A stretch of 64,000 nucleotides of DNA, taken from positions 32,001 to 96,000 of the IMG/VR virus record IMGVR_UViG_3300036715_003254; one strand, given 5' to 3'. The notes below the pieces were generated by a model. It had not been told where the DNA came from. It did not search any database and saw only the letters and a program-made list of their open reading frames with translations. Source of the stretch: a virus. Shown here one piece after another: positions 1-64,000 of this stretch (positions are counted from its first letter, which is position 1; the number at the start of each line of letters is the position of its first letter). A program made the translations under genes and the position numbers.

Positions 1-722
1 GCATTATGTAGATTTGAACGAATAACTCCTTGATCAAAAAGTCCTGAATCTAGTCTTATAACTTCTTCTGGAAGAAATGTTATTTCATTTAAGTCTTGTT
101 GATTAAATATAAAGAACTTATTTTCTCTAATTTGAAAATACTTCCATTTATTGTCATTCTTATCAAAATAAAGGTAATAAGGTGATAGTATATTAAGAGA
201 TTTAATTCCTCTATTCAAATTTTTATGATATTCAACTTGAATATTTAGTTGACCATCTATAAACCAAGATTGAACCATAGTATAAGAATTTTCTTCAAAA
301 TTCAAAAGTCTCAAAACTGATTTTAAGGCTTCCGCAAATGCTTCTTTTATAGAATCTGAAACTTCAGCACTATCATCAAATTGTACTTGTATCGGATCGT
401 CTTTCGCTGCTGTGAAAAGAAACTCATTAATTATTTCATCTATTCCAGCTTGTACATCAGAATATGATGATACTTTTCTATAAGTAGTGATAAGATTAGC
501 TTGTTTTTCAAGAAGCTGTTCTAGTGCACTTTTATCTGAGAAAGCCGAAGTAGTAGAAGAAGGTAAACCATCAAACCAAAAAACTGTATTTGAATAGTTT
601 TCTTCTCCGTGTGTAAGATACCTGTCTACAGTTTGTTGTTGTATGATTGGCATCATTTCCGGTCGTTTTTGTTTGAAAAAACCTGTTTTAAGGCTTTCGT
701 TTAATGATTCAAAAAATCCCAT
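1..722 (-). CDS. gp20: Portal vertex protein (T4 gp20-like), 5' part; runs off the window start
   Basis: Not in the ORF track. Manual translation from the ATG at 722 gives MGFFESLNES...ITTYRKVSSYSDVQAGIDEIINE...LLNFEENSYTMVQSWFIDGQL...GIKSLNILSP, matching the T4 gp20 pattern (YR...VD.AI.EI.NE; LNF.......WYVDG). Confidence 0.88.
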   Translation of the reverse strand, partial: MGFFESLNESLKTGFFKQKRPEMMPIIQQQTVDRYLTHGEENYSNTVFWFDGLPSSTTSAFSDKSALEQLLEKQANLITTYRKVSSYSDVQAGIDEIINEFLFTAAKDDPIQVQFDDSAEVSDSIKEAFAEALKSVLRLLNFEENSYTMVQSWFIDGQLNIQVEYHKNLNRGIKSLNILSPYYLYFDKNDNKWKYFQIRENKFFIFNQQDLNEITFLPEEVIRLDSGLFDQGVIRSNLHN

Positions 723-852
723 AGATACTCCAAAATATTTTCCTAGAATATTTATCACCTTATTATTCAGGTCCGGAGTTTCACTAAAGAGTCAAAATAA
801 ATATATCACAAATTTAATATTGTATCAATAAGTTTTCAGATTTTTAAAGTGT

Positions 853-860
853 TATAAATA
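853..860 (+). promoter_or_regulatory. T4-type late promoter TATAAATA
   Basis: Exact TATAAATA 23 nt upstream of the ATG at 884; gp55 and gp33 homologs are encoded in the window. Confidence 0.75.
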
Positions 861-883
861 TCTCGAAAACTAAGGGGGATAAA

Positions 884-1177
884 ATGGCCGGAATAAAATT
901 TGGTAGTGTAACGCCAGATGCTAACACAGATACAGTTTTGTGTAAAGTGCCTGTAGGTAAAACTGCTACTATGACTATAAATGCTTGTAATACGACTTCT
1001 GATTCAGCTACTGTAAGTATAACAATAGGCGGAGACGCAATAGAATACAAAACAACTATAGCTGCTAATGATGTGCTAGAAAGAACTGATATGATAGTAG
1101 TTTCTGGAGAGAGTGTTGTAGTAAATACTTCTACTGCTGGAGTTACATTTAGAGCTTATGGTATTTGGGGCGTATAA
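884..1177 (+). CDS. Small beta-rich virion structural protein (copy 1; paralog at 46269-46562)
   Basis: 97 aa, RBS AAGGGGG, late promoter, near-identical paralog on the opposite strand. Confidence 0.7.
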   Translation: MAGIKFGSVTPDANTDTVLCKVPVGKTATMTINACNTTSDSATVSITIGGDAIEYKTTIAANDVLERTDMIVVSGESVVVNTSTAGVTFRAYGIWGV

Positions 1178-1179
1178 AA

Positions 1180-4100
1180 ATGGGAAGAATTACATCTACA
1201 GACCAATTAGCTACCAAAGATTATGTTTCTAGCGCCATTTCTGATACTAAGAAATGGGTAAGTGATAATTATAGTAATGACCACGTCCAAGTAAATCCTG
1301 ACTGGACAGCTACTAGTGGTGCTGCTCAAATACTAAACAAGCCTACTACTATTGCTGGATATGGTATTACTGATGCTTACACTAAAACTGATGTTGATAA
1401 TAAAGACTCTAGTACTCTTTCATCAGCTAAATCTTATACAGATACAGCAATAGCTAATCTAGTTAATTCAGCTCCATCTACACTAGATACTTTGAAAGAA
1501 ATAGCTGATCAACTATCACACGATGAATCAACTGTTTCAGCTTTAACTAATGTGGTAGGTACTAAAGCTCCTATTGATTCGCCTTCATTCACAGGAACTC
1601 CTGTAGCTCCAACAGCTGATGCTACTACTAATACAGACCAAATAGCTACTACAAAATTTGTTACAGGAGCTATTTCAGATACAAAAACTTGGATAAGTAA
1701 ACAGCCTTTCTATAACGCTTTACCACAAGTAAGTTCTGATTGGACAGCAACAAGCGGAGTAGCCCAAATACTCAATAAACCTACTACAGTAGCTGGTTAT
1801 GGTATCACAGACTCTTACACAAAATCTGATGTTGATACTGCGCTAAAAAGTAAAGCTCCAATTGACTCTCCTACATTTACAGGAACACCGATAGCACCAA
1901 CTCCAGATGCTAGTACTAATACAGATCAATTAGCTACTACAAAATTTGTATCTGGAGCTATATCAGATACTAAAACTTGGATTAGCAAACAACCTTTCTA
2001 TAATGCTTTACCGCAAGTAAGTTCGGATTGGAGTGCTACTAGTGGTGTAGCCCAAATTTTGAATAAACCTACCACTATTGCTGGATATGGTATTACTGAT
2101 GCTTATACAAAAACAGATGTAGATAATAAAGACTCTAGTACACTATCATCAGCTAAATCTTATACAGATACAGCAATAGCTAATCTAGTTGACTCAGCTC
2201 CTTCTACACTAGATACTCTGAAAGAAATAGCTGATCAAATGTCAAAAGACGAGTCTGGTGTTTCCGCTTTAACTAATGTAGTAGGTACTAAAGCTCCATT
2301 AGACTCTCCTGCGTTCACTGGAACTCCAACTGCTCCAACAGCAGATGCTAGTACAAATACAGATCAATTAGCTACTACAAAATTTGTCGCAGGTGCTATT
2401 TCTGATACTAAGAAATGGGTAAATGATAACTATGGTGATGATAAAACTCAAGTAAATTCCGACTGGTCGGCTACTAGTGGTGTAGCTCAAATTCTTAATA
2501 AGCCAACTACTATTGCTGGTTATGGTATTACAGACGCTTATACTAAATCTGATGTAGATACAGCTCTAAGTGCTAAAGCACCTATAGACTCTCCTACATT
2601 CACAGGAACACCAATAGCACCAACAGCAGACGCTAGTACTAATACAGACCAAGTAGCTACTACAAAATTTGTTTCTGGAGCTATTTCAGATACAAAAACT
2701 TGGATTAGTAAACAGCCTTTTGCTGGCGCTCTACCTCAAGTAAGTTCAGATTGGAGTGCTACTAGTGGTGTTGCTCAAATACTAAACAAGCCTACTACTA
2801 TTGCTGGATATGGTATTACTGATGCTTACACTAAAACTGATGTTGATAATAAAGATTCTAGTACTTTATCTTCAGCTAAATCTTATACAGATACAGCTAT
2901 AGCTAATCTAGTAAATTCTGCTCCATCAACGTTAGACACACTAAAAGAAATAGCTGATCAACTTACAAATGATGAATCAGCAGTTTCCGCTCTTACAAAT
3001 GTGGTAGGAACTAAAGCACCATTAGACTCACCTACATTTACAGGCACACCTAAAGCGCCTACACCAACATCTGGAGATAATACTACTCAAATAGCTACTA
3101 CAGAATTCGTTTCTGGCGCAATATCTGATACTAAAAAGTGGGTAAATGATAATTATGGTAATGGAAAATCTCAAGTAAATGCCGACTGGAGCGCTACTAG
3201 TGGTGTAGCTCAAATACTAAATAAACCTACTACAGTAGCAGGATATGGTATTACAGATGTTTATTCAAAGACTGATGTAGATACAGCTCTAAGTGCTAAA
3301 GCTCCAATCAGCTCTCCTACATTTACAGGAACACCAATAGCACCAACAGCCGACTCTAGTACTAATACAGATCAAATAGCTACTACAAAATTTGTAGCTG
3401 GTGCTATATCTGATACTAAGAAATGGGTAAGTGATAATTACAATAATCAACCGCAAGTAAACTCTGATTGGTCTGCTACTAGTGGTGTAGCCCAAATACT
3501 AAATAAACCAACTACTGTAAGTGGTTATGGTATAACAGATGCTTATACTAAAACGGATGTTGATAATAAAGACACTAGTACACTATCTTCAGCTAAATCT
3601 TATACTGACACAGCTATAGCTAATCTAGTTAATTCAGCTCCTTCTACACTAGATACACTAAAAGAAATAGCCGACCAACTATCAAAAGACGAATCAACTG
3701 TTTCAGCTTTAACTAATGTAGTAGGTACTAAAGCTCCTATTGATTCGCCTTCATTTACAGGTACACCAGTAGCACCAACAGCTGATTCTGGAACAAATAC
3801 AACCCAAATAGCTACTACAGCGTTTGTAACAGGTGCTATTAATTCATATATACCGTCTAAATTGGCTACAGGTAGAGTTTTAAAAGTTACTGGAGATATA
3901 TCATTTACTACTCCAACATTTGATGGTTCAAGTGATATTAGTGCTACAGCTACGCTTCCTGATGTAGTTACAGCCGGATCTTATAATTACATCACAGTCA
4001 ATAGTAAAGGTCTAATAACCTCAGGAACTAAATTACCTGCTTACACACAAGAATTAACTGCGGATGATGGACAAACACAAATTACATTGAATGGACCTAA

Positions 4101-4233
4101 AGGTTCTTGTTTCGCAGTATTTAAAAATGGTGTAAGAATTCCTTCTACTGCTTGGTCTGTAGATGGAACTACTTTGACCTTTAATGATTCACTATCTAAA
4201 GGCGACACTATAATAATAGATAGTTCTAATTAG
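1180..4233 (+). CDS. Repeat-rich tail/fibre protein with a C-terminal gp10-like beta module
   Basis: Likely start is the ATG at 1180, just after the upstream stop. Contains typical fibre repeats (KPTTIAGYGITDAYTK; APSTLDTLKEIA; KAPIDSPTFTGTPTAPT...TQIATT.FV). Confidence 0.8.
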   Translation: MGRITSTDQLATKDYVSSAISDTKKWVSDNYSNDHVQVNPDWTATSGAAQILNKPTTIAGYGITDAYTKTDVDNKDSSTLSSAKSYTDTAIANLVNSAPSTLDTLKEIADQLSHDESTVSALTNVVGTKAPIDSPSFTGTPVAPTADATTNTDQIATTKFVTGAISDTKTWISKQPFYNALPQVSSDWTATSGVAQILNKPTTVAGYGITDSYTKSDVDTALKSKAPIDSPTFTGTPIAPTPDASTNTDQLATTKFVSGAISDTKTWISKQPFYNALPQVSSDWSATSGVAQILNKPTTIAGYGITDAYTKTDVDNKDSSTLSSAKSYTDTAIANLVDSAPSTLDTLKEIADQMSKDESGVSALTNVVGTKAPLDSPAFTGTPTAPTADASTNTDQLATTKFVAGAISDTKKWVNDNYGDDKTQVNSDWSATSGVAQILNKPTTIAGYGITDAYTKSDVDTALSAKAPIDSPTFTGTPIAPTADASTNTDQVATTKFVSGAISDTKTWISKQPFAGALPQVSSDWSATSGVAQILNKPTTIAGYGITDAYTKTDVDNKDSSTLSSAKSYTDTAIANLVNSAPSTLDTLKEIADQLTNDESAVSALTNVVGTKAPLDSPTFTGTPKAPTPTSGDNTTQIATTEFVSGAISDTKKWVNDNYGNGKSQVNADWSATSGVAQILNKPTTVAGYGITDVYSKTDVDTALSAKAPISSPTFTGTPIAPTADSSTNTDQIATTKFVAGAISDTKKWVSDNYNNQPQVNSDWSATSGVAQILNKPTTVSGYGITDAYTKTDVDNKDTSTLSSAKSYTDTAIANLVNSAPSTLDTLKEIADQLSKDESTVSALTNVVGTKAPIDSPSFTGTPVAPTADSGTNTTQIATTAFVTGAINSYIPSKLATGRVLKVTGDISFTTPTFDGSSDISATATLPDVVTAGSYNYITVNSKGLITSGTKLPAYTQELTADDGQTQITLNGPKGSCFAVFKNGVRIPSTAWSVDGTTLTFNDSLSKGDTIIIDSSN
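1190..3840 (+). repeat. Intragenic tandem repeats: 7 units alternating long and short, about 720-bp super-period
   Basis: The motif DW.ATSG.AQILNKPTT..GYGITD occurs 7 times; units 1, 3, 5 and 7 carry the extra SSTLSSAKSY...LDTLKEIADQ segment. Confidence 0.9.
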
Positions 4234-4274
4234 GTCTGATAGTTATTTTACTAAAAAGACTGAAAATAATATAA

Positions 4275-4298
4275 GAGTAGCAGGATCTTCTGCTACTC
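4275..4298 (+). terminator. Hairpin downstream of the fibre gene
   Basis: GAGTAGCAG-gatctt-CTGCTACTC inverted repeat; no clear U tract. Confidence 0.45.
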
Positions 4299-4691
4299 CA
4301 GATATGAAAGAGTATCAAAAATTTAATAATGATAATCTTTATTAAAAATGCTTTGAACTTTGATTAATACCACAGAAACTTAAACCTATAAAATGTTATC
4401 TATATCTTAGTAAACCTCTCCTAAACCATCATTATATGATTCAAACTTTTTAGTTGTATATAAAACATCATTTAATAAAAATATTTTTTAGTGTAGTATT
4501 ATATTAAAGTAGAAAAATAAATTTTTTAGCGATTATTATATAAAAGTAAAAAATAAAATTTTTTTAGATAAGAAAATGCTATATGCTATATTCTAAGGAC
4601 GGCTATAGAAACACAAACTCTTTTTAAACTAATAAATTATATTAAAGTAGAGATAATACTTGAAAGGAATAGTAGGAGTAAAGAAGAAAGA

Positions 4692-4718
4692 AGAGATATA
4701 CTGAAGTTGTATATCTCT
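4692..4718 (-). terminator. Probable intrinsic terminator after the AAA+ gene
   Basis: AGAGATATAC...GTATATCTCT stem followed by a U-rich tract on the minus strand. Confidence 0.55.
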
Positions 4719-4729
4719 CTAAATAGTTA

Positions 4730-5959
4730 TCAAATCATTTCTTTATGTTTTCTTTTCTTAACTTTTTCTAAAATAGAAATACCTTCTTCTTTTAAATAAG
4801 AATGTTTTGTTTCTTTCTTCTTAGCCTTTTTCTCTTGAAGAAGTTTTATTATAGAACCAAGATCAGAAGGTAAAACTGTCTCGCTCTTAAAATACTTATC
4901 AAAATCTTCATCTAAATCGTAGGTATTCCAAACATTCTTAGCTTCGGAATTAGTTAGTGGTCTCAATTTTATAATATCAAACATTCTTCCTTTTCTTAGA
5001 AGAGCAACATCTAGATCTTCCGTAGAAAGATTTGATGTTATCAAAAACTTTGTCTTTTTAGTTTTTGTAAATAGACCATCAGTAGTGGTAAGAAAATTAG
5101 AAATGAATTTATTTTTTTGATCGTCTATATTTGAATTCACTTCGGCTGTTCTATGAGTCAAGTAATAATCTATATCATCTAAAATAACAAGATCTGGAAT
5201 TTCTTCACTTATTTCATTCCAAAACTCATCGTTTGAAAGAAGATTTTCATTTTTCAAATAGAAAGCTAAAATTTCTCCAGAAGTTTCTGAATTATCATCT
5301 TTCTTTACTAAATCTATATTTTCAAGAAGAAACCTTTGGTAAACATTCAACATTTTAGATTTTCCTAACCCTGGATCGCCTATTACTATCAAAATGTTCT
5401 CGTTTGAAAGAAGAAATTGTTTAAACATTTCATCTACATCAATATACGGATAATATTCCTTTTTAAATTCTTTCATTTCTTCTAGTCTATAGTATATGTT
5501 GCTACTTCTTCCTAAAAGACCATCAGATCTTTGATAGAATCTTCTTATCTGAATTTTTGTTTGTGATACTTCAACATCAAACTCAGCAAATACTTTATTT
5601 ACAAATTCTGTTTCTTTAATGTTTTTTACATAAATATCATATTCGTTAAACTCTTCATCAGTTTCTTTTCTGTCGTAAAGTAGATGAAAGAATAATATAA
5701 GTTCTCCATCTTCATTATAACCTTTATATTGAAACAAAGTATAATTTACACTAATCGGTCTTTCAATGACTTCAATACGCATTTTCTCTTTAAGAATTTC
5801 TACCGCTTCAAAAGCATTTTTTTGTCTAAGAATATAAGTGAAAGCAGTAAAAGAACTATCAATCTGAGAAAGTAAATTTTCTCTAGAAATAAATTCCGGA
5901 AGAGAAAAAGCAAGATCCGATGTAGTAGAATGTAATACTTGTTTATTTGTAAGTTCCAT
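4730..5959 (-). CDS. AAA+ family ATPase
   Basis: Walker A GDPGLGKS, Walker B LVILDDID, sensor ITSN, and LDVALLRKGRMFD (arginine finger region). Confidence 0.85.
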   Translation of the reverse strand: MELTNKQVLHSTTSDLAFSLPEFISRENLLSQIDSSFTAFTYILRQKNAFEAVEILKEKMRIEVIERPISVNYTLFQYKGYNEDGELILFFHLLYDRKETDEEFNEYDIYVKNIKETEFVNKVFAEFDVEVSQTKIQIRRFYQRSDGLLGRSSNIYYRLEEMKEFKKEYYPYIDVDEMFKQFLLSNENILIVIGDPGLGKSKMLNVYQRFLLENIDLVKKDDNSETSGEILAFYLKNENLLSNDEFWNEISEEIPDLVILDDIDYYLTHRTAEVNSNIDDQKNKFISNFLTTTDGLFTKTKKTKFLITSNLSTEDLDVALLRKGRMFDIIKLRPLTNSEAKNVWNTYDLDEDFDKYFKSETVLPSDLGSIIKLLQEKKAKKKETKHSYLKEEGISILEKVKKRKHKEMI

Positions 5960-5961
5960 TT

Positions 5962-6927
5962 TTAACCTTTATATTCAATTTGTTGTGAAAGACATAGTTC
6001 AGCGCAATACGCAGCTAGAGTAATATACTTGTCTCTTGACCTTTGACTCATATCTAGATATTTCGCTGTAGTCATTATAACAACAGGAATACTTTTCTCT
6101 GAAACAATTTTGTCTATTTTGCTATAAACCATAGTATAGAGATGCTCTGGATCAGATAATTCATTTAACAGAGGTCTCGCTTTTGAAAAATCTTTTTTCT
6201 TTAATGCTACAATAATCTCGTCAACAACTAAATTTTCATTCAAAATTCTCTCGGAAATTTCTAGTTTTCCGCTAGTAGAATTTTGTTGTAAAATCATTAT
6301 CATCTTTCTTACTGAAGGATAATAGGTTAGAATAACTTTTTGAAGTTGTTCTTTTTCGTATTCAATACCTTCATTTTCAAGAATGAATGTTAGTCTTTTA
6401 AATATTTGAGCACCTAGTTCTTTCTTATTTTTATGGAACATTTCATCAAAATCGAAAGTTACAAGTCTGTTTCTTAAAGGCTCTATTAACTTATCAGGAT
6501 AGTTTGCTGTAAATATAAATCTTGTGTTTTTGGAGAACTCTTCAATTATACCTCTAAGAGCTTGTTGTGCTCCTCCAGCACTAGAAGAAAGACCATCAGA
6601 TTCGTCCATAATAACAATTTTTGGAGCATCAGTAAAAGACGCATTAGTAGCAAAATTTGTTATTTTATTTCTTGCTGTATCTATATTACCGTCTCTAGAA
6701 CAATTTATCCAAAGACTATCAGCTTCAAGATCCTTAAGAATAGCTGTAGCTATTGAAGACTTTCCTAATCCTGGAGTTGACGAACAAAGAAGAAGATTTG
6801 GAATTTGGCTTTGTTCTTTAAACTCTTGAAATTTAGCCATAACATCAGAAGGGAGTATCATATCAACTAGACTTTGTGGTCGATATTTTTCAGCCCAAAT
6901 AAAATGTCTGTTGTCAATTTTTTTCAT
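5962..6927 (-). CDS. gp44: Clamp loader large subunit (T4 gp44 / RFC-like)
   Basis: WAEKYRP N-terminus, PGLGKS, MDESDGL, QQALRGIIEEFSKNTRFIFTANY. Confidence 0.93.
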   Translation of the reverse strand: MKKIDNRHFIWAEKYRPQSLVDMILPSDVMAKFQEFKEQSQIPNLLLCSSTPGLGKSSIATAILKDLEADSLWINCSRDGNIDTARNKITNFATNASFTDAPKIVIMDESDGLSSSAGGAQQALRGIIEEFSKNTRFIFTANYPDKLIEPLRNRLVTFDFDEMFHKNKKELGAQIFKRLTFILENEGIEYEKEQLQKVILTYYPSVRKMIMILQQNSTSGKLEISERILNENLVVDEIIVALKKKDFSKARPLLNELSDPEHLYTMVYSKIDKIVSEKSIPVVIMTTAKYLDMSQRSRDKYITLAAYCAELCLSQQIEYKG

Positions 6928-6952
6928 CGATATCCTTTTTCTTTAGAGTATT

Positions 6953-6974
6953 ATTATATCTGAATTAAGTTTAA
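6953..6974 (-). promoter_or_regulatory. Host-RNAP-type promoter TTAAACTT-N8-TATAAT upstream of gp44
   Basis: The same motif and spacing occur upstream of three other minus-strand genes. Confidence 0.6.
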
Positions 6975-7457
6975 CAATTTCTCTCTATCAATATAGAGGC
7001 TCAAAAATCGTAATCTTTCTTTTTCAAATTTCAAAATTCTACTTGAGTCATCAATTTCTTCAAAGGAAAATAATGGCATTAATAATGAAATCTTATTAGA
7101 AAGATATTCTTTCATTATGTCTTTAACATCGAATTCCTTACCATATTTCTCTTCCATATAGTTTTGGTCTTTTGAAAAGTAAAAATTTGGTTTTGAGAAG
7201 TAATCTTTAAATCTTTTATATTTGCTTAGGTCTTTTTCAAATTCTTTAAACAAGTTTTTCTTATTGTAGAATGCGCAACAAATCGCCGCTAGCTTAAAGT
7301 TTTTTTCAGTCCAGCTCTCATAAAAATTCACATTTACTACATTTCTAAAAAGAATTTTCTTCTTATCAGATACAGATACAAATCTAACAAGTCTACCTTC
7401 TTTTCTAGTAAGTTCTACTGACCAATAGATTTGATACTGTTTTGATTCAGGTAACAT
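6954..7457 (-). CDS. Hypothetical protein, possibly gp59-like helicase loader
   Basis: Lies directly downstream of gp33 as in T4; only weak sequence resemblance (FLSNKISL-like region). Confidence 0.4.
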   Translation of the reverse strand: MLPESKQYQIYWSVELTRKEGRLVRFVSVSDKKKILFRNVVNVNFYESWTEKNFKLAAICCAFYNKKNLFKEFEKDLSKYKRFKDYFSKPNFYFSKDQNYMEEKYGKEFDVKDIMKEYLSNKISLLMPLFSFEEIDDSSRILKFEKERLRFLSLYIDREKLLNLIQI

Positions 7458-7458
7458 A

Positions 7459-7743
7459 TTAGAAGTCCTCTAGACTTTCTTCTTCTTTTATTGAATACTT
7501 TTTCACATTATGAAGTTTTTCTTCAATCATTTCTTTTTCTAGAATAGCCGTAATACCTCTATCTTTTGAAAGCATTACACCTATTTCTTCCTCGTCAAGT
7601 TCATTTTCGTCACAGTAAAGAAGAATAAGTTCTAAAAGTTTTGTATCTTTTAAACTTAGTCCTTTAGTGTTAGCGAAATTTTTTACTTCTTCTATAAATT
7701 CTTTTGTATCATTTTTCATCTTTTCCGTTGTCTCCATTTTCAC
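7459..7743 (-). CDS. gp33: Late transcription co-activator (T4 gp33-like)
   Basis: Small acidic protein with LELILLYCDENELDEEEIG...ILEKEMIEEKL, the gp33 pattern. Confidence 0.65.
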   Translation of the reverse strand: MKMETTEKMKNDTKEFIEEVKNFANTKGLSLKDTKLLELILLYCDENELDEEEIGVMLSKDRGITAILEKEMIEEKLHNVKKYSIKEEESLEDF

Positions 7744-9475
7744 TTATAATGATTTTACTGAAATGTTTACTTTTATCAATAGATATTATCCTATCAAATT
7801 CTGAGTTATCACTAACAATATCTGTATTGTGAGAAATTATAATAACATCTTTCTCGTTAGTGTATTCTCTTTTCAAAATCTCAAGAAGTTCCATTCTACC
7901 ATTATAATCAGCAGAAGAGTCAAGAACTTCATCTAGAACTAGAAGATTGGTTTTAAAGCCATTTCTTAGCTCAATCATTTTGTGGAATGCGAAAAGAATA
8001 CTAAAGTTTATTCTCATTTTTTCGCCATTACTCATTGAATTATATTCTTTTTCCTCGCCTCTAAGAATTATTCTTTCAGTGAAGTCCTTGTCAATGAATA
8101 TGTTATAAGAAATTCCGGAAAATTTCTCAAGATACTCATTAATCAACTTGTTGAAAAGTGGAAGTTGCATAGAAATTACAACTCCTTTTAGCCTATCAGA
8201 ATCAAGAAGGCTTTCAAGTCTTTGATATTTTTCTAATTTAGTTCTATCTTTAGATAATTTAGTTAAGATGGTTTTGATTTGCTCTTTCTTTTCAGAGATA
8301 GAATTCTTTAAAGACTCTTCTGATTTTGAAACCTTCGGAGAGCTATCAAGCATTGTGTTAATTTTAATTTCTATTTTCGTTTTTTCACTTAAATGGATGT
8401 CAAGCTTCGCTTTCAAGGCTTTAGCATCGTCTAATCTTTCTTTTAAAGAGTTAAGCTTCTTGTTTAATTCAACAAGCTTTGATTTTTGAATTTTTATTTC
8501 TTCGTCATTAATTTGAAGATTTTCTCTATGATGATTTAACTCCTCTTCAGAATAGGCTACTCCTAACAACTCAAGCTTTTTACAACCTATACAATGTGAG
8601 TATGTTTTTTCTGTTATTTCGAGTTTTTGAATTTCTTTTTCTATTTCTTTTCTTTTTATAGAGAGAGCGCTTAAATTATTTTCGATAGTTTCCTTTATTT
8701 TAAGTGCTTTCTCGTAACCATCTTTCAATGGTTTAAATTTTGAAAGCTCTAACTTCATCTCTTCAATGATTTTGTTTTTATTATCAAGCTCTTCTTTGAG
8801 TAGTGCTTTCTCGCCCTCTTTCTTAAGCTCGTTTTCTTCTATAAGTTGGTTAAGAATAATTTGTTCTGACTCTAGAGTTTTCTCAAGAGTTTCTTGTTGA
8901 TAGGTATATTCTCTGATTAGAGTTTTTTGATTACCTAGTTTTTCTTTTAATCTTATTTTTAGGTCTTTAAATATTTCGGTGTCAGCAATAATTTGAAAGA
9001 CATCTTCTTTTTCTTGTTTATTAAGATCTAGAAACGCTTTAGAAGAAGAAATATTAGCACCTAGAACAATAAGTTGTCTAAAAATATTTTCAGAAACTCC
9101 GCCCATAAGAGTCTGAGTAAGAAATTCTTGCTGATTTTTATTATGAGATAGTTGGTCTAATAATTCGCCATTCTCGTAAATCTCAAAAACTTGAGGTTTC
9201 AGACCTCTTCTTATCTGATACTCTTTCCCATTATAATCAAAAAACAACTCAACAAGCAATTCCTTCTCGTTGATATTGTTTATCAAAGATTGTAACTTAA
9301 TCTTTCTATAAGGTTTGCCAAAAACAGCGAAATAAAGAGCCTCTATACCTATCGAAGACTTCCCTGAGCCGTTATGTGAAACTACCAAATCAAGTCCGTT
9401 TTTGTACTTGAATTCGGTAAAAGAATTTCCGAAACTTAAAAAGTTCTTAACTCTAATCTTTTTGAATTTAATCAT
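7709..9475 (-). CDS. gp46: Recombination ATPase (gp46 / Rad50-like)
   Basis: KNFLSFGN, NGSGKSS, long coiled coil with C..C hook, SMSNGEKMRI signature, LVLDEVLD, IISH. Confidence 0.95.
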   Translation of the reverse strand: MIKFKKIRVKNFLSFGNSFTEFKYKNGLDLVVSHNGSGKSSIGIEALYFAVFGKPYRKIKLQSLINNINEKELLVELFFDYNGKEYQIRRGLKPQVFEIYENGELLDQLSHNKNQQEFLTQTLMGGVSENIFRQLIVLGANISSSKAFLDLNKQEKEDVFQIIADTEIFKDLKIRLKEKLGNQKTLIREYTYQQETLEKTLESEQIILNQLIEENELKKEGEKALLKEELDNKNKIIEEMKLELSKFKPLKDGYEKALKIKETIENNLSALSIKRKEIEKEIQKLEITEKTYSHCIGCKKLELLGVAYSEEELNHHRENLQINDEEIKIQKSKLVELNKKLNSLKERLDDAKALKAKLDIHLSEKTKIEIKINTMLDSSPKVSKSEESLKNSISEKKEQIKTILTKLSKDRTKLEKYQRLESLLDSDRLKGVVISMQLPLFNKLINEYLEKFSGISYNIFIDKDFTERIILRGEEKEYNSMSNGEKMRINFSILFAFHKMIELRNGFKTNLLVLDEVLDSSADYNGRMELLEILKREYTNEKDVIIISHNTDIVSDNSEFDRIISIDKSKHFSKIIISENGDNGKDEK

Positions 9476-10575
9476 TTACTTTCCAGTATCGCTAGGAATT
9501 CTTCTTTCAAATCTGTATTTTCAGTTTCAAAATATGATATCAAAAGCTCTATTGTTGACTTGTTTTGTATCATTTTACTTGTAGTTTCAGACATCTTTAT
9601 TGATAATTCAGAAACTTCAACATTATTAACAAAGTCGAATTTAACATCATTAGATTTTAATAAAAAGAGCGCTTCGTCATATAGATGGTCTTTTGAATCG
9701 TTTATAATAAATTTTATCGTATTTTGTTTTAACAATTCAATTTTTTCTTTTATTTCAGACAAATCCATCTCAAATACTTTTCCTGGAATTAAACCTTCTA
9801 TTTTATACGGCTTTTCATCAGATTCGTGATAGAGAATTTTGATAAATCTTTTCGAAAAGGTATTTGGGAAAAATTCTAGTTCTTCTGTTTCAAAGTTTAA
9901 AACATAGAAGCCTCTTTCTGTGTCAAAATCACCCCAATTTATTTGGTATGGTGTGCCTACATAATAGATATACCCATCAGAGTTCTTTAAATGGTAGTGT
10001 CCTGAAAATACTATTTTAGCGTTCGGATAAATCTTTTTTAAAAAGTTTTTATCTATTTTACTATGCTCGTCTACGACATTCTTCAAAATTTCGAAATTCT
10101 TAATTTCAAAGTGTCCTATAACATAGTCAGAATTCATTTCTTGAAGCGTTTCATCAGGTAATATCCAAGGAATAAATGCTACAGTCTTTCCAAAGAAGTT
10201 TATTTCGGTCGGCTCGGATATAACTTTAAAATTTTCTGTTTCAAAAAGAGATGTAGAATTAACGCTTCTTTTGTTCTTAAAATATATGTCGTGGTTACCT
10301 AGAACTTCCCATCCGATTATATTATATTTTGGTAAGAGAGCTATAATCTCGTTTTTCGCTCTATATAGAAAATTGATGTCTATTGTTCTTCTATTATCGA
10401 AGAAATCTCCACAAAAGAAAATATTTTCTATTTTCTCATTATGAGCGAATTTCAAAAGGTTTTCAAAAAAAGCCTTTTGTTCTTCAAAGACTCTCTCGTC
10501 GAAATTCTTCATTCCAAAGTGAAGGTCGCCGACAATTATAGCCTTTTTATTACTCATCATTTGCCCATTCATCAA
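9472..10575 (-). CDS. gp47: Recombination nuclease (gp47 / Mre11-like)
   Basis: GDLHFG, GDFFDNR, GNHDIY, GHFE and SGHYH metallophosphoesterase motifs. Confidence 0.95.
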   Translation of the reverse strand: MMNGQMMSNKKAIIVGDLHFGMKNFDERVFEEQKAFFENLLKFAHNEKIENIFFCGDFFDNRRTIDINFLYRAKNEIIALLPKYNIIGWEVLGNHDIYFKNKRSVNSTSLFETENFKVISEPTEINFFGKTVAFIPWILPDETLQEMNSDYVIGHFEIKNFEILKNVVDEHSKIDKNFLKKIYPNAKIVFSGHYHLKNSDGYIYYVGTPYQINWGDFDTERGFYVLNFETEELEFFPNTFSKRFIKILYHESDEKPYKIEGLIPGKVFEMDLSEIKEKIELLKQNTIKFIINDSKDHLYDEALFLLKSNDVKFDFVNNVEVSELSIKMSETTSKMIQNKSTIELLISYFETENTDLKEEFLAILESK

Positions 10576-11284
10576 TAGATTCTATTCCTAGCTCTTTTAA
10601 AATCTCATCGTCACTCATTTTGATGATATCTTTTACATTTTTTTTCTTATTCGGATTTTTATAGAAGTCAAATTTTTCTTTAGAATATTTTTGGAGTACA
10701 AGATTTTCAAATTTATTTTCTCTTTTTAGTTTTTCAAAAAGTTCAAAAGAAACTTCAGCTTCTTCTAGTAGTACTACAAGAGTGTCGTGTTTTATTTCTT
10801 CAGGTTGTTTAATATCGTTTCCATTCTTAGAAACAACGACATAATATGTTGGAACAATCTCTTCCTCTTCTTCATAACTTTTTCTTAGAAGCTTTTTTCC
10901 ATATTCTTTGATTACTTCATCAAGCTGTGATATCTCTATGCTTCTTTCCATTATTTTTTCATTTCGTCTTTTCTGATTTATTACTTCAACAAATGATTTA
11001 AAGCAAATCTCAGTAAGATATGCAAAGGCTTTTACTGGTTTATTAGTTCTTTTACTAATCTTAGATTCGTCAAAATTTCTATAATAAAGAAGGCATCTCA
11101 TAACAGCATTTGAAATCATATCGGCTTTCCATAGGTCAGAATAATTGGAGAAACTAGGCATCCTCGTCATATTGTTTGCTATTGAAATAAACATTTCACC
11201 TAGAGCTTCCTTTGAATGTTTTGGATCTTCCTTACATTTTCGAAGTTCTAAAAGTAGATCTTCTTCTTTTAAATAAACCGCCAT
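10550..11284 (-). CDS. gp55: Late sigma factor (gp55-like)
   Basis: LGEMFISIA...FSNYS...DMISNAV..CL.Y..NFD...AFAYLTEICFKSF; adjacent to gp47. Confidence 0.9.
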   Translation of the reverse strand: MAVYLKEEDLLLELRKCKEDPKHSKEALGEMFISIANNMTRMPSFSNYSDLWKADMISNAVMRCLLYYRNFDESKISKRTNKPVKAFAYLTEICFKSFVEVINQKRRNEKIMERSIEISQLDEVIKEYGKKLLRKSYEEEEEIVPTYYVVVSKNGNDIKQPEEIKHDTLVVLLEEAEVSFELFEKLKRENKFENLVLQKYSKEKFDFYKNPNKKKNVKDIIKMSDDEILKELGIESIDEWANDE

Positions 11285-11297
11285 TAATTTTAATTCC

Positions 11298-11305
11298 TAT
11301 AAATA
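11298..11305 (+). promoter_or_regulatory. Late promoter TATAAATA for gp2
   Basis: Exact consensus upstream of the ORF at 11345. Confidence 0.7.
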
Positions 11306-11318
11306 ATATATTGATATT

Positions 11319-11340
11319 ATTTTACCTTAAAGAAGTTTAA
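11319..11340 (-). promoter_or_regulatory. TTAAACTT-N8-TAAAAT promoter upstream of gp55
   Basis: Recurrent motif with the same 8-nt spacing. Confidence 0.55.
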
Positions 11341-11344
11341 AATT

Positions 11345-11869
11345 ATGAAAAAAACTAAGGACCAATTATCGGCTGAAGCATCATTAAGAATGGTAAGAAG
11401 TCTTATTATGAAAGAGACAAGACCTCTGGATAATAAGAATCTTGCTCCAGGAAACCTTGTTTTCTTTACATACGATGCTAAAGATAAAACTAATAGATGG
11501 GATAGAACTCCAATGGTATTCTGTCTCAGGCTGTCATCAAACTATCTTTTGGGATTAAATTTCCATTATCTACCTGTAAGAAGAAGAAAAATTTTATATC
11601 AATATCTCTTTTCTCTATACGGAAAAGAAATAGAAAAACAACAAAGGATTGTTTTTAGCTGGAGTCAAATAAGAAAATTCGTTTTAAAGCTAGGAAAACC
11701 TGTTTTAAGACTTTATATAAGAAAAAGAATAAGTAAAAGAGGTGTTAAAATCCCTTTCAATCTTCATCAACAAGCAATAGAACTAAGAGTAGAGACTTTC
11801 ATAAAAGGAGCGCCTAAAGGAGAAGTCTTATTCGCAAGAGCATCAAAGGCTATGAAAAAGAGAGGTTAA
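11345..11869 (+). CDS. gp2: DNA end protector protein (T4 gp2-like)
   Basis: PGNLVFFTYDAKDK...WDRTPMVF...LGLNFHYLP...R.Y motifs. Confidence 0.85.
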   Translation: MKKTKDQLSAEASLRMVRSLIMKETRPLDNKNLAPGNLVFFTYDAKDKTNRWDRTPMVFCLRLSSNYLLGLNFHYLPVRRRKILYQYLFSLYGKEIEKQQRIVFSWSQIRKFVLKLGKPVLRLYIRKRISKRGVKIPFNLHQQAIELRVETFIKGAPKGEVLFARASKAMKKRG

Positions 11870-11871
11870 GA

Positions 11872-12057
11872 TTAACCTCTCGGTAAGTCCTTTTCTCTAC
11901 AATGAACTGTTCTAGAGGTTCTTCTTCCGCCTCTACCGTTGTTTTCTATGATGACATACATACCAACACCTTTCTCAGTTCTTTTTTTGTGGTTAGAACC
12001 TTCGATTTTTTGACCAACACAGTCTCTTTTACACTCTGAAATTTTTCTTATTTCCAT
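11872..12057 (-). CDS. Small basic hypothetical protein
   Basis: 61 aa with a strong RBS (AAGGAGA) and its own promoter motif at 12085-12106. Confidence 0.65.
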   Translation of the reverse strand: MEIRKISECKRDCVGQKIEGSNHKKRTEKGVGMYVIIENNGRGGRRTSRTVHCREKDLPRG

Positions 12058-12084
12058 ACGAATTCTCCTTTTTTAGAACATAGA

Positions 12085-12106
12085 ATTATAAATAATAAAG
12101 GTTTAA
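12085..12106 (-). promoter_or_regulatory. TTAAACCT-N8-TATAAT promoter
   Basis: Recurrent motif with the same spacing. Confidence 0.55.
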
Positions 12107-12111
12107 AATAA

Positions 12112-12543
12112 TCACACAGGTAAATCTTTTTCGGTGAGAACTTTAAATGTTATACCATTTTCTTCACAAAATTTTTGAGCTGCTTCCCATTTACATCTAT
12201 TTTGTTCTACAGTGATAGCGTTCTCGACTAGTCTTTTTTTATTTTTTGTAGCTTTGATTTGCATATCTTTTGAAGGTTTTATTTCTATAAGGTATTTTTC
12301 AATTATACCGTTCTTTTCTATCTCAACATAAAAATCGGGAAAATACCTGTGGATTTTGTTGTCTATTGTATATAGATATGGTATAACAATTTCTTCGCTT
12401 GCCCATTTTACTACAGCGTCGGTAAAATCACACCAACACATAAAGAGTTTTTCCCAAGAAGAGCGATAGTAGATTTTAGAGACATCCCCAGCGTATTTCT
12501 GGGGATTTTTTGGTACATAAGTACCTTGACAGAACTTAGACAA
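12112..12543 (-). CDS. gp4: Head completion nuclease (T4 gp4-like, TnsA fold)
   Basis: PKNPQKYAGD...YRSSWE..FM.WCD...WASEE..IPY...HRYFPDF...IEIKP...KWEAA. Confidence 0.92.
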   Translation of the reverse strand: MSKFCQGTYVPKNPQKYAGDVSKIYYRSSWEKLFMCWCDFTDAVVKWASEEIVIPYLYTIDNKIHRYFPDFYVEIEKNGIIEKYLIEIKPSKDMQIKATKNKKRLVENAITVEQNRCKWEAAQKFCEENGITFKVLTEKDLPV

Positions 12544-13681
12544 CTTGTATTAGAACCCAATCGCCGTCTGATAGAGTACCAGGAATGAATGAAATTTCTT
12601 TTGTGTGATTATTAACAGTATATGTTAAACTTCTCAAAATGACACCGTTTCTATAAACGAAAATAGAAGTCAAATCCATATCTGATGGAACAGAAATTAC
12701 ATTATTATCTTCAGAAGCAATATAAGTATGTTCGTGTTTTTTTATTTTGTTTATTGAATTTCTTATTGAAACAAACGAAATAATATCGCCTGACTTGAGA
12801 ACTCCTGGAAGAAAAGATACAAAATTGTTATTTATATTGTATTCGTTTAAATTGAGCAAAGCGCCATTTAAAAATACTAAATTAGGGTCATTAGTAAAAG
12901 TAACAAAATTTGATTGTCCATTAGAAGTAAATTCTTCAGTTGTAATTGTAAAATTTGCTCCGTTTGTCGTATTACTTATTATTAAACTCGAAACAACAAT
13001 TCCCGGATCGAGAGTTGAAGTGAATGTTACAGTATTACCATTTATACTATACTCGCTTGAACTAATCATTACGCTGTTTACAAATAATATTTTAGGAGTA
13101 TTTGTGAAAGTAATACTATTCGATTTTCCGTCAGAGATATGTTCTTCGATTCCAACAATAGGAGAATTCGTCTCGTTTATTGTGTTACTTGTTATTATGG
13201 CTGTAACAATATCATCTAAATTGAAATATTTTGAAATTAAAGTTACCGTATTATCATCATTAACTCTATATTCACTTGAATCAAGTAAAAAACCGTTTAG
13301 AAATACTACTCTAGGAAAATTTGTAAAAGCGACACTGTTTGTTACTCCACTGATAATGTGTTCTTCGGTTTCGATCGCTATTTTTGCTCCTGTTAAAACA
13401 TCAAAAGAACTTAATACCCAATTAGAACTATTCGAATCCGGAGCAGAACCTCTTGAAGGTTTTATACACACCCAAAAACGATTATTATAAAATACAGCAT
13501 CAGATTCTTTGTAATATGTTGTTGAATTCCAATCAGGAACATTATCGAGCTTGAAAAACGAAATAAGAGCTTGTAATTCATATTTCAGTCGAAAAAAAGG
13601 TTTATTGAGAAGTTCTTCGGCGAGCAAATCACCGTCTTTCATCATATAATTTTGATAAAATTCTTGTACAGTCGTTATCAT
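12536..13681 (-). CDS. Baseplate/fibre attachment protein with four tandem gp10-like beta modules
   Basis: Repeated VFLNG..L...EY.....V.F....GD.V motif; N-terminal WNSTTYY...V.YN...W carbohydrate-binding-like module; located in the wedge operon. Confidence 0.6.
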   Translation of the reverse strand: MITTVQEFYQNYMMKDGDLLAEELLNKPFFRLKYELQALISFFKLDNVPDWNSTTYYKESDAVFYNNRFWVCIKPSRGSAPDSNSSNWVLSSFDVLTGAKIAIETEEHIISGVTNSVAFTNFPRVVFLNGFLLDSSEYRVNDDNTVTLISKYFNLDDIVTAIITSNTINETNSPIVGIEEHISDGKSNSITFTNTPKILFVNSVMISSSEYSINGNTVTFTSTLDPGIVVSSLIISNTTNGANFTITTEEFTSNGQSNFVTFTNDPNLVFLNGALLNLNEYNINNNFVSFLPGVLKSGDIISFVSIRNSINKIKKHEHTYIASEDNNVISVPSDMDLTSIFVYRNGVILRSLTYTVNNHTKEISFIPGTLSDGDWVLIQVV

Positions 13682-13697
13682 AGTGTTGTCCTAGTAT

Positions 13698-14318
13698 TTA
13701 GAAATAGATTGTCCAAGTTATTTTGTGTTCAACCGAAGAGTCTTTAGCTTTAACTGGAAATGTCTTCATAGCAAACATATTATATGATGTTCCAGAAGTT
13801 TTAAAAAATAAACCAGCTTCAGTAAATGCCGCAGAATCGTTTGAACCGTTTGCAACATCAGACGGAAGAATAACAACAAATGTTAAAACTGTTCCGGCAG
13901 CATTTACATTTACACTTGGAGAAGCAGATGAATTTTTTTCGCCGTTACCTATTCCAGAAACATTTGTCGCATAACCATTTGCGCCCGGATCTGTAAAATC
14001 AACAGTATAGTAATAGTCATTAAATGATTGAGAAATCAGTTGATTTCTATTTTCATCAAATATTTCTGTTTGTTGTCCTTTTGTAAATTTATCGCCGACA
14101 TTAAGAGGAGTCATAAGATTAGTGCCGTAACCATCTGTACCAATAACAAATCTTGAAATACCAACTGCATTTGTTACTTGTCCTGCTATTACTTTAGCCA
14201 TATAGATTCTAGCATTTACAACAACAAGATTATTGTCTTCATATGTATCAATAATATTTCCATCTTTATCAAGAGACTCAATTTTAAAATAACCTCTTGC
14301 TTTCATTTCTTCTTTCAA
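13698..14318 (-). CDS. Baseplate wedge / tail-collar-type protein
   Basis: DNNLVV...FTEAGLF...MFAMKTFPVKAKD...ITWTIYF pattern; follows gp6 and a gp7-like gene. Confidence 0.65.
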   Translation of the reverse strand: MKEEMKARGYFKIESLDKDGNIIDTYEDNNLVVVNARIYMAKVIAGQVTNAVGISRFVIGTDGYGTNLMTPLNVGDKFTKGQQTEIFDENRNQLISQSFNDYYYTVDFTDPGANGYATNVSGIGNGEKNSSASPSVNVNAAGTVLTFVVILPSDVANGSNDSAAFTEAGLFFKTSGTSYNMFAMKTFPVKAKDSSVEHKITWTIYF

Positions 14319-14347
14319 GATTTTTCTCCTTTAACTTTATTCTTTAT

Positions 14348-15877
14348 TTATTTCTTACGTATTTCAAAATCAATAGTTGAATTTGGGAACAAAACATTTT
14401 CGTATGGAAGAACTTTAACAGGATATTTAGGGTCGTTAAGTCTTATTCCTTCGCCCAAATAATAGCCTGTGGTCATTCTTTCAAACAAACCATAACTTTT
14501 AACTGATAGAACTTTAACATCAACAGATGCATACGGGAACATAACTTCTTCATATGGATGAATAATAACAGGGCGTTTCTTATCGTTAAGTTTTAATCCG
14601 TCTTCTCCTAAATAATGACCTCTAGCCATTTTATCTCGAAGTCTAAAGATATTTCCAAAATTTGTTATAGTATCGTGTGTTTCAAATTTCTCTGATATTT
14701 TTTGATTTTCTTCTAACTGTAATGTTTCTGCTGTGATTAATGAATCAGAAGAGTCTGAAGTAATAAAATAGTCTTCTGAGTAAACAAATAACTCTTTTGT
14801 ATATCCTCCTCCTATACGGAATGAGCAAAGTTTCAATCCTTTTTCACCAAGTTTTTTTTCGTCAACACCTAATCTCGGACATCCATATTTCCAGAAGTTC
14901 ATTTTTATGATTTTATTTGAACTTTCAAATAAACTTTCTTTTATTCTTGTTACAAACTTTCTGTCGTAGCTTACAGTAAGTTTTGCCCTTTCTAATACTG
15001 AAAGAACTGTGTTATCTTTGGAATAGAAGATAATTTTCCCTGAACCGTCCTTTTTTATATAAGAACCATCAGTGTATGTTATAAGATAATTATCTTTTCC
15101 GAAACCATCTTTTGTGTAATATATAAATGAAACACCAGAAGAAAAATCCCTGACGCTTGGACCTTCTGATATTCTTACTACGAAGTTTGATTGAATTTCT
15201 TCAACATCAAAGTAATCTTCCAAAAAATTATATACTTTATTAGCATACTCGTAACTAAATCCAACAGGGTGAACAAGCGGCTTAATAATTTTGTTAAACA
15301 GTACTCTTCTAAGCGAACCTTCTACAGTATATTTAAAAGGCTTATCTCCTTCTTCGACATTTATATAAAAGTTAGTATCATCGTCAAACGAAAGTTTAGT
15401 TTTAGAAAGTAATTTTGCGTAGTAATAGAAAGGATTTACTTTACCTTTATCTGTTACAGATTTTTGAGAGAAAAGTATCAAGTCTTCAGTAAAATTGAAA
15501 CCGTCATTAAAAGGATAATTTCTATCTATATCAACAAAGTCTTGACCTATTGCAGTAAAGAATTTTTTTAGGTCGTTAATAACCTCAGTATCATCTAGTC
15601 CTTTATAGAAAGCGACACTAAATGAATTAAGAAACATATTTACAATATTTCTTTTGAACGCTTGAAGATCTATTGTATCAAAATATTCATTATTTTTAAG
15701 ATTAAAATCAAAAGAAATTCTTGTTGTTGGTTCTATGTATCTCAAAAAGAGAAAGAATAAGTCATAAAGAACCGGACTTGTATCTCTAAGTTGAGGAGGA
15801 ATTATATCTTGATATATTACCTCAAGCTCATTAACACCTATTTCCGGAATATTTGAGAACTGCTTATTAACAATCAT
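14348..15877 (-). CDS. Baseplate wedge subunit (gp7-like)
   Basis: Downstream of gp6; IKPLVHPVGF motif typical of gp7 / P2 gpI-like wedge proteins. Confidence 0.65.
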   Translation of the reverse strand: MIVNKQFSNIPEIGVNELEVIYQDIIPPQLRDTSPVLYDLFFLFLRYIEPTTRISFDFNLKNNEYFDTIDLQAFKRNIVNMFLNSFSVAFYKGLDDTEVINDLKKFFTAIGQDFVDIDRNYPFNDGFNFTEDLILFSQKSVTDKGKVNPFYYYAKLLSKTKLSFDDDTNFYINVEEGDKPFKYTVEGSLRRVLFNKIIKPLVHPVGFSYEYANKVYNFLEDYFDVEEIQSNFVVRISEGPSVRDFSSGVSFIYYTKDGFGKDNYLITYTDGSYIKKDGSGKIIFYSKDNTVLSVLERAKLTVSYDRKFVTRIKESLFESSNKIIKMNFWKYGCPRLGVDEKKLGEKGLKLCSFRIGGGYTKELFVYSEDYFITSDSSDSLITAETLQLEENQKISEKFETHDTITNFGNIFRLRDKMARGHYLGEDGLKLNDKKRPVIIHPYEEVMFPYASVDVKVLSVKSYGLFERMTTGYYLGEGIRLNDPKYPVKVLPYENVLFPNSTIDFEIRKK

Positions 15878-15879
15878 TA

Positions 15880-18009
15880 TTATAGGCTACTTATTTTGAA
15901 ATAGTTTAATCTTGGGGTAGAATTTCTTATGTATCTTGCATCTTGAGAATTTGGCGAGAAAACAAAATTAAGATACTGATTATTAGTAAAGAATGTGTCA
16001 GCTAGACTTGATGACGAATTTACATCAACAGATGCGTTAGATGTTCTAAGATTCAATTTTATATAGATGAATTGTTTACCGTATATTTTTGAAACTATAT
16101 ATGTACCACAAACAACATTATTATAAGAAATATTAAATGATACAGTTCTACCATCATATAAAACGCTTCCTTGAGTAAAATTGACAATAAGGTTATTATT
16201 ACCAATTTTTACATCATCTGTTAAGAAACCAATAGTCGATATATCCGGAAGCAAATCGGGATTTACAAAACTATTTTCGTCTATAAAGTTAGTAAACGGA
16301 AGAGGAAGAAAAAATTCAAAAAATTTATTTGCTCCTGACTCATTTGACTTGTCTATTATATTGTATTTTGAAAGAACGATTTTTTGAGAAACATTAATAT
16401 CGACGCCGTTAGTATCACCAATAGAAGAATAAACTATTTTTGATATTCCACTTCTAAAGAACTCATTATTAAATGTTTCATATGTAGTATCAAATAAATC
16501 AGTCACAGATGTTATGATTTTATTCAAAACATTTGAGTCAAAAATGGGTTTTGTTATTCTTACATTGATATCAAGGTTGAAGTATAATGGTTGTCTGAAT
16601 TCATTTTTTAGAGTCATTATTTTGTATTTTGAAAGATATGTAAGAATATCGCTTTTATTTTCATCAGTAAAATAAAACTCTTTTTCATTTTCAGAAGAAT
16701 ATATTCTTTTATATTCAACATTCCCGCCATTAACATTCAAATATTGTTTAGATTTTGTTGTTTTTGTTGGAAGACCTGAAATATAAACTGTACCAAGTTG
16801 TTCTATTACATAGTCTTCGCCACCCCAAACGGAAGAATCTTGAACTAATTGGTGTTGTTTTAATATAACTTCATAATCTTGAGCGGTAACAGCTCTGTTT
16901 GCGACATTATGAAATACTGCCGCTATTTCTTTAATTTGTTCATTTGACTCTTCATCAGAACCAGCAAACACTTCATTCATATAAGTAAATACAGTATAGA
17001 TCGAACTATCAGTTACGCCAATAGGAACAACATTAAAGTTTTTATTTGCTGATACGAATGTGATTTTTCCTTGGGCGCTTCCTTGAGAACCTTTTGAAAT
17101 AAGCACATTAACAAACACTTCGGCATTAAGTATAGGTTCATCACAGACGCCTGCGAATTTAAAATAAATTGTTGATGTATTAGTATCGATATCTCTCAAT
17201 ACGACATATGATTTTTCAAAATTATATTTTTTTAAATCTATATCTTGAAACTGAACATTTTGCCAAAGAACTTTATCCTCGTATTCGCCATCAGCATTAT
17301 ATCTTGAAACAAAAACTTCAATTCCGTCTTGTTCAATATCTTGATAATCTAGTGGTATAGTATATGTTGTTCCTAAAGAACCATCAGGTTGAAGAGTTTT
17401 TGTCATTTTAAAGCATAATTCGCTACTTCCTAGTGGAGCATATACAGGATCAAAATATCTAAACAGAGTTCCTTCCTTTACTGTTATAAAGAAAAATGTT
17501 TGTATATTATGTTCATCAAGATCTGATTGAGTAATATTGCCTTTTGTTTTGAGAAGAGTATTATATAAGGTTGTTTCTTTTGTTATTTGGTCTTGAGTTA
17601 TTCCAATGATTTCTTTATCAGAATCCATATAGTAAAAAGTATTATTTCCGTCAGTAAAAGCGCTATATTTTGGAAGAACACAGTTAAACGGTTGGTTGTT
17701 TAATACTCCATCAGGAGCTTCACACTTAATCAATAATTGATATTGATATGATGTTTTTCTTTTTACTTCATAGCCTAGCATTCTGGCCATTTTCAATATG
17801 TTTTTTCTTTTTGTTGCAGTAGCAAGAAAGAATTCAGAAAGCATAAGAGATGCGTTCGCATTATTCATAGCGACGGCGTAAGATAATAATGTTGTTAAGA
17901 AAGCTGTATTTGAACCAGGAAAAATAGCGTCAACGAAACCTAGTTCTGTTGCTTTTTCATTTAAAGCTGATTGAATATCATCTTGATTGAACGGTACAAA
18001 ATCTAACAT
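15880..18009 (-). CDS. gp6: Baseplate wedge subunit gp6
   Basis: FPGSN...LLSY...EFFLATATKRKNILKMARMLGY; GSDEES...NRAVTAQDY...VWGGED. Confidence 0.92.
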   Translation of the reverse strand: MLDFVPFNQDDIQSALNEKATELGFVDAIFPGSNTAFLTTLLSYAVAMNNANASLMLSEFFLATATKRKNILKMARMLGYEVKRKTSYQYQLLIKCEAPDGVLNNQPFNCVLPKYSAFTDGNNTFYYMDSDKEIIGITQDQITKETTLYNTLLKTKGNITQSDLDEHNIQTFFFITVKEGTLFRYFDPVYAPLGSSELCFKMTKTLQPDGSLGTTYTIPLDYQDIEQDGIEVFVSRYNADGEYEDKVLWQNVQFQDIDLKKYNFEKSYVVLRDIDTNTSTIYFKFAGVCDEPILNAEVFVNVLISKGSQGSAQGKITFVSANKNFNVVPIGVTDSSIYTVFTYMNEVFAGSDEESNEQIKEIAAVFHNVANRAVTAQDYEVILKQHQLVQDSSVWGGEDYVIEQLGTVYISGLPTKTTKSKQYLNVNGGNVEYKRIYSSENEKEFYFTDENKSDILTYLSKYKIMTLKNEFRQPLYFNLDINVRITKPIFDSNVLNKIITSVTDLFDTTYETFNNEFFRSGISKIVYSSIGDTNGVDINVSQKIVLSKYNIIDKSNESGANKFFEFFLPLPFTNFIDENSFVNPDLLPDISTIGFLTDDVKIGNNNLIVNFTQGSVLYDGRTVSFNISYNNVVCGTYIVSKIYGKQFIYIKLNLRTSNASVDVNSSSSLADTFFTNNQYLNFVFSPNSQDARYIRNSTPRLNYFKISSL

Positions 18010-18018
18010 TTATTTTTC

Positions 18019-18387
18019 CTATGGTGTTTTCATATTTATTTTGAGTACTCTTGCTGTGGAATCATTATCTATTTTTAGAGTGAAATAAACTTTTATTTCT
18101 AGAGAATTATATTCTGGATGAGGTTGAACATCAACGAATTTAACTGTTACTCTTTTCTCCCACATTTCTATTGAAGAAGTTATTTCACCCTTAACGACAT
18201 CAACTATATTTGAATTCATAGCCGAAAAAAGAAGAGAACTTAATCTTGAACCAAACTCAGGTGAAGACGGAAGACTTCCTATTGGTGTTAAAAGTATATT
18301 TCTAATGGAATTTTCTACGGCTTCATAGTTAATATCGAAACCAGTATTCTTACAAGCAACGTCAACATAAAAAATGTCCTGTGCCAT
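18019..18387 (-). CDS. gp25: Baseplate wedge subunit gp25
   Basis: AVENSIRNILLTPIGS...PEFGSRL..LLF...IEMWEKRV. Confidence 0.92.
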   Translation of the reverse strand: MAQDIFYVDVACKNTGFDINYEAVENSIRNILLTPIGSLPSSPEFGSRLSSLLFSAMNSNIVDVVKGEITSSIEMWEKRVTVKFVDVQPHPEYNSLEIKVYFTLKIDNDSTARVLKINMKTP

Positions 18388-18388
18388 T

Positions 18389-20005
18389 TTAAATCACCCC
18401 TTGCGCAACAGTTTTATAGTAATCGTTTTGAGGAATAGTTGCTCTTATTTCTCTTTTATAGTTTTTATACATAGTTTTGAGCGTGTCTAACTTTTTAGTA
18501 TCTAATTTTGTTGTTGTTCTGTTTTGGATTCTCATTATATCTAAATCGTTAGATTCGGTTAGTGGTAGATTATTTATAAAGGAAATATTTATTAAATTCG
18601 CAGTCGGAACTTGTTTCTTTATACAATTTCTCATATCTGTCAAACTTTTTGCCCTTTGACTTAATTGTTTTGTTTTCGCAAAGGATTCTATCTCTGTTAT
18701 CATACCAAAAAGACTTTGTTCGGTTGGTGTCAAAGATTGAGAGTGAAGATCTTTTATGTCTTCTTTCACTACATCAATCATTTGATATATAGAAGGAAGT
18801 GGAAGATCCAAATAGTCGACTTTAACATCGAGATTTGTTAACATCTCTGATTTTAAAGAAGAAAGATTTCCGAGAGTTGAATCCATCATAGATGACAGTT
18901 TACCTTGAACTTCTGAAGTAATATTACTAAGCATTTTTGTTGCGTCAGGTAATGCTAATTTACTCCCAGAAAGTAAAGAATTTATTTGACTCATAGATGA
19001 TGTCAATAGACCTCGAATATTAGTAACAGATGAATTTAGAGAGTTTGCAAGATTTTTAAATTCTTCGTTAGCGCCTAAAGTTTTTATCAAATCGTCAATA
19101 CCAGAAAAGGCTGTAGTAGAAGTTTGTTGGAATGCGGAAGCCAAATCTTTAAGAGCGACTTTTCCTTTTTGAGCAGAATCAAACTTCGCACTAGAAACAA
19201 CCCCCAAAGCATTTGTTACTGATTTTATATCCTTCACTAACTCTTCTGTTGCCTTACTTACAATAGAAGAAACAAGTTCCGACTTTTGTCCAGGCATCAT
19301 ACTATTAAGTGTACCTGCTACATCCTTTTGAAGAGCGTCTATTCCGCCTACAGAATTGGAAAACAATCCAACAGAAGTCGGCAAACTTGCACCGCCTATT
19401 AATCCCTGTGCATTTGAGGTTATAAGACTCATAACATCTTTATTATTTGGTAGAGAAAAACCGTTTATATTTGTTAATTGACTAGTCGTATCTTTTATTG
19501 AGTTTGCTAGATTGTATGTTGATACGGTTTTAAGAGCTGAAGAAACAGTTTCTTCTCCTGAATTAAAAACACCTAAATCTTGTTTTAAAAAATCGTTTGG
19601 ATGAGATAGAACGCCTTTAAGAACTTCAACTTGTTTATCTCTTACTGTTTTAGCAGAAGGAGAAATATCAGCAAAACAGTCATTAATACATATTGAAGAA
19701 ACAGATTTTCTATCTGGTCTGAGGTTTTGAAGAGTGTTCTTCGGTGTAGTATTTTTGAACAATCCTGATCTAGGAGTCAAATCTGACATAGTATTTACTT
19801 GATTTACGAATTCATTTAGAAGAGTATCAAACTGATTAATATCTATTTTAAGAAGAGTAGATTGAGTCTTAAATCTATCTTCCGCTTCTGATTGCATTTG
19901 TTGGTGAATAAATTCTTGATAATTTTCAGGAATACTAGTTGCTTGATTTGTAAGAAGATCCGAAAAAGAAGACGGCAAATTAGATGTTAAGCTCGGTGTA
20001 ATCAA
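18389..20005 (-). CDS. Hypothetical helical protein in the baseplate operon
   Basis: 538-aa ORF packed between PAAR and gp25; no recognisable motif. Confidence 0.6.
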   Translation of the reverse strand: MITPSLTSNLPSSFSDLLTNQATSIPENYQEFIHQQMQSEAEDRFKTQSTLLKIDINQFDTLLNEFVNQVNTMSDLTPRSGLFKNTTPKNTLQNLRPDRKSVSSICINDCFADISPSAKTVRDKQVEVLKGVLSHPNDFLKQDLGVFNSGEETVSSALKTVSTYNLANSIKDTTSQLTNINGFSLPNNKDVMSLITSNAQGLIGGASLPTSVGLFSNSVGGIDALQKDVAGTLNSMMPGQKSELVSSIVSKATEELVKDIKSVTNALGVVSSAKFDSAQKGKVALKDLASAFQQTSTTAFSGIDDLIKTLGANEEFKNLANSLNSSVTNIRGLLTSSMSQINSLLSGSKLALPDATKMLSNITSEVQGKLSSMMDSTLGNLSSLKSEMLTNLDVKVDYLDLPLPSIYQMIDVVKEDIKDLHSQSLTPTEQSLFGMITEIESFAKTKQLSQRAKSLTDMRNCIKKQVPTANLINISFINNLPLTESNDLDIMRIQNRTTTKLDTKKLDTLKTMYKNYKREIRATIPQNDYYKTVAQGVI

Positions 20006-20011
20006 TTTCTT

Positions 20012-20302
20012 CTATCCTATTAAAACATTTGGCGAGCATTTATCAGCTTTAGAACCACAACTTATTTTGTCTCCGTGTCTATGTGCCGGTCTACCGTTAA
20101 TGAAAACCTTTGAAGAACCGGAAGAAGCTGTAGCTGAATGTGGAGGACTTCCTGGACAAGAGTGATCTTCATATTTATCGCCAACTCTCATAATAGGAAG
20201 ACCGTTGGCAAAGACATTTGGAGAACCTCCGGCAGCTTTTCTTGGTGGCGCTTTACAAGGGTCTCCAGTAGACATATCACCTTTTCTTACTACTCCAAGC
20301 AT
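20012..20302 (-). CDS. PAAR-repeat spike tip protein (gp5.4-like)
   Basis: RKGD...GSPNVFANGLPIMRVGD..EDH.C...GSSKVFINGRPAHRHGDKISCG. Confidence 0.92.
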   Translation of the reverse strand: MLGVVRKGDMSTGDPCKAPPRKAAGGSPNVFANGLPIMRVGDKYEDHSCPGSPPHSATASSGSSKVFINGRPAHRHGDKISCGSKADKCSPNVLIG

Positions 20303-20361
20303 TAATATTCCTCAATGATAATATAAGTGGGACGCTTTTTTTGTATGGTAAAATATTTATT

Positions 20362-20415
20362 TGTGCTTATATCAACCGTCCTTTAGGACGGTGTTTTACA
20401 CACAAAATGGATAAA
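20362..20415. repeat. ~53-bp palindromic element, copy 1 (resembles an IS200/IS605 end)
   Basis: TGTGCTTATATCAACCGTCCTTTAGGACGGTGTTTTACACACAAAATGGATAAA; near-identical copy at 48852-48904. Confidence 0.75.
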
Positions 20416-20469
20416 AAATTGGTATCAAAATAGAACAACAAAAAACTCTTAACCAGTACACGAATTTCC

Positions 20470-21348
20470 TTAATTCAAATTTATGGATGGAGCAGAAACA
20501 GAGAAAGCGCCTCCGGAATGAAAATTAGTTGCGCCTCCAGTTTTAAAAGACAAACTTCCGCCGATTTCAAATGAAACATTTCCGCCGATTTTTATCGTTT
20601 CTGAGCCGTGAGTTTCTCTTTTAATATCTGAATCAATAAATTCTATAGAATTCCCTGTTATATGAGTTTTCCTATCACCATTTACTATTTCATATGTATT
20701 ATTCAATGATTTAATGACAATTTTTCCATCAGGAAGCATTTCTATAAGTGAACCTGATTTATGGAAGATATGGATTCTTTCATTTCCTTCGGTATCATCT
20801 ATCTCAATAACGTGACCGCTTGAAGTTTCTAGAACTTTATTTTTTGTATATTTGCCTTTCTTATAATTATCATAAGGTTCTTCTACTTTATTATCTTGTT
20901 GTTTTTTAGCACAAGGAGTTTGGTCTTGTTTTTCTCCCCTAGCTAATCTATTATAGTCTGGTTCATTCAATCTTGAAAGAAGAGGATATTTGAGATCTTT
21001 ATCGCAGAATGATATTGTGTCTCTTTGTTTTCTAACGCCTGCTGTTACTCCAATTACTACAGGATGGTCGTGTTCTCCCGCATCAAAAAATACCCAAACA
21101 TAACAACCTTGTTCAGGAACAGAAGAAACGCCTATTCCTGAAATTAGTCCAAAATCTGGAGAAACCAAACATTCTGCCCAAGGAAGATTATCAACAGGAT
21201 TTACTTTAGGGTCTTCAGAGTGAATTCCGAAAATTCTTACCCTTACTCTTCCCATTTTTAATGGGTCTTGATTGTCTTCTACAACTCCTCTGTAAAAGAT
21301 CTGATTTCTACTTGAAAGGTCACTTGCTTGTTCTAGTGAATCTATCAT
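20470..21348 (-). CDS. gp5: Baseplate central spike gp5 (OB fold plus beta-helix; no lysozyme domain)
   Basis: GVVEDNQDPLKMGRVRVRIFGIH...LPWA; ETSSGHVIEIDDTEGNERIHIFHKSGS. Confidence 0.92.
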   Translation of the reverse strand: MIDSLEQASDLSSRNQIFYRGVVEDNQDPLKMGRVRVRIFGIHSEDPKVNPVDNLPWAECLVSPDFGLISGIGVSSVPEQGCYVWVFFDAGEHDHPVVIGVTAGVRKQRDTISFCDKDLKYPLLSRLNEPDYNRLARGEKQDQTPCAKKQQDNKVEEPYDNYKKGKYTKNKVLETSSGHVIEIDDTEGNERIHIFHKSGSLIEMLPDGKIVIKSLNNTYEIVNGDRKTHITGNSIEFIDSDIKRETHGSETIKIGGNVSFEIGGSLSFKTGGATNFHSGGAFSVSAPSINLN

Positions 21349-22493
21349 ATTCTATCCTTATAACCACTTCTAACTAATATTAATTTAATCATAAAAAGAT
21401 CTTGTGTTATGAACATATAAGAAACGCCTTTCACTAACCAATAACCAGCGATGTTTTGATCTGGTTTAAACGATTCTCCTCTGTCAGGTGTTTCTCTATG
21501 TATAGTTATCTTATCACCTATATCCGGAGAGTCAAATGTTCCAGGAATTAAAATTTCCATCATATTATTTTCATTAAAACTGTTAGCGAATGTATAACGG
21601 ACATCTTCTTCAACAGTTTTGATATGTTTATAAACAGATCTTTCTAAAAGATTTTTTGGGCTATAATCGATTTCCTTTTCTGTCAAAGTGTTCTGATCCT
21701 TTTCCATTAAATCTCTGGAATATAACCTAAACTGTTGTCTTAAATCAGTAATATCAATTGAAAAGATCTTTTGTTTAGGTGTCGTAAGAGGAGAGCTTCC
21801 TGCTCCCATTTTTATCACTTTAAATTCTTTTATTTGATATAGATAATACGGATTAAGGTGATGGAAAATATACGGATGTTCGAATTCCTTTGCGTCTTTA
21901 ATTATATTGTCGTATGACTTACAACAGATATTATCTCTAGTTTGATATACTTTCATATTGTATTTCTTAGCAAGTAGATTTAAACTAGCTATTAGAGGTT
22001 TATTACCTTGAACAGTATAATAATCTAGAGATTTAGCGTAATCATTTTCTATATAGTCTACACCTTTGTCTGAAACCATATATTCACTTAGAAGATCGCT
22101 AATTATATCTCCAGGTTTTTTATCTACAAATACTTCAGTATGAGTTTGACACATAAACTGATATGTGTCTTGATCCACAAATTCTATTTCTACTTCGTTT
22201 GTTTTATTTCCAACAGAATTTACTTTAGTTTTTATAGCGACGAAGGTTTCTTTATACTCTATATCTAGACAACATTTCGCTATAATATCTATCTTGTTAT
22301 TCTTATTAAGCGGAATAATCTCGACCAAGTTTTGAGTATCTACAAATTTCAAAACTCCGGATACATAAGAGTTATCAAGACTTCTGTTTATTTGAAGAGA
22401 AGTGATATAAACAGTCCCAATACTTCTCGCTTTATTGTCGTCAAATATTAGCGTGAAATGTTTAAGTTTCTGTTCATTTCTAGTATTAAACAT
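21345..22493 (-). CDS. Baseplate hub (gp27-like)
   Basis: Directly upstream of gp5; size and the C-terminal IPG...IGD...GYWLVKGVSY..F....L.R motif fit. Confidence 0.65.
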   Translation of the reverse strand: MFNTRNEQKLKHFTLIFDDNKARSIGTVYITSLQINRSLDNSYVSGVLKFVDTQNLVEIIPLNKNNKIDIIAKCCLDIEYKETFVAIKTKVNSVGNKTNEVEIEFVDQDTYQFMCQTHTEVFVDKKPGDIISDLLSEYMVSDKGVDYIENDYAKSLDYYTVQGNKPLIASLNLLAKKYNMKVYQTRDNICCKSYDNIIKDAKEFEHPYIFHHLNPYYLYQIKEFKVIKMGAGSSPLTTPKQKIFSIDITDLRQQFRLYSRDLMEKDQNTLTEKEIDYSPKNLLERSVYKHIKTVEEDVRYTFANSFNENNMMEILIPGTFDSPDIGDKITIHRETPDRGESFKPDQNIAGYWLVKGVSYMFITQDLFMIKLILVRSGYKDRI

Positions 22494-25006
22494 TAAATAA
22501 ATCTTTCAGTGAGAGTAATATTATTAGTACACGTAGCTAAACATCTTCTACTCATATATTTATTTGTTAAAGTAAATGTTGTTGGATTTACTAAAGTCTT
22601 ATCAAAATTAACATCAGTGATTGAATTCATCAAAATAGAAGCATCAACTGTTTGGTTATCAGCTTTATTGTATGTGTATGTGACATTATTAATATAGATA
22701 CTAAATGTTTCAGACGAAGTTGTGCTTGAAACCAAAGTCACAGTAATAACTTGATATTTCGGAATATAGTTATACTCAACATCAGCATAAGCAAGTTGCA
22801 TAGCTTGCGAAGTTTGATATGTAATTGAAATATTTTCAAGATTAGTAATTTTTGATGTAGTAGATGTTATAACGATTTTATTATCAATATTCGTAGCAGT
22901 TATAAATCTCCTCGCAAGTTCTGTTATGAAATAAGAAATATCGTCAACTATATTTCCACTATTATTTCTAATTATAACATCAAATCCATTCAATTCTAAA
23001 GAAAATGTTTTTGCAGAATCAATTAGAGAAAGAGTATATGCTGAATCTAGTGTTGTGAAGTTTGAAGCATTTGTGATGTTAAAGCTTGAGTCTTCTTTAA
23101 GAGATGTTAATTTATATTTAACAAGTTCTTTTAGTTTCACAAATACTATAGTATTTTTTGCTGATGTTCCACCACTTACCAAGACTCTTGAATCTGGAAG
23201 GAAAACCGTTTTATGTCCTGATGTCAAATCCGGAAGGTCATCTAACCGTTCAAATGTTATTGTTGTTCCATTAATTATTGCCAAATACTGTTCATTTACA
23301 GAAACACTGTCAGATACTTTGTAACCGCCGTTAAATAGAATTCTTCCATCTCCTAGTACAGTACTAGAATGTAGAAACTGAATATCAGCAGGCATATCAG
23401 AACCAGTAGACCAAGTAATTGTATTATTAGAGATTACACCGAAGGTTGTATTAGAGTAATATGTTGTCGTCACATTATTTCCAGAAACATCTTTTGAGAG
23501 TCCTCCAGAAATTAAAACTCTTCCATCAGGTAAAAGAACACAAGAATGTTGCTCTATTTTAATTTCTTTTCCTGAATTCCAAGTAATAGTATTACCAGAG
23601 ATTGTTCCGAATGTTGATTGATTATACGTTGTTGTTTGATTAGAAGAAGAATCTCCTGAGCCACCGGTGATTAATAATCTTCCATCAGAAAGTAATACTG
23701 TTGCGTGATTCACAATTACAGAATTGAATTTTGTTCCTTCTACCCAAGTAATTGTATTACCAGATATTGTTCCAAAGTATGTTTTATCGACAGCCGAACC
23801 GTTGTTAGAACCTCCAATAACTAGAATTCTCCCATCAGAAAGAAGCGTTGTTGTGTGATTATTAAGAGCCGCCGGAAGGTCTGTTCCTGAAACCCAGTTT
23901 ATTGTATTACCGGAAAATGTTCCAAAGTATGTTGTAGTTTGAGATGTAGAACCATCTAATCCACCTATAATTAGAATTCTATTATCGGAAAGAAGAGTAA
24001 CTGTGCTTCCAGGAAGAGTAGCTTTTGGATAGTCTGTTCCTGATACTGAAGTCAAACTCTTTTTTATATTTGAATCGAAAGTCGAAACTGAAACAAGACC
24101 GTTTAATGCTGATGTTATTTTATTCAAATGAGAAAAATAAGTTTCCGTTATAGAAGCCGTAATGGTTATTGTTGAATTATTAGAACTGTCTTTCGAGAAA
24201 CTGAAATTTATATCGCTATGTATATCAGTTTCATATACATTAAATTGTTTGTGAGAAATTTGATTAAAAGGATAATTACTCAAAACAATTGTATTTTGCG
24301 CAAAAGAATCGTAAGAAAGAGTTTTTTCTTCAAAATAAATTCCTATAATCGACACTATATCGTATACTGTTGTTATAGTTCCGTTCTCAGTTATAAGAAG
24401 ATCATATTCTCTGTGGATATTTTTGCTATCAATAGGAGTAGCTATAACAACAGTATGAATTTGATCATTTCCTTCTATAAATACAGGCTTATAATCTATG
24501 GATTCTGATTCTACGAAATTTTTAATATTTTTTCTTACGTCTTCATACATATAAATCATATAATTTTTCTTTAAGAATTTCAGATTTCTGTATGTTTCAT
24601 TTTCTTTTTCGACAATAGTATAAAAATAATCCCTCTTAGTTTGTATTTTTCTTTCGATTTCTTCTTCTGTCATACTTTGAGAAATAATCGGAAGGAAAGT
24701 TTCTTCCCATTTTTTAAGTAAGTCATCAACTCTTCTTTCTAGCACTCTTTGAGATTTAGGAAGATCGTAAATAGGACTGATATTATTTTCTAGGCATACA
24801 ATGTCCCACTCAACAGTTTCGCCGTAATAGAGGGAAGAAAGAAGATCTGGAGTAGCAGAATCTTCTACTTGCATAGTTTCGAAATATTCGTTGTTTATTT
24901 TATATTTTTCCGGAATATCTCTCATAGACTTCTCAGAAAGGTCATAAAGAGTAATATTTCTTTCTGGAAATGAGATCTCATTAAAATTTAATAGTGCATT
25001 TTTCAT
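22493..25006 (-). CDS. gp53-like baseplate wedge domain fused to a Kelch-type propeller
   Basis: N-terminal TPDLLSSLYYG...WDIVCLENNISPIYDLP (gp53/LysM-like); about six H...LL.DGRILI.GG repeats at ~23140-24040. Confidence 0.75.
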   Translation of the reverse strand: MKNALLNFNEISFPERNITLYDLSEKSMRDIPEKYKINNEYFETMQVEDSATPDLLSSLYYGETVEWDIVCLENNISPIYDLPKSQRVLERRVDDLLKKWEETFLPIISQSMTEEEIERKIQTKRDYFYTIVEKENETYRNLKFLKKNYMIYMYEDVRKNIKNFVESESIDYKPVFIEGNDQIHTVVIATPIDSKNIHREYDLLITENGTITTVYDIVSIIGIYFEEKTLSYDSFAQNTIVLSNYPFNQISHKQFNVYETDIHSDINFSFSKDSSNNSTITITASITETYFSHLNKITSALNGLVSVSTFDSNIKKSLTSVSGTDYPKATLPGSTVTLLSDNRILIIGGLDGSTSQTTTYFGTFSGNTINWVSGTDLPAALNNHTTTLLSDGRILVIGGSNNGSAVDKTYFGTISGNTITWVEGTKFNSVIVNHATVLLSDGRLLITGGSGDSSSNQTTTYNQSTFGTISGNTITWNSGKEIKIEQHSCVLLPDGRVLISGGLSKDVSGNNVTTTYYSNTTFGVISNNTITWSTGSDMPADIQFLHSSTVLGDGRILFNGGYKVSDSVSVNEQYLAIINGTTITFERLDDLPDLTSGHKTVFLPDSRVLVSGGTSAKNTIVFVKLKELVKYKLTSLKEDSSFNITNASNFTTLDSAYTLSLIDSAKTFSLELNGFDVIIRNNSGNIVDDISYFITELARRFITATNIDNKIVITSTTSKITNLENISITYQTSQAMQLAYADVEYNYIPKYQVITVTLVSSTTSSETFSIYINNVTYTYNKADNQTVDASILMNSITDVNFDKTLVNPTTFTLTNKYMSRRCLATCTNNITLTERFI

Positions 25007-26034
25007 TAATGTCTCACATTAGTGTCTGTTGATGCTGGAGTAGCGGTATTTGTAGGTGGTGTGCTGTTCGCTGTCTTAGTAGAAGTGGCTTGCTGCACAA
25101 TATTAGAACCAACAAAAGCAGATTCAAATCCTTTTGCAGAAGAAATACCTCCAGAGTTTTTACCGAAATATATTGGTGTAATTTCTGCAAGACTAATATC
25201 AAGTTTCATAGCTTTTGATCTCCAATTTTCAAAAAAAGTAGCCTTTCCTTCCAAAGGAGTATAATTCAAATGTATACTTGTTATTGCACATAGTCCAGGT
25301 TGGGCAATATTATTTAATACGCTGCCATCACTACCGAATGTAATTTTGAAAACTTTAGGCGATTCAAGAAATATTCCTGATGCTATTGGAAGAGCCGCAT
25401 CTTTCAGCATTGTTATTTGTTTTGAAAGCATATCAGATTCTTTTTGGTTTTTAGGATAGAAATAAGCCTGAATCCCCCAATCTCTTGGTTTGACACCGGC
25501 GAACTTCATTCTTGTAAATGGATTCACAATATTATCATTTGTTGCTGCAAGTAATGAGTTAGTTGCTTCTTGACCTGTTTGAGCAATTTGACCACCTAAA
25601 CCAGAAGCGATTTTAAATAGGTCTGTTTCTTGCCAATTGATATCTATTTTCTCAACTAGTTCTGTAGCTACTAGAAAAGTAAAATGCATTTCTCCTTTAA
25701 AATCAGCATCAGTAACATTTCTTGCATCTTTAAAAAAGAATGCGTGATCTATTTTTCCTGCACTTAAAGTGACCCTCAAAAGACCGTCTTGATTTTGTTT
25801 ACCAGATAGAGGAGACGGTGGTCTTTGAATAGCAGTTAAATCAGAAACTTGTAACCCGAGTTTTGAATTGGCAATGCTTGATTGTCTTGTTTTTGGCTGC
25901 GATTCCGGTTGTTGAGCAAATGAAGGAAGATCTCCTCTTGATATATTTGTTGGAGAAGTATCAACAGTATTATCTTTTGATATGAACGCCGACGGAGCAT
26001 CGAGCGCCATCTGAAAATACGGTGTAATATCCAT
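25006..26034 (-). CDS. Baseplate tail-tube cap (gp48-like)
   Basis: NPFTRMKFAGVKPRDW....F.PKNQKES...P..F.I...CAITSIHLNYTP...L...EI pattern. Confidence 0.75.
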   Translation of the reverse strand: MDITPYFQMALDAPSAFISKDNTVDTSPTNISRGDLPSFAQQPESQPKTRQSSIANSKLGLQVSDLTAIQRPPSPLSGKQNQDGLLRVTLSAGKIDHAFFFKDARNVTDADFKGEMHFTFLVATELVEKIDINWQETDLFKIASGLGGQIAQTGQEATNSLLAATNDNIVNPFTRMKFAGVKPRDWGIQAYFYPKNQKESDMLSKQITMLKDAALPIASGIFLESPKVFKITFGSDGSVLNNIAQPGLCAITSIHLNYTPLEGKATFFENWRSKAMKLDISLAEITPIYFGKNSGGISSAKGFESAFVGSNIVQQATSTKTANSTPPTNTATPASTDTNVRH

Positions 26035-26040
26035 TCAAAT

Positions 26041-29000
26041 TTATCCTTTTATGAAAAATTGTGTCAATAATCCCATTCTGTCAGCTTCAAAATCGTGAAG
26101 ACTTATATTGGTAGTTGTTACCTTTGATAGATCTTTGCTTGCTGGATTAGTCATAGCAAGATTACTTTGTTGTTGCGCTTCTTGATTTGGTTTATTTATT
26201 GCCATTTTTCCGGCTTCTCCAATTTTATTAACAGCGCTGCTAGTTGAACCTACAGGAGTAACTGTTGCTGGTGTCGCAGGAGCTTTAGGTGTGCTTGGAG
26301 AACTAGATGAAGGAGTCACCGAAGCACTTTTCTTAGCGCCTTCTGACGGATTTTTAACATTTGGTCTGTTTACACTTTCAACTTGTCTAGGATTTGGATC
26401 AGAAGAACTTCCTCCGCCACTGCTTACTTTAATTGGTGGTACAGGTTTCAAAGGAGGAGCAGCTTTAGCATTAACTCCCGCAGGTTGAATGTGCCACGCT
26501 TCAGGTAATCTAGGACTGTGAAGTAATGGTCTATCTATTCCCCATTTAGCTAGAAGACCGAGCCTATCAGCTTCATTAGCATCATTGGAGTTTATGTCCA
26601 TAGCAAGACCCTTTTCGTGAGCGGATCTTCCTGGAGGCGCCACTTTACCATTACCTTTCGGCGGATACTGTTTAACATTCTCGGCGTATAATTGTGCTTG
26701 TTTTACTGAATCCCTATATCCAGAGTTTACTTGAATATCTCTTCCTGTTGCTTTTTTAAAATCAGCTGCCATTCCTTGAAAGTTTTTAAAGAAAGCTGGA
26801 TTTACATTATCCAAATCTACGCCAGATTGTTTTTTGAAACCTAAACCACTTTTTATTTTGTCGATTGCTCCACTAATACCTGAGCCAATTGAACTAGCAA
26901 CAGAAGATACTGTATTTCCTACTTTGCTTGCGGCAGAAGAAACAAAATTTCCTACTTTGCCTGCTGTAGAAGAAATGAAGTTTCCTGCGGCACTTGCTGT
27001 AGAAGAAACAAAGTTTCCTACTTTACTTGCTGTGTTTGATACAACATTTGCTCCAGAAGAAAATAACTCGCCAACAGTATTAGAATTTGTTAATTTTGAA
27101 ACCCATCCTGGAAGAGGGATAGAAGTTATAGAATCAAATAATTTTCCTGGAAGTGAAGTGACAAAGTCTGCAACTGTCTTAATAAATTTTCCTGGAGCTT
27201 CTAAAAGAAGTTTTGTTAAACTTTGTATAGTAGTGCCAACAGTTTTAATAAAGTTCCAAACTTTTTTAATACCTGCGCCTATCGCAGATATACCTTTTTG
27301 AATCCAAGTAAATGGTGATGTTATTACATCTATTAATACTTTTGGAACTTCTTGCACTTTGTTCCAAATCCAAACAAAGGCATCGCCTATCGCAGTAAAA
27401 GTTTTCGTAAGCGTTGAATTTGGGTCAGACATCTTGTCTGAAAGCCAATCTCCAACACTATCACCTAGTTTTTTACCTAGATAACCTCCAACCATTGTTC
27501 CTATCGGACCAAAAAGAGAACCTAAAGCCGCGCCACCAGCTGCTCCAATAGCGGAAGCTCCTATTTTAGCTGTTTTTTGTCCTCTATTAAGATTCTTATC
27601 ATCTTTTACTTCTAAAAATCTGTCGATACCGCCCATAATACCAGCTAATGGACCTGCAACTTTCGGAGAACCTAGCTTTTTAATAAATTTCCAAGTTGAA
27701 GAAAGACCGGCCTTACCTTTATCTGCGATATTTTTTACTAGTGAACCAGTTTTATTAGCTACTTTTGAAAGACCTGCTTTTCCTTTTGAAACAGCATTTT
27801 TTGCGAATGAGCCGATTTTCTTAGCTACTTTAGTAAGTCCTCTTCTTGCAGCAGATAAAGATTTTCTTAAGAATGAACCGAATTTCTTGACTACTTTGAA
27901 AAGACCCTTAGCCATCCAGAGAAGACCTTTTAAAAGACCTTTAAGAAGTCCTAGAATACCTTTTTTCCATTTATCCATTCCGTGAGTTTTAAAGTTTTTA
28001 CTCTTATCTGTTTCAGCCTTAAATAAATTTGAAAATAGACCGCCTTTGGGTTTTGGAGCTTCTTTTACTGATTTTTTAGGAACTTTCTTATTAAATAAAC
28101 CACCAAATAAACCTTTTTTCTCTTTTTTATCCTCTTTTTGACCTTCTTTTTCGTCTTCTTTTCCGCCACGTCTTTTAGAACCGAAAAGACCTCCAACTGC
28201 GCCAATTAAACCTCCAACTGCACCCAATATTCCTTTAGAATAACCTGCTACTTCGTGAGTTTTAAAATTACCAGATTTATCTACCTCAGCCTTTGAACCA
28301 GACATAAAGGTCGGCTGTGTTGGCTGTGTTGATTTTTCTGATTCGACTTTAGGATTTGAATTTTGTCCTTTAGATTCAGAATCAGTGTTTTGTGTTTTTT
28401 CGCCTTTTTTTGGTTTGAAAAAACCTCTAACTGCATTAACTATTCCAGTAGAATGGCCAGCAACTTTATGAACTTTGGTGTTGTTCGATTTATCTACTTC
28501 AGCCCTTGGCAAAGTCATAAAATGTTGTGTTGGTCTAGCTACTTCGAAAGACTGTTTGGTTATTTCAGCCATTGATTTAGTTATTTCAACAGCCGGTTTA
28601 GTAATAAAATGTTGTACTGGTAAAACAGTAGAAGACTGTACTGGTCTAACAGTAGAAGACTGTACTGGTAAAACAGTAGAAGATGGTCTAATAGTAGAAG
28701 ACTGTACTGGTAAAACAGTAGAAGACGGTCTAGCCATAGAAGACTGTACTGGTAAAACAGTAGAAGACTGTACTGGTCTAACAGTAGAAGACGGTCTAGC
28801 CATAGAAGACTGTACTGGTAAAACAGTTTCAGTTGTCGGTCTAGTAGTAGAAGACTGTACTGGTCTAACAGTAGAAGACTGTACTGGTAAAACAGTTTCA
28901 GTTGTCGGTCTAGTAGTAGAAGACTGTACTGGTCTAACAGTAGAAGACGGTCTAGCCATAGAAGACTGTACTGGTCTAACAGTAGAAGACTGTACTGGTA

Positions 29001-30957
29001 AAACAGTAGAAGACTGTACTGGTCTAGCTATAGAAGACTGTACTGGTAAAACAGTAGAAGACTGTACTGGTCTAGCTATAGAAGACTGTACTGGTAAAAC
29101 AGTAGAAGATGGTCTAACAGTAGAAGACTGTACTGGTAAAACAGTAGAAGACTGTACTGGTAAAACAGTTTCAGTTGACGGCCTGTTTGTTTCTACTATT
29201 GACCTAGTAATAAAAGATGGTGTTGGTCTAACTATTCCAGATCTTATTCTAACTATTTCAGCTCTAACACTTTGTCTGTTTTCTCTAGCTCTTTGTCTAC
29301 TTTCTCTAGCTCTTTGTCTATTAGTTTCTGTTCTTTGTCTACGTGTTCTAGTTCTAGGTCTGCTTGTTTCAGTTTCTGGTCTGTCTGTTTCTGGACTATT
29401 AGTTTCCGTTCTTTGTCTACGTGTTCTAGTTCTAGGTCTGCTTGTTTCAGTTTCTGGTCTGTCTGTTTCAACTCTTGGTCTAGCTGTAGAAGATGTTGTT
29501 GACCTGCCTATTTCAGTATTAGAATTTGAAGCTTGTTCTCTAGACTCTGAAGTATTATTTAATGTATTTTCTACTCTTTGCGATCTGAAAAAACCACCAA
29601 GAAGACCTATCACTCCGGCTGAAGTGGCTTCAACTATTCCACGAACTCCTCTTGGACTATTTTCATTGTTGTTATTTTTTATTCCCGTCATAAAAGACGG
29701 TAGTTTCATTTCTTTTTTCGCTAAATCTTTTTCGTTTCCTTCTTTCTTCGTTTCTAGCTCACGAAGCTTTTCTTCTAACTTAGCAAGTTCTTTTTCGGCT
29801 TTTTTCTTTTCTTCTTCTCTTTTTTCTCTTTCGGCAGCCGCAGCTTCAGCGTCTCCTGAAATTTCATTTAGTCTATCTACTACTGTATCTCTACTTTCTT
29901 CAATTTCTTTAAGAACAGGATCTTTTCTTTTTTCTACAATTTGTTTTTTTATAGAATCGATTTCTTCATCTAGTTTAACTTGATCTTCAATCTTATTTCT
30001 AAGCCTTTCTTCATCTTCTCTATTCATAGAGAGTTTTCTGAAGAGACTGTAGTTAGCTTTTTCCTTGCTAACGAGAGCTTCTACAAGATTTTCTTTATAT
30101 TGGTTTTGAAAAACCTCTTGTTCTTTTAGTATTTGAGCTTTCTGTTCTTCAAGTTCCCTTTTTTCTTCTTCTGAAGCGCCTGCAAGTAGAATATCGATTC
30201 TCGCAAGTTGTTGATCTAATGATTTTTGATATTCGTCTTTTTGTGTTTTAAGGTCTTTTCTTAAGCCTTCTATATCAACCTGTTGTTTCTTTCCGAAGAT
30301 TTCATAATTTTTCTTCATCTCATAGGCAACACCAAGAATGCCTTTACTTTGAAAATCTGAGAATGAAGTTTTTACTATATTTCCAAAGGTTTTTCTATTT
30401 TGTTGAAGTTTTATTGAAAAGTCTGACTTTAAGTCAACAATTTCTGAAGCGAATTTTTTATATTGGTTACTAAAGCCTGATTCTTGTATTTGTTGAAGAG
30501 CAATTCTTTCTTTTCTAGCAATCATTTGCTCTTCACTCACCATAGTAATGATTTTGGCAAATTGACCGTTAGAATTTTTAGATAATTTTGAAAGTTTATC
30601 GGCTAGGCTTGTTCTGAAAGCTTGGGAAAGAGAAACACGACTTTTTTCAACAGCTTTGTTTAAGGCACTCAAACCCGATTCCATATTATCGAGTTTAGCG
30701 CCTAGAAAATCTAATTTCTTTTTTAAGCCTTTTACTTCTTTGATAGCTTTAAGAACTTCTTCTACATTATTCGGATCAAATAATCCATTCTTTACTTTTG
30801 AACTTATCTCATCAACTGATTTTCTAATAACATCGACTGCATTCCTAGTTTTGTCATCAAATGAATTATCTTTTACCTCATCAATTGATTCTGAAATGCC
30901 TTCTAGTTCTTTTTTTAACCTTTCTAGTTCTTTATTAAAATCAGTTGTTTCAGCCAT
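26041..30957 (-). CDS. Tape measure-like protein with a C-terminal M15-family peptidase domain
   Basis: Coiled-coil N-terminus, Gly/Ala-rich hydrophobic segment, periodic aromatic repeats; VNSGYR...QAQLY...APPGRSAHEKGLAMDI...EAWHIQ (SxH...D...ExWH zinc motif). Confidence 0.8.
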   Translation of the reverse strand: MAETTDFNKELERLKKELEGISESIDEVKDNSFDDKTRNAVDVIRKSVDEISSKVKNGLFDPNNVEEVLKAIKEVKGLKKKLDFLGAKLDNMESGLSALNKAVEKSRVSLSQAFRTSLADKLSKLSKNSNGQFAKIITMVSEEQMIARKERIALQQIQESGFSNQYKKFASEIVDLKSDFSIKLQQNRKTFGNIVKTSFSDFQSKGILGVAYEMKKNYEIFGKKQQVDIEGLRKDLKTQKDEYQKSLDQQLARIDILLAGASEEEKRELEEQKAQILKEQEVFQNQYKENLVEALVSKEKANYSLFRKLSMNREDEERLRNKIEDQVKLDEEIDSIKKQIVEKRKDPVLKEIEESRDTVVDRLNEISGDAEAAAAEREKREEEKKKAEKELAKLEEKLRELETKKEGNEKDLAKKEMKLPSFMTGIKNNNNENSPRGVRGIVEATSAGVIGLLGGFFRSQRVENTLNNTSESREQASNSNTEIGRSTTSSTARPRVETDRPETETSRPRTRTRRQRTETNSPETDRPETETSRPRTRTRRQRTETNRQRARESRQRARENRQSVRAEIVRIRSGIVRPTPSFITRSIVETNRPSTETVLPVQSSTVLPVQSSTVRPSSTVLPVQSSIARPVQSSTVLPVQSSIARPVQSSTVLPVQSSTVRPVQSSMARPSSTVRPVQSSTTRPTTETVLPVQSSTVRPVQSSTTRPTTETVLPVQSSMARPSSTVRPVQSSTVLPVQSSMARPSSTVLPVQSSTIRPSSTVLPVQSSTVRPVQSSTVLPVQHFITKPAVEITKSMAEITKQSFEVARPTQHFMTLPRAEVDKSNNTKVHKVAGHSTGIVNAVRGFFKPKKGEKTQNTDSESKGQNSNPKVESEKSTQPTQPTFMSGSKAEVDKSGNFKTHEVAGYSKGILGAVGGLIGAVGGLFGSKRRGGKEDEKEGQKEDKKEKKGLFGGLFNKKVPKKSVKEAPKPKGGLFSNLFKAETDKSKNFKTHGMDKWKKGILGLLKGLLKGLLWMAKGLFKVVKKFGSFLRKSLSAARRGLTKVAKKIGSFAKNAVSKGKAGLSKVANKTGSLVKNIADKGKAGLSSTWKFIKKLGSPKVAGPLAGIMGGIDRFLEVKDDKNLNRGQKTAKIGASAIGAAGGAALGSLFGPIGTMVGGYLGKKLGDSVGDWLSDKMSDPNSTLTKTFTAIGDAFVWIWNKVQEVPKVLIDVITSPFTWIQKGISAIGAGIKKVWNFIKTVGTTIQSLTKLLLEAPGKFIKTVADFVTSLPGKLFDSITSIPLPGWVSKLTNSNTVGELFSSGANVVSNTASKVGNFVSSTASAAGNFISSTAGKVGNFVSSAASKVGNTVSSVASSIGSGISGAIDKIKSGLGFKKQSGVDLDNVNPAFFKNFQGMAADFKKATGRDIQVNSGYRDSVKQAQLYAENVKQYPPKGNGKVAPPGRSAHEKGLAMDINSNDANEADRLGLLAKWGIDRPLLHSPRLPEAWHIQPAGVNAKAAPPLKPVPPIKVSSGGGSSSDPNPRQVESVNRPNVKNPSEGAKKSASVTPSSSSPSTPKAPATPATVTPVGSTSSAVNKIGEAGKMAINKPNQEAQQQSNLAMTNPASKDLSKVTTTNISLHDFEADRMGLLTQFFIKG
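28610..29180 (-). repeat. Coding minisatellite (~24-bp units, PVQSSTV[LR])
   Basis: About 20 copies of the AGAAGACTGTACTGG core with variant units. Confidence 0.9.
29322..29470 (-). repeat. 75-bp direct repeat (ETDRPETETSRPRTRTRRQRTETN, two copies)
   Basis: Visible in both DNA and protein. Confidence 0.85.
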
Positions 30958-30965
30958 TTTAAACC

Positions 30966-31151
30966 TTACAATGATTCATCAAAAATCATTGATTCTCTTA
31001 ATTTTTTTATTTCCTCGGAAACTAAATTTCCATAGACCTCTCTCTCAAAAGGATACATATTGTCAATTTCTTCCACAGAAAATTTTCCGTGTATTTTCAT
31101 TGAAGTAACAAATTTGTAGTAGTCCTCTAAAGTGAGGTCTATTGCTACCAC
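30966..31151 (-). CDS. Small baseplate-hub/chaperone ORF, probably the -1 frame extension of the upstream gene
   Basis: EEIDNMYPFEREVY motif typical of the small T4-like hub assembly ORF; overlaps the upstream stop in the -1 frame. Confidence 0.7.
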   Translation of the reverse strand: MVAIDLTLEDYYKFVTSMKIHGKFSVEEIDNMYPFEREVYGNLVSEEIKKLRESMIFDESL

Positions 31152-31867
31152 GGCAAAAAATCTGGTGAATCTCCTAGAGAGATTTCAGTCTCTTCTTTAC
31201 AGTATTTACATTTCACTTTAACAGTATTAGTTGTAGTTGAAGCCTTCATTTCTTTATATTGAGAAATGAGATCGTCAAAATCTGAAACAGGAAGACTTTC
31301 AATGAATTCATTTACTTCTTCTATTCCGAATGCTTCGAAAACTTCATCGCCTATTCTTACTTTTTTAATAGCTAGAGCAAATTCTTTAATGACTTTTTCT
31401 ACGATATTTTCTTCTTCTCTTACTATTTTTCTTGCTTCAGGATTATTGTTGTCAAAAAATTCTATTTCAACTTCTTCACCCTCAATAACTTTTTTTATTG
31501 TTCCAAAACTCGAAGGTTTAAATGTTATAACTTTTGAAATTGAAAGTTCTTGGCTATTTCTTTTATTACAATGAGGACAAACATATTTCACATTAAATTT
31601 GTCACCTATTGAAGCTTTTCTTAGTTGTACAAGAATATATTCCTTTTCTGCGTCAGAAAGCTTTTCCACTTCTTCAGGAGTTTCACAGTTAGAATAGATA
31701 AGACTTTCATATAAAGCTTCCATATATTCTGATTCTTTAGCACCTTCTTGTATCTGCATTTTCGCAAGAAGGTAGTTCTTTTCATTTTTAGTTGTCCACC
31801 TTTTAAAGAAGAAAGCTCTATTGCCTATTTCTATCGGGAAAAACGATTCAGAATTTTTTAGTTTCAT
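31145..31867 (-). CDS. gp26: Baseplate hub assembly / tail chaperone (gp26-like)
   Basis: WTTKNEK..L...EYILVQLRKASIGD, two CxxC motifs, upstream of the tape measure gene. Confidence 0.8.
   Translation of the reverse strand: MKLKNSESFFPIEIGNRAFFFKRWTTKNEKNYLLAKMQIQEGAKESEYMEALYESLIYSNCETPEEVEKLSDAEKEYILVQLRKASIGDKFNVKYVCPHCNKRNSQELSISKVITFKPSSFGTIKKVIEGEEVEIEFFDNNNPEARKIVREEENIVEKVIKEFALAIKKVRIGDEVFEAFGIEEVNEFIESLPVSDFDDLISQYKEMKASTTTNTVKVKCKYCKEETEISLGDSPDFLPW
31154..31160 (-). other. Putative -1 ribosomal frameshift site T-TTT-TTG
   Basis: GAT TTT TTG CCG TGG TAG; a -1 shift reads TTT TTT GCC GTG GTA GCA into ORF 30966-31151; AGGAG lies 10 nt upstream. Confidence 0.65.
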
Positions 31868-31894
31868 ATTTGTCCTTTAAGTTAAGTTTCAAGA

Positions 31895-32425
31895 TTATTT
31901 ATTTGTCCTATTGATAGTAATACATTTAGGGTCAGTAACAAACTGTACAGTAACAGTTTGGACATCGTTTGAAGATGCTTCAAAGGTCAAAGTAGAAACA
32001 TTCGTCAACCAACAGTAGCTTAAATCATAAATCACTTCTACATCGTCTCTATCGCCCCAATCGGCATACTTATAAACTTTTATCTGGAAAAAAGAATCGT
32101 CTGGATAAGAGTCATATAAACATTTAAGAATTGAAGCGAACATTGTATGATAGGTATTTCCTTCCATTTCATAAAGTTCGAAAGAAAGCTGTACTTCTTT
32201 TTGGCTAACATAACAAAAGTTAAAAAATCCAGATTGATATTCAGTCGCTAATGATGCAGTTATAGCGTCCAAATTGAAAGTTTTTACGCCTGGTATAGTT
32301 ATTTTACTTCCAGGAGTTAAACCTACAGATTTTAATTTTTTCTCTCTAGGTAGAATTATATCGATCGAAAAATTATTTTTGAAAGAAAATCTATATAAAA
32401 AACTATCGAGTGGATTTTTAGCCAT
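31895..32425 (-). CDS. Tail tube-like protein (gp54/gp19 family)
   Basis: Tube-fold pattern (LSFELYE...YDLSYCWLTNVSTLTFE....VQTVTVQF). Confidence 0.6.
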   Translation of the reverse strand: MAKNPLDSFLYRFSFKNNFSIDIILPREKKLKSVGLTPGSKITIPGVKTFNLDAITASLATEYQSGFFNFCYVSQKEVQLSFELYEMEGNTYHTMFASILKCLYDSYPDDSFFQIKVYKYADWGDRDDVEVIYDLSYCWLTNVSTLTFEASSNDVQTVTVQFVTDPKCITINRTNK

Positions 32426-32477
32426 TTTTACCTCAAATAAATATTGTGAACCGAAATTATTTATTTGGAGATAAAAA

Positions 32478-32984
32478 ATGGCTTATGATATAGAAAATCT
32501 AAAGACCACACTTGGTATAGGTGCAAAGAAGTATAGATTTAAATTAATACTTCCTCTTGAAGGTGCTGACAAAGCAGACTTGCTCGTTAAGACTGCGAAA
32601 CTTCCTAATATAGAAATTGCTGAAACAGAAGTATTTTCAAAAGGAAGAAAACTAAAAATCAGAGGACACAGAAAATTCGATGGCGAATTAACTTGTACAT
32701 TCCTTTCTGATGATGCTCATACATTAAGAAAAGCGTTTGAAACGATTATAGAAAAAACTGACTCATATACCACTAACATAGCCACAAATAGCCACGCAGA
32801 TTATATGATTACAGGTATGACTCTTGTTCAGCTTGCAGGTGATGACACTGAAAAAGCAAAATGGGAATTTAAAAATGTTTGGGTAAAAACTGTTGGTGAA
32901 ATTGAATTCACTTCAGAAGAAGGTGAAGAAATTATTGAGCTTCAGGTAACTTTCTGCTACTCAGACTACGTAAGAACGCTTTAA
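32478..32984 (+). CDS. gp19: Tail tube protein gp19
   Basis: LVKTAKLP...KGRKLKIRGHRKF...LRKAFE...VQL...FKNVW...GEIEF...VTFCYSDY. Confidence 0.88.
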   Translation: MAYDIENLKTTLGIGAKKYRFKLILPLEGADKADLLVKTAKLPNIEIAETEVFSKGRKLKIRGHRKFDGELTCTFLSDDAHTLRKAFETIIEKTDSYTTNIATNSHADYMITGMTLVQLAGDDTEKAKWEFKNVWVKTVGEIEFTSEEGEEIIELQVTFCYSDYVRTL

Positions 32985-32987
32985 TAA

Positions 32988-33022
32988 AAATGAGGAGAAT
33001 TATCTCTCCTCATTTCTTTTTT
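32988..33022 (+). terminator. Intrinsic terminator after gp19
   Basis: AAATGAGGAGA/TCTCCTCATTT stem followed by CTTTTTT. Confidence 0.75.
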
Positions 33023-33048
33023 AGAAAATCTCTTATAAAGGAGTTTAT

Positions 33049-33246
33049 ACGAACAAATTTTTTAAAAAAATCAAATCTCAGAAAGGAATTAGTGATGTTG
33101 TAGTAGCACTTCTACTTGTATTAGTAGGTGTTGTTGCTGTAGCAGGTATTCAAGTATTCTTAAAAACACAATCTGCTACTGTTCAAACAGAAACAGCTTC
33201 TCATCTAAATAAAGTAGTATCAGAAAGCAACTCGACACAACAATAA
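33049..33246 (+). CDS. Pilin-like 65-aa protein with class III signal peptide; ACG start (or start-mutated pseudogene)
   Basis: RBS AAGGAG (33038-33043), 5-nt spacer, then ACG. Translation: (M)NKFFKKIKSQKG|ISDVVVALLLVLVGVVAVAGIQVFLKTQSATVQTETASHLNKVVSESNSTQQ*. Confidence 0.7.
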   Translation, partial: TNKFFKKIKSQKGISDVVVALLLVLVGVVAVAGIQVFLKTQSATVQTETASHLNKVVSESNSTQQ

Positions 33247-33264
33247 AGGGAATATTTCTTCCTT

Positions 33265-33432
33265 TTATTTTTCTTTTGTTATTTCTTCAGTTTCTTCTTC
33301 AATTTCTTTGTCTTTGTTTCTTTTAAACAATTTTGGTTTTTTCTTTTGGTCTTTCTTAGATGGATCTCCTGGATTAACTACATCACCAGAAACAGTTTCT
33401 TCTTGAAGTAATAAAAATTCAGACACTTTCAT
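33265..33432 (-). CDS. Small charged protein (55 aa), possible internal head protein
   Basis: MKVSEFLLLQEETVSGDVVNPGDPSKKDQKKKPKLF...; the ATG abuts the gp13 stop codon. Confidence 0.55.
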   Translation of the reverse strand: MKVSEFLLLQEETVSGDVVNPGDPSKKDQKKKPKLFKRNKDKEIEEETEEITKEK

Positions 33433-34182
33433 TTATACCACCGTTATACCTGTTGGACAGCCGTAAAGTTTAGTTAGATCTTCATCAAGCTTACTTAGCG
33501 CTTCTTTAGCATCAGATATCATTCTATTGTATTCTATTTTAGAGCCGGAAACCAAACTTGCATCGTATTTACCTAGATTTGTTCCTTGTTGTAATAGAGC
33601 AAGATTATGTGCATAATTTTTTACCCAAGTATGATTATAAATGTCGTCTATATCTCCAGGAGTATACTGTAAAGCTAGATGTAAAAGTATATTTGGATAA
33701 CCTTGACTATAAACATCTTCTAGGAAATTTATTTCTTTATTAAAGGAATTCCAAGAATAGTTTGGACATCTTCTGAAAAATCTCATAATATGTTCATATT
33801 GAGCCATCATAGAGTAGACTTGAGTAATATCTATTTGGTACGATTGTCCCTGAGGATTGAAACCGAACATTTGAAACACAAAATCTGATTGAATAACAGT
33901 TCTATCTGGCATAGTGAACATAGAAGCGTTACCGACATAGATATTAAGCAAGGCTAGTGTTTTGTCAGGAAGTTTATACTTTCTAACTCCTTGTTGAACA
34001 GGAAGGAGATACACATCTTCTGTGTATCCCTCATAAGCAAAAGTGGTGAATTTGTTTATAGCTTCATTAATACAATCGGAAAGTTGAGATTCAGTTAACT
34101 CAACAGATATTATACCATCACCAAGTTTTCTTTTGATATATTTTTTAAGATCTACTTCCGATTGTATTTTTGAAAATGCCAT
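33433..34182 (-). CDS. gp13: Neck protein gp13-like
   Basis: LKKYIKRKLG..IISVELTESQL.DCI.EA; YNHTWVKNYA.......G.NLGKY...L..G. Confidence 0.9.
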   Translation of the reverse strand: MAFSKIQSEVDLKKYIKRKLGDGIISVELTESQLSDCINEAINKFTTFAYEGYTEDVYLLPVQQGVRKYKLPDKTLALLNIYVGNASMFTMPDRTVIQSDFVFQMFGFNPQGQSYQIDITQVYSMMAQYEHIMRFFRRCPNYSWNSFNKEINFLEDVYSQGYPNILLHLALQYTPGDIDDIYNHTWVKNYAHNLALLQQGTNLGKYDASLVSGSKIEYNRMISDAKEALSKLDEDLTKLYGCPTGITVV

Positions 34183-34481
34183 TATTTTCTACCTTTTCTA
34201 CCTTTTGTTTCTTCGACAGCTTCTTCAGTAACAGTAATATCAGAAGATTCGTCTTTAAGAATTTCTTCGTCATTTTCTACAAATTTTTCAGTAACGGTTT
34301 CTTTTATTTCTTTAACAGCTTCTTCTACTTTTGTTTCAGCCGTTTCAACAAAACCTTCTACTTTCTCGAAAAAACTTGAAAAAACCTCTGTAAATGGAGA
34401 CTTAACATAAAGTTCTCCAGCTTTTATTTCTTGTGAAATGTGACCAATCGAAATGACTCTATCTACTAGCGCCTTATACAT
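34182..34481 (-). CDS. Hypothetical acidic protein
   Basis: 99-aa ORF with RBS GAGGAG. Confidence 0.6.
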   Translation of the reverse strand: MYKALVDRVISIGHISQEIKAGELYVKSPFTEVFSSFFEKVEGFVETAETKVEEAVKEIKETVTEKFVENDEEILKDESSDITVTEEAVEETKGRKGRK

Positions 34482-34591
34482 TTTTCTCCTCTTTAAACCC
34501 CTCTAAACATAGAGGACATTTTGTATTAATTTCGTTGTTAGTTGGTTTTCCGAAAGCTTCCTCAATAGTAACACTTTCGCTCATATCGTAC

Positions 34592-34996
34592 TCAATTACC
34601 TTTTTTGATTTTTGAGTTTCCTGATTGTTTTTGTTCTCCAATTTCACTCCTTTCGTCGTTATTATTTATTTCATTAATTACGACTTCTGGTTCTGAAATT
34701 ATAGTTTCTGGTTTAGAAACAACTTCTTGTTCAGAAGTAGCAGTTTCTGGTTCTGAAATTATAGTTTCTGGTTTAGAAACAACTTCTTGTTCAGAAGTAG
34801 CAACTTCTGTTTCAGAAATTATAACCTTTGGTTCAGAAAAAGGAGCTTGAATATAAATTTTCTCGCCAACACAAAAGAAATTGTCTTTATAGATTCTAGT
34901 AATAACAGATTCTTCGACTAGAGAATCTTTTTTAAAGTCATATCTTCTTCCTTCGTGAACGATTATTTTGTTTTTCAATACTTTGAAAAGTTTCAT
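34592..34996 (-). CDS. Hypothetical protein with a 60-bp tandem repeat
   Basis: ATSEQEVVSKPETIISEPE occurs twice (~34685-34802). Confidence 0.6.
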   Translation of the reverse strand: MKLFKVLKNKIIVHEGRRYDFKKDSLVEESVITRIYKDNFFCVGEKIYIQAPFSEPKVIISETEVATSEQEVVSKPETIISEPETATSEQEVVSKPETIISEPEVVINEINNNDERSEIGEQKQSGNSKIKKGN

Positions 34997-35011
34997 TAAA
35001 AATCCTTTAAT

Positions 35012-35039
35012 AAAGGAGAGGGCTTAAGCCCTCTCTTTT
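35012..35039 (-). terminator. Hairpin terminator after the giant NHL gene
   Basis: GAGAGGGC-ttaa-GCCCTCTC stem with flanking A/T runs. Confidence 0.75.
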
Positions 35040-38000
35040 TTAGTAATCACCACCGAATACTGTAACAGCTATCGGAGAATTTGGACCATATGATGTAGCA
35101 GTACCAAGAGTAGCATAAACTCTCATACCACTATCAAGAGAAAGATTTGGATAATAGAAGAACTCACTTTGAGCGCCTGTCTCTGTAGTTGATATAGAAG
35201 GAACAGAGATTTCCGCTATCATTGAGTTGTTTTCTTTTATCTTGACATCTCCACCATTATTCAAGAAGAACCTTACTACTGTTGAACCTGTAGTAGATGT
35301 AGGTCTGACTTTGAATGTATCTAGTCTAGAACCATAAGGACCAGCAGCATAAACAAGTTTCATAGTATCATCAGAGTAACCTGCTATACCGAAATTGCTA
35401 CCAGCTAGAGTAGAAACTTTTCCTGTTGTCAAATCGATTTTTCTTACTTTATGATATTGTGAATCAAGAATAAAGAGTGCGTTTCTTGAAGCGCTATATT
35501 TAATATCAGCAATAGAACCGAATAGAGCAGCAGAAAGACCACCACTACCATCAACAAAACCAGATTGACCAAAAGGATTTCCTGCAAAGTAAGCAGATAT
35601 TCCTGTAGCATCATCGACAGTTTTAATTTTTGTTACATCTGAGACATACCAAGTTGAACCGACTTTTGTCATACCTATTGGTGTAGACTGATAAGTCGCT
35701 TTTTTACCCATACAATTTCCAGGATAAGAACCGACACCAAGTTCCATTGTGAGAGTTTTACTAGAAATATCTACTTTTGAAACATAAGCTGAGTTTCCTA
35801 TTAGGAATTGAGTTGGACTAATCCAAGTAATTTGACTATGAATTGTCAAATTCAATGGAACTTGAGCAATATTACCTATACCGTAACTGTTTGACTTACC
35901 ACTAGTATTTACTAGTGTAGAAACAAGACCGCTTTGAATATCCATAACTCTTATTTTTGAATATCCAACATCAACTATATAAAGGTTTTCTTTAGACGCA
36001 TCAAGAGAAAGTTTAGCTGGATTATAGAAACTTGCTGAAGTTCCATTTCCATCTAAGAACCCTTGTCCGCTACCTGCTATAGTTGTAGTATAACCATTAT
36101 ATGGATTTACTTTTCTTATTCTGTAACCTGAATAATCAGCTACATACAAGAAGTTACCATCGAAAGCTATACCTGCAGGATAGTTGAATTTCGATTTTGG
36201 ACCATCAGAAGCAATACCCCAACCAGTACCATCACTAGAAGATCCAGATGTATCACCAGCAATAGTAGTTAAGAAACCTGTTGAAAGTTTCATTTTTCTA
36301 ATAACATTGTTACCGCTATCAGCTATAAACATATTTCCGTTGCCATCAAGAACAAATTGTCTTGGATTATTCATTCTTGCTATAAGGTTTACACCATCAG
36401 CATAACCAGAGTTACCTGTACCTGCCCAAGTTTGAACCATAACATTAAGTTGAGGATATACTCTTCTTATTTTATAGTTAGATTGGTCAGCAACATATAG
36501 ACTAGTTCCGTCAGCAGTACAAACAATACCTCTCGGATAGTTGAATTTAGTTGAAGTATTATAACCGTCAACGTTACCTGGATATGTTGTATCAGAAGTT
36601 GAGTTATTAGGTGGAGTACCAGCAATAAGAAGTACTGTACAAGTATCTATGTCAATTCTTCTAATAACGTGGTTACTGTATTCTGCAACATAAAGCTCTC
36701 TGTTATTTGATACACAAATGCCCCAAGGATTGTTAAATCTAGTATTGGCTTGACCAGTACCATCTATATAACCTTTTGTACCGTCACCAGCAAATACAGA
36801 AACTCTCTTATCAGACAAGCCGTATTTTCTAATTCTATGACCGCTGTATTCTGTAACATAAAGGTTACCTTCAAATTCTACCATATGCATTGGACCATTA
36901 ATAGCTGCAGAGTCACCGATACCGTCAACAGTAGAAGCTGAACCGTTTCCGAAAAGTGTACCGACTTTACCAGTGGCTTTGTCGATATATCTTACCCTAT
37001 TGTTATTAGTATCAGCTACATAAATTGTAGATTTATCGCTTGACCAAGCTAGACCATTAGGATTGTTAAACATAGCTTCACTAGGTTTACCATCAGCAAA
37101 ACCAGCAACACCTTTACCAGCAAATGTTGTTATTTGTCCGTTAGATATTTTTCTAATTCTGTTATTTGAACTATCAGCAACATAAATATCGCCATTTGTG
37201 TCGACTACTATACCCATTGGATAGTTAAACATACCGACTGCGGCCTTTCCTTCAGTATAACCAGAATAACCTGAACCTGCAACAACAGAAGTCAGTTTTG
37301 TGGTTTCGTCATATACTCTTACTTTATAGTTTGCATAATCAGCAAAATAAACTTTTCCAGATTTATAGAAAGGAGTTAGAACGCCGTTTCCTACTCTTGT
37401 AAAGTTTCCGTAAGTGTCATTTGAACCAGAAGTACCATCACCCAGAACAGTATCAACTAGATTAGTTGAAATGTCGAGTCTTCTCATTCTAGCGTCGCCT
37501 GAGTTCCAGTTACCTATATAAAGTTTTGAACCATCTTCGCTTAGAGATAGGTATGAAGGATATGTAATCAATGGTCTTAGTCTTACGCCGTCGTTAGATG
37601 CTCCAGAACCAGAGTATTTTGTACCACCAGCATAAGTCTCAACATAATAAGAGTTAACATCAAAAGATCTAACAGTTGTAACTGCTGTAGAGATGTTTGA
37701 GTTTGTAAAGTAAATCAACTTATCATTTGAGTCATAAATTGCTCCAGGAATATGTGCGATTGTAAACGATCCGTATTGTCCGTCAGTTGAACCATAAGAG
37801 TTAGAAGAGTTAATTGTTTGACAATCGTCAGTAGCGAAGCTTATTCTTCTAACATAAGGTTGTCCGAAGAACCACACTGTGTTCGCATCTTCCCATACAA
37901 TATTAGAAATACTATCATTGTATGTACCTGTTTCAGAGAATGTAGTTTTATAAGCTGGACAGTTAGAAGCTGAACCAGAAGCTCCGTGTGTTCCAAGGAA

Positions 38001-41000
38001 TTGACTAAATTCACCTGTTGTAGTATCGTATTTTGTGATAGTATAATTTGCTCTATTATAAGCGTAGATATTGCCATCAAGACCAACAGAGAAATAACCA
38101 GAAGAAAGACCGAATGAACCTAAAGCTGTTTTAGAGCTTGTCATTTTTGCTGGTGATGTAGAATACGAATCAGCAAATGATGAGATAATTGTTGAAACAA
38201 AGTTTTTACTAATATCGTATTTCACAAGTCCAAGGCTTGAAGCAGTAATAGCTAGGAATTTATCTTTGTCAATACTGCAAAGTTTACCTATACCTGTAGC
38301 AGTAACATAATCTACGTGACCTGTTTGAGAAGAAACTCCTGAACCTGTATAAGAGAATACTTGTGGATATGGAAGGAAGCCAAGATCAATTACTCTTACT
38401 ACATTGTTTCCTGTATCAGAAACATAAACTTTTTTGTTTTTAGAGTCAACAATGATACCGTTCATAGTTGATGAGAATCTAGAAGAAAGTAGATTTCCAT
38501 TTATTACAGAACCGTTACCACTACCAGCAATTGTAATTACTTGTTGAGTAGCTTCATTGTATTTTCTAACAGCAGCATTACTATCGCCTGAAGAATAAGC
38601 TGTAAACCAAAGATCTTGATTTGTAGCATCATAAGCCATAGCCATAACAGTACCAACAGAAGCGTTTATACCTTCACCTGTACCCATTGAAGTTTGACCA
38701 TTACCACAAGCTATTGAAACAATTCCTGTAGCTAGATCTATTCTTCTGATTACATTGTTTCCAGCATCAGCAACATATAGACAGTTAGCTCCGGAAGAGT
38801 AAACTATGTCATTAAGTGTAGTACTGAATGTAGCATTTGCTCCAGTGCCGTTTTCAAAACCAGTCATTACTGAACCGGCTATTGTGGTAACAATACCGTT
38901 TTGAGTGATTTTTCTTACAGTAGAAGAGTCACAAACATAGAAATTTGTGCCATCAGTTGTAATTCCAGTAATAGATGTGAATGTAGGCGGAATAGACAAA
39001 TAACCAACTTCAGATGTTGCTGTATATGATGATGTAGATGAACCCATTCCTAGTAGAATAACTCTATTATCTGAAGAAGAAAGAAGTATTAAGCTATCTA
39101 CTATACCTGCTGTATCAAGATTATTTCCTTGAATATAACTTACAGTATTGTTAGAAATAATAGCAAAGAAAACTAAAGCCGATGCTTTACCATTTCCTGT
39201 TTGTCCACCAACAAGAACTACATAACCGTTAGAAAGAACTAAAGATTTATGATAAGCCATAGTGTACGGAAGGTTTGTTACTGATGTCCAGTTAATAGTA
39301 TCACTTCCTAAAACACCTATATAAGCTTCACTTTGGCAGTTACCAGAGTACATACCGCCTGTAACAAAAATTCTACCGTCAGGAAGAGTAATAGCAGATT
39401 TACCTGTGACGCCTCCGCCAGAGTTAGGAAGAGCGCTAAACAATGATCCCCAAGAAACATCACTACCAGTATATTTACCTATAACAGAGCTTTTGCTTGA
39501 CAAGTAAACAACATTTGAACCTGATACAACAAGAAGACCGTCAGCTGTACCATTAGGACAAGCTGAAATAGATGTCCAAGTAATTTTATTATCGCTAGAA
39601 ACAGTACCTATATAAGAACCGCAAGCAGTTTTATTACTTGAATCAGTATAACCGCCTAGTACTATAATTTTTCCATCAGGAAGAGTAGCTACACTGTGTT
39701 CAATTACACCAGCTTCAGGGAAGTCAGTTGAAGCAACCCAAGTAGTACTATTACCAGAAACAGTTCCTATTTTAACAGTTTTTATACCGTTAGTACCGTC
39801 AGTTGAACCGCCTATTGAAACAATTCTGCCATCAGGAAGTTTAGTTGTTTTCGCTGGATAATTTGAGAATGTGTCATAATTATCAGTAGGAGTTACTAGA
39901 TTGATTTGAGCACCATCTTGTAGACCGCTTAGAGCACTACCAGCAAGAATACTAATATCACCTGTTGCTTGATTCCAAAGTTTTACAGATCTAACATCAG
40001 CTATAGCAGTCACATTTTTAGAAATGAAAGATAATCCTCTTAAAGCTGATTGGAAAGTAGGAATACTTGCTGTAGGACTATAGTATCCGTAGCAGTCATT
40101 TTGTGTATTATTGTATGATAGTTGAACAGCTGAACCAGTAGAAGTATCAACAACTCTGAATGTATCGTGAGTTTGTACATATATCTTACCGGCTGAATAA
40201 ACCATTGAGTTCTTAGTACCAGCAGTGTAGTAATTATTTGAACTTGCTGTTGAGCTACAAGTATTTGTAGTTTGTGTACTAGTATTATAAGAACCAGAAA
40301 GTGTAGATTCTGTTGTCCAACCTGTACCAGAGTATTTCAAAATACAGTTAGCAGAAAGAGTGAAAACATTTGTTCCGTCTGTACAAACTGAGAACATAGG
40401 TTTTGTAGAAATAGTTGATACAGTACCATCAGAAGCTATTCTTCTTAGACCGTTTTTATTATCAGCTACAAATACATCTCCGCCTATTTTACAAATATTG
40501 TTACCGTTTAGAGGAAGTTGTCCTGTAGCATTATAACTACTGAATACTGCTTGTTGACCATACTTACCATCTAGACTTCCAGGTTGAGCAAAAATACTAC
40601 CTGTTACGTGTGATACAAAGCCTGTAGAAGGATTTATTTTTCTAACTCTGTGGTTATAAGCATCACCAACATAAACTGTACCATCAGAAGCACAAGCAAC
40701 ACCTATAGGACTGTTAAACGCTGCAAGTTTTCTTATACCATCAGCAGAACCATAAGTACCATTTATACCTGCGTATGTTTCGACGTCGCCAGAAGTCAAA
40801 TCCATTCTTCTAATTACGTGGTTTGTAGTATCAGCCATAAACAAGTATTGACCTGTAGAATCAACAAATAGAGAATAAACTGAACCTATAAGAGCGTTAT
40901 AAGAACCACCTCCTGGACCTTGACCATCTTGGTTACCAGCAGAAGATTGTGAGCTAGTATTACCAGCTATTGTCACAACATTTCCAGCATTTCCGGAAGC

Positions 41001-44000
41001 ATCCAAAGGAATTCTTCTTATCAAATAGTTACCACCGTCAGCAACATATAAGTTTGCTTCATTTGCGTCAACAGCAATGTCATAAACAGCTTTAAATCTA
41101 GCAGTAGCTGTAGGAGCTCCATCTGCATAACCAGAAGAGTTATATGAACCAGCTATTGTAGTAACATTTGGATTATTTGGAAGACCTGTTATTTTTCTTA
41201 CTGTATAACCACCGCTATCAACAAAGTAGAATACACCAGAAGCACCAAGACAACCACCTGAAGGGTTATTACAAGTAGCGTTAGATCCTGCTCCGTCTGC
41301 ACCACCAGCTGTACCAACATTCGCTCCAGAAGCACCAGCAATTGTTGAAGTTGAATAAGAGTTATTTATAGCCGCAGATCTAATTCTGTTACCAGCAGCT
41401 TCACAAATATACATAGTCGAATTGTCTGGAGTAAGAATAACATCAGTCGGACCATTCAATCTTGAAGAACCTTGACTACCATCAGCATAACCAGCTGTAG
41501 CGTTTGGAGCAGCAGCACCAACAACAGTAGTAGTAGCACCAGTAGCTATAGTTACCTTTCTAATTGCGTGGTTACCTGTATCAGCAACATATAGATAATT
41601 TCCGTCGTTTGTTACTGCTACACCTTGAGGACCATTAAATGCTGAACCAGCACCGTTAGTACCATCAGTAAAACCAGAAGTACCAGTACCAGAAATAGTA
41701 GAAACAGCGCCTGTACTCATATCAATTTTTCTAATTTTGTGGTTACTAGAGTCGGCTACATAAAGTATACTACCGTATTGAGCAATACCTTTATGGCTGT
41801 TAAATGACGCCGGAGTACCAGATGAATATCCTTGGAAGTTTCCTGAAGATCCAGAAGTAAGACCAGAATATGTAGAAACTTGACCTGTAGCAATTACAAT
41901 TCTTCTGATTGCGTTATTTCCTGTATCAGCAACTAGTAGAGAATCTGAAAGTGGACCTTGACCTAGACAAATTTGTTTAGGTGAATTAAATTTTGCTGAA
42001 GTAGAGTTACCATCAACAAAACCACTAGCTCCACCAGCAAGAGTTTCAACCCTAGCAGTAGCAACATCTATTTTTCTAATCGCATTGTTTCCGCTATCAG
42101 TAACATAAAGAGTATTAAAGTCTTTTGAGAAACATAGAGCAACAGGAGTATTAAATGAAGCGTTTAGACCTTCACCATTAACAAAACCGCTAGAACCTGT
42201 ACCAGCAAAAGTTATAGTATTACCTGTAGCTAATTCTACTCTTCTTATTTTGTTATTGGCAGTATCAGCAACATACATATATTTAGAAGCTGAATCAACA
42301 ACAACATTATATGGAGAGTTAAATGACGCTTGAATTCCAACAGCAGGACCATCAGCAAAACCAGAAGCACCTGAACCAGCAACAGAAGTTATAATACCAG
42401 TTTTATTATCTAGTTTTCTTACTTTATTTCCATCTGTAAAATAAACTGCATTATTTGCTTCGTCTAGATAACAGAAATTTGGAGAAGCAAGAATAGCTTG
42501 AGAATATTGACCAACACCATCCATAGAACCAGTGTTACCGGTTCCAACAATAGTTGAAAGAGCGTAACCTGAAGTTGAAACTCTTCTGATTTTATTTGAT
42601 TTTGTATCAGCAACATAGATATAATCAGCAGTTGGAGATACACAAAGACCTAGAGGACCATTAAGAGTACCATTAGTACCTGTACTGTTATCAGTAGAAC
42701 CAGCAGAACCAGAACCAGCAATTGTATAAACAGCACCAGTTTGAGTCATAATTTTTCTGATTTTATTATTACCTGTATCAGTAACATATAGTATATTACC
42801 AGATTTATCACAAGTAATATCTGTAGGTGAATAGAAGCTAGCATTTAGACCTGTACCGTCAGTACCACCTATTGCACCAGAAGGAGAACCAGCAAGAGTT
42901 GTAGTAGCACCATTTAGTGGATTTACTTTTCTAATTCTTTGGTTACCTGTATCAGCAACATATAGATATTGGTCGTCACAAGTAATGCCTGTTGGTTGGA
43001 AGAATGAAACAGCGCTTCCAGTGTTACCATCAACATTATATTGAGGTCTGTTTATACCTGCATTATCTTGATTTAATTGAGAAACAGCATTTAGACCAGT
43101 ACCAGCTACAGTAGCAACCACCCATTGTGAAAGAGTAGAGTTATAAGTTAGACTTCTAATTTTGTTTGAGTTAGTATCTGCAACATATAGAACGCCGTTT
43201 AGTTGAGTAATACCTTGAGGATAGTTAAATGTAGCAGAAAGACCATTTCCATCAAGAGAAGAATTATCTCCAGAACCAGCGATTGTAGTAACAGTATTAT
43301 TACTCAAATCTATTTGTCTAATCATATTATTACCAGTATCAGCAACAAATAGTTTTGTATTAGTTTGGTCTAGACAAATACCTTTAGGAAGGTTAAATGT
43401 TGCGCTTGTACCAGCTCCGTTTAGAGAACCGAATTGTCCTGTACCAGCAATAGTAGAAACCACACCAGTAGCAATATCGTATTTTCTTATTTTGTTGTTT
43501 TTAGTATCAGTAAAGTATACTGTAGTACCATCAGAACATACGCCTCTAGGTTCATTAACTTCTGAAGCCATAAAGTAACCAGCACCATCAGAGTAAGAAG
43601 CATTTCCATCTCCAGCCATAGTAGAAATGAAGAAGTTATTATTTAGCTCAAGTCTTCTTATTGCGTGGTTTGTTGTATCTGAGAAATATAGACAGTTTGA
43701 AGTTGCATCATATTCCATATGTGAAATGACACCAAAACTTGCTGCCATACCAAAGCCGTCAGTAAGATTTGAGTTTCCGTTTCCGGCTATCAACATAATA
43801 GTATTTGTTATTGGGTCATATCTTTTGATTTTATATGTGTTAGCATCAGCTATATAGTAATATCTACCATCATAAGCCGTAGCAGATACTAGACCAAAAG
43901 AAGCAGAATAAGGAATAGAAATACCATCTCCATAAGAAACTATACCAGCACCAGCAAGAAGATTTACTTCTTTTGTTAGAGTATTAATAGCTCTTATTTT

Positions 44001-45677
44001 TGAGTTTCCTGTATCAGCAACAAATGCAGTTTTACTGTCTTGAGATACAAAAATATCAAAAGGATTGAAGAATGTTGCTAGAACACCTATACCATCAGTA
44101 GAACCAGCAGTACCTGAACCATAAACTGAGAAAACAGTATTACTTCTAAGGTCTATTACTCTTATTTTGTTGTTATTGACATCAGCAACATAAAGTTGTT
44201 CAAATCCGTCAAAAGCTATTCCTGAAGGATAGTTAAATGTAGCAGCATTTACTGGACCATCATAAGAACCAGCAGAACCTGTACCAGCAACAGTAGTTAC
44301 GCCGAAATTTGCTGATTTTAGATCTATCTTTCTAATTTTGTTAGCAGAAGCATCAGCAACAAAAAGGAATTGATTTGTTTCGTCTAATGCTAGAGAAGTC
44401 AATTGACTGAATGTAGCATTTAGACCTTTTTCAGAGTCTGTAGATCCGAATGTTCCAACAACACCAGCTATAGTAGAAACAACATTATTAGTAAGATCTA
44501 TTCTTCTTACAACATTGTTATTTTGGTCAGCAACATAAGCCATATTTGTTGTTTTATCTATACAGATATCAACAGGACTAGCAAATTGAGCTGAAGCAAT
44601 ATCTCCGTCAAGATAACCAGCAGAAGAAATACCTGCTACAGTAGTAGCTGAGCCATCAGCAACACTTACTTTTCTTATACAGTTATTACCCATATCAGCA
44701 ACATAAATGAAACCTGAATAGTAGAATAGTCCTCTAGGTTGATTGAATTTAACCTTTGAAGCGATTCCATCAACATATCCTGGAGTTCCACCAATACCGC
44801 AAAGAGTAATAGTTTTATTATTTGTTTGGTCTATTTTTCTTATACAGTGATTAGCTGTATCAGCAACATAAACATAAGTACCATCGTATGTTACACCTTT
44901 CGGAGTATTAAACATAGCTATTTTTTGATCACCTATATCAGTGTCACAGAAAATAGATGTTTGTGAAATATTTCCAGAGAATGGTCTTACTTCTCCTGTA
45001 GCAACAATATATTTTACTATTGTTCCGACTTGAGTTATATAAAGATCTGTACCATCAGTAGTAACATATCTTGGAGAGTTAAGTTGAGCATTAGTACCAA
45101 ATCCAGGTTTAAAACCAGCATTTCCAGAACCAGCAAGAGTTAAAACTTCAAGAGTAGTAAGGTCAAGAACTCTTAGTTTATGTTGTGCTTGTTGAACAAA
45201 GTAAAGTTTTCCATTCAAATAAGTTATACTTACACCAGATTGAATAGTAGCTGATATTCCTATACCATCTTGAGAACTAGAAGAACCAGAACCAGCAAGA
45301 GTAATTACCTCTCTACTATTTAAATCAATTTGTCTGATTCTACAACCAGCATTTTCTATAACATACAGTTTGTCTGTACCGTTTGTTGTTATACCATAAG
45401 GGTTGTTGAATGAAGCATTTATTCCGAAACCGTCTATTGAAGCATTAGAACCAGAGCCGAAATATGTTTCAGTCATTCCAGTATCCATATCAACAGTTCT
45501 AATTCTGTGGTTATTAGAATCCGCAATGTACAATTTATTACCAACAATTACTTGAGCTGTTGGAGTATTAAAAAGTGCAGTTGCAAAAGAACCATCTTTA
45601 TTAGTGTTAGCTGAATAAAGATTGTTTACTGTTGATTTTGGAACTGAAGGAAAAATTGGAGCAGTGTTTGCACTCAT
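35040..45677 (-). CDS. Giant (3545 aa) NHL-repeat multi-beta-propeller virion protein with an internal Kelch-type propeller
   Basis: Dozens of F..P.GI....LYVAD..N..IRKI....V.T.AG.G..G..DG repeats; LPDGRI..GG repeats at ~39000-39900; RBS AGGAG. Confidence 0.88.
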   Translation of the reverse strand: MSANTAPIFPSVPKSTVNNLYSANTNKDGSFATALFNTPTAQVIVGNKLYIADSNNHRIRTVDMDTGMTETYFGSGSNASIDGFGINASFNNPYGITTNGTDKLYVIENAGCRIRQIDLNSREVITLAGSGSSSSQDGIGISATIQSGVSITYLNGKLYFVQQAQHKLRVLDLTTLEVLTLAGSGNAGFKPGFGTNAQLNSPRYVTTDGTDLYITQVGTIVKYIVATGEVRPFSGNISQTSIFCDTDIGDQKIAMFNTPKGVTYDGTYVYVADTANHCIRKIDQTNNKTITLCGIGGTPGYVDGIASKVKFNQPRGLFYYSGFIYVADMGNNCIRKVSVADGSATTVAGISSAGYLDGDIASAQFASPVDICIDKTTNMAYVADQNNNVVRRIDLTNNVVSTIAGVVGTFGSTDSEKGLNATFSQLTSLALDETNQFLFVADASANKIRKIDLKSANFGVTTVAGTGSAGSYDGPVNAATFNYPSGIAFDGFEQLYVADVNNNKIRVIDLRSNTVFSVYGSGTAGSTDGIGVLATFFNPFDIFVSQDSKTAFVADTGNSKIRAINTLTKEVNLLAGAGIVSYGDGISIPYSASFGLVSATAYDGRYYYIADANTYKIKRYDPITNTIMLIAGNGNSNLTDGFGMAASFGVISHMEYDATSNCLYFSDTTNHAIRRLELNNNFFISTMAGDGNASYSDGAGYFMASEVNEPRGVCSDGTTVYFTDTKNNKIRKYDIATGVVSTIAGTGQFGSLNGAGTSATFNLPKGICLDQTNTKLFVADTGNNMIRQIDLSNNTVTTIAGSGDNSSLDGNGLSATFNYPQGITQLNGVLYVADTNSNKIRSLTYNSTLSQWVVATVAGTGLNAVSQLNQDNAGINRPQYNVDGNTGSAVSFFQPTGITCDDQYLYVADTGNQRIRKVNPLNGATTTLAGSPSGAIGGTDGTGLNASFYSPTDITCDKSGNILYVTDTGNNKIRKIMTQTGAVYTIAGSGSAGSTDNSTGTNGTLNGPLGLCVSPTADYIYVADTKSNKIRRVSTSGYALSTIVGTGNTGSMDGVGQYSQAILASPNFCYLDEANNAVYFTDGNKVRKLDNKTGIITSVAGSGASGFADGPAVGIQASFNSPYNVVVDSASKYMYVADTANNKIRRVELATGNTITFAGTGSSGFVNGEGLNASFNTPVALCFSKDFNTLYVTDSGNNAIRKIDVATARVETLAGGASGFVDGNSTSAKFNSPKQICLGQGPLSDSLLVADTGNNAIRRIVIATGQVSTYSGLTSGSSGNFQGYSSGTPASFNSHKGIAQYGSILYVADSSNHKIRKIDMSTGAVSTISGTGTSGFTDGTNGAGSAFNGPQGVAVTNDGNYLYVADTGNHAIRKVTIATGATTTVVGAAAPNATAGYADGSQGSSRLNGPTDVILTPDNSTMYICEAAGNRIRSAAINNSYSTSTIAGASGANVGTAGGADGAGSNATCNNPSGGCLGASGVFYFVDSGGYTVRKITGLPNNPNVTTIAGSYNSSGYADGAPTATARFKAVYDIAVDANEANLYVADGGNYLIRRIPLDASGNAGNVVTIAGNTSSQSSAGNQDGQGPGGGSYNALIGSVYSLFVDSTGQYLFMADTTNHVIRRMDLTSGDVETYAGINGTYGSADGIRKLAAFNSPIGVACASDGTVYVGDAYNHRVRKINPSTGFVSHVTGSIFAQPGSLDGKYGQQAVFSSYNATGQLPLNGNNICKIGGDVFVADNKNGLRRIASDGTVSTISTKPMFSVCTDGTNVFTLSANCILKYSGTGWTTESTLSGSYNTSTQTTNTCSSTASSNNYYTAGTKNSMVYSAGKIYVQTHDTFRVVDTSTGSAVQLSYNNTQNDCYGYYSPTASIPTFQSALRGLSFISKNVTAIADVRSVKLWNQATGDISILAGSALSGLQDGAQINLVTPTDNYDTFSNYPAKTTKLPDGRIVSIGGSTDGTNGIKTVKIGTVSGNSTTWVASTDFPEAGVIEHSVATLPDGKIIVLGGYTDSSNKTACGSYIGTVSSDNKITWTSISACPNGTADGLLVVSGSNVVYLSSKSSVIGKYTGSDVSWGSLFSALPNSGGGVTGKSAITLPDGRIFVTGGMYSGNCQSEAYIGVLGSDTINWTSVTNLPYTMAYHKSLVLSNGYVVLVGGQTGNGKASALVFFAIISNNTVSYIQGNNLDTAGIVDSLILLSSSDNRVILLGMGSSTSSYTATSEVGYLSIPPTFTSITGITTDGTNFYVCDSSTVRKITQNGIVTTIAGSVMTGFENGTGANATFSTTLNDIVYSSGANCLYVADAGNNVIRRIDLATGIVSIACGNGQTSMGTGEGINASVGTVMAMAYDATNQDLWFTAYSSGDSNAAVRKYNEATQQVITIAGSGNGSVINGNLLSSRFSSTMNGIIVDSKNKKVYVSDTGNNVVRVIDLGFLPYPQVFSYTGSGVSSQTGHVDYVTATGIGKLCSIDKDKFLAITASSLGLVKYDISKNFVSTIISSFADSYSTSPAKMTSSKTALGSFGLSSGYFSVGLDGNIYAYNRANYTITKYDTTTGEFSQFLGTHGASGSASNCPAYKTTFSETGTYNDSISNIVWEDANTVWFFGQPYVRRISFATDDCQTINSSNSYGSTDGQYGSFTIAHIPGAIYDSNDKLIYFTNSNISTAVTTVRSFDVNSYYVETYAGGTKYSGSGASNDGVRLRPLITYPSYLSLSEDGSKLYIGNWNSGDARMRRLDISTNLVDTVLGDGTSGSNDTYGNFTRVGNGVLTPFYKSGKVYFADYANYKVRVYDETTKLTSVVAGSGYSGYTEGKAAVGMFNYPMGIVVDTNGDIYVADSSNNRIRKISNGQITTFAGKGVAGFADGKPSEAMFNNPNGLAWSSDKSTIYVADTNNNRVRYIDKATGKVGTLFGNGSASTVDGIGDSAAINGPMHMVEFEGNLYVTEYSGHRIRKYGLSDKRVSVFAGDGTKGYIDGTGQANTRFNNPWGICVSNNRELYVAEYSNHVIRRIDIDTCTVLLIAGTPPNNSTSDTTYPGNVDGYNTSTKFNYPRGIVCTADGTSLYVADQSNYKIRRVYPQLNVMVQTWAGTGNSGYADGVNLIARMNNPRQFVLDGNGNMFIADSGNNVIRKMKLSTGFLTTIAGDTSGSSSDGTGWGIASDGPKSKFNYPAGIAFDGNFLYVADYSGYRIRKVNPYNGYTTTIAGSGQGFLDGNGTSASFYNPAKLSLDASKENLYIVDVGYSKIRVMDIQSGLVSTLVNTSGKSNSYGIGNIAQVPLNLTIHSQITWISPTQFLIGNSAYVSKVDISSKTLTMELGVGSYPGNCMGKKATYQSTPIGMTKVGSTWYVSDVTKIKTVDDATGISAYFAGNPFGQSGFVDGSGGLSAALFGSIADIKYSASRNALFILDSQYHKVRKIDLTTGKVSTLAGSNFGIAGYSDDTMKLVYAAGPYGSRLDTFKVRPTSTTGSTVVRFFLNNGGDVKIKENNSMIAEISVPSISTTETGAQSEFFYYPNLSLDSGMRVYATLGTATSYGPNSPIAVTVFGGDY

Positions 45678-45703
45678 ATATATTTTTCTCCTATAAAGTT
45701 AAG

Positions 45704-46114
45704 TTAAAAACCACCATAATTGGTAGCAAGAAGTTTGTTTACCGTCATTGAACTGTTTACAACATTTTGATACTCTTCTCCAAGACCTATTTTCTCCCAT
45801 TCGTTTTTATTCAATACATTTAGTGTAGTATTAGTAGAATTGATTTTTTTATAAATCGCTCCATCAAAGACTACTAGAGTATTTACTCTATAAAATGTAT
45901 TTGGTTTAAAAAATGGGATAGAAGTTTGAATAAAAGAAGTACCAGCATCAATTGCGTCGCCTAAAGTAGTGTCACCATTTAGACCAGCGTTTGAAATTTT
46001 TTGATAAGTACAGCCTGACGATACAACAAATATCAACTTACCATTAGGAATTTTATTAATTCCTGTTTCAGTATGATCTTTGAGATACCAAATTGGTTCT
46101 ACATTGTATGTCAT
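45704..46114 (-). CDS. Short adaptor protein carrying the shared N-terminal fibre module
   Basis: MTYNVEPIWYLKDHTETGINKIP..KLI matches the N-termini of ORFs 47774 and 51757. Confidence 0.7.
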   Translation of the reverse strand: MTYNVEPIWYLKDHTETGINKIPNGKLIFVVSSGCTYQKISNAGLNGDTTLGDAIDAGTSFIQTSIPFFKPNTFYRVNTLVVFDGAIYKKINSTNTTLNVLNKNEWEKIGLGEEYQNVVNSSMTVNKLLATNYGGF

Positions 46115-46138
46115 TTATTTACCTACCCTAGAGTTTTT

Positions 46139-46190
46139 TGCGTTACTTGGTATGTCACATTCCGTAAGGAGTTTAACGCAATATATTTAT
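46139..46190 (-). promoter_or_regulatory. Late promoter (ATAAATA) plus conserved structured 5' leader, copy 1
   Basis: The 21-nt core ACTTGGTATGTCACATTCCGT is identical to 51792-51812; closing stem TGCGTTA/TAACGCA. Confidence 0.75.
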
Positions 46191-46268
46191 TTTGTAGGTT
46201 TGATTACACTAAAATTTTTAATAAATAAAAGACACAAACTTTGTTTGTTCGTGTCAATCTTTTAATTT

Positions 46269-46562
46269 TTATACGCCCCAAATACCATAAGCTCTAAATA
46301 CAACTCCGGCAGCAGAAGCACTTACTATAACACTCTCTCCAGAAACTACTATAAGATCTGTTCTTTCTAAAGTATCGTTTGCCGATATTGTTGTTCCTGA
46401 TTCTATTTTATCTCCGCCTATAGTTATATTAATAGTAACAGAATCAGAAGTCGTATTACAAACATTTATAGCCATAGTAGCAGTTTTACCTACAGGCACT
46501 TTACACAAAACTGTATCTGTATTCGCCGCAGGTATTACACTTCCAAATTTTATTCCAGCCAT
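46269..46562 (-). CDS. Small beta-rich virion structural protein (copy 2)
   Basis: Same length as, and mostly identical to, 884-1177; TATAAATA at 46590-46597 on the minus strand. Confidence 0.7.
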   Translation of the reverse strand: MAGIKFGSVIPAANTDTVLCKVPVGKTATMAINVCNTTSDSVTINITIGGDKIESGTTISANDTLERTDLIVVSGESVIVSASAAGVVFRAYGIWGV

Positions 46563-46610
46563 TTTTATTTCCTCCTTTAGTTTTAATATTATTTATAAAA
46601 TATGACCTTC

Positions 46611-46640
46611 AAACCTACTACTGTAAAAGTAGTAGGCTTT
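46611..46640 (-). terminator. Hairpin after the 370-aa fibre gene
   Basis: CCTACTACT...AGTAGTAGG inverted repeat. Confidence 0.55.
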
Positions 46641-46661
46641 GAGCTTATATTTTAAACTCTA

Positions 46662-47774
46662 TTAAAATATACTTTCTATTGCTATTTCATCACCTTTAGA
46701 TAGAGCATCATTGAATGTTAAAGTAGTTCCATCTACAGACCAGTTTGAAGAAGCAAATCTAATACCGTTTTTATACACTACAAAATAAGAACCTTTTGGT
46801 CCATTTAGAGTGACTTTAGTTTGTCCATCGTCGGCTACTAATTCTTGAATATACGTAGGTATTGTACCGCCTGCAGTTATTAGACCTTTGCTGTTGACTG
46901 TAACTGAAGTATAAGTACCGGCTGTAACCACATTAGGTAGTGTAGCTGTAGCGCTAATATCACTTGAACCGTCAAAGGCCGGTGTAGTAAAGGAAATATC
47001 GCCAGTAACAGTTAAAACTCTACCAGTAGCCAATTTAGTCGCAGGAGTACTAGAAATAGCGCTAGTAACAAATTTTGTGGTGGCAATTTGATCTGTATTT
47101 GTTCCCGAATCGGCAGTTGGTGCAGTTGGTGTTCCTGTTAGAGCAGGAGACGCCAATGGAGCTTTAGTACCAACAACAGCAGTTAAAGCAGCGGCAGCTG
47201 ACTCATCATTTGCTAGTTGGTCGGCTATTTCTTTTAGTGTATCTAGTGTTGCCGGTGCGGAATTTACTAGATTAGCAATTGCTGTATCTGTATAAGACTT
47301 AGATGATGCTAATGTAGAAGTATCTTTACCATCTACTTCAGTTTTAGTATAAGCATCAGTAATACCGTAACCAGCAATAGTTGTAGGTTTATTTAGTATT
47401 TGAGCCGCACCACTAGATGCAGTCCAATCAGAGCTTACTTGCGGTCTAGCATTATAGAAAGGTTGAGAACTTATCCAAGTTTTTGTGTCAGCGATAGCAC
47501 CAGTAACGAAAGCTGTAGTAGCGATTTGGTCTGTATTTGTTCCAGCTGGAGCAGTTGGAGCGGTAGGAGTGTCGCCGCCAGCAATACATTTAAAAACGCT
47601 TGAGTTATTTATAACATCAGATATTTTAGTATCAGCTGTTATATTATCGTTACTTATTTTTGTAAAGAATTGTTTAGTACTCTGAATGTATATTAGTTTA
47701 AGCAGAGGTACTTTGTTTATACCTGTTTGATTTACATCATTAAAATACCAAACTGGCGATAAATTGTAAGACAT
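46662..47774 (-). CDS. Short fibre protein: shared N-terminal module, one fibre repeat, gp10-like C-terminal module
   Basis: Everything after about residue 68 aligns by eye with the 1180-4233 protein. Confidence 0.8.
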   Translation of the reverse strand: MSYNLSPVWYFNDVNQTGINKVPLLKLIYIQSTKQFFTKISNDNITADTKISDVINNSSVFKCIAGGDTPTAPTAPAGTNTDQIATTAFVTGAIADTKTWISSQPFYNARPQVSSDWTASSGAAQILNKPTTIAGYGITDAYTKTEVDGKDTSTLASSKSYTDTAIANLVNSAPATLDTLKEIADQLANDESAAAALTAVVGTKAPLASPALTGTPTAPTADSGTNTDQIATTKFVTSAISSTPATKLATGRVLTVTGDISFTTPAFDGSSDISATATLPNVVTAGTYTSVTVNSKGLITAGGTIPTYIQELVADDGQTKVTLNGPKGSYFVVYKNGIRFASSNWSVDGTTLTFNDALSKGDEIAIESIF

Positions 47775-47963
47775 TGTTATTCTCCTTTTTAAATATAACT
47801 TAAAACCTATTAAATATTAGGATTCTAGTTTATATATTTATTGTTCTGATGTCTTCAGTTAACGAGAGTTTTATTAAAGTAAGACAAAGTGTTTTGATTT
47901 TATTGTCTATAATTAGAAGAAAGAATATATAAACCAGTCAACTCCGTTTTATGGAGTGATAGT

Positions 47964-48236
47964 TTACTTATCTTCAACAAGCAATACTGTATCTTTACTG
48001 TATGGAACAATAGGTTTGAAATAAGGTTTTAAGTAAAAGTTTACTACTTTTCCTTTGTGTTCACCATAACAAAGCTTTGCTGTACCTATATACGCACCAT
48101 CTTTTATTTCACAAGACTGTACTACAGCATAATGTGTTCCTACTCTATCGTTTTTCCAGTCAACCCAATTTTGGTAATTAGTTGAGCAACCTGTTAATCC
48201 TAAAAGTACAAAAAAACCGATTATTAACTTTTTCAT
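47964..48236 (-). CDS. Putative lipoprotein
   Basis: MKKLIIGFFVLLGLTGC signal peptide II with lipobox. Confidence 0.75.
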   Translation of the reverse strand: MKKLIIGFFVLLGLTGCSTNYQNWVDWKNDRVGTHYAVVQSCEIKDGAYIGTAKLCYGEHKGKVVNFYLKPYFKPIVPYSKDTVLLVEDK

Positions 48237-48252
48237 TGTTTAATCCTTTTTA

Positions 48253-48600
48253 TTAAAATTTCCAACTAAACTGCGCAGTAATAGCGCTTCCTAATACAGA
48301 ACCAACTGTGTCAGCATAAACATCGTGAATATCTTCTGTTCCGTGACCTGCTGCATCCCATTTCTCTTTAGCAATTCCCACCAAAAGCCCAGAAGCGACA
48401 CCGATAGCAAAAGCTTCAAACTTATTAGCTCCATAGTATCGAGCTAATGCAGTAGCAGTTCCGCTAATAGCAGCAGTGGCAGCGATATGTTTTTGCTTAT
48501 CTTTTTGCTGAAAAAATGGTTCATCAGCGAAAAGCGAAGAAGAAAAAAATATTATCATTATTATTGTTTTTGATAAATTTCTCAACACAGTTTTAATCAT
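48253..48600 (-). CDS. YfiM/DUF2279-like secreted or membrane protein
   Basis: Signal peptide; DKQKH...GIAKEKWD...D..ADTVG pattern; C-terminal aromatic FSWKF. Confidence 0.65.
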   Translation of the reverse strand: MIKTVLRNLSKTIIMIIFFSSSLFADEPFFQQKDKQKHIAATAAISGTATALARYYGANKFEAFAIGVASGLLVGIAKEKWDAAGHGTEDIHDVYADTVGSVLGSAITAQFSWKF

Positions 48601-48851
48601 AGCTAAATTCTCCTATTTTTGAAATATGAAGCGCTTTTTAGTATTTTAATCGCATTTTTATAAACTTTTTTCGAATTCTATTTTTCATATAACTATAAGA
48701 ATTAGTTCAACTAAACTTCTATATAAAATTTTTAATATAGTTTAAAATATTTATATCTATTCATTTGATATTATTTAGCGATATTTTCTCTTTTATTATA
48801 ATTAGTCAATAGTCAAAACAGAAAATTATCAAATAATTATTGATAATTTAA

Positions 48852-48904
48852 TGTGCTTATATCACCGTCCTAAAGGACGGTGTTTTACGCACAAAATGGA
48901 TAAA
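48852..48904. repeat. ~53-bp palindromic element, copy 2
   Basis: TGTGCTTATATCACCGTCCTAAAGGACGGTGTTTTACGCACAAAATGGATAAA. Confidence 0.75.
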
Positions 48905-48961
48905 TAATCTCACACTCTGCTTTCTTTTTCTATAAGTCCAAGATCACTATGTCCGTAGGTA

Positions 48962-49273
48962 TTAGACGTTCGTACCACCAAACTTTTTTTGTAGTGACTT
49001 ATAGACACTTACATAGCCTCTTTCATCTGCTGAGTAAGGAACTTGATAATTGAACTCTTCTATCTTATTGAATACCTGTCTAGTAGTGGCTTCCTGAGCT
49101 GGTATGTTAAGCTCAGCATTTGCCGGCACTGCAGGTACAGCTTCTGTAGTAATGTTATAAACACCAACTAAACTATTCCACCCTTCTCGTTTGCTTCCAA
49201 ACAGTCTATCGATTCTGATATAAGCATCTTTTACTTCTATGCCATTGAAGTTGTAATTTGTTTGTATTGCCAT
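48962..49273 (-). CDS. Fibre-associated small protein (assembly chaperone-like)
   Basis: MAIQTNYNFNGIEVKDAYIRID type N-terminus; follows fibre genes. Confidence 0.5.
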   Translation of the reverse strand: MAIQTNYNFNGIEVKDAYIRIDRLFGSKREGWNSLVGVYNITTEAVPAVPANAELNIPAQEATTRQVFNKIEEFNYQVPYSADERGYVSVYKSLQKKFGGTNV

Positions 49274-49286
49274 TTTATTTTCCTTT

Positions 49287-49940
49287 TTATAGTATTTTTT
49301 GTACTGTACAAGTGCAACTTACTTTATCACTTGATGATGATTGAACTGATAATCTTTTTTGATTCCCGAAGTAAAATGTGTAACTAGGTTCATTATTCTC
49401 CGTCTTATATGTAGACTTATTTACACCAACTATTTGAATATCCTCTGAAGAAGAGGCATCAAAATGAACCGCAAAAACAAATGAAAAAACTTGCTCATAA
49501 GCAACATTATAAATGTCAAACCCGCGAACATTGGCGATATACGTTCCTCCTGATAAAGCTGGGGAAATAAATTGTTTTGAACTACAATCAGCATCGGATA
49601 ATGTAGAAATTATTGGAGTAAATAAATTGCTAGCGCTTATACTTCCATTAACCTGTAACTTATCAACACCATTATCTGTTGTTGTTCCTACTAATAAATT
49701 AACACCAGTGTCATATACAACACTATTTGAATTAATAGTTACTATGTGTTTTCCATTACAAGCAATACCGATATTGCCTTCTGCAATATGGTAGAAACCT
49801 GTATCATTTGAACTATCATTTTGAAATACTAGTCCTGGGGCGATATTCGTACCTTCCGGAATAAAAACCTGACCAGTAAATACTGGCGAGTTGATGTTTG
49901 CTTTTACATCATTAAGCTTATCTAGTGAATACTTAATCAT
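49287..49940 (-). CDS. Short tail fibre-like protein
   Basis: KANINSPVFTG...APGLVFQND..DTGFYH...NLLVGTTTDNGVDKLQVNGSI fibre motifs. Confidence 0.65.
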   Translation of the reverse strand: MIKYSLDKLNDVKANINSPVFTGQVFIPEGTNIAPGLVFQNDSSNDTGFYHIAEGNIGIACNGKHIVTINSNSVVYDTGVNLLVGTTTDNGVDKLQVNGSISASNLFTPIISTLSDADCSSKQFISPALSGGTYIANVRGFDIYNVAYEQVFSFVFAVHFDASSSEDIQIVGVNKSTYKTENNEPSYTFYFGNQKRLSVQSSSSDKVSCTCTVQKIL

Positions 49941-50299
49941 AGTGCGAATTCTCCTATTTTTTGGGGTCTAAAGTATTGTTTGGTATTCCCATCCATATCT
50001 TTATAGCTTATTGGCACATCATATGGGTACACAGATTTATATATAGCAAGAGCTTTATCGTTAGCAAACAGCTCTTCATATGTTCCAAGCACCTGTATTG
50101 ACTTCATAGTCTTTACAAAAGCTAATTCCTCATCTGTAAGAATTGATAGAGCCAAGCTCCCATTTTCGTTTTTAATGACTGGTGTGGTTTGGACATTCCA
50201 CCCAGTTACATTCCCTTCTCCATCTTTAACTTTATAGCTATCTGGAAGTTCATCCATAAAAGCTTTAGTATCTTTACAATACGTTATTACGTAATTCAT
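49937..50299 (-). CDS. Hypothetical protein downstream of the lectin-like fibre
   Basis: 120-aa ORF with RBS AGGAG. Confidence 0.6.
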   Translation of the reverse strand: MNYVITYCKDTKAFMDELPDSYKVKDGEGNVTGWNVQTTPVIKNENGSLALSILTDEELAFVKTMKSIQVLGTYEELFANDKALAIYKSVYPYDVPISYKDMDGNTKQYFRPQKIGEFAL

Positions 50300-50332
50300 T
50301 TGTTTCTCCTAAGGGTTTTATTGTTTATCAAA

Positions 50333-51757
50333 CTATGCAAGCGATACTTCGTATGCAGTTAATGCTCTATCATAAATTCGCAAATTTGTAATATGACCAT
50401 ACCAAAGTCTTCCTATCATAATACTAGAAGCAGTATCGCCTAAGTCGTTATATTGTTGTAATCTAGATTCTTTAGCCAATAATACTCCATTTTTGTAAAT
50501 ACTAGTTTGATTGTTTTTACTATCAGAAATTGCACAAATCCTTTTAGTAACAGTATCAAATGGAATATATGTATAAGCCAGCATATTAGTATTTTTACCA
50601 CCGTGACAATGAAAATCAGTACCATCTCCGTAGCCAAATATCAACGCGCCGTCGCCATTACTATTAATTGCGATTATAGAGCTCCAATCGCCGTCTTTTT
50701 TTCCTTTTATATCAAAGTCAGCAATAACGGTTCTCGAATCATATACGGACGGAAAGTTACCTTCTAGAGTGGCACTCAACATATCAGCTGCTCTAGTAAC
50801 AGTGCTAGAAGTTGTAGAAATATAGGATGTAGTAAATGGCAACGCTTCTAATTGTGCTCCATAGATGTTTACACCATTTCCTGTTTTATCTGTCGAAGAG
50901 TAGCTGTATATAACATTAACATATTTACGGTCAGAGGTAGTGACAGTGAAAGTCATACTAAGTCTTACCCACCCATTAGCTAATATTTGTACATTTTTAT
51001 CTTGTAGGTTATTGTTTTGATCTGTTAAAACTCCTGTGTCGAAGTTATAACTCAAATCACGTGAAGTACCGTCTGAGAAGAAAAATGACGGATACATTAT
51101 TCTTATTATAGAGTCTTCTGCTTTTTGAGCAAATATAGAAGCAGTATATGTTGTCCCAGCAGTTAACGAAAAATATGAAATATATATATTTTCCTCTGAC
51201 CCAGTTGTAGTTTTATAAAAATGATAAGCAGAGTTTGCTACACCGTCAGGACCAGTAACATTTTGAGTAATAGCAGAATTTTGAGTACTCCATTGTTCGA
51301 ATTGGTTTGAATAAGAAAATAGATTCGTACTATTACCTTCGTTCAAATAACCTTCTTTTTCAAATCTAGGTACATCTATACCAGCTGTTTTTAGAACACC
51401 ATATCTATCTATATAAGTAGCAGTTGAAGCTCTTGAGAATGTAACACTACCTGTACCAGACCTCATAGCCAAAGAGTTTTTTAGTGGAAGATCTAGCAAA
51501 GGATTATGGATATTACCAATAGCCATTTGAAGATCAGAATTGTTAGCTTTTAGGTCAACTTCTGCTGCATTCTTAAAATTACTCGGATTTCTTAAAAGGT
51601 CAGTTACAGTAGAAGTACTTGTTAAACCGTCATTACTTAACTTTTTAAACATTTTTCCAGTACTTTGGATATGTATTAACCTGTTTAGAGGCACTTTGTC
51701 AATGCCAGTTTGATTTACATCAGAAAATTCCCAAATGGGAGATTTGTTATATGCCAT
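50333..51757 (-). CDS. Fibre/spike protein with shared N-terminal module and ConA/LamG-like lectin domains
   Basis: Likely start MAYNKSPIW at 51757 (RBS GAAGGA). VTFSRASTATYID...PRFE...EGNSTNLF; GAQLEALPFTTSYI.T....VTRAAD; GHITNLRIYDRALT. Confidence 0.8.
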   Translation of the reverse strand: MAYNKSPIWEFSDVNQTGIDKVPLNRLIHIQSTGKMFKKLSNDGLTSTSTVTDLLRNPSNFKNAAEVDLKANNSDLQMAIGNIHNPLLDLPLKNSLAMRSGTGSVTFSRASTATYIDRYGVLKTAGIDVPRFEKEGYLNEGNSTNLFSYSNQFEQWSTQNSAITQNVTGPDGVANSAYHFYKTTTGSEENIYISYFSLTAGTTYTASIFAQKAEDSIIRIMYPSFFFSDGTSRDLSYNFDTGVLTDQNNNLQDKNVQILANGWVRLSMTFTVTTSDRKYVNVIYSYSSTDKTGNGVNIYGAQLEALPFTTSYISTTSSTVTRAADMLSATLEGNFPSVYDSRTVIADFDIKGKKDGDWSSIIAINSNGDGALIFGYGDGTDFHCHGGKNTNMLAYTYIPFDTVTKRICAISDSKNNQTSIYKNGVLLAKESRLQQYNDLGDTASSIMIGRLWYGHITNLRIYDRALTAYEVSLA

Positions 51758-51781
51758 TTTATTTCCTTCCTCAAAAATTTT

Positions 51782-51837
51782 TCGCGTCGCGACTTGGTAT
51801 GTCACATTCCGTGAGGAATTTTACGCGATATATTTAT
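51782..51837 (-). promoter_or_regulatory. Late promoter plus conserved structured 5' leader, copy 2
   Basis: Same 21-nt core as 46145-46165; closing stem TCGCGT/ACGCGA. Confidence 0.75.
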
Positions 51838-51879
51838 TATACTATAATTGAGTTTAAAGATTTATCAATAAATAAATTC

Positions 51880-51950
51880 GGCAAAGACCCCAACTAAGAC
51901 TTGGGCGCAGAACTTGTCATTCTGCTTAAAACTTTGACCCTTGACAATTA
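51880..51950 (+). promoter_or_regulatory. Structured 5' leader of the sheath gene (multi-stem junction plus possible pseudoknot)
   Basis: CAAAG/CTTTG, CCCAA/TTGGG and GCAGAA/TTCTGC stems; loop TTGTCA is complementary to downstream TGACAA; AATAAATA promoter just upstream. Confidence 0.55.
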
Positions 51951-51965
51951 TAAGGAAATATAAAA

Positions 51966-53441
51966 ATGGCTACTATGCTTTCTCCTGGTGTTTATACACA
52001 CGAAATTGATATGAGCATAATTGTACCGTCAGTATCTTCTGCTACTGGTGCATTTGCTGGGTTATTTAAAAGAGGTCAAGTTGGTGTATACAAACTTGTT
52101 TCTTCTGTTGACGATTTGATATCTAATTACGGTGAACCTACAGATTCAAATTATAATGACTGGTTCCAATGCTATTCGTTCCTTCTTTACGGAAGCTCTC
52201 TTCTTGTTTCTAGAGCAATCGATAGTAATGGATCACTAGTTTCAACCACTTCAACAGTAACAGATGCTGCTGCTTCTGGTTCAAAAACTGTTTCAATAGA
52301 CCATATTACTAATTTTTCTGAAGGTGATAAAATTGTTTTTAACGGCGATAGAACTCACATCTATACAATAGACAAAGTAAATTCTTCAAGTGTTGATCTT
52401 GTAGAAACTCTTGCTACTGCTGTTGATAAGAATTCTCTTGTAGAAAAATTTGTTAAAGCTACAAACGCAGCTGTTGAAGCCAAAAAAGTAGGTGGCACTG
52501 CTCCGTATGCGCTAGCTCTTAAAAAACTTGGAATATTTGTTCCAAATTCTCAATACTTTGAAGATTTTAACGCTAGTTTTGGTGTTACCGATGCTAATAA
52601 TGTTGCTCTTCAATTTATAGCGAAAGATCCAGGCGAATTTGGTAACAATATCACTATCTCTATCGGTAATACAGCTGATTTCACTAATGGTTCTACTTCT
52701 CAAGCTCTTCCTGGAGTTCTTTTCAGTCAACTATTTGACAGATATCCTACAACTACTGAAATAGCTATCGTTATTTCTGTTGGTGGCGTTATGGTAGAGA
52801 AATTTATTGTTTCTCTTGTTCCAGGAACAAAAGACTATACAAATAGATCTACTTACATCGAAGATGTACTAAACAGACAGTCTAACTATGTGTATGTGGT
52901 TCACAACAAATTAACAACTACTGTTGCTTCTGCGCTAGCTAACGATTCTACAACTCTTAAACTTGCTTATGGTAATTCTGGTCTTCCAAATACTGATGAC
53001 ATAGAAGTAGCATATGATGTATTCTCTAATAAAGAAGAAGTTGATGTAGATATAGTTATAGCTAATGAACAAGCGCATCTTGCGGCGGCTACTCTTGCTA
53101 TGAATAGAGCTGACTGTATATGCTATGTAGGCGCAAAATATGAGAATGTAATCGGTCTTAAATCTTCAGACATTGTTGCTAAACAAATAGCATATATAAA
53201 CGATTCAAATTCGCCAATGAACCTAAACACTTCATTTGTTGCGTTCTATGATAATTACACACAATTCTATGATAAATGGAATGATAAGTTAAGATGGTGT
53301 AATGTTGCTGGTCTTATTGCTGGCGCAAGAGCTAAAACTTCTTATAACTTATCAGAGTCTGAGGCTTCTGCAGGTCTTATTAATGGCGTGCTAAAAGGTA
53401 TAACAAAGCTTTACTACAGTCCAAACTCGGGGCAAAGAGAT
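51966..53441 (+). CDS. gp18: Tail sheath protein gp18, exon 1
   Basis: MLSPGVYTHEID...FLLYGSSLLVSRA...YDKWNDKLRW...SAGLING...PNSGQRD; homology breaks after QRD. Confidence 0.92.
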
Positions 53442-55208
53442 TGGTGTGCCCGTTTAAAAAGAATAATAAATAACTGAAAGGTTATATAAAACACACAGAC
53501 CTAAAACTTCGGAACTTTTAGGTCTATTTCATAACCTTTAATTAAAATTAAAGGCACTTCAATGAAACAACTTCAACAAGACATCCAAAACTATCTAAAC
53601 AAATTCGGAAACGATGCTCTTACCTCAAACGCTCTCGTTATAAAAAGAAGAAAAGACGACATTATAAATTTCACTAGTTTTCTTCCGGAAGATACAAAAA
53701 TGATGGAAAGAGTTTATATCATTTTCCACGAAATTAAATTAGAAGACCTAGCATGTAAAATATGTGGAAAGAAAAGAAAATTTCGTTCATTCGTGAAAGG
53801 CTTTAACAAAACTTGTGGAAATGGTTCTTGTAACTCAGCTTATGGTTCATTATACTCTACAGATCAAACTAAAAGAGTAGCAAAAATGAATGAAACAAAA
53901 AGTCTTCATACAGAAGAACGAAGAAAAGAAATAAGACAAAAATGTGATCAAACAAAAAGAGAAAGATACGGTGAAGATTATCGTAGATTAGAAGGATTAA
54001 AGGGTTATAAAAATGCTTTAGAAAGAGGAACTTTCTATTCTCCATTCCAAGAATGGTCTAATACAAATAATAAAGAAAAAATCAAAGAAACACATTTAAA
54101 AGCTGCAAAAACACTTAAAAGTAAAATTGATGAAAATGGATTAGATCATTATGATAGAATTCATCAGAGGAAACTAAATGATATAGATAAAAATGGATTA
54201 GATCATTACAACAGAATTCATCAGAGGAAACTGAATGATATAGATGAAAATGGACTAAATTACTATCAAAGACTACATATAAAAAGATTGAACGATATAG
54301 ACGAAAACGGACTAAATTACTATCAAAGACTACATATAAAAAGATTGAACGATATAGACGAAAACGGATTAAATTTCTACCAAAGACAAACTGAAGCACA
54401 ATATAATTCTGGAAGATTTACTAGACCAGAAGATAAAGACGATTTTCAACATTACAGATACAAAGTTTATAAATGTATGAAAAAATTCGATGAGCAGATA
54501 AAGAAGCTTCCGGATTATGATTTAAGAGGACATGCAAATAAAGCAGGTTCATACCATCTAGACCATAAATTTTCAATACACGAAGGCTTTAAAAACTGTG
54601 TTCCGCCATACATCATAGGTAATATAGCTAATCTTGAAATGATTTCTGCTAGAAACAATCTATCTAAAAATAGAGCTTGTTCGATTGATCTTGATACTTT
54701 AATAAACAACCTAGTCTGGTAAAAACAGACTAGGCTTCCTAAATAGTTACATCTAATGAAACTGAAAACTAAAAGCAAATATATTCTCTTAAACCTATAT
54801 CACAAAAACAACCAAAATAAATAATCTGTGTGTTTTTATATTAAACACTTACTGTTCCGAAGGCAGTAATGTTCTTATTCTTTTTATTGTTATAAAAAGG
54901 TCTCGCCATATAGTGATATATGGAAAAATTAATCTATCTAATTGCTGGAAAATCCTTAGAGTCTATTCAACTACAAAGTAAGATGAAAATCTAAGCTTGA
55001 ATGTTTAAAAATGAATAGAATTGGACAATCAGCAGCCAAGCTACTTTAAAATGTAGAAGGTTCAACGACTAGAACGAAAGTTCGTACACTCGAGTGAGTG
55101 GAAATGGTAGACATCTAGAAATAGATGAAGATATAGTCTAATCTTATAGGAAACTATAAGCAGCAGTAAATGCGGTATTTGTGTAACGAACAAATGCGAA
55201 TATAAAAG
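53442..55208 (+). mobile_element. Group I intron in the tail sheath gene
   Basis: Exon ends in U and intron ends in G. Core elements: P AATTGCTGGAAA (54940-54951), Q AATCAGCAG (55027-55035), R GTTCAACGACTAGA (55060-55073), S AAGATATAGTC (55128-55138). IGS AAAAGGTCTC (~54895-54904). Splicing restores QRD|LLYKSRVNPVV in frame. Confidence 0.92.
53562..54722 (+). CDS. Intron-encoded HNH homing endonuclease
   Basis: CKICG...TCG..SC zinc motif, tandem 19-aa IDENGL repeats (57 bp), C-terminal YHLDHKFSI...NLEMISARNNLSK HNH motif. Confidence 0.85.
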   Translation: MKQLQQDIQNYLNKFGNDALTSNALVIKRRKDDIINFTSFLPEDTKMMERVYIIFHEIKLEDLACKICGKKRKFRSFVKGFNKTCGNGSCNSAYGSLYSTDQTKRVAKMNETKSLHTEERRKEIRQKCDQTKRERYGEDYRRLEGLKGYKNALERGTFYSPFQEWSNTNNKEKIKETHLKAAKTLKSKIDENGLDHYDRIHQRKLNDIDKNGLDHYNRIHQRKLNDIDENGLNYYQRLHIKRLNDIDENGLNYYQRLHIKRLNDIDENGLNFYQRQTEAQYNSGRFTRPEDKDDFQHYRYKVYKCMKKFDEQIKKLPDYDLRGHANKAGSYHLDHKFSIHEGFKNCVPPYIIGNIANLEMISARNNLSKNRACSIDLDTLINNLVW

Positions 55209-55625
55209 CTTTTATACAAAAGTAGGGTAAACCCTGTAGTAAATTTTGTCGGACAAGGTAAAGTTATCTGGGGACAAAAAACTCTTAATGGTTATGCTAG
55301 TGCGTTTGACAGAGTTAATGTTAGATGCCTATTCAATAAACTTGAAAGAGTTATCTCTAAAATGGCTAATGCGTTCTGTTTCGCAAAAAACAACGAATTT
55401 ACAAGAGAAAGATTCAAATCAACTATTACTCCGGTTCTTGCTCAAGATCCTGGTGTAGATCAGTTCTATATCGACTTAAGTAAGAATACTCCTGAAGTAA
55501 TAGCTAGAGGCGAATTTATTGTTAATATACTTATAAAACCAGTATATACAATGGAATTCATATCTCTTGGGTTTACAGCGGTAGGAAATTCGCTCAAGTT
55601 CGAACAGGTGGTACAATCCATCTAA
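55209..55625 (+). CDS. gp18: Tail sheath protein gp18, exon 2
   Basis: LLYKSRVNPVVNFVGQGKVIWGQKTL...SAFDRVNVRCLF...NNEFTRERF...NTPEVIARGEFIVNILIKP...FISLGFTAV, the canonical gp18 C-terminus. Confidence 0.92.
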   Translation, partial: LLYKSRVNPVVNFVGQGKVIWGQKTLNGYASAFDRVNVRCLFNKLERVISKMANAFCFAKNNEFTRERFKSTITPVLAQDPGVDQFYIDLSKNTPEVIARGEFIVNILIKPVYTMEFISLGFTAVGNSLKFEQVVQSI

Positions 55626-55645
55626 CTATAAAAGCTATAAGTCAA

Positions 55646-56734
55646 TTAAGACTTATAGCTTTTTCTTCCTTTTACCCAACCTTTAGTTACTTCTTCTGGT
55701 AATAATGTTTTACATATTTTAAGCTTATCATTATGATACCAACTTTTTCCTAGATTGGTTTTCATTTTTTCGGGATCCATATTCACAATCCTGCCTCTTC
55801 TAAACCCTTTATTCAAAAATTCTTCTATTCTGTCTTTCTCTACCTGAAAACTATCTACACCATTTGTCATCCAAACAGTACCTAAATTATTTTGTGTCTT
55901 CCCTTTAACCCAGCCATCATTTAAATACTCTTCTAACTCTTCTTGCTTAATGGATATACTTTCTCTACCCTTCTTTATCCAAATACGCCCAAAAGCACCA
56001 CTATTTTCTCCTCTTCTTTTCTCAGCATATTTTTCTCTTTCTTCAGGAGTTAAACTTTGATAATATTTCTTTACTGCAGCTGCTCTCTTTTCTATGGTTT
56101 CTTTAGAAGGTTTATAACCTTTCAAACTTTCTGAAGTTTTTCTACCTTTTCTCTGATAACCAGTTAAACCGTCTTCGCCTACTTCAGACAGCTTTTCTTT
56201 TGTTTTTTGGATTATGAGTTCTTGAACAGACATTCCATTTTCTAAAATAGTTTCCTTCCTAGTTTTATAACCACGTCTACCACTATCCTGAGCATTAGTC
56301 AATCCATTCTCTAGAACTGTTTCCTTTCTAGTTTTCGCCGCCTTTAAAGCCGCCTTTTTATATTCACTCAAACCATTTTCATCAACAGTTTTAAATTTTT
56401 CGAAAATCTCTCTGTTAACTTTCTCAAAAAGTCTCGAATTAGTAATCTCTCCCCATCCTCTTTTTTCTGATGTGTGTTTTAGCTGCCAAAGAGCATAAAC
56501 CATTTTTCCACCAAAAATTCTAGCTAGCATTATATGAGCTATAAAATGAGCTCTGTAAGATAGATTAACACCATTCCAAGGATATAAATTAAGATTTTCA
56601 TATTCAGGAAATAACGCTCTTAGTAGTATATGATGTTTATGAGTATGAGTTTTACTTAATGTATTAAACTTCTTACAAAAGTTTATATACCTTTTCGAAA
56701 GGTTAGTGTTTGGTAGGAAGCTTTCTATGTTCAT
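55646..56734 (-). CDS. Free-standing HNH homing endonuclease (Mob-like) with C-terminal DNA-binding repeats
   Basis: N-terminal HKHHILLR...NGVNLSYRAHFIAHIMLARI; ENGL repeats; NUMOD-like (PSKETIEK) and W..NG...GW.KGR repeats. Confidence 0.85.
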   Translation of the reverse strand: MNIESFLPNTNLSKRYINFCKKFNTLSKTHTHKHHILLRALFPEYENLNLYPWNGVNLSYRAHFIAHIMLARIFGGKMVYALWQLKHTSEKRGWGEITNSRLFEKVNREIFEKFKTVDENGLSEYKKAALKAAKTRKETVLENGLTNAQDSGRRGYKTRKETILENGMSVQELIIQKTKEKLSEVGEDGLTGYQRKGRKTSESLKGYKPSKETIEKRAAAVKKYYQSLTPEEREKYAEKRRGENSGAFGRIWIKKGRESISIKQEELEEYLNDGWVKGKTQNNLGTVWMTNGVDSFQVEKDRIEEFLNKGFRRGRIVNMDPEKMKTNLGKSWYHNDKLKICKTLLPEEVTKGWVKGRKSYKS

Positions 56735-56820
56735 TATAATTCTCCATAAATTTTTTATAGATTATTTATTAGAGAACCAACAGCAACAAACCTTTACTCT
56801 ATGAATCTTATTCCTTAAAA

Positions 56821-57447
56821 TTACTCTACAAAACTAACTATCCTAAAGATTTCAATAATTTGAAATACCCAACGATTCATATTAGATTCAGTTTGAAATT
56901 TTCCTTCTATCTGAAAGCTTCCTTCAAAGTCGCCTTTCGTAATTTTAAAAAATTTCATTCCTTCAAAAAAGAAATAATCTATCTTTATTCCTTTCTCTTC
57001 TAAAAATTTCTCTTCTAAAAGAGAATATATTTCTACTCCACCGTAAATACTATCATCCGCATTATAATGAAATTTAAATACAATTTTAAAAAGGTCTTCT
57101 TCCTCACCTCTAGATACAACAAAAGAATGTTTTTCTTCTTCCAAACACTTATTACTATTGCCTTCTTTCAAAGAGTAAAACATTTCAAGAACAACTTTTC
57201 TTAGTCCATTTATACTATTAGTAAAATCTGTAAGAGGCAAATCTTGTATTTTAGTATGGATAAAATCATATTCATCAGAACCGCTAGAAGAAATGAATTT
57301 AAAGTCTTCTGTTTCTAAGTCTTTATGAATTGCGACTTGAAATAGAATATCAAAGCAGTTATAATCAGGAGATTCTATTTCCTCTATAGGAAAATAAGCG
57401 TAGTCGAAAAGAATTGACTCCTTTTCGTTTGAATGAAATTTAAACAA
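56821..57447 (-). CDS. Hypothetical protein
   Basis: 208-aa ORF with RBS AAGGA. Confidence 0.55.
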   Translation of the reverse strand: MFKFHSNEKESILFDYAYFPIEEIESPDYNCFDILFQVAIHKDLETEDFKFISSSGSDEYDFIHTKIQDLPLTDFTNSINGLRKVVLEMFYSLKEGNSNKCLEEEKHSFVVSRGEEEDLFKIVFKFHYNADDSIYGGVEIYSLLEEKFLEEKGIKIDYFFFEGMKFFKITKGDFEGSFQIEGKFQTESNMNRWVFQIIEIFRIVSFVE

Positions 57448-57463
57448 TATAATCCTTTAAATT

Positions 57464-58612
57464 TTAAAATGTCACAGTTCTGTAATATGAAAAAATCGAA
57501 TCATTTAATCCTGAACCAGTATCTTGAGGATTTCTACATATAGATTTTCTATTTAAATAGAAAAGAGTTTCTTTTCCTGTTTCATAATCAGTAGCAAAGT
57601 AAAGCTTATCTTTATAATTTCCTAGTATAAGTGTTGAATCACCAAATTTCTCGCTATTATAGAAAATCATATAATAGTCTTCATCAGCAAAATTGTCAAC
57701 ATAGCAGTCATAACCAGAAAGAGTACCAATATATTTTTCATCTCTTCCTGTTCCGCTTTTATCTGATGTAATAGATGATTGAATTGATGATAATAGGTAT
57801 CCAGCTACTTTAGGAGACATTATAATCTCAAAAGAAAGACCTCTATTAATTATAGAGTTAAGAGACATAATATCCAAATTAAGATTACTAAAAAGTGCGC
57901 TAGGTATATCTTGGTTAGGTGGAAGGTCATTAGAATCTAAAGCTAGTGTTGGTAAAATTGTAGAAATATCTTTTAGTGTAAAAATTATCTCTCTATCAAT
58001 TTCATCTATAACTACTTGAGAAAGGTTTTGAGCTATTTTATCTTCAAAATCAGTAGGATAAAGAAATTTTATATCTTCTAGAACTTCTCTTGTAATTTGA
58101 GTTTTGATTTTTTTACTTATAGCTGTAGTTTTAATTCTTTTTACACTTAGGTCTATTGAGTTAGGAATAGTAATTTCATTAGACTCAAAAAATCTAGAAA
58201 AGGCAAAAATAATAGATGATATATTTTTAGTAATTCTTTTTATTTTAGCCGATGAATTGTCAGAAGTTTTAATATCTTGACCTACAGACATTGAACCGTC
58301 ATAAATGTCAATAAGTATATTAAGTTTTTCAAAATATCTTACTATACCTTTTCCTGTAGAAGTAGTAAGAGTATCTCCTACTGAAATATTCAAAGATTTA
58401 TCAATCATAATAAATGAAAAATTTTGAGAGTTATTTGTTCCTTCTGGATGATGAGATGTATAGAAAGAATAGACAAAGTCTGTTGGAGTTTTCATTCTCT
58501 GAACAGAACATACATTACTTGCTAAACTATTTGAATAAATTCTTTCAAATATCTTTTTCTCTAGTGACGCAAACTCGACTAAATCTGTTGAGAGTGTACT
58601 TTCATTTATCAT
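57464..58612 (-). CDS. gp23/gp24-like capsid paralog
   Basis: VCSVQRMKTPT; SKKIKTQITREVLEDIK...LSQVVIDEIDREII; IMSPKVA; YIGTLSGYDCYVDNFA. Confidence 0.75.
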   Translation of the reverse strand: MINESTLSTDLVEFASLEKKIFERIYSNSLASNVCSVQRMKTPTDFVYSFYTSHHPEGTNNSQNFSFIMIDKSLNISVGDTLTTSTGKGIVRYFEKLNILIDIYDGSMSVGQDIKTSDNSSAKIKRITKNISSIIFAFSRFFESNEITIPNSIDLSVKRIKTTAISKKIKTQITREVLEDIKFLYPTDFEDKIAQNLSQVVIDEIDREIIFTLKDISTILPTLALDSNDLPPNQDIPSALFSNLNLDIMSLNSIINRGLSFEIIMSPKVAGYLLSSIQSSITSDKSGTGRDEKYIGTLSGYDCYVDNFADEDYYMIFYNSEKFGDSTLILGNYKDKLYFATDYETGKETLFYLNRKSICRNPQDTGSGLNDSIFSYYRTVTF

Positions 58613-58613
58613 A

Positions 58614-59888
58614 TCATATTACCTGCTTAACTTGTGAGTAATCTACTGTAAATCTACAAAAGAAGTCAGAATCATTTAGACCTGTTCCTTCGTCAAAAGG
58701 ATTTCTTCCGAAAGCATATCTATAAAATACAACAAGGTTTTCTTCGCCTGTTTCAGGATTAGTTGCTGTAGTAATAGTAAGATTATAAGGGGAGAAAATC
58801 AAACCTGAATCAGTTTTAAATTTACCAGCATTAAATCCAACAATAACTTCTTCATCATCTTGATAGTTACTTTTTATAATATCGATATATCCGAGAGCTT
58901 TACCTATATAATCTGTGTCTGTAACTACATTTTCTTGTTCAGTTTTACCACCTTTTGATAGGTCAAGAGCACCAGAAGCTGAAAGAGCAGCAACAGTTCT
59001 ATGTGAAGCAATAGCGAAGCCAACAATATTTCTTCCTGTTCTTTTAGAAATATCAGCAAGCTCTTTTACTATTTTGGTGTATATAATCGTGTAAGCGTAA
59101 ATCAAATCTGTAGAACCATCTCTATCACTTACAACAAGATCTCCGCCTTCTCTTGCTATTGCTCTAAGATAATCAAACAACTCTTGCTCAACTTCGTTGT
59201 TTATTTCTTCTGCTAGAGTTTTAGCTATAATCTCTACAGCATTTTCCATTCCAAATTGAGCTTGAATATCTTTTATAACTTCTCTAGTTAAAACGGATTT
59301 AATCTTTCTAGTTTGAGTAGTAAGAGTAAGAGCTCTAATAGAATGATTAATTTCTCTAGGAACAAGTTTTTCACCATCAGAAGTAAGGAATGGACCAGAA
59401 TAAGTATTGAATACCTTTTTAATAGCTATTCTTGAAGAGAAAACATCTTTTACTGTTTCTTTGTTATTTCCGTCAGTAATACTATCTCCAACAGCAAATG
59501 TTTCTCCTGGAACATCAAACTCAAGAAGAACTTTATTCAACTCAACAAATCTTACTGTTGCTATTTCAGGATTATTACCATCTTTTTTTATTCTAGCTCC
59601 AACAGTCCAAGGACAAGTAGAGGTCAATTTGATGACTTTAGTGTTATTCTCTTTAGCAGTTTTAGAATTTCCTGCGTAGTTCGCCGTTTGAACATAAACT
59701 TTGCCTATTGGGCCATCAAGAGGAACTATTGATGAAATTTTGTCAAGTATAGAATTGTTATAGGTATATTGAATTACCTTATCAAGTAGTTGTTCTTGAA
59801 AGGAAATATCTCCAACTGATGATTCGCTCAGCTGTATAGCCTTCTTTGAATTCTCTAAGACCTTACTGGCTGTTATTTCATTATTCAT
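58614..59888 (-). CDS. gp23/gp24-like capsid paralog
   Basis: Likely start MNNEIT at 59888. TRKIKSVLTREVIKDIQAQFG...LAEEINNEVEQE; GFAIASHRTVAAL; GLIFSPY...RYAFGRNPF. Confidence 0.8.
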   Translation of the reverse strand: MNNEITASKVLENSKKAIQLSESSVGDISFQEQLLDKVIQYTYNNSILDKISSIVPLDGPIGKVYVQTANYAGNSKTAKENNTKVIKLTSTCPWTVGARIKKDGNNPEIATVRFVELNKVLLEFDVPGETFAVGDSITDGNNKETVKDVFSSRIAIKKVFNTYSGPFLTSDGEKLVPREINHSIRALTLTTQTRKIKSVLTREVIKDIQAQFGMENAVEIIAKTLAEEINNEVEQELFDYLRAIAREGGDLVVSDRDGSTDLIYAYTIIYTKIVKELADISKRTGRNIVGFAIASHRTVAALSASGALDLSKGGKTEQENVVTDTDYIGKALGYIDIIKSNYQDDEEVIVGFNAGKFKTDSGLIFSPYNLTITTATNPETGEENLVVFYRYAFGRNPFDEGTGLNDSDFFCRFTVDYSQVKQVI

Positions 59889-59987
59889 TAAACAGAACCT
59901 CTTTTTTATTTTGTACAATTCAAATCTTTACTATTTATTTGTAAGATAATCATAAACAGATATAATTATCTATAGTCCAAACTACTT

Positions 59988-62531
59988 TTAATTAGCTTCT
60001 ATGACATCTCTATATTTTTTACCCAACTCGAGTCTCTTACTATTCTGTTTGAACCCTATTTGCTCCAAAAGAGTCCTTTCTTCTTCGGTTATTTCATTCA
60101 GAGTGTACCACTCCTTTAATTTCATACCGTTGAATTTAATGCAAAGATCGAGAAATTTCTTGTATTTATTCTCTTCGCTACTCATAGAACTTTCAAGAAG
60201 AAGCTCAGTTCTCCTTTTCTTCAAGGTTTTCTTGTCATCTTTTAAAAATATAAAGAGGCGCTTTAGAGTAAAAATAAAATTTCTATCTCTTAAACTTTCC
60301 TTATATAGTTCTAAAGCATATTCCCTAGAAAAAGTTTTATATTTTGAAAACCTTATTCTAATCGACTCTAGTTCACTTAGAAGTTTTTCTTGTTCACTAA
60401 ATGTTTTTTTACCTTCAAAAATTTCATCTATTTCTTTCAACCGATTAGTGATATATTCATCTTTAGAACTCTTCTTCAACCTTTTTACAAATTTCTTATC
60501 AGTTACTTCGGTTACTCTTTCAAACTGTTCAGAAAGAAGAAGCCTAAATGAAAAATAATGAGAGTTATCAAGAAGATTTGAAAACGCTCTAATCTTATTG
60601 ACAAAATACTGCTCTTCTGAAGGAACAATATTTCCATACTCATCATACGATTCAAATTCTATGTTTTTAAAATCTTCTTCCATAATCTTGTCAAGGATCT
60701 TGTGCTCAATCGGTAGATTCTTGAATTGCGATTTCTTCACATAGAGGAAAACCTTTTCTACATTCCTTACTCGCTTAATCATTTGGAGGCTTGAAATAAC
60801 ATCGCAACTCGATGAACAATCATAATGATAGTGTCTCTTGTAATGGTTTAAAATATTAACGCCAACAGTAATTGTAGGCGAATAAATTAAGACATCCCAA
60901 AGAATTTCTCTCTCTTTTTCTCCTATAATCTTAAGAATTTCTTTTTTGTGTTCAATCGAAAGGTCTCCAGAAACAAAAAGAACTTTTTTACCTTTCAACT
61001 CTAACTGTTTCTTAAGCTCTATTGCAAAACTCTTTGATGTAGTCGAGACAGATATTTTGTCATTATCTTCTATTATAGTTTTGATAAGAGTTTGCTCGTC
61101 GGTATCAACAAACAAAGAACAATCTTGTTGGTCTTTCCTTTTATTTTCTATTTTCAAAATCGAATCATATTCGCTTAGAAAATTATTTTCAAAACCTAGA
61201 AGAAAGGCGTCAGCTAATAAAATCGGCATCTTGTTAGTAAATATACTCATAAACTTTTTAATAGTCTGTCTCTGTTTTGTCGAAAGCGTTGATAGGTTCT
61301 GAAATAGAACAGAACAAAATTCATCTATAATGACTATGTCGAAGTTTCTAAGGTCGTATTTCCAAAGAGACTCAATTTGTACAATAAGAGAATCTCCTAT
61401 TACATAATCATCATCCAAATATGTTTTTATATTATAGCGCTCAGAGTAGTCTATTGTCGAATTTATTCTATTACTTAAGAAAAGTATTCTTCTATTTTTT
61501 CTTTTCAAGACCTCTTCTATAATATTTGACTTCCCAGAACCCATAAATGATTTAATTTTTAGAGCAACAGAATGTTTTTTTGAAAGGAACGCCTCTATAA
61601 ATTCGATAGTCTTCTCGTCAACCGACAAGTACTGTTTATCTACTTTATGGATTGTTTCAAAGGCGAATTTAGAATATAACTTATCTCTTAATCTCTGTTC
61701 TTGTTGTTCTTTTAGAAACTTTTTCCCTGTAAGAGTGTTAGCAAATTCTTTAAAAATGTTTACTGATTTATTCTTATCGTGATGATGCATTATAAATGGC
61801 GAATTTTCAAACCAAAAATAACCGTTCTTAGTTTTCTTTTCGCTATAATGCGAGAATTGAAAAGAGCCGTTATTGTTTTTATAATCTCGAACTCTTCTAA
61901 ATCCCATTTCGGTAAACTTTTGAAGCGCCCAGTCTTTTTCAATATCTGAAGACGAAGGAATAACAAAATCGATTTGTTTTTCTTCAAATACTTCTAATGT
62001 GAGTTTACCATTACCGTTTAAGTTGTCTAAAATTATTTTAGAATTTTTAGTAGGCGCTTGATATGATGAAGCGTTCAATACGTGTTCATCTATACTACAT
62101 ATATTTTTTAGATGTTTATTGATTGTTTTAACATAAGATTTGATGATATCCCTTGAAAGAAAATCTTTTAAATAAAAAATTCCTTTCATATTAAAACAGT
62201 CAGTGTTGTTAAAGGAACGAGATGTAATTAGAAATACAGGAAAATCATTAAAGAGAAAATAATTTACAACCTTTTTAAATTGTGCTAATGTATCTACGTG
62301 GTCAATATCAAGAATAAAATAGTTTGATGTTTCCTTATATCTAAGAAATTCTTTTTTCCTCTCGCAAGTAATTATATCATCCGCTAGAGGATGATTCAAA
62401 TAAAATGATGATGAAAGAAAGTCTGCTAGATTTTCCTTAGACACATTGTATGAAACGAATTGAAACTTATTATCTTTTGAAAATGGAACTTTCTTATTTG
62501 AATCAGTAATTAGTTGAGTAAATCTAAACAC
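59988..62531 (-). CDS. SF2 helicase of the origin-binding (UL9-like) type with an N-terminal primase-like domain
   Basis: KSFMGSGKS, IIDEFCS, YSPTITVGVNI, LQMIKRVRN; N-terminal ILDID motif. Confidence 0.75.
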   Translation of the reverse strand: MFRFTQLITDSNKKVPFSKDNKFQFVSYNVSKENLADFLSSSFYLNHPLADDIITCERKKEFLRYKETSNYFILDIDHVDTLAQFKKVVNYFLFNDFPVFLITSRSFNNTDCFNMKGIFYLKDFLSRDIIKSYVKTINKHLKNICSIDEHVLNASSYQAPTKNSKIILDNLNGNGKLTLEVFEEKQIDFVIPSSSDIEKDWALQKFTEMGFRRVRDYKNNNGSFQFSHYSEKKTKNGYFWFENSPFIMHHHDKNKSVNIFKEFANTLTGKKFLKEQQEQRLRDKLYSKFAFETIHKVDKQYLSVDEKTIEFIEAFLSKKHSVALKIKSFMGSGKSNIIEEVLKRKNRRILFLSNRINSTIDYSERYNIKTYLDDDYVIGDSLIVQIESLWKYDLRNFDIVIIDEFCSVLFQNLSTLSTKQRQTIKKFMSIFTNKMPILLADAFLLGFENNFLSEYDSILKIENKRKDQQDCSLFVDTDEQTLIKTIIEDNDKISVSTTSKSFAIELKKQLELKGKKVLFVSGDLSIEHKKEILKIIGEKEREILWDVLIYSPTITVGVNILNHYKRHYHYDCSSSCDVISSLQMIKRVRNVEKVFLYVKKSQFKNLPIEHKILDKIMEEDFKNIEFESYDEYGNIVPSEEQYFVNKIRAFSNLLDNSHYFSFRLLLSEQFERVTEVTDKKFVKRLKKSSKDEYITNRLKEIDEIFEGKKTFSEQEKLLSELESIRIRFSKYKTFSREYALELYKESLRDRNFIFTLKRLFIFLKDDKKTLKKRRTELLLESSMSSEENKYKKFLDLCIKFNGMKLKEWYTLNEITEEERTLLEQIGFKQNSKRLELGKKYRDVIEAN

Positions 62532-62534
62532 CTT

Positions 62535-63515
62535 CTAGAACCTTAGTGTTACTTGAGCAGGAAGACCTTCTTCTATGTTTTCATTGATTAGTATTTTAAT
62601 CTGTTCCGGTTTAAAATTTCCATTAACCAACATCTCATTAAAATCTTTGTATTCTATTTCTTTTGGCCACATAAAGGCTTTAAATCCTTCATCCACATAT
62701 TTCCTATAAGACTGTTTCGCTTTCATATCGAAATTATAATTGTCGAGACAAATAACATAGTCTCTCTTGTACTTAGAAAGAATTTCTGAAGAAGAGCCTA
62801 GAACAGCCATACTATTATCTTGACCTGTAGAAAGAGCGTCGAATATTGACTCACAAACAAAAACTTCCTTTGTTTTGTCAGTTTGAAATATATTCCAAGC
62901 CTTCGGCAGGCTTTCGTCAAATAATTTGGTAATAAATTGTTTTCCTACTAAACTCCTACCTTGAAACCCAAACCAAGTACCGTCTTCTCTTAAAAGAGGA
63001 AAAATGATAAAGTTGTCAAGATACATATCAAACACATTTAAATTTTTCGCTTGATATACTTGAATATTTCTTCGCTTTATTTCAGACAAGACTTTTCTTT
63101 TTTCAAGGTATTCTATCGCTTCACTATCAATTTCTTGAAATGGATTTTCAAAATCATCAATAACTTCTTCTTCAGGCTCTTTTTCTATTATAGGCGGCAA
63201 ATCTTCAAAAACTAAATCATCAAGACTTTCTCCAGTCAATGATTTAAAACTGTTTTGTCTTAACTCATTTCTATAAGAGTCAAAAAATTCTGGACAATTT
63301 TCCTTGAAGAACTTATAAAAGCTTGAACTATAATCACAGTTAAAACAGTGTACATAGTCCTTTTTGTTGTTTTCTATAAACCAAAATCTTCTTTTTCTTT
63401 TATTCTTCTTAGAATCGCCGCAAATAGGACATCTTATATTATATTTGTCACCAACTTTCTTAGCGTCTAGATAAGCGTATTTTATGAATTTTTCTGCTAA
63501 TGGAGTCATAGTCAT
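62535..63515 (-). CDS. gp61: DNA primase (gp61-like)
   Basis: RCPICGDSKKNKRKRR...HCFNC zinc finger; GFQGRSL; VCESIFDAL TOPRIM; KDFNEM. Confidence 0.93.
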   Translation of the reverse strand: MTMTPLAEKFIKYAYLDAKKVGDKYNIRCPICGDSKKNKRKRRFWFIENNKKDYVHCFNCDYSSSFYKFFKENCPEFFDSYRNELRQNSFKSLTGESLDDLVFEDLPPIIEKEPEEEVIDDFENPFQEIDSEAIEYLEKRKVLSEIKRRNIQVYQAKNLNVFDMYLDNFIIFPLLREDGTWFGFQGRSLVGKQFITKLFDESLPKAWNIFQTDKTKEVFVCESIFDALSTGQDNSMAVLGSSSEILSKYKRDYVICLDNYNFDMKAKQSYRKYVDEGFKAFMWPKEIEYKDFNEMLVNGNFKPEQIKILINENIEEGLPAQVTLRF

Positions 63516-63531
63516 AAATCCTTTAAGAGGA

Positions 63532-63553
63532 ATTATACCTAAAATAAGTTTAA
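63532..63553 (-). promoter_or_regulatory. TTAAACTT-N8-TATAAT promoter upstream of primase
   Basis: Recurrent motif with the same spacing. Confidence 0.6.
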
Positions 63554-63560
63554 AAGGAGA

Positions 63561-63582
63561 AAGGAGAGTTTAAACTCTCCTT
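63561..63582 (-). terminator. Terminator after rnh
   Basis: AAGGAGAGTTT/AAACTCTCCTT palindrome overlapping the stop codon. Confidence 0.6.
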
Positions 63583-64000
63583 AAAAATCGTCTAGAGTAG
63601 TATCCTCTTTTTCGACAGGTTTAACGTAGAATGTGCTCAAATTCTCGAACATTTCGTTCAAGTTATGGGCTAGGAAGTAATCCATCATACCTTTTGAGTC
63701 GTAGTGTGCTTCTGCTTTAGAATATTCTTCGAGTATGGCTTTCTGAATATCTTCAGGAATATAATCAAAGTCTATGAGGACTTTGTTCCTTTCAAAATTC
63801 GATTTACAAATTTCCGGAAGTTTCTCAAAGTTTTCTTCAAAATTTTCGAGAAACTTATTTACTCCTACTTCACCAAACATAGCTTTCTTATAGATAGGCT
63901 TGTCGAGAAATTCAGTTTGATATTTCTCAATCAACATACCTGAGATTTGAAGCTTAAAGAACTTGTCTACTTCGGTGACGAAAATATTTTCTCGTCTAAG
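63581..64000 (-). CDS. rnh: T4-type RNase H / 5'-3' exonuclease, 3' part
   Basis: FERNKVLIDFDYIPEDIQKAILEEY resembles the T4 RNase H C-terminus; the frame is open to the window end. Confidence 0.8.
   Translation of the reverse strand, partial: LRRENIFVTEVDKFFKLQISGMLIEKYQTEFLDKPIYKKAMFGEVGVNKFLENFEENFEKLPEICKSNFERNKVLIDFDYIPEDIQKAILEEYSKAEAHYDSKGMMDYFLAHNLNEMFENLSTFYVKPVEKEDTTLDDF

Follow-up and report, generated by a model that had tools for sequence, protein, structure and literature searches.

What is a pilin-like reading frame that begins with ACG doing among the tail and head genes of a large phage, and how much of its product is likely to be made? The frame lies in the window analyzed here, a stretch of 64,000 bases that corresponds to bases 32001-96000 of a 138,481-base IMG/VR virus record with an estimated completeness of 94%. 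The reading favored in this report, with a probability of roughly 0.6, is that the frame is a Tad-type prepilin cassette, derived from the host and acting on its pili, and that the allele carried by this phage is strongly attenuated, probably near-null.

The phage and its gene neighborhood

The gene content of the record points to a large, T4-like phage with a virulent-looking architecture. The T4-type baseplate hub gene (31145-31867) and the first of two gp19-like tail tube genes (31895-32425) lie on the minus strand. They are followed on the plus strand by the second tail tube gene (32478-32984), a T4 gp19-like gene that matches phrog_45 (E 5.6e-32) and, weakly, PF06841, and that is immediately upstream of the pilin frame on the same strand. 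On the other side of the frame a 55-amino acid ORF (33265-33432, minus strand) is convergent with it, and the head-tail adaptor gene (33433-34182) is also on the minus strand. Genes for the tail sheath, a gp23-like major head protein and a baseplate wedge protein are located farther away.

No match to PF01478 (the A24 peptidases), PF00482 (T2SSF) or PF00589 (integrase) is present in the phage record. Neither the window nor the whole 138-kb record contains a tRNA gene, and the phage thus has no initiator tRNA of its own. Scans of IMG/VR with the pilin and with the tail tube protein did not find relatives, and a tblastn search with the homolog P0002 of the pilin frame against 50,697 GenBank phage records gave no match. 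For the tail tube protein encoded at 32478-32984, a protein search returned only 2 homologs at E<=1e-10; a homolog termed P0059, 90% identical, comes from a 1113-base JGI contig. A 54-base blastn match between positions 31000-35000 and the capsid gene of a Fusobacterium phage was judged irrelevant. The single locus returned by a scan of metagenome contigs (L017) was dropped, since the match is to an unrelated membrane protein, encoded where a phage-like contig ends; judged by eye from its ORF translations, that contig looks GC-rich.

A pilin-like frame with ACG at the start position

A sequence-only reading of the window had proposed a hidden gene at this location, absent from the ORF track and composed of a good ribosome site, an ACG and 65 codons, and each of these elements is present. 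The Shine-Dalgarno sequence AAGGAG (33038-33043, plus strand) is 5 bases 5' of the ACG (33049-33051), at a position where the aligned homologs all have an ATG start, and the frame (33049-33246, plus strand) consists of 65 sense codons and a TAA (33244-33246). It is open from a TAG at 33022-33024 and includes no in-frame ATG, GTG or TTG, which is why ORF listings omit it. By our own estimate, open frames of this length are not rare by chance in 33% GC DNA.

The residues of the product also proved to be arranged as that reading had described them. A basic leader with five lysines, T1 to G13 (33049-33087), ends S-Q-K-G, where Gly13 is the predicted -1 residue of a prepilin-peptidase site. The predicted mature pilin then opens with a hydrophobic helix segment of 21 residues, I14 to I34 (33088-33150), and continues as a polar tail rich in Ser, Thr and Gln that runs from Q35 to Q65 and the TAA stop (33151-33246). 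Codon 16 (33094-33096) specifies Asp at the +3 residue. The predicted mature protein is 52 residues long, and its mean Kyte-Doolittle hydropathy over mature residues 4-23 is 2.93, compared to a family median of 2.54.

Both hairpins between which the frame had been placed were found, and it does stand, in the manner of a moron, as an accessory cassette between them. The upstream element is the terminator of the tail tube gene, a stem-loop (32988-33015) and T-run that together occupy 32988-33025 on the plus strand (region fold -17.8 kcal/mol, z -2.9), and the stem-loop is the only terminator-like site within 32300-33700. An ATG at 32990 that opens a listed 37-amino acid ORF falls in the left arm of this stem. 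The downstream hairpin (33242-33269; -9.4 kcal/mol, z -3.3), which with its U-rich run extends to 33278, overlaps both the pilin stop codon and the 3' end of the convergent 55-amino acid ORF. Rfam yielded nothing near a gathering score in this region, the only matches being at E 0.6-1 on the terminator hairpin. Between the terminator T-run and the ribosome site, a stretch given as 33 bases, there is no sigma-70-like or other promoter-like site, and matches to the T4 late-promoter motif show no excess (10 vs 11.3 expected). Transcripts of the pilin frame probably arise as read-through of the tail tube gene.

Homologs of the pilin frame

The case for a gene comes from its homologs. A word-indexed search of 5.8 billion proteins gave nine candidates, six of which are homologous at E 2e-22 to 5e-13. 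These six metagenomic proteins have 62-82 residues, are 56-84% identical to the pilin frame, and in every one a Met aligns to the Thr encoded by the ACG; in P0004 this Met is internal, following a 17-residue extension. A profile search of 1.84 billion proteins returned 50 representatives at E<=1e-3, 10 of them at E<=1e-10, most of about 60 residues. The sequence-only reading had suggested tblastn as a means to find ATG-bearing orthologs. In a search of one genome per species, tblastn recovered two chromosomal homologs, in a Campylobacterales MAG (L002) and in a MAG of an uncultured Helicobacter sp. (L003), both with ATG at the ACG position, and all eight of the aligned homologs accordingly have ATG there. 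Identity to the chromosomal pilins is 48-57% over the full alignment and 49-65% in the best tblastn segment. Another member of the family is annotated from a Sulfurimonas sp. MAG, and an Atlas look-up returned Campylobacterota clusters (0.95) along with the low-scoring leads PF04021 and PF16982.

Comparison of the pilin frame with the two chromosomal homologs gave dN values of 0.24-0.35, with dS saturated. In composition the frame (32.3% GC, GC3 12%) is close to the phage (32.7% GC; GC3 16-23% in five phage genes) and unlike the L003 locus, which has 48.5% GC and is the most identical of the named chromosomal homologs. In a tree of 66 columns, with many forks unresolved and an arbitrary root, the phage sequence and P0002 form a pair (99/62), and the clade of 13 rows around this pair (97/93*) also includes both chromosomal genes. 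Because of this homology, and not because of the length of the frame, we regard the pilin frame as a real gene.

The host homologs resemble the phage locus beyond the coding sequence: AAGGAG or AGGAGG is located 5-7 bases 5' of their ATG, and they likewise end with a hairpin and T-run.

Features of the pilin family

Forty sequences were aligned: the phage frame, five of the first six homologs, 28 of 49 further representatives, and six translations from host loci. P0004 was left out for its N-terminal extension, as were 21 representatives that are longer or fused, N-terminally extended or truncated, or distant archaeal or Flp1-like proteins. The class III (prepilin-type) signal proposed for a pilin-like protein is borne out as a sequence feature of the family. 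Gly13, the -1 residue, is invariant (40/40), and the -2 residue is Lys or Arg in 33 of the 40 rows. Leaders are 10-22 residues long (median 14; n = 40) with a median of 4.5 Lys plus Arg, and the predicted mature lengths are 43-61 residues (median 50; n = 40), so that the 52 residues of the phage product agree with the Flp/Tad pilin size that had been pointed out. No row has Pro within its first 30 mature residues. Tad pilins are described as proteins of 40-60 residues that have no globular domain and no Pro22 and that pack in an archaeal-like manner (PMC10710030). The Gly at -1, the basic residue at -2, the leader, the mature length and the absence of Pro fit that published description. The earlier comment that the missing +5 Glu is more like archaeal-type pilins also holds: none of the 40 rows has Asp or Glu at +5, and such weak similarity as Pfam and the PDB show is to archaeal pilins.

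Two subfamilies can be distinguished by the mature N-terminus, x-S-G (23 rows) and A-M-D-like (17 rows). The phage frame is the sole x-S-G-type row with Asp at +3, where the other 22 have Gly, and in the A-M-D-like subfamily this residue is Asp or Glu in 17 of 17. The Gly-to-Asp change in the phage copy could represent damage, or a shift towards the sister subfamily.

Existing models do not recognize these proteins. The sequence-only reading had recommended an HMM search for Flp pilin families, and among the seven members scanned (the pilin frame and homologs) no Pfam or NCBIfam model reaches its cut-off. The best, PF07790 (Pilin_N), scores 15.6 bits vs a cut-off of 25.2 (E 0.03) and matches only two of the seven; PF04964 (Flp_Fap) is absent from the matches at E<=1 for all seven. 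NCBIfam matches are sub-threshold only, to pilins, pseudopilins and other membrane proteins. In profile searches of the PDB the top-ranked matches were archaeal filaments and a short pilin of Geobacter, at E 0.017-0.09 and among chance matches, and the distant tail of the profile search includes PF07790 proteins, one of them above cut-off, and sub-threshold PF16982 (Flp1_like) proteins. In PHROGs the only match is to phrog_37624, of unknown function (E 0.019). By these comparisons, the pilin family of Campylobacterota Tad clusters is captured by no Pfam or NCBIfam model.

Host Tad clusters and the probable host

In a sample of 301 Campylobacterota genomes, 11 match the pilin family at E<=1e-3. 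The L002 and L003 pilin genes each run tail-to-tail with three genes, of which one encodes a secretin (PF00263, E about 5e-37), one a membrane protein of 132-133 residues and one a protein with a SAF/ChapFlgA domain; at another contig end, both MAGs have genes for two ATPases, ParA-like and T2SSE, together with a short Peptidase_A24 and two T2SSF proteins. In this way the Tad parts of genomes G002 and G001 are split over two contig ends. More continuous arrangements are seen elsewhere. Two family members of G179 are directly upstream of a Peptidase_A24 gene (143 aa), which is followed by genes for a 354-residue protein, ParA-like, T2SSE, T2SSF, T2SSF and SAF-like proteins, a 142-residue protein and a Secretin that carries the pilus N-terminal domain T2SS-T3SS_pil_N. 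The order in G171 is a short A24 frame, two unknowns, ParA-like, T2SSE, T2SSF and T2SSF, then SAF, a 140-residue protein, Secretin and the pilin. Sizes of the ORFs in G189 follow the same order, with the short A24 frame, the one frame identified there, at the same place.

This order of genes corresponds to the tadV-tadZ-tadA-tadB-tadC-cpaB-cpaC layout. Linkage to tad/cpa genes is found for the chromosomal homologs in G179, G171, G002 and G001, and the phage copy is alone. Canonical Flp (PF04964) was found in none of the five cluster-bearing genomes, with a positive Caulobacter control, which leaves the small family as the only pilin candidate of these clusters. On these grounds the phage frame is, very probably, copied from the gene for the major pilin of a Campylobacterales Tad-type (type IVc-like) pilus.

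The best guess for the host is a member of the Campylobacterales, probably Sulfurimonas-like. It draws on several kinds of observation: the named pilin homologs are all from Campylobacterota; the phage sequence nests in a clade with two of them; the frame is AT-rich like the loci of G171, G179 and G189 (30-35% GC); the metagenomes with the phage are from sediment and mats; and the major head protein is weakly similar, at ~25% identity, to those of Campylobacter phages, the top-ranked cultured relatives among 1406 T4-like records. A Tad cluster is noted in the description of a Sulfurospirillum epibiont (PMC10470745). An archaeal host, raised by the PF07790 and archaellin similarity, was rejected, the homologs being Campylobacterota genes situated beside an outer-membrane secretin.

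The ACG allele in metagenomes

The suggestion that reads be checked at position 33050 was followed in four runs (X1 to X4), all from 2020 and from four studies, that represent sediment or microbial-mat metagenomes of sulfidic habitats; the source sample is possibly X1. In each of the four, 33050 falls within a contig that shows 0 differences: record 1 of X1 (depth 18.2), record 8 of X2 (39.1), record 18 of X3 (24.8) and record 26 of X4 (7.5). The C is real, and because the contigs are free of error in every run, ACG is the dominant allele there and not a slip of assembly.

Other forms occur at lower depth, in short contigs that were matched at 88% likeness. Record 3 of X1 (depth 4) fits from 33051 on, and the letters that precede this position include the same ribosome site and an ATG. 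In record 10 of X2 (depth 4.9, 23 differences) the end of the tail tube gene is joined to the pilin body. Two contigs of X3, at depths of 4.84 and 2.6, pass directly from 32990 or 32994 to 33304 or 33291, except that one of them has 36 letters of other sequence at the joint, which again fold as a hairpin; these two would be relatives without the pilin cassette. All of the lower-depth pieces serve as hints only. The 17-residue extension of P0004 begins with four residues that are encoded from the ATG inside the phage terminator stem, and P0004 and the tail tube homolog P0059 are each the sole protein of a 1113-base JGI contig. From these contigs and the short pieces, we infer that a related phage carries the tail tube gene, the terminator and an ATG-pilin in the same order.

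Function of the gene and state of the allele

The predicted prepilin consists of a basic leader of 13 residues, with Gly at -1, and a mature pilin of 52 residues that would be a single helix without a globular domain. Since the phage lacks peptidase and assembly genes, host machinery would have to handle any product. The protein would enter the inner membrane, a short A24 (TadV-type) peptidase of the host would cut it after Gly13, and the cut product might then compete with the host pilin at the Tad platform, or join it. By analogy with the phage FimU and PilA proteins considered below, the product of the intact gene may, during infection, modify the Tad pilus in its role as an adhesin or as a receptor for phages. 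Such a decoy or interference function for the intact (ATG) gene is a tentative proposal, to which we assign somewhat less than even odds. The place of the gene, after that for the tail tube, would make its transcription late and dependent on read-through, a poor fit to early superinfection exclusion.

In E. coli, ACG initiates mostly with Met and belongs to a group of codons reported to initiate at 0.1-1% of AUG (bioRxiv 10.1101/063800). With this start, and with a terminator so close upstream that no obvious promoter could fit in between, output of the ACG allele should be about a hundredth of that of the ATG allele, or less. Given the altered start codon, the +3 change seen in this copy alone and the relatives that lack the cassette, we lean slightly towards viewing the accessory gene as dispensable and this allele of it as near-null. 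A low-dose allele that still works is distinctly less probable, yet merits consideration, because the frame, ribosome site and terminator are intact and the ACG form dominates in the four runs.

That second possibility can be put in a more specific form, in which the ACG serves as a throttle: traces of pilin would be made as a sub-stoichiometric poison or capping subunit, with Asp(+3) altering packing. In keeping with it are the intact expression signals and dominance of the ACG allele just mentioned, the ability of ACG to start translation in E. coli, and the fact that an acidic +3 residue is the rule in the sister subfamily; the Asp is thus not clearly a defect. Counting against it, a non-ATG start occurs in none of the eight aligned homologs, and the phage has no tRNA of its own. 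Nor did another credible gene of this kind emerge elsewhere in the genome: all 138 kb were scanned for frames of 55 codons or more that have a ribosome site and a near-cognate start but no canonical one, and of the three candidates obtained the two others look non-coding. Moreover, the four runs are near-identical, so the intact frame may simply mean that the change is recent. On balance we consider the throttle unlikely, a little below the general notion of a low-dose allele. Its strongest version, in which ACG and Asp(+3) are jointly adaptive and a trace of a charged-tip poison pilin is taken up by the host Tad machine, is quite improbable. The trace pilin would stall or cap the filament and, at minimal cost, turn off host Tad pili as phage receptors. 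If this were true, it would be the first case of a non-AUG start that doses a dominant-negative pilus subunit, and would provide the first functional handle on the archaeal-like Campylobacterota Tad pilin family, so far unannotated.

The phage pilin might instead be a gift to the cell, incorporated into functional, host-built pili that increase adhesion or biofilm or that act as a receptor, as with SNJ2. Virus pilins are reported to hijack host secretion and form dominant surface filaments (PMC12426801), and Flp pilin genes in Vibrio harveyi prophages are reported as adhesion factors (PMC12482185). However, with no integrase found and a T4-like virulent architecture there would be little time for a host-fitness benefit, and the ACG start argues against high output; we rate this idea as improbable, slightly more so than the joint adaptation just described. 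Still less can be said for a lysis-type membrane peptide (holin, antiholin or spanin-like) that resembles a pilin only in having a single transmembrane helix, an identity that the sequence-only reading had itself named as a refutation. The protein is indeed small with one hydrophobic helix, and PF07332, a holin family, appears at E>=0.013 in two of the seven members scanned, but PHROGs gave no holin or spanin match, the neighbors are tail tube and head-tail adaptor genes rather than an endolysin gene, Gly at -1 is invariant, and the homologs are chromosomal genes in Tad clusters beside a prepilin peptidase or secretin, making such a peptide very improbable. Finally, the frame has no canonical start and such lengths arise by chance in AT-rich DNA, as would be expected if it were no gene at all and merely open between two terminators; against this stand homologs at E 2e-22, the dN of 0.24-0.35 at saturated dS relative to host genes, and a ribosome site and terminator that are conserved in homologs, and the chance of this is very small indeed. 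The host-derived prepilin cassette in attenuated form is therefore the reading carried forward here.

Several points of wider interest follow from that reading. Start-codon-based gene callers miss genes of this sort. The presence of ATG, ACG and cassette-less forms in the same samples offers a natural series on how an accessory gene is retained or lost. A family of ~60-residue Campylobacterota pilins that is archaeal-like and has no Flp motif bears on the proposed archaeal origin of Tad pili.

Comparison with known systems

The literature searched held no account of this pilin family or of a Tad-type pilin in a T4-like phage. The nearest bacterial counterparts are the Tad/Flp (type IVc) pilins, such as PilA of Caulobacter. 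As in these, the family has Gly at -1 and a mature protein of ~50 residues that is limited to the alpha-1 helix, without Pro22, and the host genes are linked to tadV, tadZ, tadA, tadB/C, cpaB and cpaC-type genes. In contrast to them, the family has no PF04964 match and lacks both the Glu at +5 and the Tyr at +6 of the G/xxxxEY motif, about half of its members having Asp or Glu at +3 instead, and no tad genes accompany the phage copy, which stands as an orphan. Archaeal pilins (PF07790; Iho670 of Ignicoccus, PDB 3j1r/5kyh) share with it the K/R-G, the x-S-x, and a Val/Leu/Ile-rich helix without Glu5, and they provide the best Pfam and PDB similarities of the phage frame, though weak ones. Unlike them, the family is bacterial (Campylobacterota), falls below the PF07790 cut-off, has no C-terminal domain, and occurs in clusters that encode an outer-membrane secretin.

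Copies of pilus subunits in phages have only recently been shown to act as a receptor-level defense against other phages, and the present locus would extend the idea to a Tad-type pilin, to a large T4-like phage, and to environmental, sulfur-cycling Campylobacterales hosts. Closest in concept are the FimU and PilA proteins of Pseudomonas and Xylella phages (Sztanko et al., Cell Rep 2026, PMC12952977), which are likewise phage homologs of a host pilus subunit. Phage FimU copies are reported there to enter the pilus and block adsorption of tip-binding phages. PilA-like genes are described in virulent phages, including a 60-residue form with the N-terminal helix only, and these authors propose that this form enters or blocks the pilus. 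The FimU and PilA copies described are of type IVa and from Pseudomonadota, whereas the frame studied here encodes a major pilin of the Tad type, in a T4-like phage of Campylobacterota, and its start is non-canonical. PilA1/2 of SNJ2, a virus of Natrinema (Xiang et al., Cell Rep 2025, PMC12426801), resemble it in their class III signals and dependence on host peptidase and assembly; SNJ2, however, is described as a temperate archaeal virus with highly expressed pilins that have globular domains, while in the phage studied here there is no integrase and the start is crippled. The Flp genes of Vibrio harveyi prophages (PMC12482185) are a further instance of a Tad-type pilin in tailed (pro)phages, but those are reported as canonical genes of temperate phages, annotated by similarity to a virulence-factor database.

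The pilin gene and its phage neighborhood

The pilin gene (33049-33246, + strand, ACG start) lies behind the second of two gp19-like tail tube paralogs, which are divergently transcribed (31895-32425 on the - strand and 32478-32984 on the + strand) and separated by a spacer of 52 bases. A 37-codon ORF (32990-33103, + strand) whose ATG falls within the terminator stem is most probably spurious. A relative has that ATG in the reading frame of its pilin, and a gene caller lengthened P0004, a metagenomic homolog, back to this codon.

In low-depth contigs of related phages from two sediment or microbial-mat metagenome runs (X2 and X3), the leader region is replaced or the entire pilin cassette is skipped across 32990-33304. 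This interval, between two terminators, seems to be a hot spot for indels.

The gene in the tape-measure position (26041-30957, - strand) encodes a protein of 1638 residues. It carries long tandem repeats that are rich in Ser/Thr/Pro/Val and, near residues 1385-1462, a VanY D-Ala-D-Ala carboxypeptidase domain. A protein of 3545 residues composed of NHL/teneurin-NHL beta-propeller repeats (35040-45677, - strand; PF01436, E 1.8e-96) is encoded immediately downstream of the adaptor block and could serve as a giant fibre or in host binding. A homing/HNH endonuclease gene (55646-56734, - strand; phrog_655, E 2.6e-21) is found among the structural genes, close to the one for the major head protein.

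The pilin family of Campylobacterota Tad clusters

Tad-type clusters of Campylobacterota use a family of pilins of roughly 60 residues (host loci L030, L031, L032, L015, L003 and L002), whose N-termini are of two types, x-S-G and A-M-D. The family is not covered by any Pfam or NCBIfam model, PF04964 was not found in any of five Campylobacterota genomes that have it, and its members are annotated at source as "hypothetical" or "PilV".

In two MAGs with chromosomal homologs, G001 (Campylobacterales) and G002 (uncultured Helicobacter sp.), the Tad cluster is broken at the identical point, with the second T2SSF gene on one side and the SAF/CpaB-like gene on the other. The pieces (the end of G001:C22 and L002; the start of G002:C5 and L003, at the start of G002:C7) all lie at contig ends, and a repeat or strain-variable stretch at the break point may account for the split. 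Compared with the Tad-type clusters of the Campylobacterota genomes G171 and G189, the pilin gene of both MAGs is inverted.

Follow-up and report, generated by a model that had tools for sequence, protein, structure and literature searches.

Why should two tail-fibre gene clusters of one phage begin with nearly the same untranslated leader when the coding regions behind them have drifted apart? The question arises from a window of 64,000 nucleotides belonging to an uncultured phage with a genome of 138,481 bp, which is T4-like and Eucampyvirinae-related, and whose nearest isolated relatives infect Campylobacter. On the minus strand, leader A precedes a 136-aa anchor/adaptor gene (gene 46114; 45704–46114), the N terminus of which matches phrog_13044 and the RBP1 N terminus of Campylobacter phages. 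A 3545-aa NHL-repeat giant gene (35040–45677, minus strand) begins 26 nt further on, has a ribosome-binding site of its own, and probably shares one transcript with leader A. Leader B precedes the gene of a 474-aa tail protein (50333–51757, minus strand), with an anchor at the N terminus and a lectin-like C terminus. An earlier note on this DNA had proposed that both leaders carry an uncharacterised, covarying cis-regulatory RNA or operator that coordinates which appendage is made.

The sequences on which that proposal was built are all present at their minus-strand places, and the existence of a shared conserved leader is beyond what chance would give. Starting at the promoter box, A and B have in common a 47-nt ungapped block with 43 of 47 positions identical, and inside it an identical 21-nt core (copy A, 46145–46165; copy B, 51792–51812; both minus strand) that occurs only in these two leaders in the 138-kb genome. 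Allowing up to three mismatches, the 21-mer has two matches in the window, a number reached in 0 of 100 shuffles, and an 18-mer taken from it has two matches in the 138,481-bp genome against none for its reversed control. The contention that the leaders are more conserved than the coding regions also holds: 49 of 63 aligned columns are identical between leaders A and B, whereas the first 60 codons agree at 49% of nucleotides and 38% of amino acids.

The promoter assignment made in the note is likewise borne out. The box AATAAATA occurs 33 times in the phage genome and lies in the sense orientation in 25 of 163 upstream 100-nt regions, and the phage encodes a gp55-like sigma factor (phrog_234, E 1.8e-23) as well as a clamp; its identification as the T4-type late promoter of this phage is thus supported by sequence. 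In leader A the box is extended by TAT to AATAAATATAT (46181–46191, minus strand), and in leader B it lies at 51828–51838 (minus strand). The T4 spacing rule, which the available text of PMC1524935 gives as a box at −13 to −6, predicts transcript starts at about 46178 and 51825, respectively. Given the enrichment of the box, the sigma factor, the clamp, and this rule, the element should lie inside the late transcript. Opposite-strand boxes occur at an equal 28-nt spacing in the two leaders: that near A (46220–46227, plus strand) overlaps the T-tail of a terminator-like hairpin of nine pairs followed by a T-rich tail (46231–46255, minus strand) upstream of the leader, and mirrors the divergent box near B (51867–51874, plus strand), which drives the tail-sheath gene (51966–53477). 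A third anchor gene, encoding 370 aa (46662–47842 with its leader, minus strand; coding region 46662–47774), provides a comparator. It has the same box in extended form (47842–47832) and a different leader from which the core is missing. None of the results bears on a role of the element in the choice of appendage, and that idea is unsupported.

A further copy, L019, comes from another uncultured phage, and in it 18 core bases are unchanged and unbroken. B and L019 agree at 51 of 67 leader columns. As these 18 bases persist despite a third-codon identity of only 0.45 in the adjoining anchor codons, the element is, on this comparison, under selection. The distance from the end of the core to the ATG is 30–34 nt in all three copies. 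No AATAAATA box is found between position 892 of L019 and its leader (the preceding 700 nt), and the L019 phage has such a box before its next gene; the element is thus linked to the start codon rather than to the promoter. The 11-mer of the small hairpin P1 of leader A, TCCTTACGGAA, recurs outside the window in the leader of the scaffold gene, which has the P1 part in common but is missing stretches of 12 and 7 nt, so that the core constitutes an insertion restricted to anchor genes. The element has no match in isolated phages.

Could such conservation reflect recombination rather than regulation? The promoter-leader block might be a short stretch of homology bordering an exchangeable anchor module on its 5′ side, a crossover point for shuffling receptor-binding modules in the manner of the PeSL (promoter-early stem-loop) cassettes, with uniformity kept by gene conversion and the leader otherwise ordinary. 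The concept has precedent (PMC4122927, in its available text), and the context of L019 is mosaic: its leader and B-type anchor (74% amino-acid identity) come after a gene with a C terminus like that of the 370-aa fibre (67%), in a place that corresponds to the position of leader A and not B. B and L019 become homologous precisely where the leader starts, the 100 nt before it being 55% identical with many gaps, and the two copies in the window lie 5.6 kb apart as direct repeats on either side of the receptor-binding gene cluster. The equal spacing of the opposite-strand boxes would fit the copying of an entire divergent-promoter patch. However, the low third-codon identity beside the invariant 18 nt would confine any recent transfer to ~25 nt, gene conversion could account for identity between two phages only with very frequent exchange, and no joint between the two repeats is among the 15 of 29 joints listed (four runs). 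We consider this explanation unlikely, if less so than the other rivals of the reading that we favour.

The RNA reading of the note, a stem with kept pairing around a hairpin, corresponds to a folded riboregulator. In this model an outer stem, kept by compensatory change, encloses hairpins in a small three-way junction that senses a ligand or factor. In leader A the outer stem P0 pairs TGCGTTA (46174–46180, minus strand; 8 bp if 46181 is counted) with TAACGCA (46139–46145, minus strand), the first two bases lying upstream of the predicted start, and P1 is TCC-TTAC-GGA (46161–46170, minus strand; −2.0 kcal/mol). An A-rich spacer, the Shine-Dalgarno-like GGGTAGG (46128–46122), and the ATG (46114) follow (46112–46138, minus strand). 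In leader B, P0 pairs TCGCGT (51823–51828), of which three bases precede the predicted start, with ACGCGA (51782–51787), P1 is TTCC-TCAC-GGAA (51807–51818), and a further hairpin P2, GTGAC-ATACCAA-GTCGC, spans 51789–51805, all on the minus strand. An A/T-run spacer, the Shine-Dalgarno sequence GAGGAAGGA (51772–51764), and the ATG (51757) complete this leader (51755–51781, minus strand).

Several features suit such a fold. Leader B folds as P0, P1, and P2 together at −17.4 kcal/mol, and the outer stems of A (8 bp, perfect) and B (6 bp) exceed shuffles of the 3′ segment, being reached in 64 and 482 of 20,000, respectively. The 5′ arms of A and B differ at only two positions, and just one of these changes is truly compensatory, a U-A pair in A corresponding to C-G in B; all three B-to-L019 substitutions within P1 and P2 fall in loops or convert U·G to U-A. 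Nevertheless, the covariation that the note took as evidence of folding amounts to that one pair between paralogous copies, and the pair lies at −2, i.e. 2 nt upstream of the transcript start, if the T4 rule as described in PMC1524935 (available text) holds. The RNAalifold consensus contains no compensatory change among 10 pairs, with a positive covariation term (+0.89), and folding z-scores of +0.68 to −1.73 are not significant, the energies being no better than those of shuffles. L019 lacks P0, its best stem of 4 bp being reached in 11,080 of 20,000 shuffles; P2 is present in B (−5.5 kcal/mol) and L019 (−5.9) but broken in A (+0.5), where it overlaps an arm of P0. No Rfam family matches the element, in keeping with its description as uncharacterised. 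What survives of the proposed cis-regulatory RNA or operator is a constrained non-coding element with an invariant 18 nt in a third copy, and not a covarying fold. The evidence for a folded, covarying RNA is thin, and a riboregulator of this kind seems to us improbable.

A second reading acts on DNA: a dimeric protein would bind the 15-bp near-palindrome GGAATGT-G-ACATACC (46149–46163 in copy A; six of seven half-site positions symmetric), between about +16 and +30 relative to the two late promoters, and block or time transcription. The 18-nt invariant block almost coincides with this palindrome, a degenerate form of which is found at these two places only in the genome, and as RNA the same bases yield only −1.4 kcal/mol. 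Against this, L019 keeps the element with no late box in the preceding 700 nt, and all three copies have fixed the orientation and distance to the ATG, which a symmetric operator would not need. The only candidate DNA-binding protein recognised in the phage is of the HU/IHF type (PF00216), with no sequence-specific repressor, and by a rough estimate a palindrome this good arises in a 21-nt block by chance in a few percent of cases. T4-type late promoters are not known to be under operator control. A DNA operator is in our judgement rather unlikely, though slightly less so than the folded riboregulator.

Tentatively, and at somewhat below an even chance, we favour a cis element that is recognised by its sequence, lies in the 5′ untranslated region of the anchor gene cassette, and affects translation or the stability of the mRNA; the leader probably tunes expression of the two tail-fibre gene clusters. 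What the copies demonstrably have is sequence conservation, a position relative to the start codon, and, in the window, a late-promoter context. The element would be a selectively constrained non-coding module, part of a cassette in receptor-binding-protein genes that comprises the leader and the N-terminal anchor domain, and would act in cis on the mRNA to set translation initiation, mRNA lifetime, or both. A trans-acting factor, most plausibly a protein, may read the invariant ACGGAATGTGACATACCA, which contains A-N-GGA, mainly by sequence. We think it less likely that what counts is a conserved fold, since the helix set changes from copy to copy (L019 has no P0, and A no intact P2) and P1 is worth only −2.0 to −2.5 kcal/mol. 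Two add-ons would be separable: an upstream TCCT may pair either with the core GGA or with the Shine-Dalgarno sequence, opening or closing the ribosome site, and the outer stem, specific to the promoter-proximal copies, may seal the late transcript at its 5′ end. The pairing with the Shine-Dalgarno sequence amounts to 7 bp in B, where the 5′ arm of P1 is engaged (TTCCTCA/TGAGGAA), 6 bp in L019 (TTCCTT/AAGGAA), and a weak 4–5 bp by eye in A; the helix appears in the minimum-energy folds of B and L019, between which a double change turns one C-G pair into U-A. A caveat on this helix is that runs of pyrimidines and purines pair trivially.

Several points weigh against the favoured explanation. 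The copies number only three, from two phages, too few for statistics on covariation or on critical positions. No candidate binding protein was recognised in the phage, the anti-Shine-Dalgarno pairing is weak in leader A, and the Shine-Dalgarno region of that leader has no second GGA. In addition, the third anchor gene manages without the element, the invariant block coincides with a DNA near-palindrome that would fit an operator equally well, and the linkage of leader to anchor coding sequence could reflect common descent of the cassette.

The core has also been compared with the beginning of gene 46114, which the note found it to resemble. On this view it is the relic of a duplicated gene start, its sequence (..ATG TGACATAC CAA GT..) being the decayed first codons of an anchor gene (ATG ACA TAC AAT GT) after partial tandem duplication. 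The two have eight identical bases, TGACATAC, with a best local alignment score of 9, and the GTG within core copy B shares the reading frame of its gene. That score lies within chance: 84 of 2,000 shuffles attain it, and it was the highest among 12 comparisons; moreover, the frame is closed in A and L019, and invariance across phages would not be expected of a relic. We regard this origin as very improbable.

Among the closest known systems are the translational operators and inhibitory leaders of T4 mRNAs, i.e. the RegA, gp32, and gp43 operators and the leaders of gene e, soc, 49, and I-TevI. The available text of PMC3014915 describes features that recur here: a short cis element near the ribosome site in late or middle mRNA leaders of a T4-type phage, a late promoter at or within the 5′ strand of a helix, and possible control by Shine-Dalgarno occlusion. 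In contrast to these, the outer helix of leaders A and B includes neither Shine-Dalgarno sequence nor AUG, and late transcripts would retain the candidate anti-Shine-Dalgarno stretch, which is downstream of their predicted start. Nor was a RegA-like repressor seen in PHROG scans of 158 proteins of the phage genome, and the element resembles no sequence of isolated phages.

The A-N-GGA of the invariant block is the core of CsrA-type sites, such as that in the Campylobacter flaA leader (PMC6692469, available text), and a link to the flaA case is that the nearest isolated relatives infect this genus. The motif is invariant in all three copies and occurs in the scaffold-gene leader; in A and B it can occupy a 5-nt loop closed by YAC/GUG(A), and B and L019 have a second GGA in the Shine-Dalgarno region. 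However, that second GGA is missing from leader A, the hairpin that presents the loop is disrupted in L019, and the Campylobacter jejuni consensus mAwGGAs, which may not be that of the host, is matched at A and GGA only. CsrA would account for at most ~9 of the 18 invariant bases, and the phage genome encodes none.

PeSL cassettes of T4-like phages are similarly short, conserved promoter-plus-stem-loop patches, repeated per genome, bordering variable genes and implicated in modular shuffling (PMC4122927 and PMC2839356, in their available text). They consist of a terminator and an early promoter and are found where early genes form hyperplastic regions, whereas leaders A and B have a late-type promoter, the conserved part downstream in the leader, and structural genes. 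The present arrangement, with two leader copies just past two promoters and an operon that includes a 10.6-kb gene, also resembles the put-type antiterminator RNAs of HK022. These occur as two copies of adjacent small hairpins just downstream of two promoters, before long operons. The leader hairpins differ in being only 3–5 bp and have no similarity to them, and no downstream terminators have been recognised that they would have to overcome. Finally, related contigs in public runs carry small insertions in the spacer and Shine-Dalgarno region of leader B (51755–51781).

The source virus record, 138,481 bp at 32% G+C and 94% complete according to CheckV, comes from sediment and microbial-mat metagenomes; the window covers its bases 32001-96000. 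PHROG and Pfam scans identify it as a T4-type myovirus, with replication genes for a gp32-like SSB, the clamp, the clamp loader, UvsX/UvsY, topoisomerase II and a split DNA polymerase, and structural genes for major head, scaffold, baseplate, sheath and tube proteins. Three of its genes have in common the N-terminal anchor domain phrog_13044: anchor gene A (45704-46114, 136 aa), anchor gene C (46662-47774, 370 aa) and anchor gene B (50333-51757, 474 aa). By tblastn, the anchor has 38 matching records, every one of them at the N terminus of receptor-binding protein 1 from a Campylobacter phage (33-47.5% identity), which makes the phage studied here a distant relative of the Eucampyvirinae. This N terminus is treated as a shared head domain in a portion of PMC10877375. 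In the Campylobacter phages, rbp1 starts 23 nt after the preceding gene and has no leader.

Directly behind the anchor-only protein of gene A, and starting 26 nt after that gene, lies a single 3545-aa ORF (35040-45677, minus strand) with NHL/teneurin-type beta-propeller repeats throughout (PF01436, E 1.8e-96), whose product is likely a giant receptor-binding fibre docked via a separate adaptor. Two 97-aa paralogs (phrog_11338, tail fibre; 884-1177, plus strand, and 46269-46562, minus strand) each adjoin a long fibre gene, and the 1022-aa fibre (1165-4233) and the 370-aa fibre (46662-47774) have a C-terminal domain in common with an ORF of L019, a 5.5-kb contig of another uncultured phage. The stretch 45700-52000 is represented in four metagenome runs (X1-X4) by many related strains, with 110-318 contig pieces per run, most of them below 95% identity. 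Rearrangement joints lie inside fibre genes among the related pieces listed from these runs, which points to a receptor-binding cluster that is highly variable in the population. Over the leader region itself, related contigs carry small insertions at 51763/4 and 51776/7 (among the matches listed, four DNA runs).

The leaders of genes A and B, on the minus strand, lie in a late-promoter context. According to a portion of PMC1524935, the T4 late promoter box resembles TATAAATA, spans -13 to -6 and may begin with either A or T at -13, the A being a variant common among T4 relatives; AATAAATA is the A form of this consensus, and so has the box sequence of a T4-type late promoter. The late promoter that the earlier note had recognized is borne out by 33 genome copies of AATAAATA, by a sense copy in 25 of 163 upstream 100-nt regions, the genes behind which are those of head, tail, baseplate and fibre, and by a gp55-like late sigma gene (10550-11284, phrog_234, E 1.8e-23). 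The other late-transcription factors are represented by a sliding clamp gene (phrog_223, E 5.4e-21) and by a gp33-like match that is weak (7459-7743, PF16805, 20.3 bits, under the cut-off of 25). A longer form of the box, with TAT, occurs five times, each before a tail or fibre gene. The distance from box to ATG is 19-42 nt in most late leaders and long in those of the anchor genes (77 nt in A, 81 in B and 68 in C). By the T4 rule, transcripts are predicted to start at about 46178 (A) and 51825 (B), which would place both starts within the 5' arm of an outer stem, upstream of a small hairpin and of the core described below. Late boxes also stand back to back on opposite strands at 46220-46227 (plus), at 51867-51874 (plus) and at 32436/32465; the opposite-strand box at leader A aims into a terminator-like hairpin and fibre-gene antisense, and the 28 nt that separate it from the leader's own box equal the spacing in the functional divergent pair at leader B.

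Every sequence quoted in the earlier note was found where it had been reported. From promoter box to core end, leaders A and B align over 47 nt without a gap and with four differences, and the 21-nt core, identical in the two, was found only there, even with three mismatches tolerated. The leaders are indeed more conserved than the coding regions behind them: 49 of 63 aligned columns are shared, compared with 49% nucleotide and 38% amino-acid identity over the first 60 codons.

One outside copy extends this comparison. In L019, from another metagenome, the element stands 33 nt ahead of an anchor gene with 74% protein identity to B. The stretch ACGGAATGTGACATACCA is unchanged and 51 of 67 columns are shared with leader B, at a third-codon identity in the adjoining 60 codons of 0.45, equal to that between distant paralogs; the leader is therefore constrained and not merely young. 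A late box precedes the next gene of the L019 phage, and none occurs from position 892 to the element-bearing leader, which is preceded instead by a hairpin and a fibre-gene end. The distance from element to start codon is kept, at 30-34 nt in all three copies, so that the spacing of the element is tied to the start codon and not to the promoter. This fixed distance is our main argument for action on the mRNA. Conservation, position and promoter context are directly observed; the best-supported explanation, which we infer tentatively, is that the 5' untranslated region holds a sequence-specific cis element that forms part of a "leader plus anchor" cassette and may tune translation or mRNA life.

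The core might alternatively be the relic of a duplicated gene start. The earlier note had pointed out that it resembles the start of gene A; the likeness is present but within chance, and with the leader under constraint such an origin is very improbable. Two coding roles were considered and rejected: an N-terminal extension from the GTG of the core, whose frame is open in B only, and an opposite-strand small protein, the two plus-strand ORFs over the core being in different frames.

The earlier note had built its case on a covarying stem. Within each copy the outer stem exceeds chance: outer stem A (46174-46180/46139-45) has 8 bp with 46181 counted in, a length reached by 64 of 20,000 shuffles, and outer stem B (51823-28/51782-87) has 6 bp (482 of 20,000). 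Around an invariant GCGT/ACGC centre the two are one compensatory pair apart (U-A versus C-G), at -2 by the T4 rule. In L019 the counterpart is no more than a 4-bp self-complementary ACGT, a length that 11,080 of 20,000 shuffles attain, so that the stem and its compensatory pair hold for A and B and are absent from the outside copy. In the RNAalifold consensus of the three leaders two small hairpins remain, P1 (TTCC/GGAA) and P2 (GTGAC-7 nt-GTCRC), with compensatory changes at none of ten consensus pairs and a covariation term of +0.89, a measure of little power with three sequences. P1 has an energy of -2.0 to -2.5 kcal/mol; P2 reaches -5.5 kcal/mol in B and -5.9 in L019 and is broken in A by a G.A mismatch, its 3' arm there being taken up by the outer stem. 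The folding energy of whole leaders is no different from that of shuffles (z from +0.68 to -1.73, seven folds). Neither compensatory changes in the consensus fold nor an energy below shuffles, the marks of a structured cis-regulatory RNA, were thus seen in these three sequences and seven folds, and covariation is not supported as evidence for a fold. The folded riboregulator originally proposed is accordingly improbable. In its favour, all three B-to-L019 substitutions inside P1 and P2 fall in loops or change U.G to U-A, which favours some structure.

Each leader thus has a helix set of its own, and the conserved thing is the sequence. Two paralogous copies and one compensatory pair can mimic a covarying RNA, the sole outside homolog failing to uphold the fold, and this deserves caution. 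The pyrimidine stretch before the core is able to pair with the Shine-Dalgarno region; the predicted duplex has 7 bp in B and 6 bp in L019, the two copies differing by one double change, and it occurs in the minimum-energy folds of both. Such an anti-Shine-Dalgarno switch could mediate the tuning of translation or mRNA life, and the outer stem may be an add-on in promoter-proximal copies. That 5'-terminal helices are a general trait of long late leaders is speculation: one of nine such leaders has z below -2, that one with a terminator-like hairpin.

Among known element classes, Rfam, against which the earlier note had suggested comparing the leaders, has no match to them. Its three sub-threshold hits in 45000-53000 have E values of 1.5 or worse, and one of these, antisense to leader B, scores 20.3 bits where the threshold is 43; at gathering level the whole window yields a group I intron only. 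In the inhibitory leaders of T4 gene e, soc and I-TevI, a helix buries the Shine-Dalgarno sequence or the AUG, and late transcripts lack the 5' strand of that helix. The outer stems here exclude the ribosome site, and the late start is predicted upstream of the candidate anti-Shine-Dalgarno stretch. PeSL cassettes combine a terminator stem-loop with an early (sigma-70 type) promoter, as set out in a portion of PMC4122927. In contrast, the leader promoter is a late box, a terminator-like hairpin precedes leader A only, and sigma-70-like promoters are not enriched in the region (27 matches versus 27.9 in shuffles), so that a PeSL composition is lacking. A PeSL would also be expected where recombination has joined unrelated genes; the gene context of L019, the one outside genome, is mosaic. 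This context and the divergent-promoter layout copied at A and B speak for a PeSL-like recombination cassette, which is on balance unlikely.

The head-scaffold gene, just outside the window, has a late leader (genome 30173-30234, minus strand; L051:10173-10234, L051-L053 being other parts of the genome) that is a core-less relative of the element. That leader has GTTAAA-TCCTTACGGAA and an A-rich tail in common with leader A, which differs by two insertions, one of 12 nt (ATGTGACATACC) and one of 7 nt, the latter corresponding to the 3' outer-stem arm. The core is thus an insertion, specific to the anchor genes, in a generic late leader. With the preceding GGA, the 12-nt insertion makes a 15-bp near-palindrome that the genome holds at only the two leaders and that reaches -1.4 kcal/mol when folded as a hairpin. 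A protein could bind it as a DNA operator, which we consider quite unlikely, the spacing of the element being tied to the start codon.

The core includes A-N-GGA, given in a portion of PMC6692469 as the invariant part of CsrA-type sites. ACGGA is invariant in the leaders; the loop-presenting hairpin of such sites would have -0.5 kcal/mol in A, -2.7 in B and +1.1 in L019, and the second GGA near the Shine-Dalgarno sequence is present in B and L019 and absent from A. The phage has no CsrA gene. In one decidedly doubtful scheme, the leader would be an assembly-feedback operator: undocked anchor/adaptor or a host CsrA-type protein (freed by a partner switch, as for flagellin) would bind the core on the mRNA and throttle translation of both anchor-bearing receptor-binding operons, matching the amounts of alternative appendages that compete for shared baseplate sockets; if true, this would be a new phage-specific RNA operator class linked to a swappable structural module. 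Nothing found supports the earlier suggestion that the element chooses which appendage is made, and the third anchor gene, C, is without it. As for RNA partners, the best non-self duplexes of the core in the phage genome (-22.3 and -21.8 kcal/mol) fall within the range of 12 shuffled cores (-18.5 to -24.7 kcal/mol), and trans-pairing there was rejected; representative prokaryote genomes, scanned on both strands, hold no exact 17-nt complement of the core.

Receptor-binding proteins set phage host range and are swapped as modules; to our knowledge, very little is known of the balance of synthesis among several of them in one phage. A leader element travelling with the anchor module would offer a handle on that control and, in practical terms, transplanting anchor modules would require moving the leader as well.

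To date, three copies of the element are known, in two uncultured phages. Against 50,697 phage records, neither a 6.4-kb megablast query nor the 83-nt leader in blastn matched an isolated phage. An exact 18-mer had no match in IMG/VR, and an exact 17-mer had two, the L019 contig and a chance match in an 847-kb contig; none of the 24 stretches with the 17-mer in metagenome contigs, nor of the six in genome contigs, is in a leader-like context. Protein-level locus searches, in which the queries were the 474-aa and 136-aa proteins, the L019 protein and the anchor alignment, recovered the L019 contig only, and none from genome contigs. The core is absent from 16 sheath-gene relatives (30-44% identity), and in 17 loci, these 16 and one further locus (L049), the P1 motif follows none of 146 late-type boxes, its three two-mismatch matches being chance-like. 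Upstream of one distant anchor gene (E 9.8e-8) the sequence is unrelated, and nhmmer with a three-sequence profile added no copy in genome or loci. Full-text literature searches on Campylobacter-phage late promoters, PeSL, the Fletchervirus receptor-binding protein and tail-fibre leaders yielded no description of it; the element is an unrecorded example of a familiar kind, the phage mRNA leader elements.

Elsewhere in the genome, the tail-sheath gene is apparently split into a 503-aa N-terminal part (51966-53477, plus strand) and an 87-aa C-terminal piece (55362-55625), both matching the sheath family phrog_23, separated by a 386-aa ORF (53562-54722) and the group I intron (54884-55160, RF00028, 85.4 bits, E 2.5e-20), with an HNH homing endonuclease gene (55646-56734) adjoining on the other strand. 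The DNA polymerase gene is in two ORFs, split by an opposite-strand homing-endonuclease gene (L053:5750-9290, genome 121750-125290), and the gene for the ribonucleotide reductase large subunit likewise comprises two ORFs (L051:1919-4078). Four tandem Hsp20-family small heat-shock protein genes (L052:13743-15563, genome 109743-111563) and two GroES-like genes (L051:5333-6031) make an unusual chaperone load for a phage.
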